DNA of 64,000 nucleotides from Macrostomum hystrix (lineage: Eukaryota > Animalia > Platyhelminthes). Made by a program: the position numbers and the translations under genes. Below are positions 1-64,000 of this stretch, piece by piece. Every line of letters begins with the position of its first letter. The stretch's first letter is position 1. Below the pieces are notes generated by a model that saw only the letters and a program-made list of their open reading frames with translations, made no database searches and was not told the origin of the DNA. Location of the stretch: positions 13,206,001-13,270,000 of the forward strand of contig CATNEN010000038.1 in the NCBI GenBank assembly GCA_950097015.1. The letters are read 5' to 3'.

Positions 1-663
1 CTAGCCTGTTTGACTATATAAAGTGTTTTGATACACGCCTATTCATGAACAAGTGTAAATGAACATGTGCTGGCACACATCGCGTCATACTCATATTTTA
101 GGTATATTGCTAATATTCTAGAGATCAAGTATGTTTTCCTGATTAAAAAGTGCGTTAAAACACACCCCTGTAGGCAGATGCATCTGAAGCTTGTTGCTTG
201 CTCTGTGAACACGATATGGCTAGCTGCACTCGTGGATGGCGTTGGGCTGCGATAGCAGCACTAAATTACATTTGCAGCTCTAGCTAGCCTGCTTGACAGT
301 GACAAGCGGGTTGATTCAAGTGTAAAGAACAATTAGAGCACCTTGCTCACGTGCTTGAAGAGCTTAACGCGTGCTGCTGGCACACATCACGTCCACCTCA
401 TATTTCAGGAATATTGCTTATATTCTAAATATAGGGTTCTAGCTCGTTTTCTCGATTCATAATATCGTTCACAATTTCCCTGTCAGCAGATCTAGCGAAA
501 GCGTGTTGCTGGCGATGTGAACACGCTATAACTAGCTGCTCTCGTGGATAGAATAGGGCTGCTAAAGCAGTACAGAAATAACTTTTGCAGCTTTAGCTAG
601 CCTGTTTGACTATAAAGTGTTTTGATGCACGCCTATTCATGAACAAGTGTAAATGAACATGTG

Positions 664-1257
664 CTGGCACACATCGCGTCATACTCATATTTTAGGTATA
701 TTGCTAATATTCTAGAGATCAAGTATGTTTTCCTGATTAAAAAGTGCGTTAAAACACACCCCTGTAGGCAGATGCATCTGAAGCTTGTTGCTTGCTCTGT
801 GAACACGATATGGCTAGCTGCTCTCGTGGATCGCGTTGGGCTGCGATAGCAGCACTAAATTACATTTGCAGCTCTAGCTAGCCTGCTTGACAGTGACAAG
901 CGGGTTGATTCAAGTGTAAAGAACAATTAGAGCACCTTGCTCACGTGCTTGAAGAGCTTAACGCGTGCTGCTGGCACACATCACGTCCACCTCATATTTC
1001 AGGTATATTGCTAATATTCTGAATATAAGGTTCTAGCTCGTTTTCTCGATTCAGAATATCGTTCACAATTCCCCTGTCAGCAGATCTAGCGAAAGCTTGT
1101 TGCTGGCGATGCGAACACGCTATAACTAGCTGCTCTCGCGGATAGCGTAGGGCTGCTAAAGAAGTACAGAAATAACTTTTGCAGCTTTAGCTAGCCTGTT
1201 TACTATAAAAAGTGTTTTGATGCACGCCTATTCATGAACAAGTGTAAATGAACATGT
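664..1257 (+). repeat. Reference monomer: subunit A (664-970, 307 bp) + subunit B (971-1257, 287 bp)
   Basis: A starts ctggcacacatcgcgtcatactcatattttaggtatattgctaatattct; B starts ctggcacacatcacgtccacctcatatttcaggtatattgctaatattct. Colinear homology continues to ...gctagcctg(c/t)tt...ttgat(t/g)ca. Confidence 0.95.
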
Positions 1258-4200
1258 GCTGGCACACATCGCGTCTTTCTCATATTTTAGGTATATTGCT
1301 AATATTCTAGAGATCAAGTATGTTTTCCTGATTTAAAAGTGCGTTAAAACACACCCCTGTAGGCAGATGCATCTGAAGCTTGTTGCTTGCTCTGTGAACA
1401 CGATATGGCTAGCTGCTCTCGTGGATCGCGTTGGGCTGCGATAGCAGCACTAAATTACATTTGCAGCTCTAGCTAGCCTGCTTGACAGTGACAAGCGGGT
1501 TGATTCAAGTGTAAAGAACAATTAGAGCACCTTGCTCACGTGCTTGAAGAGCTTAACGCGTGCTGCTGGCACACATCACGTCCACCTCATATTTCAGGTA
1601 TATTGCTAATATTCTGAATATAAGGTTCTAGCTCGTTTTCTCGATTCAGAATATCTTTCACAATTCCCCTGTCAGCAGATCTAGCGAAAGCTTGTTGCTG
1701 GCGATGCGAACACGCTATAACTAGCTGCTCTCGCGGATAGCGTAGGGCTGCTAAAGAAGTACAGAAATAACTTTTGCAGCTTTTGCTAGCCTGTTTACTA
1801 TAAAAAGTGTTTTGATGCACGCCTATTCATGAACAAGTGTAAATGAACATGTGCTGGCACACATCGCGTCATACTCATATTTTAGGTATATTGCTAATAT
1901 TCTAGAGATCAAGTATGTTTTCCTGATTAAAAAGTGCGTTAAAACACACCCCTGTAGGCAGATGCATCTGAAGCTTGTTGCTTGCTCTGTGAGCACGATA
2001 TGGCTAGCTGCACTCATGGATCGCATTAGGCTGCGATAGCAGCACTAAATTACATTTGCAGCTCTAGCTAGCCTGCTTGACAGTGACAAGCGGGTTGATT
2101 CAAGTGTAAAGAACAATTAGAGCACCTTGCTCACGTGCTTGAAGAGCTTAACGCGTGCTGCTGGCACACATCACGTCAAACTCATCTTTCAGGTATATTG
2201 CTAAAATTCTAAATATATGGTTCTAGCCCGTTTTCTCGATTCATAATATCGTTCACAATTCCCCTGTCAGCAGATCTAGCGAAAGTGTGTTGCTGGCGAT
2301 GTGAACACGCTATGACTAGCTGCTCTCGCGGATTGCGTAGGGCTGCTAAAGCAGTACAGAAATAACTTTTGCAGCTTTAGCTAGCCTGTTTGACTATATA
2401 AAGTGTTTTGATGCACGCCTATTCATGAACAAGTGTAAATGAACATGTGCTGGCACACATCGCGTCATACTCATATTTTAGGTATATTGCTAATATTCTA
2501 GAGATCAAGTATGTTTTCCTGATTAAAAAGTGCGTTAAAACACACCCCTGTAGGCAGATGCATCTGAAGCTTGTTGCTTGCTCTGTGAACACGATATGGC
2601 TAGCTGCTCTCGTGGATCGCATTAGGCTGCGATAGCAGCACTAAATTACATTTGCAGCTCTAGCTAGCCTGCTTGACAGTGACAAGCGGGTTGATTCAAG
2701 TGTAAAGAACAATTAGAGCACCTTGCTCACGTGCTTGAAGAGCTTAACGCGTGCTGCTGGCACACATCACGTCCACCTCATATTTCAGGTATATTGCTAA
2801 TATTCTGAATATAAGGTTCTAGCTCGTTTTCTCGATTCAGAATATCGTTCACAATTCCCCTGTCAGCAGATCTAGCGAAAGCTTGTTGCTGGCGATGCGA
2901 ACACGCTATAACTAGCTGCTCTCGCGGATAGCGTAGGGCTGCTAAAGAAGTACAGAAATAACTTTTGCAGCTTTAGCTAGCCTGTTTACTATAAAAAGTG
3001 TTTTGATGCACGCCTATTCATGAACAAGTGTAAATGAACATGTGCTGGCACACATCGCGTCTTTCTCATATTTTAGGTATATTGCTAATATTCTAGAGAT
3101 CAAGTATGTTTTCCTGATTTAAAAGTGCGTTAAAACACACCCCTGTAGGCAGATGCATCTGAAGCTTGTTGCTTGCTCTGTGAACACGATATGGCTAGCT
3201 GCTCTCGTGGATCGCGTTGGGCTGCGATAGCAGCACTAAATTACATTTGCAGCTCTAGCTAGCCTGCTTGACAGTGACAAGCGGGTTGATTCAAGTGTAA
3301 AGAACAATTAGAGCACCTTGCTCACGTGCTTGAAGAGCTTAACGCGTGCTGCTGGCACACATCACGTCCACCTCATATTTCAGGTATATTGCTAATATTC
3401 TGAATATAAGGTTCTAGCTCGTTTTCTCGATTCAGAATATCTTTCACAATTCCCCTGTCAGCAGATCTAGCGAAAGCTTGTTGCTGGCGATGCGAACACG
3501 CTATAACTAGCTGCTCTCGCGGATAGCGTAGGGCTGCTAAAGAAGTACAGAAATAACTTTTGCAGCTTTTGCTAGCCTGTTTACTATAAAAAGTGTTTTG
3601 ATGCACGCCTATTCATGAACAAGTGTAAATGAACATGTGCTGGCACACATCGCGTCATACTCATATTTTAGGTATATTGCTAATATTCTAGAGATCAAGT
3701 ATGTTTTCCTGATTAAAAAGTGCGTTAAAACACACCCCTGTAGGCAGATGCATCTGAAGCTTGTTGCTTGCTCTGTGAGCACGATATGGCTAGCTGCACT
3801 CATGGATCGCATTAGGCTGCGATAGCAGCACTAAATTACATTTGCAGCTCTAGCTAGCCTGCTTGACAGTGACAAGCGGGTTGATTCAAGTGTAAAGAAC
3901 AATTAGAGCACCTTGCTCACGTGCTTGAAGAGCTTAACGCGTGCTGCTGGCACACATCACGTCAAACTCATCTTTCAGGTATATTGCTAAAATTCTAAAT
4001 ATATGGTTCTAGCCCGTTTTCTCGATTCATAATATCGTTCACAATTCCCCTGTCAGCAGATCTAGCGAAAGTGTGTTGCTGGCGATGTGAACACGCTATG
4101 ACTAGCTGCTCTCGCGGATTGCGTAGGGCTGCTAAAGCAGTACAGAAATAACTTTTGCAGCTTTAGCTAGCCTGTTTGACTATATAAAGTGTTTTGATGC

Positions 4201-7200
4201 ACGCCTATTCATGAACAAGTGTAAATGAACATGTGCTGGCACACATCGCGTCATACTCATATTTTAGGTATATTGCTAATATTCTAGAGATCAAGTATGT
4301 TTTCCTGATTAAAAAGTGCGTTAAAACACACCCCTGTAGGCAGATGCATCTGAAGCTTGTTGCTTGCTCTGTGAACACGATATGGCTAGCTGCACTCGTG
4401 GATGGCGTTGGGCTGCGATAGCAGCACTAAATTACATTTGCAGCTCTAGCTAGCCTGCTTGACAGTGACAAGCGGGTTGATTCAAGTGTAAAGAACAATT
4501 AGAGCACCTTGCTCACGTGCTTGAAGAGCTTAACGCGTGCTGCTGGCACACATCACGTCCACCTCATATTTCAGGTATATTGCTAATATTCTGAATATAA
4601 GGTTCTAGCTCGTTTTCTCGATTCAGAATATCGTTCACAATTCCCCTGTCAGCAGATCTAGCGAAAGCTTGTTGCTGGCGATGCGAACACGCTATAACTA
4701 GCTGCTCTCGCGGATAGCGTAGGGCTGCTAAAGAAGTACAGAAATAACTTTTGCAGCTTTTGCTAGCCTGTTTACTATAAAAAGTGTTTTGATGCACGCC
4801 TATTCATGAACAAGTGTAAATGAACATGTGCTGGCACACATCGCGTCATACTCATATTTTAGGTATATTGCTAATATTCTAGAGATCAAGTATGTTTTCC
4901 TGATTAATAAGTGCGTTAAAACACACCCCTGTAGGCAGATGCATCTGAAGCTTGTTGCTTGCTCTGTGAGCACGATATGGCTAGCTGCACTCATGGATCG
5001 CATTAGGCTGCGATAGCAGCACTAAATTACATTTGCAGCTCTAGCTAGCCTGCTTGACAGTGACAAGCGGGTTGATTCAAGTGTAAAGAACAATTAGAGC
5101 ACCTTGCTCACGTGCTTGAAGAGCTTAACGCGTGCTGCTGGCACACATCACGTCCACTTCATATTTCAGGTATATTGCTAAAATTCTGATTATAAGGTTC
5201 TAGCTCGTTTTCTCGATTCATAATATCGTTCACAATTTCCCTGTCAGCAGATCTAGCGAAAGCGTGTTGCTGGCGATGTGAACACGCTATAACTAGCTGC
5301 TCTCGTGGATAGAATAGGGCTGCTAAAGCAGTACAGAAATAACTTTTGCAGCTTTAGCTAGCCTGTTTGACTATAAAGTGTTTTGATGCACGCCTATTCA
5401 TGAACAAGTGTAAATGAACATGTGCTGGCACACATCGCGTCATACTCATATTTTAGGTAATTGCTAATATTCTAGACATCAAGTATGTTTTCCTGATTAA
5501 AAAGTGCGTTAAAACACACCCCTGTAGGCAGATGCATCTGAAGCTTGTTGCTTGCTCTGTGAACACGATATGGCTAGCTGCACTCGTGGATGGCGTTGGG
5601 CTGCGATAGCAGCACTAAATTACATTTGCAGCTCTAGCTAGCCTGCTTGACAGTGACAAGCGGGTTGATTCAAGTGTAAAGAACAATTAGAGCACCTTGC
5701 TCACGTGCTTGAAGAGCTTAACGCGTGCTGCTGGCACACATCACGTCAAACTCATATTTCAGGTATATTGCTAAAATTCTGATTATAAGGTTCTAGCCCG
5801 TTTTCTCGATTCATAATATCGTTCACAATTCCCCTGTCAGCAGATCTAGCGAAAGTGTGTTGCTGGCGATGTGAACACGCTATGACTAGCTGCTCTCGCG
5901 GATTGCGTAGGGCTGCTAAAGAAGTACAGAAATAACTTTTGCAGCTTTAGCTAGCCTGTTTGACTATATAAAGTGTTTTGATGCACGCCTATTCATGAAC
6001 AAGTGTAAATGAACATGTGCTGGCACACATCGCGTCATACTCATATTTTAGGTATATTGCTAATATTCTAGAGATCAATTATGTTTTCCTGATTAAAAAG
6101 TGCGTTAAAACACACCCCTGTAGGCAGATGCATCTGAAGCTTGTTGCTTGCTCTGTGAACACGATATGGCTAGCTGCACTCGTGGATGGCGTTGGGCTGC
6201 GATAGCAGCACTAAATTACATTTGCAGCTCTAGCTAGCCTGCTTGACAGTGACAAGCGGGTTGATTCAAGTGTAAAGAACAATTAGAGCACCTTGCTCAC
6301 GTGCTTGAAGAGCTTAACGCGTGCTGCTGGCACACATCACGTCCACCTCATATTTCAGGAATATTGCTTATATTCTAAATATAGGGTTCTAGCTCGTTTT
6401 CTCGATTCATAATATCGTTCACAATTTCCCTGTCAGCAGATCTAGCGAAAGCGTGTTGCTGGCGATGTGAACACGCTATAACTAGCTGCTCTCGTGGATA
6501 GAATAGGGCTGCTAAAGAAGTACAGAAATAACTTTTGCAGCTTTAGCTAGCCTGTTTGACTATAAAGTGTTTTGATGCACGCCTATTCATGAACAAGTGT
6601 AAATGAACATGTGCTGGCACACATCGCGTCATACTCATATTTTAGGTATATTGCTAATATTCTAGAGATCAAGTATGTTTTCCTGATTAAAAAGTTCGTT
6701 AAAACACACCCCTGTAGGCAGATGCATCTGAAGCTTGTTGCTTGCTCTGTGAACACGATATGGCTAGCTGCTCTCGTGGATCGCGTTGGGCTGCGATAGC
6801 AGCACTAAATTACATTTGCAGCTCTAGCTAGCCTGCTTGACAGTGACAAGCGGGTTGATTCAAGTGTAAAGAACAATTAGAGCACCTTGCTCACGTGCTT
6901 GAAGAGCTTAACGCGTGCTGCTGGCACACATCACGTCCACCTCATATTTCAGGTATATTGCTAATATTCTGAATATAAGGTTCTAGCTCGTTTTCTCGAT
7001 TCAGAATATCGTTCACAATTCCCCTGTCAGCAGATCTAGCGAAAGCTTGTTGCTGGCGATGCGAACACGCTATAACTAGCTGCTCTCGCGGATAGCGTAG
7101 GGCTGCTAAAGAAGTACAGAAATAACTTTTGCAGCTTTTGCTAGCCTGTTTACTATAAAAAGTGTTTTGATGCACGCCTATTCATGAACAAGTGTAAATG

Positions 7201-10200
7201 AACATGTGCTGGCACACATCGCGTCTTTCTCATATTTTAGGTATATTGCTAATATTCTAGAGATCAAGTATGTTTTCCTGATTTAAAAGTGCGTTAAAAC
7301 ACACCCCTGTAGGCAGATGCATCTGAAGCTTGTTGCTTGCTCTGTGAACACGATATGGCTAGCTGCTCTCGTGGATCGCGTTGGGCTGCGATAGCAGCAC
7401 TAAATTACATTTGCAGCTCTAGCTAGCCTGCTTGACAGTGACAAGCGGGTTGATTCAAGTGTAAAGAACAATTAGAGCACCTTGCTCACGTGCTTGAAGA
7501 GCTTAACGCGTGCTGCTGGCACACATCACGTCCACCTCATATTTCAGGTATATTGCTAATATTCTGAATATAAGGTTCTAGCTCGTTTTCTCGATTCAGA
7601 ATATCGTTCACAATTCCCCTGTCAGCAGATCTAGCGAAAGCTTGTTGCTGGCGATGCGAACACGCTATAACTAGCTGCTCTCGCGGATAGCGTAGGGCTG
7701 CTAAAGAAGTACAGAAATAACTTTTGCAGCTTTTGCTAGCCTGTTTACTATAAAAAGTGTTTTGATGCACGCCTATTCATGAACAAGTGTAAATGAACAT
7801 GTGCTGGCACACATCGCGTCATACTCATATTTTAGGTAATTGCTAATATTCTAGACATCAAATATGTTTTCCTGATTAAAAAGTGCGTTAAAACACACCC
7901 CTGTAGGCAGATGCATCTGAAGCTTGTTGCTTGCTCTGTGAACACGATATGGCTAGCTGCTATCGCGGATAGCGTTGGGCTGCGATAGCAGCACTAAATT
8001 ACATTTGCAGCTCTAGCTAGCCTGCTTGACAGTGACAAGCGGGTTGATTCAAGTGTAAAGAACAATTAGAGCACCTTGCTCACGTGCTTGAAGAGCTTAA
8101 CGCGTGCTGCTGGCACACATCACGTCAAACTCATCTTTCAGGTATATTGCTAAAATTCTAAATATATGGTTCTAGCCCGTTTTCTCGATTCATAATATCG
8201 TTCACAATTCCCCTGTCAGCAGATCTAGCGAAAGCGTGTTGCTGGCGATGTGAACACGCTATGACTAGCTGCTCTCGCGGATTGCGTACGGCTGCTAAAG
8301 CAGTACAGAAATAACTTTTGCAGCTTTAGCTAGCCTGTTTGACTATATAAAGTGTTTTGATGCACGCCTATTCATGAACAAGTGTAAATGAACATGTGCT
8401 GGCACACATCGCGTCTTTCTCATATTTTAGGTATATTGCTAATATTCTAGAGATCAAGTATGTTTTCCTGATTTAAAAGTGCGTTAAAACACACCCCTGT
8501 AGGCAGATGCATCTGAAGCTTGTTGCTTGCTCTGTGAACACGATATGGCTAGCTGCTCTCGTGGATCGCGTTGGGCTGCGATAGCAGCACTAAATTACAT
8601 TTGCAGCTCTAGCTAGCCTGCTTGACAGTGACAAGCGGGTTGATTCAAGTGTAAAGAACAATTAGAGCACCTTGCTCACGTGCTTGAAGAGCTTAACGCG
8701 TGCTGCTGGCACACATCACGTCCACCTCATATTTCAGGTATATTGCTAATATTCTGAATATAAGGTTCTAGCTCGTTTTCTCGATTCAGAATATCTTTCA
8801 CAATTCCCCTGTCAGCAGATCTAGCGAAAGCTTGTTGCTGGCGATGCGAACACGCTATAACTAGCTGCTCTCGCGGATAGCGTAGGGCTGCTAAAGAAGT
8901 ACAGAAATAACTTTTGCAGCTTTTGCTAGCCTGTTTACTATAAAAAGTGTTTTGATGCACGCCTATTCATGAACAAGTGTAAATGAACATGTGCTGGCAC
9001 ACATCGCGTCATACTCATATTTTAGGTATATTGCTAATATTCTAGAGATCAAGTATGTTTTCCTGATTAAAAAGTGCGTTAAAACACACCCCTGTAGGCA
9101 GATGCATCTGAAGCTTGTTGCTTGCTCTGTGAGCACGATATGGCTAGCTGCACTCATGGATCGCATTAGGCTGCGATAGCAGCACTAAATTACATTTGCA
9201 GCTCTAGCTAGCCTGCTTGACAGTGACAAGCGGGTTGATTCAAGTGTAAAGAACAATTAGAGCACCTTGCTCACGTGCTTGAAGAGCTTAACGCGTGCTG
9301 CTGGCACACATCACGTCAAACTCATCTTTCAGGTATATTGCTAAAATTCTAAATATATGGTTCTAGCCCGTTTTCTCGATTCATAATATCGTTCACAATT
9401 CCCCTGTCAGCAGATCTTGCGAAAGTGTGTTGCTGGCGATGTGAACACGCTATGACTAGCTGCTCTCGCGGATTGCGTAGGGCTGCTAAAGCAGTACAGA
9501 AAAAACTTTTGCAGCTTTAGCTAGCCTGTTTGACTATATAAAGTGTTTTGATGCACGCCTATTCATGAACAAGTGTAAATGAACATGTGCTGGCACACAT
9601 CGCGTCATACTCATATTTTAGGTATATTGCTAATATTCTAGAGATCAAGTATGTTTTCCTGATTAAAAAGTGCGTTAAAACACACCCCTGTAGGCAGATG
9701 CATCTGAAGCTTGTTGCTTGCTCTGTGAACACGATATGGCTAGCTGCACTCGTGGATGGCAGTTGGGCTGCGATAGCAGCACTAAATTACATTTGCAGCT
9801 CTAGCTAGCCTGCTTGACAGTGACAAGCGGGTTGATTCAAGTGTAAAGAACAATTAGAGCACCTTGCTCACGTGCTTGAAGAGCTTAACGCGTGCTGCTG
9901 GCACACATCACGTCCACCTCATATTTCAGGTAATATTGCTTAATATTCTAAATATAGGGTTCTAGCTCGTTTTCTCGATTCATAATATCGTTCACAATTT
10001 CCCTGTCAGCAGATCTAGCGAAAGCGTGTTGCTGGCGATGTGAACACGCTATAACTAGCTGCTCTCGTGGATAGAATAGGGCTGCTAAAGCAGTACAGAA
10101 ATAACTTTTGCAGCTTTAGCTAGCCTGTTTGACTATAAAGTGTTTTGATGCACGCCTATTCATGAACAAGTGTAAATGAACATGTGCTGGCACACATCGC

Positions 10201-13200
10201 GTCATACTCATATTTTAGGTAATTGCTAATATTCTAGACATCAAATATGTTTTCCTGATTAAAAAGTGCGTTAAAACACACCCCTGTAGGCAGATGCATC
10301 TGAAGCTTGTTGCTTGCTCTGTGAACACGATATGGCTAGCTGCTCTCGTGGATCGCGTTGGGCTGCGATAGCAGCACTAAATTACATTTGCAGCTCTAGC
10401 TAGCCTGCTTGACAGTGACAAGCGGGTTGATTCAAGTGTAAAGAACAATTAGAGCACCTTGCTCACGTGCTTGAAGAGCTTAACGCGTGCTGCTGGCACA
10501 CATCACGTCCACCTCATATTTCAGGTATATTGCTAATATTCTGAATATAAGGTTCTAGCTCGTTTTCTCGATTCAGAATATCGTTCACAATTCCCCTGTC
10601 AGCAGATCTAGCGAAAGCTTGTTGCTGGCGATGCGAACACGCTATAACTAGCTGCTCTCGCGGATAGCGTAGGGCTGCTAAAGAAGTACAGAAATAACTT
10701 TTGCAGCTTTTGCTAGCCTGTTTACTATAAAAAGTGTTTTGATGCACGCCTATTCATGAACAAGTGTAAATGAACATGTGCTGGCACACATCGCGTCTTT
10801 CTCATATTTTAGGTATATTGCTAATATTCTAGAGATCAAGTATGTTTTCCTGATTTAAAAGTGCGTTAAAACACACCCCTGTAGGCAGATGCATCTGAAG
10901 CTTGTTGCTTGCTCTGTGAACACGATATGGCTAGCTGCTCTCGTGGATCGCGTTGGGCTGCGATAGCAGCACTAAATTACATTTGCAGCTCTAGCTAGCC
11001 TGCTTGACAGTGACAAGCGGGTTGATTCAAGTGTAAAGAACAATTAGAGCACCTTGCTCACGTGCTTGAAGAGCTTAACGCGTGCTGCTGGCACACATCA
11101 CGTCCACCTCATATTTCAGGTATATTGCTAATATTCTGAATATAAGGTTCTAGCTCGTTTTCTCGATTCAGAATATCGTTCACAATTCCCCTGTCAGCAG
11201 ATCTAGCGAAAGCTTGTTGCTGGCGATGCGAACACGCTATAACTAGCTGCTCTCGCGGATAGCGTAGGGCTGCTAAAGAAGTACAGAAATAACTTTTGCA
11301 GCTTTTGCTAGCCTGTTTACTATAAAAAGTGTTTTGATGCACGCCTATTCATGAACAAGTGTAAATGAACATGTGCTGGCACACATCGCGTCATACTCAT
11401 ATTTTAGGTAATTGCTAATATTCTAGACATCAAATATGTTTTCCTGATTAAAAAGTGCGTTAAAACACACCCCTGTAGGCAGATGCATCTGAAGCTTGTT
11501 GCTTGCTCTGTGAACACGATATGGCTAGCTGCTATCGCGGATAGCGTTGGGCTGCGATAGCAGCACTAAATTACATTTGCAGCTCTAGCTAGCCTGCTTG
11601 ACAGTGACAAGCGGGTTGATTCAAGTGTAAAGAACAATTAGAGCACCTTGCTCACGTGCTTGAAGAGCTTAACGCGTGCTGCTGGCACACATCACGTCAA
11701 ACTCATCTTTCAGGTATATTGCTAAAATTCTAAATATATGGTTCTAGCCCGTTTTCTCGATTCATAATATCGTTCACAATTCCCCTGTCAGCAGATCTAG
11801 CGAAAGCGTGTTGCTGGCGATGTGAACACGCTATGACTAGCTGCTCTCGCGGATTGCGTACGGCTGCTAAAGCAGTACAGAAATAACTTTTGCAGCTTTA
11901 GCTAGCCTGTTTGACTATATAAAGTGTTTTGATGCACGCCTATTCATGAACAAGTGTAAATGAACATGTGCTGGCACACATCGCGTCATACTCATATTTT
12001 AGGTATATTGCTAATATTCTAGAGATCAAGTATGTTTTCCTGATTAAAAAGTGCGTTAAAACACACCCCTGTAGGCAGATGCATCTGAAGCTTGTTGCTT
12101 GCTCTGTGAACACGATATGGCTAGCTGCACTCGTGGATGGCGTTGGGCTGCGATAGCAGCACTAAATTACATTTGCAGCTCTAGCTAGCCTGCTTGACAG
12201 TGACAAGCGGGTTGATTCAAGTGTAAAGAACAATTAGAGCACCTTGCTCACGTGCTTGAAGAGCTTAACGCGTGCTGCTGGCACACATCACGTCCACCTC
12301 ATATTTCAGGTATATTGCTAATATTCTGAATATAAGGTTCTAGCTCGTTTTCTCGATTCAGAATATCTTTCACAATTCCCCTGTCAGCAGATCTAGCGAA
12401 AGCTTGTTGCTGGCGATGCGAACACGCTATAACTAGCTGCTCTCGCGGATAGCGTAGGGCTGCTAAAGAAGTACAGAAATAACTTTTGCAGCTTTTGCTA
12501 GCCTGTTTACTATAAAAAGTGTTTTGATGCATGCCTATTCATGAACAAGTGTAAATGAACATGTGCTGGCACACATCGCGTCATACTCATATTTTAGGTA
12601 TATTGCTAATATTCTAGAGATCAAGTATGTTTTCCTGATTTAAAAGTGCGTTAAAACACACCCCTGTAGGCAGATGCATCTGAAGCTTGTTGCTTGCTCT
12701 GTGAACACGATATGGCTAGCTGCTCTCGTGGATCGCGTTGGGCTGCGATAGCAGCACTAAATTACATTTGCAGCTCTAGCTAGCCTGCTTGACAGTGACA
12801 AGCGGGTTGATTCAAGTGTAAAGAACAATTAGAGCACCTTGCTCACGTGCTTGAAGAGCTTAACGCGTGCTGCTGGCACACATCACGTCCACCTCATATT
12901 TCAGGTATATTGCTAATATTCTGAATATAAGGTTCTAGCTCGTTTTCTCGATTCAGAATATCTTTCACAATTCCCCTGTCAGCAGATCTAGCGAAAGCTT
13001 GTTGCTGGCGATGCGAACACGCTATAACTAGCTGCTCTCGCGGATAGCGTAGGGCTGCTAAAGAAGTACAGAAATAACTTTTGCAGCTTTTGCTAGCCTG
13101 TTTACTATAAAAAGTGTTTTGATGCACGCCTATTCATGAACAAGTGTAAATGAACATGTGCTGGCACACATCGCGTCATACTCATATTTTAGGTAATTGC

Positions 13201-16200
13201 TAATATTCTAGACATCAAATATGTTTTCCTGATTAAAAAGTGCGTTAAAACACACCCCTGTAGGCAGATGCATCTGAAGCTTGTTGCTTGCTCTGTGAAC
13301 ACGATATGGCTAGCTGCTATCGCGGATAGCGTTGGGCTGCGATAGCAGCACTAAATTACATTTGCAGCTCTAGCTAGCCTGCTTGACAGTGACAAGCGGG
13401 TTGATTCAAGTGTAAAGAACAATTAGAGCACCTTGCTCACGTGCTTGAAGAGCTTAACGCGTGCTGCTGGCACACATCACGTCAAACTCATCTTTCAGGT
13501 ATATTGCTAAAATTCTAAATATATGGTTCTAGCCCGTTTTCTCGATTCATAATATCGTTCACAATTCCCCTGTCAGCAGATCTAGCGAAAGCGTGTTGCT
13601 GGCGATGTGAACACGCTATGACTAGCTGCTCTCGCGGATTGCGTAGGGCTGCTAAAGCAGTACAGAAATAACTTTTGCAGCTTTAGCTAGCCTGTTTGAC
13701 TATATAAAGTGTTTTGATGCACGCCTATTCATGAACAAGTGTAAATGAACATGTGCTGGCACACATCGCGTCATACTCATATTTTAGGTATATTGCTAAT
13801 ATTCTAGAGATCAAGTATGTTTTCCTGATTAAAAAGTGCGTTAAAACACACCCCTGTAGGCAGATGCATCTGAAGCTTGTTGCTTGCTCTGTGAACACGA
13901 TATGGCTAGCTGCACTCGTGGATGGCGTTGGGCTGCGATAGCAGCACTAAATTACATTTGCAGCTCTAGCTAGCCTGCTTGACAGTGACAAGCGGGTTGA
14001 TTCAAGTGTAAAGAACAATTAGAGCACCTTGCTCACGTGCTTGAAGAGCTTAACGCGTGCTGCTGGCACACATCACGTCCACCTCATATTTCAGGAATAT
14101 TGCTTATATTCTAAATATAGGGTTCTAGCTCGTTTTCTCGATTCATAATATCGTTCACAATTTCCCTGTCAGCAGATCTAGCGAAAGCGTGTTGCTGGCG
14201 ATGTGAACACGCTATAACTAGCTGCTCTCGTGGATAGAATAGGGCTGCTAAAGCAGTACAGAAATAACTTTTGCAGCTTTAGCTAGCCTGTTTGACTATA
14301 AAGTGTTTTGATGCACGCCTATTCATGAACAAGTGTAAATGAACATGTGCTGGCACACATCGCGTCATACTCATATTTTAGGTATATTGCTAATATTCTA
14401 GAGATCAAGTATGTTTTCCTGATTAAAAAGTTCGTTAAAACACACCCCTGTAGGCAGATGCATCTGAAGCTTGTTGCTTGCTCTGTGAACACGATATGGC
14501 TAGCTGCTCTCGTGGATCGCGTTGGGCTGCGATAGCAGCACTAAATTACATTTGCAGCTCTAGCTAGCCTGCTTGACAGTGACAAGCGGGTTGATTCAAG
14601 TGTAAAGAACAATTAGAGCACCTTGCTCACGTGCTTGAAGAGCTTAACGCGTGCTGCTGGCACACATCACGTCCACCTCATATTTCAGGTATATTGCTAA
14701 TATTCTGAATATAAGGTTCTAGCTCGTTTTCTCGATTCAGAATATCGTTCACAATTCCCCTGTCAGCAGATCTAGCGAAAGCTTGTTGCTGGCGATGCGA
14801 ACACGCTATAACTAGCTGCTCTCGCGGATAGCGTAGGGCTGCTAAAGAAGTACAGAAATAACTTTTGCAGCTTTTGCTAGCCTGTTTACTATAAAAAGTG
14901 TTTTGATGCACGCCTATTCATGAACAAGTGTAAATGAACATGTGCTGGCACACATCGCGTCTTTCTTATATTTTAGGTATATTGCTAATATTCTAGAGAT
15001 CAAGTATGTTTTCCTGATTTAAAAGTGCGTTAAAACACACCCCTGTAGGCAGATGCATCTGAAGCTTGTTGCTTGCTCTGTGAACACGATATGGCTAGCT
15101 GCTCTCGTGGATCGCGTTGGGCTGCGATAGCAGCACTAAATTACATTTGCAGCTCTAGCTAGCCTGCTTGACAGTGACAAGCGGGTTGATTCAAGTGTAA
15201 AGAACAATTAGAGCACCTTGCTCACGTGCTTGAAGAGCTTAACGCGTGCTGCTGGCACACATCACGTCCACCTCATATTTCAGGTATATTGCTAATATTC
15301 TGAATATAAGGTTCTAGCTCGTTTTCTCGATTCAGAATATCTTTCACAATTCCCCTGTCAGCAGATCTAGCGAAAGCTAGTTGCTGGCGATGCGAACACG
15401 CTATAACTAGCTGCTCTCGCGGATAGCGTAGGGCTGCTAAAGAAGTACAGAAATAACTTTTGCAGCTTTTGCTAGCCTGTTTACTATAAAAAGTGTTTTG
15501 ATGCACGCCTATTCATGAACAAGTGTAAATGAACATGTGCTGGCACACATCGCGTCATACTCATATTTTAGGTAATTGCTAATATTCTAGACATCAAATA
15601 TGTTTTCCTGATTAAAAAGTGCGTTAAAACACACCCCTGTAGGCAGATGCATCTGAAGCTTGTTGCTTGCTCTGTGAACACGATATGGCTAGCTGCTATC
15701 GCGGATAGCGTTGGGCTGCGATAGCAGCACTAAATTACATTTGCAGCTCTAGCTAGCCTGCTTGACAGTGACAAGCGGGTTGATTCAAGTGTAAAGAACA
15801 ATTAGAGCACCTTGCTCACGTGCTTGAAGAGCTTAACGCGTGCTGCTGGCACACATCACGTCAAACTCATCTTTCAGGTATATTGCTAAAATTCTAAATA
15901 TATGGTTCTAGCCCGTTTTCTCGATTCATAATATCGTTCACAATTCCCCTGTCAGCAGATCTAGCGAAAGCGTGTTGCTGGCGATGTGAACACGCTATGA
16001 CTAGCTGCTCTCGCGGATTGCGTAGGGCTGCTAAAGCAGTACAGAAATAACTTTTGCAGCTTTAGCTAGCCTGTTTGACTATATAAAGTGTTTTGATGCA
16101 CGCCTATTCATGAACAAGTGTAAATGAACATGTGCTGGCACACATCGCGTCATACTCATATTTTAGGTATATTGCTAATATTCTAGAGATCAAGTATGTT

Positions 16201-19200
16201 TTCCTGATTAAAAAGTGCGTTAAAACACACCCCTGTAGGCAGATGCATCTGAAGCTTGTTGCTTGCTCTGTGAACACGATATGGCTAGCTGCACTCGTGG
16301 ATGGCGTTGGGCTGCGATAGCAGCACTAAATTACATTTGCAGCTCTAGCTAGCCTGCTTGACAGTGACAAGCGGGTTGATTCAAGTGTAAAGAACAATTA
16401 GAGCACCTTGCTCACGTGCTTGAAGAGCTTAACGCGTGCTGCTGGCACACATCACGTCCACCTCATATTTCAGGTATATTGCTAATATTCTGAATATAAG
16501 GTTCTAGCTCGTTTTCTCGATTCAGAATATCTTTCACAATTCCCCTGTCAGCAGATCTAGCGAAAGCTTGTTGCTGGCGATGCGAACACGCTATAACTAG
16601 CTGCTCTCGCGGATAGCGTAGGGCTGCTAAAGAAGTACAGAAATAACTTTTGCAGCTTTTGCTAGCCTGTTTACTATAAAAAGTGTTTTGATGCATGCCT
16701 ATTCATGAACAAGTGTAAATGAACATGTGCTGGCACACATCGCGTCATACTCATATTTTAGGTATATTGCTAATATTCTAGAGATCAAGTATGTTTTCCT
16801 GATTTAAAAGTGCGTTAAAACACACCCCTGTAGGCAGATGCATCTGAAGCTTGTTGCTTGCTCTGTGAACACGATATGGCTAGCTGCTCTCGTGGATCGC
16901 GTTGGGCTGCGATAGCAGCACTAAATTACATTTGCAGCTCTAGCTAGCCTGCTTGACAGTGACAAGCGGGTTGATTCAAGTGTAAAGAACAATTAGAGCA
17001 CCTTGCTCACGTGCTTGAAGAGCTTAACGCGTGCTGCTGGCACACATCACGTCCACCTCATATTTCAGGTATATTGCTAATATTCTGAATATAAGGTTCT
17101 AGCTCGTTTTCTCGATTCAGAATATCTTTCACAATTCCCCTGTCAGCAGATCTAGCGAAAGCTTGTTGCTGGCGATGCGAACACGCTATAACTAGCTGCT
17201 CTCGCGGATAGCGTAGGGCTGCTAAAGAAGTACAGAAATAACTTTTGCAGCTTTTGCTAGCCTGTTTACTATAAAAAGTGTTTTGATGCACGCCTATTCA
17301 TGAACAAGTGTAAATGAACATGTGCTGGCACACATCGCGTCATACTCATATTTTAGGTAATTGCTAATATTCTAGACATCAAATATGTTTTCCTGATTAA
17401 AAAGTGCGTTAAAACACACCCCTGTAGGCAGATGCATCTGAAGCTTGTTGCTTGCTCTGTGAACACGATATGGCTAGCTGCTATCGCGGATAGCGTTGGG
17501 CTGCGATAGCAGCACTAAATTACATTTGCAGCTCTAGCTAGCCTGCTTGACAGTGACAAGCGGGTTGATTCAAGTGTAAAGAACAATTAGAGCACCTTGC
17601 TCACGTGCTTGAAGAGCTTAACGCGTGCTGCTGGCACACATCACGTCAAACTCATCTTTCAGGTATATTGCTAAAATTCTAAATATATGGTTCTAGCCCG
17701 TTTTCTCGATTCATAATATCGTTCACAATTCCCCTGTCAGCAGATCTAGCGAAAGCGTGTTGCTGGCGATGTGAACACGCTATGACTAGCTGCTCTCGCG
17801 GATTGCGTAGGGCTGCTAAAGCAGTACAGAAATAACTTTTGCAGCTTTAGCTAGCCTGTTTGACTATATAAAGTGTTTTGATGCACGCCTATTCATGAAC
17901 AAGTGTAAATGAACATGTGCTGGCACACATCGCGTCATACTCATATTTTAGGTATATTGCTAATATTCTAGAGATCAAGTATGTTTTCCTGATTAAAAAG
18001 TGCGTTAAAACACACCCCTGTAGGCAGATGCATCTGAAGCTTGTTGCTTGCTCTGTGAACACGATATGGCTAGCTGCACTCGTGGATGGCGTTGGGCTGC
18101 GATAGCAGCACTAAATTACATTTGCAGCTCTAGCTAGCCTGCTTGACAGTGACAAGCGGGTTGATTCAAGTGTAAAGAACAATTAGAGCACCTTGCTCAC
18201 GTGCTTGAAGAGCTTAACGCGTGCTGCTGGCACACATCACGTCCACCTCATATTTCAGGAATATTGCTTATATTCTAAATATAGGGTTCTAGCTCGTTTT
18301 CTCGATTCATAATATCGTTCACAATTTCCCTGTCAGCAGATCTAGCGAAAGCGTGTTGCTGGCGATGTGAACACGCTATAACTAGCTGCTCTCGTGGATA
18401 GAATAGGGCTGCTAAAGCAGTACAGAAATAACTTTTGCAGCTTTAGCTAGCCTGTTTGACTATAAAGTGTTTTGATGCACGCCTATTCATGAACAAGTGT
18501 AAATGAACATGTGCTGGCACACATCGCGTCATACTCATATTTTAGGTATATTGCTAATATTCTAGAGATCAAGTATGTTTTCCTGATTAAAAAGTTCGTT
18601 AAAACACACCCCTGTAGGCAGATGCATCTGAAGCTTGTTGCTTGCTCTGTGAACACGATATGGCTAGCTGCTCTCGTGGATCGCGTTGGGCTGCGATAGC
18701 AGCACTAAATTACATTTGCAGCTCTAGCTAGCCTGCTTGACAGTGACAAGCGGGTTGATTCAAGTGTAAAGAACAATTAGAGCACCTTGCTCACGTGCTT
18801 AAAGAGCTTAACGCGTGCTGCTGGCACACATCACGTCCACCTCATATTTCAGGTATATTGCTAATATTCTGAATATAAGGTTCTAGCTCGTTTTCTCGAT
18901 TCAGAATATCTTTCACAATTCCCCTGTCAGCAGATCTAGCGAAAGCTTGTTGCTGGCGATGCGAACACGCTATAACTAGCTGCTCTCGCGGATAGCGTAG
19001 GGCTGCTAAAGAAGTACAGAAATAACTTTTGCAGCTTTTGCTAGCCTGTTTACTATAAAAAGTGTTTTGATGCACGCCTATTCATGAACAAGTGTAAATG
19101 AACATGTGCTGGCACACATCGCGTCATACTCATATTTTAGGTATATTGCTAATATTCTAGAGATCAAGTATGTTTTCCTGATTAAAAAGTGCGTTAAAAC

Positions 19201-22200
19201 ACACCCCTGTAGGCAGATGCATCTGAAGCTTGTTGCTTGCTCTGTGAACACGATATGGCTAGCTGCTCTCGTGGATCGCGTTGGGCTGCGATAGCAGCAC
19301 TAAATTACATTTGCAGCTCTAGCTAGCCTGCTTGACAGTGACAAGCGGGTTGATTCAAGTGTAAAGAACAATTAGAGCACCTTGCTCACGTGCTTGAAGA
19401 GCTTAACGCGTGCTGCTGGCACACATCACGTCAAACTCATCTTTCAGGTATATTGCTAAAATTCTAAATATATGGTTCTAGCCCGTTTTCTCGATTCATA
19501 ATATCGTTCACAATTCCCCTGTCAGCAGATCTAGCGAAAGCGTGTTGCTGGCGATGTGAACACGCTATGACTAGCTGCTCTCGCGGATTGCGTAGGGCTG
19601 CTAAAGCAGTACAGAAATAACTTTTGCAGCTTTAGCTAGCCTGTTTGACTATATAAAGTGTTTTGATGCACGCCTATTCATGAACAAGTGTAAATGAACA
19701 TGTGCTGGCACACATCGCGTCATACTCATATTTTAGGTATATTGCTAATATTCTAGAGATCAAGTATGTTTTCCTGATTAAAAAGTGCGTTAAAACACAC
19801 CCCTGTAGGCAGATGCATCTGAAGCTTGTTGCTTGCTCTGTGAACACGATATGGCTAGCTGCACTCGTGGATGGCGTTGGGCTGCGATAGCAGCACTAAA
19901 TTACATTTGCAGCTCTAGCTAGCCTGCTTGACAGTGACAAGCGGGTTGATTCAAGTGTAAAGAACAATTAGAGCACCTTGCTCACGTGCTTGAAGAGCTT
20001 AACGCGTGCTGCTGGCACACATCACGTCCACCTCATATTTCAGGAATATTGCTTATATTCTAAATATAGGGTTCTAGCTCGTTTTCTCGATTCATAATAT
20101 CGTTCACAATTTCCCTGTCAGCAGATCTAGCGAAAGCGTGTTGCTGGCGATGTGAACACGCTATAACTAGCTGCTCTCGTGGATAGAATAGGGCTGCTAA
20201 AGCAGTACAGAAATAACTTTTGCAGCTTTAGCTAGCCTGTTTGACTATAAAGTGTTTTGATGCACGCCTATTCATGAACAAGTGTAAATGAACATGTGCT
20301 GGCACACATCGCGTCATACTCATATTTTAGGTATATTGCTAATATTCTAGAGATCAAGTATGTTTTCCTGATTAAAAAGTTCGTTAAAACACACCCCTGT
20401 AGGCAGATGCATCTGAAGCTTGTTGCTTGCTCTGTGAACACGATATGGCTAGCTGCTCTCGTGGATCGCGTTGGGCTGCGATAGCAGCACTAAATTACAT
20501 TTGCAGCTCTAGCTAGCCTGCTTGACAGTGACAAGCGGGTTGATTCAAGTGTAAAGAACAATTAGAGCACCTTGCTCACGTGCTTGAAGAGCTTAACGCG
20601 TGCTGCTGGCACACATCACGTCCACCTCATATTTCAGGTATATTGCTAATATTCTGAATATAAGGTTCTAGCTCGTTTTCTCGATTCAGAATATCGTTCA
20701 CAATTCCCCTGTCAGCAGATCTAGCGAAAGCTTGTTGCTGGCGATGCGAACACGCTATAACTAGCTGCTCTCGCGGATAGCGTAGGGCTGCTAAAGAAGT
20801 ACAGAAATAACTTTTGCAGCTTTTGCTAGCCTGTTTACTATAAAAAGTGTTTTGATGCACGCCTATTCATGAACAAGTGTAAATGAACATGTGCTGGCAC
20901 ACATCGCGTCTTTCTTATATTTTAGGTATATTGCTAATATTCTAGAGATCAAGTATGTTTTCCTGATTTAAAAGTGCGTTAAAACACACCCCTGTAGGCA
21001 GATGCATCTGAAGCTTGTTGCTTGCTCTGTGAACACGATATGGCTAGCTGCTCTCGTGGATCGCGTTGGGCTGCGATAGCAGCACTAAATTACATTTGCA
21101 GCTCTAGCTAGCCTGCTTGACAGTGACAAGCGGGTTGATTCAAGTGTAAAGAACAATTAGAGCACCTTGCTCACGTGCTTGAAGAGCTTAACGCGTGCTG
21201 CTGGCACACATCACGTCCACCTCATATTTCAGGTATATTGCTAATATTCTGAATATAAGGTTCTAGCTCGTTTTCTCGATTCAGAATATCTTTCACAATT
21301 CCCCTGTCAGCAGATCTAGCGAAAGCTAGTTGCTGGCGATGCGAACACGCTATAACTAGCTGCTCTCGCGGATAGCGTAGGGCTGCTAAAGAAGTACAGA
21401 AATAACTTTTGCAGCTTTTGCTAGCCTGTTTACTATAAAAAGTGTTTTGATGCACGCCTATTCATGAACAAGTGTAAATGAACATGTGCTGGCACACATC
21501 GCGTCATACTCATATTTTAGGTAATTGCTAATATTCTAGACATCAAATATGTTTTCCTGATTAAAAAGTGCGTTAAAACACACCCCTGTAGGCAGATGCA
21601 TCTGAAGCTTGTTGCTTGCTCTGTGAACACGATATGGCTAGCTGCTATCGCGGATAGCGTTGGGCTGCGATAGCAGCACTAAATTACATTTGCAGCTCTA
21701 GCTAGCCTGCTTGACAGTGACAAGCGGGTTGATTCAAGTGTAAAGAACAATTAGAGCACCTTGCTCACGTGCTTGAAGAGCTTAACGCGTGCTGCTGGCA
21801 CACATCACGTCAAACTCATCTTTCAGGTATATTGCTAAAATTCTAAATATATGGTTCTAGCCCGTTTTCTCGATTCATAATATCGTTCACAATTCCCCTG
21901 TCAGCAGATCTAGCGAAAGCGTGTTGCTGGCGATGTGAACACGCTATGACTAGCTGCTCTCGCGGATTGCGTAGGGCTGCTAAAGCAGTACAGAAATAAC
22001 TTTTGCAGCTTTAGCTAGCCTGTTTGACTATATAAAGTGTTTTGATGCACGCCTATTCATGAACAAGTGTAAATGAACATGTGCTGGCACACATCGCGTC
22101 ATACTCATATTTTAGGTATATTGCTAATATTCTAGAGATCAAGTATGTTTTCCTGATTAAAAAGTGCGTTAAAACACACCCCTGTAGGCAGATGCATCTG

Positions 22201-25200
22201 AAGCTTGTTGCTTGCTCTGTGAACACGATATGGCTAGCTGCACTCGTGGATGGCGTTGGGCTGCGATAGCAGCACTAAATTACATTTGCAGCTCTAGCTA
22301 GCCTGCTTGACAGTGACAAGCGGGTTGATTCAAGTGTAAAGAACAATTAGAGCACCTTGCTCACGTGCTTGAAGAGCTTAACGCGTGCTGCTGGCACACA
22401 TCACGTCCACCTCATATTTCAGGTATATTGCTAATATTCTGAATATAAGGTTCTAGCTCGTTTTCTCGATTCAGAATATCTTTCACAATTCCCCTGTCAG
22501 CAGATCTAGCGAAAGCTTGTTGCTGGCGATGCGAACACGCTATAACTAGCTGCTCTCGCGGATAGCGTAGGGCTGCTAAAGAAGTACAGAAATAACTTTT
22601 GCAGCTTTTGCTAGCCTGTTTACTATAAAAAGTGTTTTGATGCACGCCTATTCATGAACAAGTGTAAATGAACATGTGCTGGCACACATCGCGTCTTTCT
22701 TATATTTTAGGTATATTGCTAATATTCTAGAGATCAAGTATGTTTTCCTGATTTAAAAGTGCGTTAAAACACACCCCTGTAGGCAGATGCATCTGAAGCT
22801 TGTTGCTTGCTCTGTGAACACGATATGGCTAGCTGCTCTCGTGGATCGCGTTGGGCTGCGATAGCAGCACTAAATTACATTTGCAGCTCTAGCTAGCCTG
22901 CTTGACAGTGACAAGCGGGTTGATTCAAGTGTAAAGAACAATTAGAGCACCTTGCTCACGTGCTTGAAGAGCTTAACGCGTGCTGCTGGCACACATCACG
23001 TCCACCTCATATTTCAGGTATATTGCTAATATTCTGAATATAAGGTTCTAGCTCGTTTTCTCGATTCAGAATATCTTTCACAATTCCCCTGTCAGCAGAT
23101 CTAGCGAAAGCTAGTTGCTGGCGATGCGAACACGCTATAACTAGCTGCTCTCGCGGATAGCGTAGGGCTGCTAAAGAAGTACAGAAATAACTTTTGCAGC
23201 TTTTGCTAGCCTGTTTACTATAAAAAGTGTTTTGATGCACGCCTATTCATGAACAAGTGTAAATGAACATGTGCTGGCACACATCGCGTCATACTCATAT
23301 TTTAGGTAATTGCTAATATTCTAGACATCAAATATGTTTTCCTGATTAAAAAGTGCGTTAAAACACACCCCTGTAGGCAGATGCATCTGAAGCTTGTTGC
23401 TTGCTCTGTGAACACGATATGGCTAGCTGCTATCGCGGATAGCGTTGGGCTGCGATAGCAGCACTAAATTACATTTGCAGCTCTAGCTAGCCTGCTTGAC
23501 AGTGACAAGCGGGTTGATTCAAGTGTAAAGAACAATTAGAGCACCTTGCTCACGTGCTTGAAGAGCTTAACGCGTGCTGCTGGCACACATCACGTCAAAC
23601 TCATCTTTCAGGTATATTGCTAAAATTCTAAATATATGGTTCTAGCCCGTTTTCTCGATTCATAATATCGTTCACAATTCCCCTGTCAGCAGATCTAGCG
23701 AAAGCGTGTTGCTGGCGATGTGAACACGCTATGACTAGCTGCTCTCGCGGATTGCGTAGGGCTGCTAAAGCAGTACAGAAATAACTTTTGCAGCTTTAGC
23801 TAGCCTGTTTGACTATATAAAGTGTTTTGATGCACGCCTATTCATGAACAAGTGTAAATGAACATGTGCTGGCACACATCGCGTCATACTCATATTTTAG
23901 GTATATTGCTAATATTCTAGAGATCAAGTATGTTTTCCTGATTAAAAAGTGCGTTAAAACACACCCCTGTAGGCAGATGCATCTGAAGCTTGTTGCTTGC
24001 TCTGTGAACACGATATGGCTAGCTGCACTCGTGGATGGCGTTGGGCTGCGATAGCAGCACTAAATTACATTTGCAGCTCTAGCTAGCCTGCTTGACAGTG
24101 ACAAGCGGGTTGATTCAAGTGTAAAGAACAATTAGAGCACCTTGCTCACGTGCTTGAAGAGCTTAACGCGTGCTGCTGGCACACATCACGTCCACCTCAT
24201 ATTTCAGGTATATTGCTAATATTCTGAATATAAGGTTCTAGCTCGTTTTCTCGATTCAGAATATCTTTCACAATTCCCCTGTCAGCAGATCTAGCGAAAG
24301 CTTGTTGCTGGCGATGCGAACACGCTATAACTAGCTGCTCTCGCGGATAGCGTAGGGCTGCTAAAGAAGTACAGAAATAACTTTTGCAGCTTTTGCTAGC
24401 CTGTTTACTATAAAAAGTGTTTTGATGCACGCCTATTCATGAACAAGTGTAAATGAACATGTGCTGGCACACATCGCGTCATACTCATATTTTAGGTAAT
24501 TGCTAATATTCTAGAGATCAAGTATGTTTTCCTGATTAAAAAGTGCGTTAAAACACACCCCTGTAGGCAGATGCATCTGAAGCTTGTTGCTTGCTCTGTG
24601 AACACGATATGGCTAGCTGCACTCGTGGATGGCGTTGGGCTGCGATAGCAGCACTAAATTACATTTGCAGCTCTAGCTAGCCTGCTTGACAGTGACAAGC
24701 GGGTTGATTCAAGTGTAAAGAACAATTAGAGCACCTTGCTCACGTGCTTGAAGAGCTTAACGCGTGCTGCTGGCACACATCACGTCCACCTCATATTTCA
24801 GGAATATTGCTTATATTCTAAATATAGGGTTCTAGCTCGTTTTCTCGATTCATAATATCGTTCACAATTTCCCTGTCAGCAGATCTAGCGAAAGCGTGTT
24901 GCTGGCGATGTGAACACGCTATAACTAGCTGCTCTCGTGGATAGAATAGGGCTGCTAAAGCAGTACAGAAATAACTTTTGCAGCTTTAGCTAGCCTGTTT
25001 GACTATAAAGTGTTTTGATGCACGCCTATTCATGAACAAGTGTAAATGAACATGTGCTGGCACACATCGCGTCATACTCATATTTTAGGTATATTGCTAA
25101 TATTCTAGAGATCAAGTATGTTTTCCTGATTAAAAAGTTCGTTAAAACACACCCCTGTAGGCAGATGCATCTGAAGCTTGTTGCTTGCTCTGTGAACACG

Positions 25201-28200
25201 ATATGGCTAGCTGCTCTCGTGGATCGCGTTGGGCTGCGATAGCAGCACTAAATTACATTTGCAGCTCTAGCTAGCCTGCTTGACAGTGACAAGCGGGTTG
25301 ATTCAAGTGTAAAGAACAATTAGAGCACCTTGCTCACGTGCTTAAAGAGCTTAACGCGTGCTGCTGGCACACATCACGTCCACCTCATATTTCAGGTATA
25401 TTGCTAATATTCTGAATATAAGGTTCTAGCTCGTTTTCTCGATTCAGAATATCTTTCACAATTCCCCTGTCAGCAGATCTAGCGAAAGCTTGTTGCTGGC
25501 GATGCGAACACGCTATAACTAGCTGCTCTCGCGGATAGCGTAGGGCTGCTAAAGAAGTACAGAAATAACTTTTGCAGCTTTTGCTAGCCTGTTTACTATA
25601 AAAAGTGTTTTGATGCACGCCTATTCATGAACAAGTGTAAATGAACATGTGCTGGCACACATCGCGTCATACTCATATTTTAGGTATATTGCTAATATTC
25701 TAGAGATCAAGTATGTTTTCCTGATTAAAAAGTGCGTTAAAACACACCCCTGTAGGCAGATGCATCTGAAGCTTGTTGCTTGCTCTGTGAACACGATATG
25801 GCTAGCTGCTCTCGTGGATCGCGTTGGGCTGCGATAGCAGCACTAAATTACATTTGCAGCTCTAGCTAGCCTGCTTGACAGTGACAAGCGGGTTGATTCA
25901 AGTGTAAAGAACAATTAGAGCACCTTGCTCACGTGCTTGAAGAGCTTAACGCGTGCTGCTGGCACACATCACGTCCACCTCATATTTCAGGTATATTGCT
26001 AATATTTGAATATAAGGTTCTAGCTCGTTTTCTCGATTGAAAAGATCGTTGACAATCCCTCTGTCAGCAGATCTAGCGAAAGCTTGTTGCTGGCGATGCG
26101 AACACGCTATAACTAGCTGCTCTAGCGGATAGCGTTGGGCTGCTAAAGAAGTACAGAAGTAACTTTTCCAGCTTTTGCTAGCCTGTTTACTATAAAAAGT
26201 GTTTTGATGCACGCCTATTCATGAACAAGTGTAAATGAACATGTGCTGGCACACATCGCGTCATACTCATATTTTAGGTATATTGCTAATATTCTAGAGA
26301 TCAAGTATGTTTTCCTGATTAAAAAGTGCGTTAAAACACACCCCTGTAGGCAGATGCATCTGAAGCTTGTTGCTTGCTCTGTGAACACGATATGGCTAGC
26401 TGCTCTCGTGGATCGCGTTGGGCTGCGATAGCAGCACTAAATTACATTTGCAGCTCTAGCTAGCCTGCTTGACAGTGACAAGCGGGTTGATTCAAGTGTA
26501 AAGAACAATTAGAGCACCTTGCTCACGTGCTTGAAGAGCTTAACGCGTGCTGATGGCACACATCACGTCAAACTCATCTTTCAGGTATATTGCTAAAATT
26601 CTAAATATATGGTTCTAGCCCGTTTTCTCGATTCATAATTTCGTTCACAATTCCCCTGTCAGCAGATCTAGCGAAAGCGTGTTGCTGGCGATGTGAACAC
26701 GCTATGACTAGCTGCTCTCGCGGATTGCGTAGGGCTGCTAAAGCAGTACAGAAATAACTTTTGCAGCTTTAGCTAGCCTGTTTGACTATAAAGTGTTTTG
26801 ATGCACGCCTATTCATGAACAAGTGTAAATGAACATGTGCTGGCACACATCGCGTCATACTCATATTTTAGGTATATTGCTAATATTCTAGAGATCAAGT
26901 ATGTTTTCCTGATTAAAAAGTGCGTTAAAACACACCCCTGTAGGCAGATGCATCTGAAGCTTGTTGCTTGCTCTGTGAACACGATATGGCTAGCTGCACT
27001 CGTGGATGGCGTTGGGCTGCGATAGCAGCACTAAATTACATTTGCAGCTCTAGCTAGCCTGCTTGACAGTGACAAGCGGGTTGATTCAAGTGTAAAGAAC
27101 AATTAGAGCACCTTGCTCACGTGCTTGAAGAGCTTAACGCGTGCTGCTGGCACACATCACGTCCACCTCATTTTTTAAGGAATATTGGCAATATTCGAAA
27201 TATAGGGTTCTAGGTCGTTTTCTCGATTCATAATATCGTTCAAAATTCCCCTGTCAGCAGATCTAGCGAAAGCGTGTTGCTGGCGATGTAAACACGCTAT
27301 AACTAGCTGCTATCGCGGATAGCGTTGGGCTGCTAAAGCAAAAGCAGTACAGAAATAACTTTTGCAGCTTTAGCTAGCCTGTTTGACTATAAAGTGTTTT
27401 GATGCACGCCTATTCATGAACAAGTGTAAATGAACATGTGCTGGCACACATCGCGTCATACTCATATTTTAGGTATATTGCTAATATTCTAGAGATCAAG
27501 TATGTTTTCCTGATTAAAAAGTGCGTTAAAACACACCCCTGTAGGCAGATGCATCTGAAGCTTGTTGCTTGCTCTGTGAACACGATATGGCTAGCTGCTC
27601 TCGTGGATCGCGTTGGGCTGCGATAGCAGCACTAAATTACATTTGCAGCTCTAGCTAGCCTGCTTGACAGTGACAAGCGGGTTGATTCAAGTGTAAAGAA
27701 CAATTAGAGCACATTGCTCACGTGCTTGAAGAGCTTAACGCGTGCTGCTGGCACACATCACGTCAAACTCATCTTTCAGGTATATTGCTAAAATTCTGAA
27801 TATAAGGTTCTAGCTCGTTTTCTCGATTGAAGAGATCGTTGACAATTCCCCTGTCAGCAGATCTAGCGAAAGCTTGTTGCTGGCGATGTGAACACGCTAT
27901 AACTAGCTGCTCTCGCGGATAGCGTAGGGCTGCTAAAGAAGTACAGAAATAACTTTTGCAGCTTTTGCTAGCCCGTTTACTATAAAAAGTGTTTTGATGC
28001 ACGCCTATTCATGAACAAGTGTAAATGAACATGTGCTGGCACACATCGCGTCATACTCATATTTTAGGTATATTGCTAATATTCTAAACATCAAGTATGT
28101 TTTCCTGATAAAAAAGTGCGTTAAAACACACCCCTGTAGGCAGATGCATCTGAAGCTTGTTGCTTGCTCTGTGAACACGATATGGCTAGCTGCACTCGTG

Positions 28201-31200
28201 GATGGCGTTGGGCTGCGATAGCAGCACTAAATTACATTTGCAGCTCTAGCTAGCCTGCTTGACAGTGACAAGCGGGTTGATTCAAGTGTAAAGAACAATT
28301 AGAGCACCTTGCTCACGTGCTTGAAGAGCTTAACGCGTGCTGCTGGCACACATCACGTCCACCTCATTTTTTAAGGAATATTGGCAATATTCGAAATATA
28401 GGGTTCTAGGTCGTTTTCTCGATTCATAATATCGTTCAAAATTCCCCTGTCAGCAGATCTAGCGAAAGCGTGTTGCTGGCGATGTAAACACGCTATAACT
28501 AGCTGCTATCGCGGATAGCGTTGGGCTGCTAAAGCAAAAGCAGTACAGAAATAACTTTTGCAGCTTTAGCTAGCCTGTTTGACTATAAAGTGTTTTGATG
28601 CACGCCTATTCATGAACAAGTGTAAATGAACATGTGCTGGCACACATCGCGTCATACTCATATTTTAGGTATATTGCTAATATTCTAGAGATCAAGTATG
28701 TTTTCCTGATTTAAAAGTGCGTTAAAACACACCCCTGTAGGCAGATGCATCTGAAGCTTGTTGCTTGCTCTGTGAACACGATATGGCTAGCTGCACTCGT
28801 GGATCGCGTTGGGCTGCGATAGCAGCACTAAATTACATTTGCAGCTCTAGCTAGCCTGCTTGACAGTGACAAGCGGGTTGATTCAAGTGTAAAGAACAAT
28901 TAGAGCACCTTGCTCACGTGCTTGAAGAGCTTAACGCGTGCTGCTGGCACACATCACGTCCACCTCATTTTTCAGGAATATTGGCAATATTCGAAATATA
29001 GGGTTCTAGGTCGTTTTCTCGATTCATAATATCGTTCAAAATTCCCCTGTCAGCAGATCTAGCGAAAGCGTGTTGCTGGCGATGTAAACACGCTATAACT
29101 AGCTGCTATCGCGGATAGCGTAGGGCTGCTAAAGCAAAAGCAGAAATAACTTTTGCAGCTTTGGCTAGCCTGTTTGACTATAAAGTGTTTTGATGCACGC
29201 CTATTCATGAACAAGTGTAAATGAACATGTGCTGGCACACATCGCGTCATACTCATATTTTAGGTATATTGCTAATATTCTAAACATCAAGTATGTTTTC
29301 CTGATTAAAAAGTGCGTTAAAACACACCCCTGTAGGCAGATGCATCTGAAGCTTGTTGCTTGCTCTGTGAACACGATATGGCTAGCTGCACTCGTGGATG
29401 GCGTTGGGCTGCGATAGCAGCACTAAATTACATTTGCAGCTCTAGCTAGCCTGCTTGACAGTGACAAGCGGGTTGATTCAAGTGTAAAGAACAATTAGAG
29501 CACCTTGCTCACGTGCTTGAAGAGCTTAACGCGTGCTGCTGGCACACATCACGTCCACCTCATTTTTTAAGGAATATTGGCAATATTCGAAATATAGGGT
29601 TCTAGGTCGTTTTCTCGATTCATAATATCGTTCAAAATTCCCCTGTCAGCAGATCTAGCGAAAGCGTGTTGCTGGCGATGTAAACACGCTATAACTAGCT
29701 GCTATCGCGGATAGCGTTGGGCTGCTAAAGCAAAAGCAGTACAGAAATAACTTTTGCAGCTTTAGCTAGCCTGTTTGACTATAAAGTGTTTTGATGCACG
29801 CCTATTCATGAACAAGTGTAAATGAACATGTGCTGGCACACATCGCGTCATACTCATATTTTAGGTATATTGCTAATATTCTAGAGATCAAGTATGTTTT
29901 CCTGATTTAAAAGTGCGTTAAAACACACCCCTGTAGGCAGATGCATCTGAAGCTTGTTGCTTGCTCTGTGAACACGATATGGCTAGCTGCACTCGTGGAT
30001 CGCGTTGGGCTGCGATAGCAGCACTAAATTACATTTGCAGCTCTAGCTAGCCTGCTTGACAGTGACAAGCGGGTTGATTCAAGTGTAAAGAACAATTAGA
30101 GCACCTTGCTCACGTGCTTGAAGAGCTTAACGCGTGCTGCTGGCACACATCACGTCCACCTCATTTTTCAGGAATATTGGCAATATTCGAAATATAGGGT
30201 TCTAGGTCGTTTTCTCGATTCATAATATCGTTCAAAATTCCCCTGTCAGCAGATCTAGCGAAAGCGTGTTGCTGGCGATGTAAACACGCTATAACTAGCT
30301 GCTATCGCGGATAGCGTAGGGCTGCTAAAGCAAAAGCAGAAATAACTTTTGCAGCTTTGGCTAGCCTGTTTGACTATAAAGTGTTTTGATGCACGCCTAT
30401 TCATGAACAAGTGTAAATGAACATGTGCTGGCACATATCGCGTCATACTCATATTTTAGGTATATTGCTAATATTCTAGAGATCAAGTATGTTTTCCTGA
30501 TTAAAAAGTGCGTTAAAACACACCCCTGTAGGCAGATGCATCTGAAGCTTGTTGCTTGCTCTGTGAACACGATATGGCTAGCTGCTCTCGTGGATCGCGT
30601 TGGGCTGCGATAGCAGCACTAAATTACATTTGCAGCTCTAGCTAGCCTGCTTGACAGTGACAAGCGGGTTGATTCAAGTGTAAAGAACAATTAGAGCACC
30701 TTGCTCACGTGCTTGAAGAGCTTAACGCGTGCTGCTGGCACACATCACGTCCACCTCATTTTTTAAGGAATATTGGCAATATTCGAAATATAGGGTTCTA
30801 GGTCGTTTTCTCGATTCATAATATCGTTCAAAATTCCCCTGTCAGCAGATCTAGCGAAAGCGTGTTGCTGGCGATGTAAACACGCTATAACTAGCTGCTA
30901 TCGCGGATAGCGTAGGGCTGCTAAAGCAAAAGCAGTACAGAAATAACTTTTGCAGCTTTAGCTAGCCTGTTTGACTATAAAGTGTTTTGATGCACGCCTA
31001 TTCATGAACAAGTGTAAATGAACATGTGCTGGCACACCGCGTCATACTCATATTTTAGGTATATTGCTAATATTCTAGAGATCAAGTATGTTTTCCTGAT
31101 TAAAAAGTGCGTTAAAACACACCCCTGTAGGCAGATGCATCTGAAGCTTGTTGCTTGCTCTGTGAACACGATATGGCTAGCTGCACTCGTGGATCGCGTT

Positions 31201-34200
31201 GGGCTGCGATAGCAGCACTAAATTACATTTGCAGCTCTAGCTAGCCTGCTTGACAGTGACAAGCGGGTTGATTCAAGTGTAAAGAACAATTAGAGCACCT
31301 TGCTCACGTGCTTGAAGAGCTTAACGCGTGCTGCTGGCACACATCACGTCCACCTCATTTTTCAGGAATATTGGCAATATTCGAAATATAGGGTTCTAGG
31401 TCGTTTTCTCGATTCATAATATCGTTCAAAATTCCCCTGTCAGCAGATCTAGCGAAAGCGTGTTGCTGGCGATGTAAACACGCTATAACTAGCTGCTATC
31501 GCGGATAGCGTTGGGCTGCTAAAGCAAAAGCAGTACAGAAATAACTTTTGCAGCTTTAGCTAGCCTGTTTGACTATAAAGTGTTTTGATGCACGCCTATT
31601 CATGAACAAGTGTAAATGAACATGTGCTGGCACACATCGCGTCATACTCATATTTTAGGTATATTGCTAATATTCTAGAGATCAAGTATGTTTTCCTGAT
31701 TTAAAAGTGCATTAAAACACACCCCTGTAGGCAGATGCATCTGAAGCTTGTTGCTTGCTCTGTGAACACGATATGGCTAGCTGCACTCGTGGATCGCGTT
31801 GGGCTGCGATAGCAGCACTAAATTACATTTGCAGCTCTAGCTAGCCTGCTTGACAGTGACAAGCGGGTTGATTCAAGTGTAAAGAACAATTAGAGCACCT
31901 TGCTCACGTGCTTGAAGAGCTTAACGCGTGCTGCTGGCACACATCACGTCCACCTCATATTTCAGGTATATTGCTAATATTCTGAATATAAGGTTCTAGC
32001 TCGTTTTCTCGATTGAAGAAATCATTGACAATTCCCCTGTCAGCAGATCTAGCGAGAGCATGTTACTGGCGATGTGAACACGCTATAACTAGCTGCTCTC
32101 GCGGATAGCGTAGGGCTGCTAAAGAAGTACAGAAATAACTTTTGCAGCTTTAGCTAGCCTGTTTGACTATAAAGTGTTTTGATGCACGCCTATTCATGAA
32201 CAAGTGTAAATGAACATGTGCTGGCACACATCGCGTCATACTCATATTTTAGGTATATTGCTAATATTCTAGAGATCAAGTATGTTTTCCTGATTAAAAA
32301 GTGCGTTAAAACACACCCCTGTAGGCAGATGCATCTGAAGCTTGTTGCTTGCTCTGTGAGCACGATATGGCTAGCTGCACTCATGGATCGCATTAGGCTG
32401 CGATAGCAGCACTAAATTACATTTGCAGCTCTAGCTAGCCTGCTTGACAGTGACAAGCGGGTTGATTCAAGTGTAAAGAACAATTAGAGCACCTTGCTCA
32501 CGTGCTTGAAGAGCTTAACGCGTGCTGCTGGCACACATCACGTCAAACTCATCTTTCAGGTATATTGCTAAAATTCTAAATATATGGTTCTAGCCCGTTT
32601 TCTTGATTCATAATATCGTTCATAATTCCCCTGTCAGCAGATCTAGCGAAAGCTTGTTGCTGGCGATGTGAACACGCTATAAGTAGCTGCTCTCGCGGAT
32701 AGCGTAGGGCTGCTAAAGCAGTACAGAAAAAACTTTTGCAGCTTTAGCTAGCCTGTTTGACTATAAAGTGTTTTGATGCACGCCCATTCATGAACAAGTG
32801 TAAATGAACATGTGCTGGCACACATCGCGTCATACTCATATTTTAGGTATATTGCTAATATTCTAGAAATCAAGTATGTTTTCCTGATTAAAAAGTGCGT
32901 TAAAACACACCCCTGAAGGCAGATGCATCTGAAGCTTGTTGCTTGCTCTGTGAACACGATATGGCTAGCTGCTCTCGTGGATCGCATTAGGCTGCGATAG
33001 CAGCACTAAATTACATTTGCAGCTCTAGCTAGCCTGCTTGACAGTGACAAGCGGGTTGATTCAAGTGTAAAGAACAATTAGAGCATCTTGCTCACGTGCT
33101 TGGAGAGCTTAACGCGTGCTGCTGGCACACATCACGTCCACCTCATATTTCAGGTATATTGCTAATATTCTGAATATAAGGTTCTAGCTCGTTTTCTCGA
33201 TTGAAGAGATCGTTGACAATTCCCCTGTCAGCAGATCTAGCGAAAGCTTGTTGCTGGCGATGTGAACACGCTATAACTAGCTGCTCTCGCGGATAGCGTA
33301 GGGCTGCTAAAGCAGTACAGAAATAACTTTTGCAGCTTTAGCTAGCCTGTTTGACTATAAAGTGTTTTGATGCACGCCTATTCATGAACAAGTGTAAATG
33401 AACATGTGCTGGCACACATCGCGTCATACTCATATTTTAGGTATATTGCTAATATTCTAGAAATCAAGTATGTTTTCCTGATTAAAAAGTGCGTTAAAAC
33501 ACACCCCTGTAGGCAGATGCATCTGAAGCTTGTTGCTTGCTCTGTGAACACGATATGGCTAGCTGCTCTCGTGGATCGCGTTGGGCTGCGATAGCAGCAC
33601 TAAATTACATTTGCAGCTCTAGCTAGCCTGCTTGACAGTGACAAGCGGGTTGATTCAAGTGTAAAGAACAATTAGAGCATCTTGCTCACGTGCTTGAAGA
33701 GCTTAACGCGTGCTGCTGGCACACATCACGTCCACTTCATATTTCAGGTATATTGCTAATATTCTGAATATAAGGTTCTAGCTCGTTTTCTCGATTCAAA
33801 GTATCGTTCACAATTCCCCTGTCAGCAGATCTAGCGAAAGCTTGTTGCTGGCGATGTGAACACGCTATAACTAGCTGCTCTCGCGGATAGCGTAGGGCTG
33901 CTAAAGCAGTACAGAAATAACTTTTGCAGCTTTAGCTAGCCTGTTTGACTATAAAGTGTTTTGATGCACGCCTATTCATGAACAAGTGTAAATGAACATG
34001 TGCTGGCACACATCGCGTCATACTCATATTTTAGGTATATTGCTAATATTCTAGAGATCAAGTTTGTTTTCCTGATTAAAAAGTGCGTTAAAACACACCC
34101 CTGTAGGCAGATGCATCTGAAGCTTGTTGCTTGCTCTGTGAGCACGATATGGCTAGCTGCACTCATGGATCGCATTAGGCTGCGATAGCAGCACTAAATT

Positions 34201-36969
34201 ACATTTGCAGCTCTAGCTAGCCTGCTTGACAGTGACAAGCGGGTTGATTCAAGTGTAAAGAACAATTAGAGCGACATGCTCACGAGCTTGAAGAGCTGAA
34301 CGCGTGCTTCTGGCACACATCACTTCAAACTCATATTTCAGGTATATTGCTAAAATTCTGAATATAAGGTTCTAGCTCGTTTTCTCGATTGAAAAGATCG
34401 TTGACAATTCCCCTGTCAGCAGATCTAGCGAAAGCTTGTTGCTGGCGATGTGAACACGCTATAACTAGCTGCTCTCGCGGATAGCGTAGGGCTGCTAAAG
34501 CAGTACAGAAATAACTTTTGCAGCTTTAGCTAGCCTGTTTGACTATAAAGTGTTTTGATGCACGCCTATTCATGAACAAGTGTAGATGAACATGTGCTGG
34601 CACACATCGCGTCATACTCATATTTTAGGTATATGGCTAATATTCTAGAAATCAAGTATGTTTTCCTGATTAAAAAGTGCGTTAAAACACACCCCTGTAG
34701 GCAGATGCATCTGAAGCTTGTTGCTTGCTCTGTGAACACGATATGGCTAGCTGCTCTCGTGGATCGCGTTGGGCTGCGATAGCAGCACTAAATTACATTT
34801 GCAGCTCTAGCTAGCCTGCTTGACAGTGACAAGCGGGTTGATTCAAGTGTAAAGAACAATTAGAGCATCTTGCTCACGTGCTTGAAGAGCTTAACGCGTG
34901 CTGCTGGCACACATCACGTCCACTTCATATTTCAGGTATATTGCTAAAATTCTGAATATAAGGTTCTAGCTCGTTTTCTCGATTGAAGAGATCGTTGAAA
35001 ATTCCCCTGTCAGCAGATCTAGCGAAAGCTTGTTGCTGGCGATGTGAACACGCTACAACTGGCTGCTCTCGCGGATAGCGTAGGGCTGCTAAAGCAGTAC
35101 AGAAATAACTTTTGCAGCTTTAGCTAGCCTGTTTGACTATAAAGTGTTTTGATGCACGCCCATTCATGAACAAGTGTAGATGAACATGTGCTGGCACACA
35201 TCGCGTCATACTCATATTTTAGGTATATTGCTAATATTCTAGAAATCAAGTATGTTTTCCTGATTAAAAAGTGCGTTAAAACACACCCCTGTAGGCAGAT
35301 GCATCTGAAGCTTGTTGCTTGCTCTGTGAACACGATATGGCTAGCTGCACTCGTGGATCGCGTTTGGCTGCGATAGCAGCACTAAATTACATTTGCAGCT
35401 CTAGCTAGCCTGCTTGACAGTGACAAGCGGGTTGATTCAAGTGTAAAGAACAATTAGAGCACCTTGCTCACGTGCTTGAAGAGCTTAACGCGTGCTGCTG
35501 GCACACATCACGTCAAACTCATATTTCAGGTATATTGCTAAAATTCTAAATATATGGTTCTAGCCCGTTTTCTTGATTCATAATATCGTTCATAATTCCC
35601 CTGTCAGCAGATCTAGCGAAAGCTGGTTGCTGGCGATGTGAACACGCTATAACTAGCTGCTCTCGCGGATAGCGTAGGGCTGCTAAAGCAGTACAGAAAT
35701 AACTTTTGCAGCTTTAGCTAGCCTGTTTGACTATAAAGTGTTTTGATGCACGCCTATTCATGAACAAGTGTAGATGAACATGTGCTGGCACACATCGCGT
35801 CATACTCATATTTTAGGTATATTGCTAATATTCTAGAAATCAAGTATGTTTTCCTGATTAAAAAGTGCGTTAAAACACACCCCTGTAGGCAGATGCATCT
35901 GAAGCTTGTTGCTTGCTCTGTGAACACGATATGGCTAGCTGCACTCGTGGATCGCGTTGGGCTGCGATAGCAGCACTAAATTACATTTGCAGCTCTAGCT
36001 AGCCTGCTTGACAGTGACAAGCGGGTTGATTCAAGTGTAAAGAACAATTAGAGCACCTTGCTCACGTGCTTGAAGAGCTTAACGCGTGCTGCTGGCACAC
36101 ATCACGTCAAACTCATATTTCAGGTATATTGCTAAAATTCTAAATATATGGTTCTAGCCCGTTTTCTTGATTCATAATATCGTTCATAATTCCCCTGTCA
36201 GCAGATCTAGCGAAAGCTGGTTGCTGGCGATGTGAACACGCTATAACTAGCTGCTCTCGCGGATAGCGTAGGGCTGCTAAAGCAGTACAGAAATAACTTT
36301 TGCAGCTTTAGCTAGCCTGTTTGACTATAAAGTGTTTTGATGCACGCCTATTCATGAACAAGTGTAGATGAACATGTGCTGGCACACATCGCGTCATACT
36401 CATATTTTAGGTATATTGCTAATATTCTAGAAATCAAGTATGTTTTCCTGATTAAAAAGTGCGTTAAAACACACCCCTGTAGGCAGATGCATCTGAAGCT
36501 TGTTGCTTGCTCTGTGAACACGATATGGCTAGCTGCACTCGTGGATCGCGTTGGGCTGCGATAGCAGCACTAAATTACATTTGCAGCTCTAGCTAGCCTG
36601 CTTGACAGTGACAAGCGGGTTGATTCAAGTGTAAAGAACAATTAGAGCACCTTGCTCACGTGCTTGAAGAGCTTAACGCGTGCTGCTGGCACACATCACG
36701 TCAAACTCATATTTCAGGTATATTGCTAAAATTCTAAATATATGGTTCTAGCCCGTTTTCTTGATTCATAATATCGTTCATAATTCCCCTGTCAGCAGAT
36801 CTAGCGAAAGCTGGTTGCTGGCGATGTGAACACGCTATAAGTAGCTGCTCTCGCGGATAGCGTAGGGCTGCTAAAGCAGTACAGAAATAACTTTTGCAGC
36901 TTTAGCTAGCCTGTTTGACTATAAAGTGTTTTGATGCACGCCTATTCATGAACAAGTGTAGATGAACAT

Positions 36970-37220
36970 GTGCTGGCACACATCGCGTCATACTCATATT
37001 TTAGGTATATTGCTAATATTCTAGAAATCAAGTATGTTTTCCTGATTAAAAAGTGCGTTAAAACACACCCCTGTAGGCAGATGCATCTGAAGCTTGTTGC
37101 TTGCTCTGTGAACACGCTATAACTAGCTGCTCTCGAAGATAGCGTTGGGCTGCTAAAGCAGTACAGAAATAACTTTTGCAGCTTTAGCTAGCCTGTTTGA
37201 CTATAAAGTGTTTTGATGCA
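36970..37220 (+). repeat. Hybrid half-monomer (A-to-B crossover within TGTGAACACG, 37107-37116)
   Basis: A-type ...gcttgctctgtgaacacg is followed directly by B-type ctataactagctgc..., skipping ~312 bp. Confidence 0.9.
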
Positions 37221-37385
37221 TGTCTCCATTACACGGCAGGCTCTTGTAAGGGCCTGTCGTGTAATGGATGTTATCCACCCACCCCCTTTTCTCTCGCTGC
37301 CTTCTCACCCACCCCTTGTGGGGGGGTTGGGGTTTTATATACCCGCGTGCCGTGCTTTGACTCGCGTGTCGCATCGGCTCAATTT
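37221..37385. other. 165-bp non-satellite GC-rich insert with a long hairpin; probable mobile-element remnant
   Basis: No similarity to the satellite or to the LTR element. Left flank ends ...ttttgatgca; right flank resumes at agagcttaacgcg (~323 bp of monomer missing, no TSD). Hairpin at 37225-37268, two CACCCACCCC copies, TATATA at 37336-37341. Confidence 0.85.
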
Positions 37386-40300
37386 AGAGCTTAACGCGTG
37401 CTGCTGGCACACATCACGTCAAACTCATATTTCAGGTATATTGCTAATATTTGAATATAAGGTTCTAGCTCGTTTTCTCGATTCAAAATATCGTTGACAC
37501 TACCCCTGTCAGCAGATCTAGCGAAAGCTTGTTGCAGGCGATGTGAACACGCTATAACTAGCTGCTCTCGATGATAGCGTTGGGCTGCTAAAGAAGTACA
37601 GAAAAACTTTTGCAGCTTTAGCTAGCCTGTTTGACTATAAAGTGTTTTGATGCACGCCTATTCATGAACAAGTGTAAATAAACATGTGCTAGCACACATC
37701 GCGTCATACTCATATTTTTGGTATATTGCTAATATTCTAGAGATTTAAAGTTTGTTTTCCTGATTAAAAAGTGCGTTAAAACACACCCCTGTAGGCAGAT
37801 GCATCTGAAGCTTGTTGCTTGCTCTGTGAACACGATATGGCTAGCTGCACTCGTGGATCGCATTAGGCTGCGATAGCAGCACTAAATTACATTTGCAGCT
37901 CTAGCTAGCCTGCTTGACAGTGACAAGCGGGTTGATTCAAATGTAAAGAACAATTAGAGCACCTTGCTCACGTGCTTAAAGAGCTTAACGCGTGCTGCTG
38001 GCACACATCACGTCAACCTCATATTTCAGGTATATTGCTAATATTCTGAATATAAGGTTCTAGCTCGTTTTCTCGATTCAAAATATCGTTGACAATTCCC
38101 CTGTCAGCAGATCTAGCGAAAGCTTGTTGCTGGCGATGTGAACACGCTATAACTAGCTGCTCTCGCGGATAGCGTAGGGCTGCTAAAGCAGTACAGAAAT
38201 AACTTTTGCAGCTTTAGCTAGCCTGTTTGACTATAAAGTGTTTTGATGCACGCCTATTCATGAACAAGTGTAAATGAACATGTGCTAGCACACATCGCGT
38301 CATACTCATATTTTAGGTATATTGCTAATATTCTAGACATCAAGTTTGTTTTCCTGATTAAAAAGTGCGTTAAAACACACCCCTGTAGGCAGATGCATCT
38401 GAAGCTTGTTGCTTGCTCTGTGAACACGATATGGCTAGCTGCACTCGTGGATCGCATTAGGCTGCGATAGCAGCACTAAATTACATTTGCAGCTCTAGCT
38501 AGCCTGCTTGACAGTGACAAGCGGGTTGATTCAAGTGTAAAGAACAATTAGAGCACCTTGCTCACGTGCTTGAAGAGCTTAACGCGTGCTGCTGGCACAC
38601 ATCACGTCAAACTCATATTTCAGGTATATTGCTAATGTTTGAATATAAGGCTCTAGCTCGTTTTCTCGATTCAAAATATCGTTGACACTACCCCTGTCAG
38701 CAGATCTAGCGAAAGCTTGTTGCTGGCGATGTGAACACGCTATAACTAGCTGCTCTCGCGGATAGCGTAGGGCTGCTAAAGCAGTACAGAAATAACTTTT
38801 GCAGCTTTAGCTAGCCTGTTTGACTATAAAGTGTTTTGATGCACGCCTATTCATGAACAAGTGTAAATGAACATGTGCTAGCACACATCGCGTCATACTC
38901 ATATTTTAGGTATATTGCTAATATTCTAGACATCAAGTTTGTTTTCCTGATTAAAAAGTGCGTTAAAACACACCCCTGTAGGCAGATGCATCTGAAGCTT
39001 GTTGCTTGCTCTGTGAACACGATATGGCTAGCTGCACTCGTGGATCGCATTAGGCTGCGATAGCAGCACTAAATTACATTTGCAGCTCTAGCTAGCCTGC
39101 TTGACAGTGACAAGCGGGTTGATTCAAGTGTAAAGAACAATTAGAGCACCTTGCTCACGTGCTTGAAGAGCTTAACGCGTGCTGCTGGCACACATCACGT
39201 CAAACTCATATTTCAGGTATATTGCTAATGTTTGAATATAAGGCTCTAGCTCGTTTTCTCGATTCAAAATATCGTTGACACTACCCCTGTCAGCAGATCT
39301 AGCGAAAGCTTGTTGCTGGCGATGTGAACACGCTATAACTAGCTGCTCTCGCGGATAGCGTAGGGCTGCTAAAGCAGTACAGAAATAACTTTTGCAGCTT
39401 TAGCTAGCCTGTTTGACTATAAAGTGTTTTGATGCACGCCTATTCATGAACAAGTGTAAATGAACATGTGCTAGCACACATCGCGTCATACTCATATTTT
39501 TGGTATATTGCTAATATTCTAGACATCAAGTTTGTTTTCCTGATTAAAAAGTGCGTTAAAACACACCCCTGTAGGCAGATGCATCTGAAGCTTGTTGCTT
39601 GCTCTGTGAACACGATATGGCTAGCTGCACTCGTGGATCGCATTAGGCTGCGATAGCAGCACTAAATTACATTTGCAGCTCTAGCTAGCCTGCTTGACAG
39701 TGACAAGCGGGTTGATTCAAGTGTAAAGAACAATTAGAGCACCTTGCTCACGTGCTTGAAGAGCTTAACGCGTGCTGCTGGCACACATCACGTCAAACTC
39801 ATATTTCAGGTATATTGCTAATATTTGAATATAAGGTTCTAGCTCGTTTTCTCGATTCAAAATATCGTTGACACTACCCCTGTCAGCAGATCTATCGAAA
39901 GCTTGTTGCAGGCGATGTGAACACGCTATAACTAGCTGCTCTCGATGATAGCGTTGGGCTGCTAAAGAAGTACAGAAAAACTTTTGCAGCTTTAGCTAGC
40001 CTGTTTGACTATAAAGTGTTTTGATGCACGCCTATTCATGAACAAGTGTAAATAAACATGTGCTAGCACACATCGCGTCATACTCATATTTTTGGTATAT
40101 TGCTAATATTCTAGAGATTTAAAGTTTGTTTTCCTGATTAAAAAGTGCGTTAAAACACACCCCTGTAGGCAGATGCATCTGAAGCTTGTTGCTTGCTCTG
40201 TGAACACGATATGGCTAGCTGCACTCGTGGATCGCATTAGGCTGCGATAGCAGCACTAAATTACATTTGCAGCTTTAGCTAGCCTGCTTGACAGTGACAA

Positions 40301-42703
40301 GCGGGTTGATTCAAGTGTAAAGAACAATTAGAGCACCTTGCTCACGTGCTTGAAGAGCTTAACGCGTGCTGCTGGCACACATCACGTCAAACTCATATTG
40401 CAGGTATATTGCTAATATTTGAATATAAGGCTCTAGCTCGTTTTCTCGATTCAAAATATCGTTGACACTACCCCTGTCAGCAGATCTAGCGAAAGCTTGT
40501 TGCTGGCGATGTGAACACGCTATAACTAGCTGCTCTCGCGGATAGCGTTGGGCTGCTAAAGCAGTCCAGAAATAACTTTTGCAGCTTTAGCTAGCCTGTT
40601 TGACTATAAAGTGTTTTGATGCACGCCTATTCATGAACAAGTGTAAATGAACACGTGCTGGCACACATCGCGTCATACTCATATTTTAGGTATATTGCTA
40701 ATATTCTAGAGATCAAGTTTGTTTTCCTGATTAAAAAGTGCGTTAAAACACACCCCTGTAGGCAGATGCATCTGAAGCTTGTTGCTTGCTCTGTGAACAC
40801 GATATGGCTAGCTGCACTCGTGGATCGCATTAGGCTGCGATAGCAGCACTAAATTACATTTGCAGCTCTAGCTAGCCTGCTTGACAGTGACAAGCGGGTT
40901 GATTCAAGTGTAAAGAACAATTAGAGCACCTTGCTCACGTGCTTGAAGAGCTTAACGCGTGCTGCTGGCACACATCACGTCAAACTCATATTTCAGGTAT
41001 ATTGCTAATATTTGAATATAAGGTTCTAGCTCGTTTTCTCGATTCAAAATATCGTTGACACTACCCCTGTCAGCAGATCTAGCGAAAGCTTGTTGCAGGC
41101 GATGTGAACACGCTATAACTAGCTGCTCTCGATGATAGCGTTGGGCTGCTAAAGAAGTACAGAAAAACTTTTGCAGCTTTAGCTAGCCTGTTTGACTATA
41201 AAGTGTTTTGATGCACGCCTATTCATGAACAAGTGTAAATAAACATGTGCTAGCACACATCGCGTCATACTCATATTTTTGGTATATTGCTAATATTCTA
41301 GAGATTTAAAGTTTGTTTTCCTGATTAAAAAGTGCGTTAAAACACACCCCTGTAGGCAGATGCATCTGAAGCTTGTTGCTTGCTCTGTGAACACGATATG
41401 GCTAGCTGCACTCGTGGATCGCATTAGGCTGCGATAGCAGCACTAAATTACATTTGCAGCTCTAGCTAGCCTGCTTGACAGTGACAAGCGGGTTGATTCA
41501 AATGTAAAGAACAATTAGAGCACCTTGCTCACGTGCTTGAAGAGCTTAACGCGTGCTGCTGGCACACATCACGTCAACCTCATATTTCAGGTATATTGCT
41601 AATATTCTGAATATAAGGTTCTAGCTCGTTTTCTCGATTGAAAAGATCGTTGACAATTCCCCTGTCAGCAGATCTAGCGAAAGCTTGTTGCTGGCGATGT
41701 GAACACGCTATAACTAGCTGCTCTCGCGGATAGCGTAGGGCTGCTAAAGCAGTACAGAAATAACTTTTGCAGCTTTAGCTAGCCTGTTTGACTATAAAGT
41801 GTTTTGATGCACGCCTATTCATGAACAAGTGTAAATGAACATGTGCTAGCACACATCGCGTCATACTCATATTTTAGGTATATTGCTAATATTCTAGACA
41901 TCAAGTTTGTTTTCCTGATTAAAAAGTGCGTTAAAACACACCCCTGTAGGCAGATGCATCTGAAGCTTGTTGCTTGCTCTGTGAACACGATATGGCTAGC
42001 TGCACTCGTGGATCGCATTAGGCTGCGATAGCAGCACTAAATTACATTTGCAGCTCTAGCTAGCCTGCTTGACAGTGACAAGCGGGTTGATTCAAGTGTA
42101 AAGAACAATTAGAGCACCTTGCTCACGTGCTTGAAGAGCTTAACGCGTGCTGCTGGCACACATCACGTCAAACTCATATTTCAGGTATATTGCTAATGTT
42201 TGAATATAAGGCTCTAGCTCGTTTTCTCGATTCAAAATATCGTTGACACTACCCCTGTCAGCAGATCTAGCGAAAGCTTGTTGCTGGCGATGTGAACACG
42301 CTATAACTAGCTGCTCTCGCGGATAGCGTAGGGCTGCTAAAGCAGTACAGAAATAACTTTTGCAGCTTTAGCTAGCCTGTTTGACTATAAAGTGTTTTGA
42401 TGCACGCCTATTCATGAACAAGTGTAAATGAACATGTGCTAGCACACATCGCGTCATACTCATATTTTAGGTATATTGCTAATATTCTAGACATCAAGTT
42501 TGTTTTCCTGATTAAAAAGTGCGTTAAAACACACCCCTGTAGGCAGATGCATCTGAAGCTTGTTGCTTGCTCTGTGAACACGATATGGCTAGCTGCACTC
42601 GTGGATCGCATTAGGCTGCGATAGCAGCACTAAATTACATTTGCAGCTCTAGCTAGCCTGCTTGACAGTGACAAGCGGGTTGATTCAAGTGTAAAGAACA
42701 ATT

Positions 42704-42707
42704 AGAG
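42704..42707. repeat. Left target-site duplication AGAG
   Basis: Satellite aatt-AGAG-cacc is split as aattAGAG|TG...CA|AGAGcacc. Confidence 0.95.
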
Positions 42708-43752
42708 TGAAGAGTTTTGCGTGTTGATCAGACACACGAAACTCCCACTTCTAGACAATGGGGAACAATTGCCTAGGAATTTATAACAGTCACGTGACAC
42801 TTACTGCAATTGCTTCTTCTTCCTTAAGTAGTTCGTAGTCTTCTGGGTCCTTGAAATCCGGTAGTTCTTCTTCTTCTTATTCTGGTCGACCGTGAGGTTT
42901 CGAGTCTGTGTTTCTTGAGTCTTGGTAGTCTTGTCTTCTTTTGTCTTCCTGGCAGCTGCTTGAGTTTGTCTGTTGGCCAATAAATGACGAGAGCGAATCA
43001 GATTACTTTTCGGTTTCCTCGAGCTCGGAATTCACAATAGAAACGTGCGCCCTAGTGAACAATTGAAATCTCTCTTGTATATCTCTAGTAGGTCCTCCTG
43101 AAGGGCGTCTTCTTCGTTACCTCCGAAAGATAACGGATAACTCAAATCAAATCAATCAATAATCCTCTAGGAATATATCCTAGGAAACAAGGAGGCCTTT
43201 CTCAAATGTATCGACGATATGTGGCTCTCGTAAACTTAGTTCAATTCAACAACGATTGCTAGCAATAAATAACTCTGTCTAATAAAGCGCTTACCACTTG
43301 TATTTCCCTCAGAGATGAGTCCTCTTCTTCGTAAGGTGTTTTGAAGTCCGGTGGACCGCTCCGAGTCTGAATTTTTAGCTCGGATTTTCGCTTGTATTTA
43401 TAGTAAAATTTTGGGGAAAACCGGTTCTACTACCGGGTGTTTACATTGGGCATACATGTTTGCACAGTGAGGTCAGACTTGTTTGATCAGCTGCGTTTTG
43501 GGGGGTTTTCAGGTGAACATTACCATATTTGGAATATTGTGTAAATACAGGTGCAGAAACCGATGAGTCATGTTTGCTTCAAGTAAATACAGCTGTCGAG
43601 AACCAGTTCTCCGATTTCATGTCACATGACTTGTTTCTAAAAATAGCGCATGACTCATTCCTAAAAATAGATTAAACATTATAGCTAAGGTTTCCTTGTG
43701 ACATTACTTTAAGTAGCGCGTTAAGTAAAAACGTATTTTACAACTCTCTACA
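42708..43752 (-). repeat. 3' LTR (1045 bp)
   Basis: tgaagagttttgc...caactctctaca; no differences from 46630-47674 found by eye; adjacent to the PPT. Confidence 0.97.
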
Positions 43753-43755
43753 ATA

Positions 43756-43767
43756 TCTCCCTTTTTT
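43756..43767 (-). other. Polypurine tract
   Basis: - strand reads AAAAAAGGGAGA-TAT-TGTAGAG, immediately 5' of the 3' LTR. Confidence 0.88.
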
Positions 43768-44025
43768 ACGAAAAATTCGTCCCGAATTTATTGTTGACAA
43801 TTAAAATTTTGGCATAAAATTTTAGGAGAATATGCTTATATGTACGTATTTGTTGAAACAGTTGTGTGGTAGAATTTTATAGATTTACAAAAACATAGTG
43901 AAACAGTGGATAATTCGATTTAAAACTTGTACCTAAAGCGTGAGAGTGAATACCAGCACCGAGCAGTAGCAATAGTTACCAGCTACGAACGTATTAGTTA
44001 GTGGTAATTGTAGACAAAATTGTAA

Positions 44026-46095
44026 TTAAGAGGCAATAGTGAATGTAAGTAGAAGAAAAGTGTTTGGATTTTTGTTCACCCATAGATCATGTTGTTTAGG
44101 TGTGTTTGGTGTTGTCGGTTTATTGGTGTTTATTGAGTATCGTTGGTCTTCTGTCTCTCCAATTGGTGGAGTAAGGCGCATAGAAAAGTGCCATGGGTTG
44201 TTGCATCCTGATGGTCTGGTTTGTTGGTTATACCAGGTTGGTTGTTTCATATTGAATGTTAATGGTGTATTGAGAGTTTGCAGTACGGTACTTGTAGTAT
44301 CCGTTCTCATGTCGATCCACGTTGTTGGTTCATCATAGATATGATCATCATCATTTTCCATCGACGTATTGTAGTCACTTTTAGTCTGAGAAGATCTATC
44401 GTGCTTCGAGTAGTATGATTCGGTATTCACTGCTTTATCGTGTCCATTCTGTCCTTCAGATGAATTGACATGGGTTATGTTTTCGTATTCGGGATCAGGT
44501 TTGTACTTGGGTGTCGAAGGCGGTGTCTCTGTCAAGTCGATGTCATCGACGAAAATTTGTAGCATGCTGATGTTTTCTTCAGACGTGTTGTGTGAATTTT
44601 TCGCACTGTGGTCCTCATTATTCCTTTCTGTGGATGTGGACAATTCATCTATGCCTTCTTTGTTTTGCAGAATTTTTGAAAGATCACTCATCGTTGGAAT
44701 TTTGAATAATCCTTTGATTTGTTGTTGTACTTGTTTTCGTTCAATGTGTTGACAGGTGTTGAAGGCAACACTTTCTCTTGGCGAGGGAATCGATAATTCT
44801 TCAAACAATGAACCCATTATGCAGCTGCTGTCGTTGCTTGTGTTGTCGTTCTGTATTTCCTGTGTTGACTCATTGTTGTAGTAAAAATTGTTTTCTTCTG
44901 TATCCTCTGTTTCCTTTTGTGGCATGGGCGGCTCTTTCGAATGGTCGCTTTCGATTATAGTAATATAGGCTGCACCATCGTTGTCCAGATGAAGGTCATT
45001 GATTTCTTGCTCCTTCTTTTGTTTCTCAAGTTCATCAAGAACATTGACGGAAAAGTCTGGCATAAGATCTTCAATCTTGAACTTTGGTTCAATAGTTTGA
45101 GTGTATTCAGGCTCAATAGCTTGAGTGTATTGTCGACGGACTTGCGTTGGTTGTCTTGGAGGTGGAGGATTTCTTTGTTGACGATAAGGTACGATGGCAT
45201 TAGATGGTCTACTATCTTGTTGTCGACTATTTGTCCAATTACGGTTTGAAGGCTGTCTTGGAGGACGAGTCCAATTGGTCTGTCTATTGTCATTGTATGA
45301 ACGTGGGTTGCCACGTGATCTGCAGTCTCTAGCATAATGACCGATCCTTCCACAGGTGTAACAAGTTGATGTGTGCAAGTATCTCTGTTGTGGTTGTGGA
45401 TAGGAATATCTCTGCTGTTGTGGTACAATAGCAGAAGTTTGGTGTTGCTGCATGAGTTTGCTTAATTGTTCTGCTAGTTGTGTCGTGTCACTATTATGAG
45501 TAGTCATAAGAGGTGCGCTAGCTTCCCATTGCATTCCACAACGGAGCAATTGTTCCTCTGTGTTAATAGTTTCTCTCAGCAGTCTATCTCGCAAAGTAGG
45601 CTGTGCGTTGTTAATCACATGAAGTATTAAACTTTGTTCCCGGTCTTCAAGACGTTGTCTTTCTCGTGCAGCTGATTCGGCAGGTCCTATAGGTTGCGCT
45701 CCTTGATCCAATGGTGGAGGCTGATGTAATGCTTTAATGATCTTACGGATGTCATCAACAAAGGTGAGAAAACTCTCAGTGGGACTCATTTTTCGATTAT
45801 GAAGTTTATGAAGGAGTACCGATCTGTTTGTTCCACACCGTGCGAATTGTGCTCTCAGTTGGGTAACTAGAGCTTGATAATCTTGTTGTACTGCAGCTGT
45901 CAATTTTCCATAGATTTCTCGAGCTGTTCCTTGTAACAGTGGAGGTAGGAGGAGTGCTTTCTCTGCATTCTGTAATCCATATTCGCGTGAGACCAAATCA
46001 AAGTGATCAATGAATGTGTTGAAATCTTTATCCATTGTATACATTCCGACCGTTTCCTTAATGTCACGATGGACCTGATAGTTTCTTCGTGCCAT
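44026..46095 (-). CDS. gag: Gag-like protein, 689 aa from the first ATG (MARRNYQ...): capsid-like domain, CCHC zinc knuckle, R/Q/N-rich region, long acidic disordered C-terminal extension
   Basis: Uninterrupted ORF (the track starts it at TTG 46143; first ATG is at 46095). The N-terminal pattern F..F...F...K...L...L.G.A...Y..L...L...F and LHNRKMSPTESFLTFVDDI resemble Ty3/Gypsy capsid. CYTCGRIGHYARDC knuckle present. No D[ST]G protease or YxDD RT motif. Confidence 0.92.
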   Translation of the reverse strand: MARRNYQVHRDIKETVGMYTMDKDFNTFIDHFDLVSREYGLQNAEKALLLPPLLQGTAREIYGKLTAAVQQDYQALVTQLRAQFARCGTNRSVLLHKLHNRKMSPTESFLTFVDDIRKIIKALHQPPPLDQGAQPIGPAESAARERQRLEDREQSLILHVINNAQPTLRDRLLRETINTEEQLLRCGMQWEASAPLMTTHNSDTTQLAEQLSKLMQQHQTSAIVPQQQRYSYPQPQQRYLHTSTCYTCGRIGHYARDCRSRGNPRSYNDNRQTNWTRPPRQPSNRNWTNSRQQDSRPSNAIVPYRQQRNPPPPRQPTQVRRQYTQAIEPEYTQTIEPKFKIEDLMPDFSVNVLDELEKQKKEQEINDLHLDNDGAAYITIIESDHSKEPPMPQKETEDTEENNFYYNNESTQEIQNDNTSNDSSCIMGSLFEELSIPSPRESVAFNTCQHIERKQVQQQIKGLFKIPTMSDLSKILQNKEGIDELSTSTERNNEDHSAKNSHNTSEENISMLQIFVDDIDLTETPPSTPKYKPDPEYENITHVNSSEGQNGHDKAVNTESYYSKHDRSSQTKSDYNTSMENDDDHIYDEPTTWIDMRTDTTSTVLQTLNTPLTFNMKQPTWYNQQTRPSGCNNPWHFSMRLTPPIGETEDQRYSINTNKPTTPNTPKQHDLWVNKNPNTFLLLTFTIAS
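45322..45363 (-). other. CX2CX4HX4C zinc knuckle (nucleocapsid)
   Basis: Encodes CYTCGRIGHYARDC; single copy, as in Gypsy/Copia rather than the multi-knuckle BEL/Pao Gag. Confidence 0.95.
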
Positions 46096-46103
46096 ATTCG
46101 CAA

Positions 46104-46119
46104 CTGGGAACGGAAATAA
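46104..46119 (-). promoter_or_regulatory. Candidate 3' splice acceptor 8 nt upstream of the gag ATG
   Basis: - strand TTATTTCCGTTCCCAG|TTGCGAAT-ATG: pyrimidine tract plus CAG. Confidence 0.45.
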
Positions 46120-46191
46120 TTCAAGTTCTGGATCGATGTTCAAGGGTTCGTCCAGATTGACTTCTCTGACAAGATTTAGTGTGAATAAAAA

Positions 46192-46217
46192 GTGTGTGTG
46201 TGTGCGTGTGCGTGTGT
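46192..46217. repeat. Imperfect (GT)n microsatellite in the element 5' leader
   Basis: gtgtgtgtgtgtgcgtgtgcgtgtgt. Confidence 0.8.
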
Positions 46218-46609
46218 ATCAGCAAATTGAAAATGGTTTACACAGAGGAATTATTTACTCAGGACAAGGGAGAAAAATTTATACAAAGCAGGGAACGTAT
46301 GCCGCTTTTAACGCTGAAAAGGGGTTATTGAAATGTGAGCCGGTGAGTTCAGTCGCGCGATTCCCAGATGTGCAAACAATAGAGCGAAGTGACGCGTGTG
46401 GCTTATGTGCAAACAATATCCGGTAGGGACAGCAAAATTTTTTTCAGAGGTATGACGCAACAAAATTTTTATGAAACGGTGGATTATTTTAAATCAAAAG
46501 CAAAATTAATAAGTTGCAAAAATTTTTTTTTTTCTTTTTATGTTAAAACAATTCGAAAGTGGTACCGCAAAAAAATGTTTTTGTATCTCGGCCTGGGCTT
46601 GATTGCAGG

Positions 46610-46627
46610 GCCTGGGCGAGATCACCA
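46610..46627 (-). other. Primer-binding site (tRNA identity uncertain, possibly Trp)
   Basis: - strand: LTR end CA, 2-nt spacer AC, then TGGTGATCTCGCCCAGGC. TGG is complementary to tRNA CCA. Confidence 0.8.
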
Positions 46628-47285
46628 GTTGAAGAGTTTTGCGTGTTGATCAGACACACGAAACTCCCACTTCTAGACAATGGGGAACAATTGCCTAGGA
46701 ATTTATAACAGTCACGTGACACTTACTGCAATTGCTTCTTCTTCCTTAAGTAGTTCGTAGTCTTCTGGGTCCTTGAAATCCGGTAGTTCTTCTTCTTCTT
46801 ATTCTGGTCGACCGTGAGGTTTCGAGTCTGTGTTTCTTGAGTCTTGGTAGTCTTGTCTTCTTTTGTCTTCCTGGCAGCTGCTTGAGTTTGTCTGTTGGCC
46901 AATAAATGACGAGAGCGAATCAGATTACTTTTCGGTTTCCTCGAGCTCGGAATTCACAATAGAAACGTGCGCCCTAGTGAACAATTGAAATCTCTCTTGT
47001 ATATCTCTAGTAGGTCCTCCTGAAGGGCGTCTTCTTCGTTACCTCCGAAAGATAACGGATAACTCAAATCAAATCAATCAATAATCCTCTAGGAATATAT
47101 CCTAGGAAACAAGGAGGCCTTTCTCAAATGTATCGACGATATGTGGCTCTCGTAAACTTAGTTCAATTCAACAACGATTGCTAGCAATAAATAACTCTGT
47201 CTAATAAAGCGCTTACCACTTGTATTTCCCTCAGAGATGAGTCCTCTTCTTCGTAAGGTGTTTTGAAGTCCGGTGGACCGCTCCG

Positions 47286-47324
47286 AGTCTGAATTTTTAG
47301 CTCGGATTTTCGCTTGTATTTATA
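47286..47324 (-). promoter_or_regulatory. Candidate LTR core promoter: TATAAATA box and Inr-like TCAGAC
   Basis: - strand TATAAATA at 47324-47317 and TCAGAC at 47292-47287 (A about 34 nt from the first T); downstream of a motif-dense U3. Confidence 0.6.
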
Positions 47325-47359
47325 GTAAAATTTTGGGGAAAACCGGTTCTACTACCGGG

Positions 47360-47592
47360 TGTTTACATTGGGCATACATGTTTGCACAGTGAGGTCAGAC
47401 TTGTTTGATCAGCTGCGTTTTGGGGGGTTTTCAGGTGAACATTACCATATTTGGAATATTGTGTAAATACAGGTGCAGAAACCGATGAGTCATGTTTGCT
47501 TCAAGTAAATACAGCTGTCGAGAACCAGTTCTCCGATTTCATGTCACATGACTTGTTTCTAAAAATAGCGCATGACTCATTCCTAAAAATAG
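47360..47592. promoter_or_regulatory. Candidate U3 enhancer: 2x MEF2-type, 2x AP-1, 3x forkhead, 5x E-box motifs
   Basis: CTAAAAATAG 47559-68 and 47583-92; TGACTCA 47573-79; TGAGTCA 47486-92; GTAAATA 47463-69 and 47505-11; TGTTTAC 47360-66; CAGCTG 47410-15 and 47512-17; CAGGTG 47432-37 and 47470-75; GTCACATGAC 47543-52. Confidence 0.55.
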
Positions 47593-47674
47593 ATTAAACA
47601 TTATAGCTAAGGTTTCCTTGTGACATTACTTTAAGTAGCGCGTTAAGTAAAAACGTATTTTACAACTCTCTACA

Positions 47675-47678
47675 AGAG
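47675..47678. repeat. Right target-site duplication AGAG
   Basis: ...ctctaCA|AGAG|caccttgctc resumes the satellite in register. Confidence 0.95.
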
Positions 47679-50600
47679 CACCTTGCTCACGTGCTTGAAG
47701 AGCTTAACGCGTGCTGCTGGCACACATCACGTCAAACTCATATTTCAGGTATATTGCTAATGTTTGAATATAAGGCTCTAGCTCGTTTTCTCGATTCAAA
47801 ATATCGTTGACACTACCCCTGTCAGCAGATCTAGCGAAAGCTTGTTGCTGGCGATGTGAACACGCTATAACTAGCTGCTCTCGCGGATAGCGTAGGGCTG
47901 CTAAAGCAGTACAGAAATAACTTTTGCAGCTTTAGCTAGCCTGTTTGACTATAAAGTGTTTTGATGCACGCCTATTCATGAACAAGTGCAAATGAACATG
48001 TGCTAGCACACATCGCGTCATACTCATATTTTAGGTATATTGCTAATATTCTAGCCATCAAGTTTGTTTTCCTGATTAAAAAGTGCGTTAAAACACACCC
48101 CTGTAGGCAGATGCATCTGAAGCTTGTTGCTTGCTCTGTGAACACGATATGGCTAGCTGCACTCGTGGATCGCATTAGGCTGCGATAGCAGCACTAAATT
48201 ACATTTGCAGCTCTAGCTAGCCTGCTTGACAGTGACAAGCGGGTTGATTCAAGTGTAAAGAACAATTAGAGCACCTTGCTCACGTGCTTAAAGAGCTTAA
48301 CGCGTGCTGCTGGCACACATCACGTCAAACTCATATTTCAGGTATATTGCTAATATTTGAATATAAGGTTCTAGCTCGTTTTCTCGATTCAAAATATCGT
48401 TGACACTACCCCTGTCAGCAGATCTAGCGAAAGCTTGTTGCAGGCGATGTGAACACGCTATAACTAGCTGCTCTCGATGATAGCGTTGGGCTGCTAAAGA
48501 AGTACAGAAAAACTTTTGCAGCTTTAGCTAGCCTGTTTGACTATAAAGTGTTTTGATGCACGCCTATTCATGAACAAGTGTAAATGAACATGTGCTAGCA
48601 CACATCGCGTCATACTCATATTTTAGGTATATTGCTAATATTCTAGACATCAAGTTTGTTTTCCTGATTAAAAAGTGCGTTAAAACACACCCCTGTAGGC
48701 AGATGCATCTGAAGCTTGTTGCTTGCTCTGTGAACACGATATGGCTAGCTGCACTCGTGGATCGCATTAGGCTGCGATAGCAGCACTAAATTACATTTGC
48801 AGCTCTAGCTAGCCTGCTTGACAGTGACAAGCGGGTTGATTCAAGTGTAAAGAACAATTAGAGCACCTTGCTCACGTGCTTGAAGAGCTTAACGCGTGCT
48901 GCTGGCACACATCACGTCAAACTCATATTTCAGGTATATTGCTAATATTTGAATATAAGGTTCTAGCTCGTTTTCTCGATTCAAAATATCGTTGACACTA
49001 CCCCTGTCAGCAGATCTAGCGAAAGCTTGTTGCAGGCGATGTGAACACGCTATAACTAGCTGCTCTCGATGATAGCGTTGGGCTGCTAAAGAAGTACAGA
49101 AAAACTTTTGCAGCTTTAGCTAGCCTGTTTGACTATAAAGTGTTTTGATGCACGCCTATTCATGAACAAGTGTAAATAAACATGTGCTAGCACACATCGC
49201 GTCATACTCATATTTTAGGTATATTGCTAATATTCTAGAGATTTAAAGTTTGTTTTCCTGATTAAAAAGTGCGTTAAAACACACCCCTGTAGGCAGATGC
49301 ATCTGAAGCTTGTTGCTTGCTCTGTGAACACGATATGGCTAGCTGCACTCGTGGATCGCATTAGGCTGCGATAGCAGCACTAAATTACATTTGCAGCTCT
49401 AGCTAGCCTGCTTGACAGTGACAAGCGGGTTGATTCAAGTGTAAAGAACAATTAGAGCACCTTGCTCACGTGCTTGAAGAGCTTAACGCGTGCTGCTGGC
49501 ACACATCACGTCAAACTCATATTTCAGGTATATTGCTAATATTTGAATATAAGGCTCTAGCTCGTTTTCTCGATTCAAAATATCGTTGACACTACCCCTG
49601 TCAGCAGATCTAGCGAAAGCTTGTTGCTGGCGATGTGAACACGCTATAACTAGCTGCTCTCGCGGATAGCGTTGGGCTGCTAAAGCAGTCCAGAAATAAC
49701 TTTTGCAGCTTTAGCTAGCCTGTTTGACTATAAAGTGTTTTGATGCACGCCTATTCATGAACAAGTGTAAATGAACATGTGCTAGCACACATCGCGTCAT
49801 ACTCATATTTTAGGTATATTGCTAATATTCTAGACATCAAGTTTGTTTTCCTGATTAAAAAGTGCGTTAAAACACACCCCTGTAGGCAGATGCATCTGAA
49901 GCTTGTTGCTTGCTCTGTGAACACGATATGGCTAGCTGCACTCGTGGATCGCATTAGGCTGCGATAGCAGCACTAAATTACATTTGCAGCTCTAGCTAGC
50001 CTGCTTGACAGTGACAAGCGGGTTGATTCAAGTGTAAAGAACAATTAGAGCACCTTGCTCACGTGCTTGAAGAGCTTAACGCGTGCTGCTGGCACACATC
50101 ACGTCAAACTCATATTTCAGGTATATTGCTAATATTTGAATATAAGGTTCTAGCTCGTTTTCTCGATTCAAAATATCGTTGACACTACCCCTGTCAGCAG
50201 ATCTAGCGAAAGCTTGTTGCAGGCGATGTGAACACGCTATAACTAGCTGCTCTCGATGATAGCGTTGGGCTGCTAAAGAAGTACAGAAAAACTTTTGCAG
50301 CTTTAGCTAGCCTGTTTGACTATAAAGTGTTTTGATGCACGCCTATTCATGAACAAGTGTAAATAAACATGTGCTAGCACACATCGCGTCATACTCATAT
50401 TTTTGGTATATTGCTAATATTCTAGAGATTTAAAGTTTGTTTTCCTGATTAAAAAGTGCGTTAAAACACACCCCTGTAGGCAGATGCATCTGAAGCTTGT
50501 TGCTTGCTCTGTGAACACGATATGGCTAGCTGCACTCGTGGATCGCATTAGGCTGCGATAGCAGCACTAAATTACATTTGCAGCTTTAGCTAGCCTGCTT

Positions 50601-53600
50601 GACAGTGACAAGCGGGTTGATTCAAGTGTAAAGAACAATTAGAGCACCTTGCTCACGTGCTTGAAGAGCTTAACGCGTGCTGCTGGCACACATCACGTCA
50701 AACTCATATTGCAGGTATATTGCTAATATTTGAATATAAGGCTCTAGCTCGTTTTCTCGATTCAAAATATCGTTGACACTACCCCTGTCAGCAGATCTAG
50801 CGAAAGCTTGTTGCTGGCGATGTGAACACGCTATAACTAGCTGCTCTCGCGGATAGCGTTGGGCTGCTAAAGCAGTCCAGAAATAACTTTTGCAGCTTTA
50901 GCTAGCCTGTTTGACTATAAAGTGTTTTGATGCACGCCTATTCATGAACAAGTGTAAATGAACACGTGCTGGCACACATCGCGTCATACTCATATTTTAG
51001 GTATATTGCTAATATTCTAGAGATCAAGTTTGTTTTCCTGATTAAAAAGTGCGTTAAAACACACCCCTGTAGGCAGATGCATCTGAAGCTTGTTGCTTGC
51101 TCTGTGAACACGATATGGCTAGCTGCACTCGTGGATCGCATTAGGCTGCGATAGCAGCACTAAATTACATTTGCAGCTCTAGCTAGCCTGCTTGACAGTG
51201 ACAAGCGGGTTGATTCAAGTGTAAAGAACAATTAGAGCACCTTGCTCACGTGCTTGAAGAGCTTAACGCGTGCTGCTGGCACACATCACGTCAAACTCAT
51301 ATTTCAGGTATATTGCTAATATTTGAATATAAGGTTCTAGCTCGTTTTCTCGATTCAAAATATCGTTGACACTACCCCTGTCAGCAGATCTAGCGAAAGC
51401 TTGTTGCAGGCGATGTGAACACGCTATAACTAGCTGCTCTCGATGATAGCGTTGGGCTGCTAAAGAAGTACAGAAAAACTTTTGCAGCTTTAGCTAGCCT
51501 GTTTGACTATAAAGTGTTTTGATGCACGCCTATTCATGAACAAGTGTAAATAAACATGTGCTAGCACACATCGCGTCATACTCATATTTTTGGTATATTG
51601 CTAATATTCTAGAGATTTAAAGTTTGTTTTCCTGATTAAAAAGTGCGTTAAAACACACCCCTGTAGGCAGATGCATCTGAAGCTTGTTGCTTGCTCTGTG
51701 AACACGATATGGCTAGCTGCACTCGTGGATCGCATTAGGCTGCGATAGCAGCACTAAATTACATTTGCAGCTCTAGCTAGCCTGCTTGACAGTGACAAGC
51801 GGGTTGATTCAAATGTAAAGAACAATTAGAGCACCTTGCTCACGTGCTTGAAGAGCTTAACGCGTGCTGCTGGCACACATCACGTCAACCTCATATTTCA
51901 GGTATATTGCTAATATTCTGAATATAAGGTTCTAGCTCGTTTTCTCGATTGAAAAGATCGTTGACAATTCCCCTGTCAGCAGATCTAGCGAAAGCTTGTT
52001 GCTGGCGATGTGAACACGCTATAACTAGCTGCTCTCGCGGATAGCGTAGGGCTGCTAAAGCAGTACAGAAATAACTTTTGCAGCTTTAGCTAGCCTGTTT
52101 GACTATAAAGTGTTTTGATGCACGCCTATTCATGAACAAGTGTAAATGAACATGTGCTAGCACACATCGCGTCATACTCATATTTTTGGTATATTGCTAA
52201 TATTCTAGACATCAAGTTTGTTTTCCTGATTAAAAAGTGCGTTAAAACACACCCCTGTAGGCAGATGCATCTGAAGCTTGTTGCTTGCTCTGTGAACACG
52301 ATATGGCTAGCTGCACTCGTGGATCGCATTAGGCTGCGATAGCAGCACTAAATTACATTTGCAGCTCTAGCTAGCCTGCTTGACAGTGACAAGCGGGTTG
52401 ATTCAAGTGTAAAGAACAATTAGAGCACCTTGCTCACGTGCTTGAAGAGCTTAACGCGTGCTGCTGGCACACATCACGTCAAACTCATATTTCAGGTATA
52501 TTGCTAATGTTTGAATATAAGGCTCTAGCTCGTTTTCTCGATTCAAAATATCGTTGACACTACCCCTGTCAGCAGATCTAGCGAAAGCTTGTTGCTGGCG
52601 ATGTGAACACGCTATAACTAGCTGCTCTCGCGGATAGCGTAGGGCTGCTAAAGCAGTACAGAAATAACTTTTGCAGCTTTAGCTAGCCTGTTTGACTATA
52701 AAGTGTTTTGATGCACGCCTATTCATGAACAAGTGCAAATGAACATGTGCTAGCACACATCGCGTCATACTCATATTTTAGGTATATTGCTAATATTCTA
52801 GCCATCAAGTTTGTTTTCCTGATTAAAAAGTGCGTTAAAACACACCCCTGTAGGCAGATGCATCTGAAGCTTGTTGCTTGCTCTGTGAACACGATATGGC
52901 TAGCTGCACTCGTGGATCGCATTAGGCTGCGATAGCAGCACTAAATTACATTTGCAGCTCTAGCTAGCCTGCTTGACAGTGACAAGCGGGTTGATTCAAG
53001 TGTAAAGAACAATTAGAGCACCTTGCTCACGTGCTTGAAGAGCTTAACGCGTGCTGCTGGCACACATCACGTCAAACTCATATTTCAGGTATATTGCTAA
53101 TATTTGAATATAAGGTTCTAGCTCGTTTTCTCGATTCAAAATATCGTTGACACTACCCCTGTCAGCAGATCTAGCGAAAGCTTGTTGCAGGCGATGTGAA
53201 CACGCTATAACTAGCTGCTCTCGATGATAGCGTTGGGCTGCTAAAGAAGTACAGAAAAACTTTTGCAGCTTTAGCTAGCCTGTTTGACTATAAAGTGTTT
53301 TGATGCACGCCTATTCATGAACAAGTGTAAATAAACATGTGCTAGCACACATCGCGTCATACTCATATTTTAGGTATATTGCTAATATTCTAGAGATTTA
53401 AAGTTTGTTTTCCTGATTAAAAAGTGCGTTAAAACACACCCCTGTAGGCAGATGCATCTGAAGCTTGTTGCTTGCTCTGTGAACACGATATGGCTAGCTG
53501 CACTCGTGGATCGCATTAGGCTGCGATAGCAGCACTAAATTACATTTGCAGCTCTAGCTAGCCTGCTTGACAGTGACAAGCGGGTTGATTCAAGTGTAAA

Positions 53601-56310
53601 GAACAATTAGAGCACCTTGCTCACGTGCTTGAAGAGCTTAACGCGTGCTGCTGGCACACATCACGTCAAACTCATATTTCAGGTATATTGCTAATATTTG
53701 AATATAAGGCTCTAGCTCGTTTTCTCGATTCAAAATATCGTTGACACTACCCCTGTCAGCAGATCTAGCGAAAGCTTGTTGCTGGCGATGTGAACACGCT
53801 ATAACTAGCTGCTCTCGCGGATAGCGTTGGGCTGCTAAAGCAGTCCAGAAATAACTTTTGCAGCTTTAGCTAGCCTGTTTGACTATAAAGTGTTTTGATG
53901 CACGCCTATTCATGAACAAGTGTAAATGAACACGTGCTGGCACACATCGCGTCATACTCATATTTTAGGTATATTGCTAATATTCTAGAGATCAAGTTTG
54001 TTTTCCTGATTAAAAAGTGCGTTAAAACACACCCCTGTAGGCAGATGCATCTGAAGCTTGTTGCTTGCTCTGTGAACACGATATGGCTAGCTGCACTCGT
54101 GGATCGCATTAGGCTGCGATAGCAGCACTAAATTACATTTGCAGCTCTAGCTAGCCTGCTTGACAGTGACAAGCGGGTTGATTCAAGTGTAAAGAACAAT
54201 TAGAGCACCTTGCTCACGTGCTTGAAGAGCTTAACGCGTGCTGCTGGCACACATCACGTCAAACTCATATTTCAGGTATATTGCTAATATTTGAATATAA
54301 GGTTCTAGCTCGTTTTCTCGATTCAAAATATCGTTGACACTACCCCTGTCAGCAGATCTAGCGAAAGCTTGTTGCAGGCGATGTGAACACGCTATAACTA
54401 GCTGCTCTCGATGATAGCGTTGGGCTGCTAAAGAAGTACAGAAAAACTTTTGCAGCTTTAGCTAGCCTGTTTGACTATAAAGTGTTTTGATGCACGCCTA
54501 TTCATGAACAAGTGTAAATAAACATGTGCTAGCACACATCGCGTCATACTCATATTTTTGGTATATTGCTAATATTCTAGAGATTTAAAGTTTGTTTTCC
54601 TGATTAAAAAGTGCGTTAAAACACACCCCTGTAGGCAGATGCATCTGAAGCTTGTTGCTTGCTCTGTGAACACGATATGGCTAGCTGCACTCGTGGATCG
54701 CATTAGGCTGCGATAGCAGCACTAAATTACATTTGCAGCTCTAGCTAGCCTGCTTGACAGTGACAAGCGGGTTGATTCAAATGTAAAGAACAATTAGAGC
54801 ACCTTGCTCACGTGCTTAAAGAGCTTAACGCGTGCTGCTGGCACACATCACGTCAACCTCATATTTCAGGTATATTGCTAATATTCTGAATATAAGGTTC
54901 TAGCTCGTTTTCTCGATTGAAAAGATCGTTGACAATTCCCCTGTCAGCAGATCTAGCGAAAGCTTGTTGCTGGCGATGTGAACACGCTATAACTAGCTGC
55001 TCTCGCGGATAGCGTAGGGCTGCTAAAGCAGTACAGAAATAACTTTTGCAGCTTTAGCTAGCCTGTTTGACTATAAAGTGTTTTGATGCACGCCTATTCA
55101 TGAACAAGTGTAAATGAACATGTGCTAGCACACATCGCGTCATACTCATATTTTAGGTATATTGCTAATATTCTAGACATCAAGTTTGTTTTCCTGATTA
55201 AAAAGTGCGTTAAAACACACCCCTGTAGGCAGATGCATCTGAAGCTTGTTGCTTGCTCTGTGAACACGATATGGCTAGCTGCACTCGTGGATCGCATTAG
55301 GCTGCGATAGCAGCACTAAATTACATTTGCAGCTCTAGCTAGCCTGCTTGACAGTGACAAGCGGGTTGATTCAAATGTAAAGAACAATTAGAGCACCTTG
55401 CTCACGTGCTTGAAGAGCTTAACGCGTGCTGCTGGCACACATCACGTCAAACTCATATTTGAGGTATATTGCTAAAATTCTAAATATAGGGTTCTAGCTC
55501 GTTTTCTCGATTCATAATATCGTTCACAATTCCCCTGTCAGCAGATCTAGCGAAAGCTTGTTGCTGGCGATGTGAACACGCTATAACTAGCTGCTCTCGA
55601 TGATAGCGTTGGGCTGCTAAAGAAGTACAGAAAAACTTTTGCAGCTTTAGCTAGCCTGTTTGACTATAAAGTGTTTTGATGCACGCCTATTCATGAACAA
55701 GTGTAAATGAACATGTGCTGGCACACATCGCGTCATACTCATATTTTAGGTATATTGCTAATATTCTAGAGATCAAGTTTGTTTTCCTGATTAAAAAGTG
55801 CGTTAAAACACACCCCTGTAGGCAGATGCATCTGAAGCTTGTTGCTTGCTCTGTGAACACGATATGGCTAGCTGCACTCGTGGATCGCATTAGGCTGCGA
55901 TAGCAGCACTAAATTACATTTGCAGCTCTAGCTAGCCTGCTTGACAGTGACAAGCGGGTTGATTCAAATGTAAAGAACAATTAGAGCACCTTGCTCACGT
56001 GCTTGAAGAGCTTAACGCGTGCTGCTGGCACACATCACGTCAAACTCATATTTCAGGTATATTGCTAAAATTCTAAATATAGGGTTCTAGCTCGTTTTCT
56101 CGATTCATAATATCGTTCACAATTCCCCTGTCAGCAGATCTAGCGAAAGCTTGTTGCTGGCGATGTGAACACGCTATAACTAGCTGCTCTCGCGGATAGC
56201 GTAGGGCTGCTAAAGAAGTACACAAAAACTTTTGCAGCTTTAGCTAGCCTGTTTGACTATAAAGTGTTTTGATGCACGCCTATTCATGAACAAGTGTAAA
56301 TGAACATGTG

Positions 56311-56596
56311 CTGGCACACATCGCGTCATACTCATATTTCAGGTATATTGCTAATATTTGAATATAAGGTTCTAGCTCGTTTTCTCGATTAAAGTGATCG
56401 TTGAAAATTCCCCTGTCAGCAGATCTAGCGAAAGCTTGTTGATGGCGATGTGAACACGCTATAACTAGCTGCTCTCGCGGATAGCGTAGGGCTGCTAAAG
56501 CAGTACAGAAATAACTTTTGCAGCTTTAGCTAGCCTGTTTGACTATAAAGTGTTTTGATGCACGCCTATTCATGAACAAGTGTAAATGAACATGTG
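56311..56596 (+). repeat. Hybrid half-monomer (~286 bp; A-to-B crossover within CTCATATTT, 56331-56339)
   Basis: A-type acatcgcgtcatactcatattt continues as B-type caggtatattgctaatatttgaatataagg. Anchor spacing 55715 to 57189 = 2x594 + 286. Confidence 0.9.
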
Positions 56597-59352
56597 CTGG
56601 CACACATCGCGTCATACTCATATTTTAGGTATATTGCTAATATTCTAGAGATTTAAAGTTTGTTTTCCTGATTAAAAAGTGCGTTAAAACACACCCCTGT
56701 AGGCAGATGCATCTGAAGCTTGTTGCTTGCTCTGTGAACACGATATGGCTAGCTGCACTCGTGGATCGCATTATTCTGCGATAGCAGCACTAAATTACAT
56801 TTGCAGCTCTAGCTAGCCTGCTTGACAGTGACAAGCGGGTTGATTCAAATGTAAGGAACAATTAGAGCACCTTGCTCACGTGCTTGAAGAGCTTAACGCG
56901 TGCTGCTGGCACACATCACGTCAAACTCATATTTGAGGTATATTGCTAAAATTCTAAATATAGGGTTCCAGCTCGTTTTCTCGATTCATAATATCGTTCA
57001 CAATTCCCCTGTCAGCAGATCTAGCGAAAGCTTGTTGCTGGCGATGTGAACACGCTATAACTAGCTGCTCTCGCGGATAGCGTTGGGCTGCTAAAGAAGT
57101 ACAGAAAAACTTTTGCAGCTTTAGCTAGCCTGTTTGACTATAAAGTGATTTGATGCACGCCTATTCATGAACAAGTGTAGATGAACATGTGCTGGCACAC
57201 ATCGCGTCATACTCATATTTTAGGTATATTGTTAATATTCTAGAGATCAAGTTTGTTTTCCTGATTAAAAAGTGCGTTAAAACACACCCCTGTAGGCAGA
57301 TGCATCTGAAGCTTGTTGCTTGCTCTGTGAGCACGATATGGCTAGTTGCACTCGTGGATCGCATTAGGCTGCGATAGCAGCACTAAATTACATTTGCAGC
57401 TCTAGCTAGCCTGCTTGACAGTGACAAGCGGGTTGATTCAAGTGTAAAGAACAATTAGAGCACCTTGCTCACGTGCTTGAAGAGCTTAACGCGTGCTGCT
57501 GGCACACATCACGTCAAACTCATATTTCAGGTATATTGCTAATATTTGAATATAAGGTTCTAGCTCGTTTTCTCGATTGAACAGATCGTTGACAATCCCC
57601 CTGTCAGCAGATCTAGCGAAAGCTTGTTGCTGGCGATGCGAACACGCTATAACTAGCTGCTCTCGCGGATAGCGTTGGGCTGCTAAAGAAGTACAGAAAT
57701 AACTTTTGCAGCTTTTGCTAGCCTGTTTACTATAAAAAGTGTTTTGATGCACGCCTATTCATGAACAAGTGTAAATGAACATGTGCTGGCACACATCGCG
57801 TCATACTCATATTTTAGGTATATTGCTAATATTCTAGAGATCAAGTATGTTTTCCTGATTTAAAAGTGCGTTAAAACACACCCCTGTAGGCAGATGCATC
57901 TGAAGCTTGTTGCTTGCTCTGTGAACACGATATGGCTAGCTGCACTCGTGGATCGCATTAGGCTGCGATAGCAGCACTAAATTACATTTGCAGCTCTAGC
58001 TAGCCTGCTTGACAGTGACAAGCGGGTTGATTCAAGTGTAAAGAACAATTAGAGCACCTTGCTCACGTGCTTGAAGAGCTTAACGCGTGCTGCTGGCACA
58101 CATCACGTCAACCTCATATTTCAGGTATATTGCTAATATTCCGAATATAAGGTTCTAGCTCGTTTTCTCGATTCAAAATATCGTTCCCAATTCCCTGTCA
58201 GCAGATCTAGCGAAAGCGTGTTGCTGGCGATGTGAACACGCTATGACTAGCTGCTCTCGCGGATAGCGTAGGGCTGCTAAAGCAGTACAGAAATAACTTT
58301 TGCAGCTTTAGCTAGCCTGTTTGACTATAAAGTGTTTTGATGCACGCCTATTCATGAACAAGTGTAAATGAACATGTGCTGGCACACATCGCGTCATACT
58401 CATATTTTAGGTATATTGCTAATGTTCTAGAGATTTAAAGTTTGTTTTCCTGATTAAAAAGTGCGTTTAAACACACCTCTGTAGGCAGATGCATCTGAAG
58501 CTTGTTGCTTGCTCTGTGAACACGATATGGCTAGCTGCACTCGTGGATCGCATTGGGCTGCGATAGCAGCACTAAATTACATTTGCAGCTCTAGCTAGCC
58601 TGCTTGACAGTGACAAGCGGGTTGATTCAAGTGTAAAGAACAATTAGAGCACCTTGCTCACGTGCTTGAAGAGCTTAACGCGTGCTGCTGGCACACATCA
58701 AGTCCACCTCATATTTCAGGTATATTGCTAATATTTGAATATAAGGTTCTAGCTCGTTTTCTCGATTGAAAAGATCGTTGACAATCCCCCTGTCAGCAGA
58801 TCTAGCGAAAGCTTGTTGCTGGCGATGCGAACACGCTATAACTAGCTGCTCTCGCGGATAGCGTTGGGCTGCTAAAGAAGTACAGAAAAACTTTTGCAGC
58901 TTTAGCTAGCCTGTTTGACTATAAAGTGTTTTGATGCACGCCTATTCATGAACAAGTGTAAATGAACATGTGCTGGCACACATCGCGTCATACTCATATT
59001 TTAGGTATATTGCTAATATTCTAGAGATCAAGTATGTTTTCCTGATTAAAAAGTGCGTTAAAACACACCCCTGTAGGCAGATGCATCTGAAGCTTGTTGC
59101 TTGCTCTGTGAACACGATATGGCTAGCTGCACTCGTGGATCGCGTTGGGCTGCGATAGCAGCACTAAATTACATTTGCAGCTCTAGCTAGCCTGCTTGAC
59201 AGTGACAAGCGGGTTGATTCAAGTGTAAAGAAGAATATTCTAGAGATCAAGTTTGTTTTCCTGATTAAAAAGTGCGTTATAACACACCCCTGTAGGCAGA
59301 TGCATCTGAAGCTTGTTGCTTGCTCTGTGAACACGATATGGCTAGCTGCACT

Positions 59353-62300
59353 CGTGTTCACATCGCCAGTAACATGCTTTCGCTAGATCTGCTGACAGGG
59401 GAATTGTCAACGATCTCTTCAATCGAGAAAACCAGCTAGAACCTTATATTCAGAATATTAGCAATATTCCTGAAATATGAGGTGGACGTGATGTGTGCCA
59501 GCAGCACGCGTTAAGCTCTTCAAGCACGTGAGCAAGGTGCTCTAATTGTTCTTTACACTTGAATCAACCCGCTTGTCACTGTCAAGCAGGCTAGCTAGAG
59601 CTGCAAATGTAATTTAGTGCTGCTATCGCAGCCCAACGCGATCGACGAGTGCAGCTAGCCATATCGTGTTCACAGAGCAAGCAACAAGCTTCAGATGCAT
59701 CTGCCTACAGGGGTGTGTTTTAACGCACTTTTAAATCAGGAAAACATACTTGATCTCTAGAATATTAGCAATATACCTAAAATATGAGAAAGACGCGATG
59801 TGTGCCAGCACATGTTCATTTACACTTGTTCATGAATAGGCGTGCATCAAAACACTTTATAGTCAAACAGGCTAGCTAAAGCTGCAAAAGTTATTTCTGT
59901 ACTGCTTTTGCTTTAGCAGCCCAACGCTATCCGCGAGAGCAGCTAGTTATAGCGTGTTTACATCGCCAGCAACACGCTTTCGCTAGATCTGCTACCAGCG
60001 GAATTTTGAACGATATTATGAATCGAGAAAACGACCTAGAACCCTATATTTCGAATATTGCCAATATTCCTGAAATATGAGGTGTACGTGATGTGTGCCA
60101 GCAGCACGCGTTAAGCTCTTCAAGCACGTGAGCAAGGTGCTCTAATTGTTCTTTACACTTGAATCAACCCGCTTGTCACTGTCAAGCAGGCTAGCTAGAG
60201 CTGCAAATGTAATTTAGTGCTGCTATCGCAGCCCAACGCGATCCACGAGTGCAGCTAGCCATATCGTGTTCACAGAGCAAGCAACAAGCTTCAGATGCAT
60301 CTGCCTACAGGGGTGTGTTTTAACGCACTTTTTAATCAGGAAAACATACTTGATTTCTAGAATATTAGCAATATACCTAAAACATGAGTATGACGCGATG
60401 TGTGCCAGCACATGTTCATTTACACTTGTTCATGAATAGGCGTGCATCAAAACACTTTATAGTCAAACAGGCTAGCTAAAGCTGCAAAAGTTATTTCTGT
60501 ACTGCTTTAGCAGCCCTACGCTATCCGCGAGAGCAGCTAGTCATAGCGTGTTCACATCGCCAGCAACACGCTTTCGCTAGATCTGCTGACAGGGGAATTG
60601 TGAACGATATTCTGAATCGAGAAAACGGGCTAGAACCATATATTTAGAATTTTAGCAATATACCTGAAATATGAGTTTGACGTGATGTGTGCCAGCAGCA
60701 CGCGTTAAGCTCTTCAAGCACGTGAGCAAGGTGCTCTAATTGTTCTTTACACTTGAATCAACCCGCTTGTCACTGTCAAGCAGGCTAGCTAGAGCTGCAA
60801 ATGTAATTTAGTGCTGCTATCGCAGCCCAACGCGATCCACGAGTGCAGCTAGCCATATCGTGTTCACAGAGCAAGCAACAAGCTTCAGATGCATCTGCCT
60901 ACAGGGGTGTGTTTTAACGCACTTTTAAATCAGGAAAACATACTTGATCTCTAGAATATTAGCAATATACCTAAAATATGAGAAAGACGCGATGTGTGCC
61001 AGCACATGTTCATTTACACTTGTTCATGAATAGGCGTGCATCAAAACACTTTATAGTCAAACAGGCTAGCTAAAGCTGCAAAAGTTTTTCTGTACTTCTT
61101 TAGCAGCCCAACGCTATCCGCGAGAGCAGCTAGTTATGGCGTGTTTACATCGCCAGCAACACGCTTTCGCTAGATCTGCTGACAGGGGAATTTTGAACGA
61201 TATTATGAATCGAGAAACCGACCTAGAACCATATATTTCGAATATTGCCAATATTCCTGAAATATGAGGTGGACGTGATGTGTGCCAGCAGCACGCGTTA
61301 AGCTCTTCAAGCACGTGAGCAAGGTGCTCTAATTGTTCTTTACACTTGAATCAACCCGCTTGTCACTGTCAAGCAGGCTAGCTAGAGCTGCAAATGTAAT
61401 TTAGTGCTGCTATCGCAGCCCAACGCGATCCACGAGTGCAGCTAGCCATATCGTGTTCACAGAGCAAGCAACAAGCTTCAGATGCATCTGCCTACAGGGG
61501 TGTGTTTTAACGCACTTTTAAATCAGGAAAACATACTTGATCTCTAGAATATTAGCAATATACCTAAAATATGAGAAAGACGCGATGTGTGCCAGCACAT
61601 GTTCATTTACACTTGTTCATGAATAGGCGTGCATCAAAACACTTTATAGTCAAACAGGCTAGCTAAAGCTGCAAAAGTTTTTCTGTACTTCTTTAGCAGC
61701 CCAACGCTATCCGCGAGAGCAGCTAGTTATGGCGTGTTTACATCGCCAGCAACACGCTTTCGCTAGATCTGCTGACAGGGGAATTTTGAACGATATTATG
61801 AATCGAGAAACCGACCTAGAACCATATATTTCGAATATTGCCAATATTCCTGAAATATGAGGTGGACGTGATGTGTGCCAGCAGCACGCGTTAAGCTCTT
61901 CAAGCACGTGAGCAAGGTGCTCTAATTGTTCTTTACACTTGAATCAACCCGCTTGTCACTGTCAAGCAGGCTAGCTAGAGCTGCAAATGTAATTTAGTGC
62001 TGCTATCGCAGCCCAACGCGATCCACGAGTGCAGCTAGCCATATCGTGTTCACAGAGCAAGCAACAAGCTTCAGATGCATCTGCCTACAGGGGTGTGTTT
62101 TAACGCACTTTTAAATCAGGAAAACATACTTGATCTCTAGAATAGTAGCAATATACCTAAAATATGAGAAAGACGCGATGTGTGCCAGCACATGTTCATT
62201 TACACTTGTTCATGAATAGGCGTGCATCAAAACACTTTATAGTCAAACAGGCTAGCTAAAGCTGCAAAAGTTTTTCTGTACTTCTTTAGCAGCCCAACGC

Positions 62301-64000
62301 TATCATCGAGAGCAGCTAGTTATAGCGTGTTTACATCGCCAGCAACACGCTTTCGCTAGATCTGCTAACAGCGGAATTTTGAACGATATTATGAATCGAG
62401 AAAACGACCTAGAACCCTATATTTCGAGTATTGCCAATATTCCTGAAATATGAGGTGTACGTGATGTGTGCCAGCAGCACGCGTTAAGCTCTTCAAGCAC
62501 GTGAGCAAGGTGCTCTAATTGTTCTTTACACTTGAATCAACCCGCTTGTCACTGTCAAGCAGGCTAGCTAGAGCTGCAAATGTAATTTAGTGCTGCTATC
62601 GCAGCCCAACGCGATCCACGAGTGCAGCTAGCCATATCGTGTTCACAGAGCAAGCAACAAGCTTCAGATGCATCTGCCTACAGGGGTGTGTTTTAACGCA
62701 CTTTTAAATCAGGAAAACATACTTGATCTCTAGAATATTAGCAATATACCTAAAATATAAGAAAGACGCGATGTGTGCCAGCACATGTTCATTTACACTT
62801 GTTCATGAATAGGCGTGCATCAAAACACTTTATAGTCAAACAGGCTAGCTAAAGCTGCAAAAGTTATTTCTGTACTGCTTTAGCAGCCCTACGCTATCCA
62901 CGAGAGCAGCTAGTCATAGCGTGTTCACATCGCCAGCAACACGCTTTCGCTAGATCTGCTGACAGGGGAATTGTGAACGATATTCTGAATCGAGAAAACG
63001 GGCTAGAACCATATATTTAGAATTTTAGCAATATACCTGAAATATGAGTTTGACGTGATGTGTGCCAGCAGCACGCGTTAAGCTCTTCAAGCACGTGAGC
63101 AAGGTGCTCTAATTGTTCTTTACACTTGAATCAACCCGCTTGTCACTGTCAAGCAGGCTAGCTAGAGCTGCAAATGTAATTTAGTGCTGCTATCGCAGCC
63201 CAACGCGATCCACGAGTGCAGCTAGCCATATCGTGTTCACAGAGCAAGCAACAAGCTTCAGATGCATCTGCCTACAGGGGTGTGTTTTAACGCACTTTTA
63301 AATCAGGAAAACATACTTGATCTCTAGAATATTAGCAATATACCTAAAATATGAGAAAGACGCGATGTGTGCCAGCACATGTTCATTTACACTTGTTCAT
63401 GAATAGGCGTGCATCAAAACACTTTATAGTCAAACAGGCTAGCTAAAGCTGCAAAAGTTTTTCTGTACTTCTTTAGCAGCCCAACGCTATCCGCGAGAGC
63501 AGCTAGTTATGGCGTGTTTACATCGCCAGCAACACGCTTTCGCTAGATCTGCTGACAGGGGAATTTTGAACGATATTATGAATCGAGAAACCGACCTAGA
63601 ACCATATATTTCGAATATTGCCAATATTCCTGAAATATGAGGTGGACGTGATGTGTGCCAGCAGCACGCGTTAAGCTCTTCAAGCACGTGAGCAAGGTGC
63701 TCTAATTGTTCTTTACACTTGAATCAACCCGCTTGTCACTGTCAAGCAGGCTAGCTAGAGCTGCAAATGTAATTTAGTGCTGCTATCGCAGCCCAACGCG
63801 ATCCACGAGTGCAGCTAGCCATATCGTGTTCACAGAGCAAGCAACAAGCTTCAGATGCATCTGCCTACAGGGGTGTGTTTTAACGCACTTTTAAATCAGG
63901 AAAACATACTTGATCTCTAGAATATTAGCAATATACCTAAAATATGAGAAAGACGCGATGTGTGCCAGCACATGTTCATTTACACTTGTTCATGAATAGG
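59353..64000 (-). repeat. Satellite array in inverted orientation (~8 monomers); continues off the right edge
   Basis: Reverse complement of the monomer from cgtgttcacatcgcc onward; the 62-aa pseudo-ORF appears on the - strand at 60223-60411. Confidence 0.98.

What the first reader, a model, noticed from the sequence alone, without database searches (positions are those of the whole stretch)
42708..47674. Freshly inserted gag-only LTR retroelement with an intact, oversized Gag inside a satellite array
Seen: two 1045-bp LTRs with no visible mismatch, a perfect 4-bp TSD, PBS, PPT, and one uninterrupted 689-codon ORF filling most of the 2877-bp internal region; no protease, RT, RNase H or integrase. 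Known: LTRs are identical at integration, and TG...CA ends plus a TSD require an integrase; gag-only non-autonomous elements (TR-GAG) are described mainly in plants. Inference: this copy was recently reverse-transcribed and integrated using a helper's Pol in trans, while keeping its own capsid gene. That would be a two-component or 'satellite' retroelement system, probably in an animal. The ~400-aa open extension and clean 3' UTR look more like a stable family than a fresh deletion derivative.
Basis: partly seen in the sequence, partly recalled or inferred. Interest (0 to 1): 0.85.

Follow-up and report, generated by a model that had tools for sequence, protein, structure and literature searches.

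The report
Young gag-only LTR retroelement copy
A real, very recently inserted LTR retroelement that keeps only its capsid (gag) gene sits in a satellite array, but its closest relatives are flatworm retrovirus-like elements with gag, an envelope-like gene and pol, so it is best read as a stripped-down dependent copy of that known kind, not a new kind of system.

Summary
Window 42708-47674 is a 4,967-bp LTR element on the minus strand. It has two identical 1,045-bp TG..CA LTRs, a 4-bp duplication (AGAG), a primer-binding site, a polypurine tract and one intact 689-codon ORF, with no room for pol. Removing it restores the 593-bp satellite unit without a gap.

Residues 1-320 are a Ty3/mdg4-type Gag: a capsid fold plus one CCHC knuckle. 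The only close relatives are P0001 and P0002 (51-59% identity). More distant ones are Macrostomum lignano polyproteins. These carry Gag, a variable linker, a membrane-glycoprotein-like domain, then protease-RT-RNase H-integrase. This is the GAG-ENV-POL order already published for flatworm "errantiviruses".

The "oversized" tail (aa 361-689) is acidic and looks disordered. It lies where relatives have the Gag-Env linker, a stretch that must stay open in a polyprotein. An open tail is therefore no evidence for a stable gag-only family.

The copy must have used reverse transcriptase and integrase made elsewhere. I could not test whether it belongs to a propagating gag-only lineage or is a one-off deletion.

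Interest is moderate to low: a new member of a known kind. The contig is not human.

The parts
42704..42707 (.). Target-site duplication, left copy (AGAG on + strand)
   Evidence: AGAG flanks both ends. The rebuilt empty site aligns without gaps to the satellite.
42708..43752 (-). 3' LTR in element sense, 1,045 bp, TG..CA ends
   Evidence: identical to 46630-47674 with 0 mismatches.
43756..43767 (-). Polypurine tract (AAAAAAGGGAGA in element sense), 3 nt from the 3' LTR
   Evidence: Read directly from the sequence.
43768..44025 (-). 3' untranslated stretch between the gag stop codon and the PPT. It is T-rich and has stops in all frames.
   Evidence: No similarity to relatives' env or pol in any frame.
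44026..46095 (-). gag ORF, 689 codons plus a TAA stop
   Evidence: The ATG start matches the start of relative P0001.
45496..46038 (-). Capsid (CA) domain, about aa 20-200, two all-helical lobes
   Evidence: AlphaFold2 model has mean pLDDT 83, above 90 over most of aa 10-200. The listed Foldseek PDB hits are all Arc, dArc1/2, HIV, SIV, RSV or HERV-K capsids, with the best E about 0.01. Homologues hit Pfam PNMA, Retrotrans_gag and Ty3_capsid.
45322..45363 (-). Single CCHC zinc knuckle (nucleocapsid), aa 245-258, followed by a basic P/Q/R-rich stretch to about aa 320
   Evidence: Pfam zf-CCHC, E 4e-7. Net charge is +6 per 40 aa over aa 241-320.
44029..45015 (-). C-terminal extension, aa 361-689. 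It is acidic, rich in T/N/S/E/D/P, low in hydrophobic residues, and ends in an 11-residue hydrophobic run.
   Evidence: Homology to P0002 runs to aa 423 and to P0001 to aa 356, with a weak patch at 536-589. It occupies the position of the Gag-Env linker of relatives.
46096..46609 (-). 5' leader between the PBS and the gag ATG. It contains a (GT)13 run at 46192-46217.
   Evidence: It is part of a 1,270-nt stretch free of ATG.
46610..46627 (-). Primer-binding site, 18 nt starting TGG, 2 nt after the 5' LTR. On the + strand it reads like a tRNA 3' end finishing in CCA.
   Evidence: The partner tRNA was not identified: there is no tRNA gene in the window and no host tRNA set.
46630..47674 (-). 5' LTR in element sense. 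It has TATAAA at 47319-47324, and the part downstream of 47365 has no ATG.
47675..47678 (.). Target-site duplication, right copy (AGAG)

Best explanation
This is a non-autonomous, env- and pol-less copy of a Ty3/mdg4 (gypsy-type) retrovirus-like element. It belongs to the GAG-ENV-POL kind found in flatworms, and it integrated very recently into a 593-bp satellite array.

What it keeps:
- Everything that acts in cis: both LTRs with a TATA box, an ATG-free leader of about 1.2 kb, the PBS and the PPT.
- A complete Gag (capsid plus one zinc knuckle).
- The acidic, probably disordered linker that in autonomous relatives joins Gag to an envelope-like membrane glycoprotein.

What it lacks: by comparison with the 2,852-aa M. 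lignano polyprotein, about 6.5 kb that would encode Env, protease, RT, RNase H and integrase.

How it works:
- Its RNA can be transcribed from the LTR, translated into Gag and packaged.
- Its DNA copy was made and inserted by reverse transcriptase and integrase from a full-length relative. This is inferred from identical LTRs, TG..CA ends and a 4-bp duplication in an element with no enzymes.
- The "oversized Gag" is Gag plus the inherited linker. Nothing here shows a new functional domain.

My split of the step that cannot be seen here:
- about 45%: the deletion pre-dated this copy, meaning a deleted RNA was mobilised in trans at least once;
- about 40%: the deletion arose in this copy, by template switching during reverse transcription or after integration;
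- about 10%: it is a retro-copy of a spliced sub-genomic RNA;
- about 5%: something else.
For: Shown directly:
- Identical 1,045-bp LTRs, a 4-bp duplication and a gapless rebuilt empty site.
- PBS and PPT are in the right places.
- Only 807 non-gag internal bases, and no pol or env similarity in any frame.
- The 1,270 nt upstream of the gag ATG hold no ATG. About 20.6 are expected and 0 of 5,000 shuffles reach zero. The 309 nt of U3 upstream hold 12. A TATA box sits at the boundary.

Gag identity:
- Pfam zf-CCHC, a confident model and capsid-only fold hits.
- Homologues match PNMA, Retrotrans_gag and Ty3_capsid.

Family context:
- Of 1.84 billion representatives, only P0001 and P0002 are close (E 1e-92 and 1e-70). 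M. lignano P0003 and P0004 come next (names).
- P0004 has Gag at 165-440, protease at 1626, then RT, RNase H and integrase to 2606. Its pol is Ty3-like. It exists as several 99.5-100% identical copies.
- P0001's tail (499-727) aligns to P0004 696-920 (E 1e-18) and its residues 455-568 align to P0002 2073-2179.
- Relatives have a hydrophobic signal or anchor after a basic patch. P0004 then has 16 Cys and 8 N-glycosylation sites, and P0002-P0004 have a second membrane anchor about 85-130 aa before protease.
- P0002 gives a weak Pfam match to a class III viral fusion glycoprotein (E 1.3e-4, below the cut-off).
- Published: Ty3/gypsy errantiviruses of Platyhelminthes, Nematoda and Bryozoa carry gB-type ENV in the order GAG-ENV-POL (PMC13524379).

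Tail:
- It is acidic with low hydrophobicity.
- It is homologous to P0002's linker up to aa 423.
- Base composition flips from A-rich and T-poor to T-rich about 45 nt before the stop. That fits either a deletion junction or the start of a signal peptide.
Against: - No full-length partner of this particular family was seen. The nearest pol-bearing relative shares only 31-59% Gag identity, so "deletion derivative" rests on family architecture and not on an aligned parent.
- P0002-P0004 are annotators' gene models. P0002 and P0003 are visibly chimeric with host domains (beta-mannosidase-like, laminin). Their single-frame layout is not verified on DNA. Only P0001 is a plain ORF call.
- The Env-like domain's fold was not confirmed. 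The AlphaFold2 model had pLDDT about 25 there. A sequence search of solved structures found no fusogen.
- The window's linker (about 320 aa) is 100 aa or more longer than in the four relatives, and most of it aligns to nothing.
- Identical LTRs could also come from gene conversion or from assembly polishing.
Confidence: 0.7

Rival explanations
1. One reading: a stable two-component ("satellite") retroelement family. Gag-only elements with a functional, selected 330-aa extension are maintained over time and mobilised by a helper's Pol, as TR-GAG elements are in plants.
For: - The copy has every cis element and an intact gag with a selected-looking ATG-free leader.
- It integrated recently without enzymes of its own.
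- The deletion removes the env-like region and pol but spares all of Gag and the linker.
- TR-GAG elements have been shown to transpose in Arabidopsis next to an autonomous partner (PMC8704663).
Against: - The open tail is explained by descent from a polyprotein in which that stretch must be open.
- With 0 LTR differences there has been no time for decay, so an intact ORF is not evidence of selection.
- No second copy is in the window.
- Nothing closer than 51-59% identity was found among the proteins searched.
- The tail has no recognisable domain or late-domain motif.
Confidence: 0.3
2. A one-off defective copy. A full-length GAG-ENV-POL RNA was packaged with its own Pol. The roughly 6.5-kb deletion arose by template switching during that reverse transcription, or by illegitimate recombination soon after integration. 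The copy is a dead end with no dependent lineage.
For: - Identical LTRs and a duplication are equally expected under this view.
- Composition switches abruptly about 45 nt before the stop, and the ORF ends a dozen codons later. That is what a random junction into T-rich 3' sequence would give.
- No other copy was seen anywhere.
Against: - The 5' breakpoint would have fallen by chance near a domain boundary, sparing the whole Gag and linker.
- The absence of other copies is uninformative, because the host genome is not in the collections searched.
Confidence: 0.4
3. A retro-copy of a spliced sub-genomic RNA. The parent splices from the end of the gag-linker region to a site near its 3' end, and that RNA was packaged and reverse-transcribed.
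For: - Related nematode Cer1 makes a spliced mRNA joining in-frame gag exons to a 3' ORF (PMC10309623).
- Env-carrying elements generally need sub-genomic RNAs (general knowledge of retroviruses).
- Most of the tail (aa 424-689) aligns to no relative's linker, so it could come from a 3' ORF.
Against: - No parent is available to show donor and acceptor sites.
- A weak patch (aa 536-589) resembles P0001's linker.
- Spliced RNAs usually lack packaging signals (general knowledge).
Confidence: 0.1
4. Not a mobile copy at all: a domesticated gag-derived host gene, or an assembly or polishing artefact that made the LTRs identical.
For: Gag domestication is common (Arc and PNMA appear among the fold and family hits). 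Satellite arrays are hard to assemble.
Against: - Complete LTRs, PBS, PPT, a duplication and a gapless empty site inside a tandem array are the signature of an insertion, not of a host gene.
- The junctions are exact to the base.
Confidence: 0.03

Closest known systems
GAG-ENV-POL Ty3/gypsy "errantiviruses" of Platyhelminthes, Nematoda and Bryozoa (PMC13524379; bioRxiv 2023.10.26.564294)
   Same: The window's Gag is homologous to the Gag of flatworm proteins with this layout. That layout is Gag, then a signal/anchor, a Cys-rich ectodomain and a membrane anchor, then PR-RT-RH-IN. The pol of the relatives is Ty3-like.
   Different: The window copy has no env and no pol. The gB-type fold of the relatives' middle domain was not confirmed here. 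I could not check whether the window's family is one of the 1,512 published elements, because no supplementary files were held.
Macrostomum lignano 2,852-aa polyprotein family (PAA86625.1 / Mlig009479, P0004) and P0001 / P0002
   Same: The capsid and zinc-knuckle Gag shows 31% (P0004), 51-56% (P0001) and 46-59% (P0002) identity. A conserved motif follows the nucleocapsid, and a variable linker follows that.
   Different: These proteins continue into an envelope-like domain, and P0002-P0004 continue into pol. The window's ORF stops at about the point where their signal or anchor begins. At this divergence they are a different family, probably from a different species.
TR-GAG elements of plants (terminal-repeat retrotransposons with a GAG domain; definition and transposition evidence in PMC8704663)
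   Same: Two LTRs, PBS, PPT, a single ORF encoding Gag, no pol, and dependence on an autonomous relative.
   Different: TR-GAG are described as multi-copy plant families. All 15 papers found with the term are on plants. Here there is one copy, an animal host and an env-carrying parent type. Family status is untested.
Cer1 of Caenorhabditis elegans (PMC10309623)
   Same: It is a Ty3/gypsy relative with gag and pol in one frame and a large Gag region holding long disordered stretches. It is reported as sister to a flatworm gB-env element.
   Different: Cer1 is autonomous. Its extra protein CERV comes from a spliced mRNA. No sequence similarity to the window's tail was tested or seen.
Non-coding non-autonomous LTR elements (LARD, TRIM) and defective proviruses such as mouse ETn/MusD (from general knowledge, not tested here)
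   Same: They keep the LTRs, PBS and PPT and borrow the enzymes of an autonomous partner.
   Different: Those elements have lost gag too. This copy keeps an intact gag.

Membership tests
LTR retrotransposon / provirus (structural definition) | Two direct long terminal repeats ending TG..CA | tested here: met
   1,045 bp each, 0 mismatches, TG..CA ends.
LTR retrotransposon / provirus (structural definition) | Short target-site duplication made by integrase | tested here: met
   AGAG on both sides. The empty site rebuilds without gaps at 99.9%.
LTR retrotransposon / provirus (structural definition) | tRNA primer-binding site next to the 5' LTR and a polypurine tract next to the 3' LTR | tested here: inconclusive
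   An 18-nt TGG... site lies 2 nt from the LTR and a 12-nt purine run lies 3 nt from the other LTR. The matching host tRNA could not be identified (no host tRNA set).
Ty3/mdg4 (gypsy, Metaviridae) superfamily | Pol with the order PR-RT-RNase H-IN and an RT that groups with Ty3/mdg4 | tested here: not met
   This copy has no pol at all, so it cannot be placed by the defining gene. Relatives found through Gag do have Ty3-like pol.
Ty3/mdg4 (gypsy, Metaviridae) superfamily | Gag with a two-lobed retroviral-type capsid and a CCHC nucleocapsid, homologous to Ty3/mdg4 Gag | tested here: met
GAG-ENV-POL flatworm errantivirus-like elements | An envelope (class III, gB-type) gene between gag and pol | tested here: not met
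   It is absent from the window copy. In relatives, a signal/anchor plus Cys-rich ectodomain plus anchor is present, but the fold is unconfirmed. The window is therefore a derivative of this kind, not a full member.
TR-GAG-type non-autonomous elements | LTRs plus a single ORF encoding Gag, with no pol | tested here: met
TR-GAG-type non-autonomous elements | A family of several copies sharing the same gag-only structure, with an autonomous partner of matching LTRs | not testable with these tools

The most novel reading that the evidence does not exclude
The copy belongs to an established gag-only lineage that parasitises an env-carrying GAG-ENV-POL endogenous retrovirus of a flatworm. Its expanded acidic tail would be selected, for example to compete for packaging or to interfere with the helper's Gag-Env polyprotein. 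That would be an animal counterpart of plant TR-GAG, riding on a retrovirus-like helper.
Probability: 0.2. Interest if true: 0.55.

Novelty: new member of a known kind. Interest (0 to 1): 0.33.

Why it matters
- The insertion marks recent, possibly ongoing retroelement activity in the host. It shows integrase-mediated insertion into a highly homogenised satellite array.
- It points to a little-studied group: flatworm retrovirus-like elements in which Gag, an envelope-like glycoprotein and Pol appear to be read in one frame.
- If other copies with the same junction exist, this would be a tractable animal example of a Gag-encoding dependent retroelement and its helper.
- As a single copy it is an ordinary defective provirus.

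Tried and rejected
No DNA of any relative could be fetched, so no LTR/PBS comparison, breakpoint mapping or dN/dS was possible.
- Three protein-database searches (whole Gag, aa 1-360, P0001 Env-like part) found only P0001.
- Two metagenome scans (a Gag pattern and an exact LTR-PBS 28-mer) and one viral-contig scan found nothing.
- An AlphaFold2 model of P0001 with a 5-sequence alignment was unusable for the Env-like part (pLDDT about 25), so no fold search was run on it.
- phmmer of P0002 against solved structures gave no fusogen.
- Pfam gave nothing for the window tail or for P0001.
- Rfam and tRNA scans of the window were empty.
- No canonical heat-shock element of the kind reported in M. 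lignano LTRs is present.
- The bacterial promoter/terminator scan is irrelevant to a eukaryotic LTR and was ignored.
- The eLife paper's supplementary tables, which hold PBS types and flatworm elements, were not held.
- Rejected: that the tail is out-of-frame pol or env, and that the ORF is open by chance.
- The alignment tool printed an automatic consensus line for A1-A3. It was not used or saved.
- I do not take the contig for human.

Full report

Yes.

- The two repeats at 42708-43752 and 46630-47674 are 1,045 bp long and identical.
- They are flanked by AGAG on both sides.
- I removed the element and one AGAG in silico. The resulting 800-bp stretch aligns without gaps at 99.9% to neighbouring satellite units. 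This is a clean integrase-type insertion.
- The rest of the window is the same 593-bp satellite, apart from 165 bp at 37221-37385. No other piece of the element occurs in it.
- The single long ORF is on the minus strand (46095..44026, 689 codons from ATG). The element therefore reads right to left.
- In that sense the LTRs begin TG and end CA.
- An 18-nt primer-binding site starting TGG lies 2 nt after the 5' LTR (46610-46627).
- A 12-nt purine tract lies 3 nt before the 3' LTR (43756-43767).
- Outside gag only 807 internal bases remain, and no other ORF exceeds 157 aa. There is physically no room for pol.

**2. What the ORF encodes**

- Pfam sees only a CCHC zinc knuckle at aa 244-259.
- An AlphaFold2 model of aa 1-300, built with 44 homologues, is confident (mean pLDDT 83) and all-helical over aa 3-222.
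- Its listed matches among solved structures are all retroelement or retroviral capsids: Arc, dArc1/2, HIV, SIV, FIV, RSV and HERV-K. The best E-values are about 0.01, so this is modest but one-sided evidence.
- The homologues used for the model hit Pfam PNMA, Retrotrans_gag and Ty3_capsid.
- Residues 1-320 are therefore a Ty3/mdg4-type capsid-nucleocapsid Gag with a basic stretch after the knuckle.
- Residues 361-689 are acidic (net charge -4 to -9 per 40 residues over most of the stretch) and rich in T, N, S, E, D and P. They have low hydrophobicity and no late-domain motif or recognisable domain.
- The tail is open far beyond chance: 0 stops against about 19 expected, and 0 of 20,000 shuffles were stop-free.

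**3.

- The 1,270 nt upstream of the gag ATG (46096-47365) contain no ATG at all. About 20.6 are expected, and 0 of 5,000 shuffles reach zero.
- The 309 nt of the LTR upstream of that stretch hold 12 ATGs.
- A TATAAA sits at 47319-47324, just inside the ATG-free part.
- This is what a scanned 5' leader under selection looks like. It supports the ATG at 46095 as the true start and places the transcription start soon after the TATA box.
- It speaks for the fitness of the lineage this copy came from, not for this copy's own history.

**4. Relatives**

- A full HMMER pass over 1.84 billion representative proteins found only two close relatives. P0001 is a 727-aa plain ORF on a 2.9-kb Logan contig (51-56% identity). 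P0002 is a 3,074-aa gene model (46-59% identity).
- Next come the Macrostomum lignano proteins P0003 and P0004, at 31-33% identity (names).
- More distant hits are ordinary Gag or Gag-protease proteins of animals such as Mytilus.
- P0004 is 2,852 aa and is present as several 99.5-100% identical copies. It has Gag at 165-440, protease at 1626-1705, then RT, RNase H and integrase to 2606. Its pol is Ty3-like.
- Between Gag and protease lie about 1,200 residues. They begin with a hydrophobic signal or anchor after a basic patch, and a conserved Cys-containing motif follows.
- In P0004 that region holds 16 Cys and 8 N-glycosylation sites. A second membrane anchor lies about 130 aa before protease. 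P0002 and P0003 show the same two anchors.
- P0001's C-terminal part (499-727) aligns to this region of P0004 (E 1e-18), and its residues 455-568 align to P0002 2073-2179.
- P0002 gives a weak, sub-threshold Pfam match to a class III viral fusion glycoprotein.
- This layout is published. Ty3/gypsy "errantiviruses" of Platyhelminthes, Nematoda and Bryozoa carry a herpesvirus-gB-type ENV, with ORFs in the order GAG-ENV-POL (PMC13524379).
- I could not confirm the fold myself.

**5. What this means for the "oversized Gag"**

- In all four relatives Gag is followed by a poorly conserved linker of 120-215 aa before the envelope-like domain.
- The window's homology runs to aa 356 with P0001 and to aa 423 with P0002. 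The extension therefore starts as that linker.
- The ORF ends in a short hydrophobic run at about the place where relatives begin their signal or anchor.
- Base composition changes from A-rich and T-poor to T-rich about 45 nt before the stop.
- In an element translated as one polyprotein the linker must stay open for pol to be made. A copy with 0 LTR differences has had no time to decay.
- The open extension and intact gag are therefore inherited. They are not evidence for a stable gag-only family.
- The window's linker is about 100 aa longer than in the relatives, and most of it aligns to nothing. This remains unexplained.

**6. Mechanism**

- Shown: a complete set of cis elements, an intact gag, no enzymes, and an integrase-type insertion.
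- Inferred from established retroelement biology: reverse transcriptase and integrase came from a full-length relative.
- Age: with no difference in 1,045 bp, the 95% upper bound is roughly 0.14-1.4 million generations or years for mutation rates of 1e-8 to 1e-9. The host's rate is unknown.
- Not resolvable here: whether a deleted RNA was mobilised in trans (a dependent lineage), whether the deletion arose in this copy, or whether a spliced RNA was copied, as Cer1's spliced gag-containing mRNA suggests is possible.
- I lean slightly to the first. The deletion spares all of Gag, the linker, the leader and 258 nt before the PPT.

**7. Limits**

- The host genome is absent from every collection searched.
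- P0002-P0004 are gene models and may be spliced or chimeric. P0002 and P0003 carry host-like domains.
- The host is probably a flatworm related to Macrostomum, but this is inferred only from the nearest named homologues.
- The contig is not human.

**8. Comparison and verdict**

- Functionally the copy matches the definition of a TR-GAG element: LTRs plus a single Gag ORF. That class is known from plants, where transposition next to an autonomous partner has been shown. All papers found with the term are on plants.
- Phylogenetically it derives from the recently described GAG-ENV-POL flatworm elements.
- Defective proviruses are commonplace. I therefore rate it a new member of a known kind, with moderate to low interest.
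- There is a roughly 20% chance that it belongs to a real dependent gag-only lineage, which would be more interesting.

Noticed in passing
window 1-42707 and 47675-64000: Apart from the element and the 165-bp insert listed separately, the window is one satellite with a 593-bp unit that has an internal half-period of about 282-312 bp. Full-length unit alignments near the element are 96-100% identical to the reference unit. The per-4-kb means of 81-90% also include weaker half-period alignments.
   Followed up: partly
window about 59353: The satellite array flips strand here, with head-to-head units. The AT skew changes sign in the last 4 kb.
   Followed up: partly
window 37221-37385: A 165-bp insert, unique in the window, replaces part of one satellite unit. 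It contains a 44-nt imperfect hairpin and G/C-rich runs. Its origin is unknown.
   Followed up: partly
window 46096-47365 (minus strand): A 1,270-nt stretch upstream of the gag ATG has no ATG at all (about 20.6 expected), whereas the 309 nt of U3 hold 12. This is a strikingly clean scanned leader.
   Followed up: yes
proteins P0001, P0002, P0003, P0004 (relatives; no DNA held): Gag, an internal signal/anchor, a Cys-rich ectodomain, a second anchor and then protease-RT-RNase H-integrase appear in one reading frame. P0001 is a plain ORF across the Gag-to-glycoprotein join. A membrane glycoprotein embedded in a Gag-Pol polyprotein raises questions of topology and processing.
   Followed up: partly
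window about 44059-44082 (aa 666-673) versus P0004 aa about 685-692: The window's tail has PKQHDLWV. P0004 has PKQHPLYV just after its signal/anchor. The window has no anchor upstream of the motif. This may be chance or a trace of a rearranged boundary.
   Followed up: no
window 43625-43670 and 47547-47592; 46192-46217: A 24-bp tandem duplication (1.9 copies) lies in the U3 part of each LTR, and a (GT)13 microsatellite lies in the leader.
   Followed up: no
protein P0052 (MEE4246962.1): A 1,009-aa Gag homologue is annotated as a protein of a Kangiellaceae bacterium metagenome-assembled genome. It is probably eukaryotic DNA binned into a bacterial MAG.
   Followed up: no
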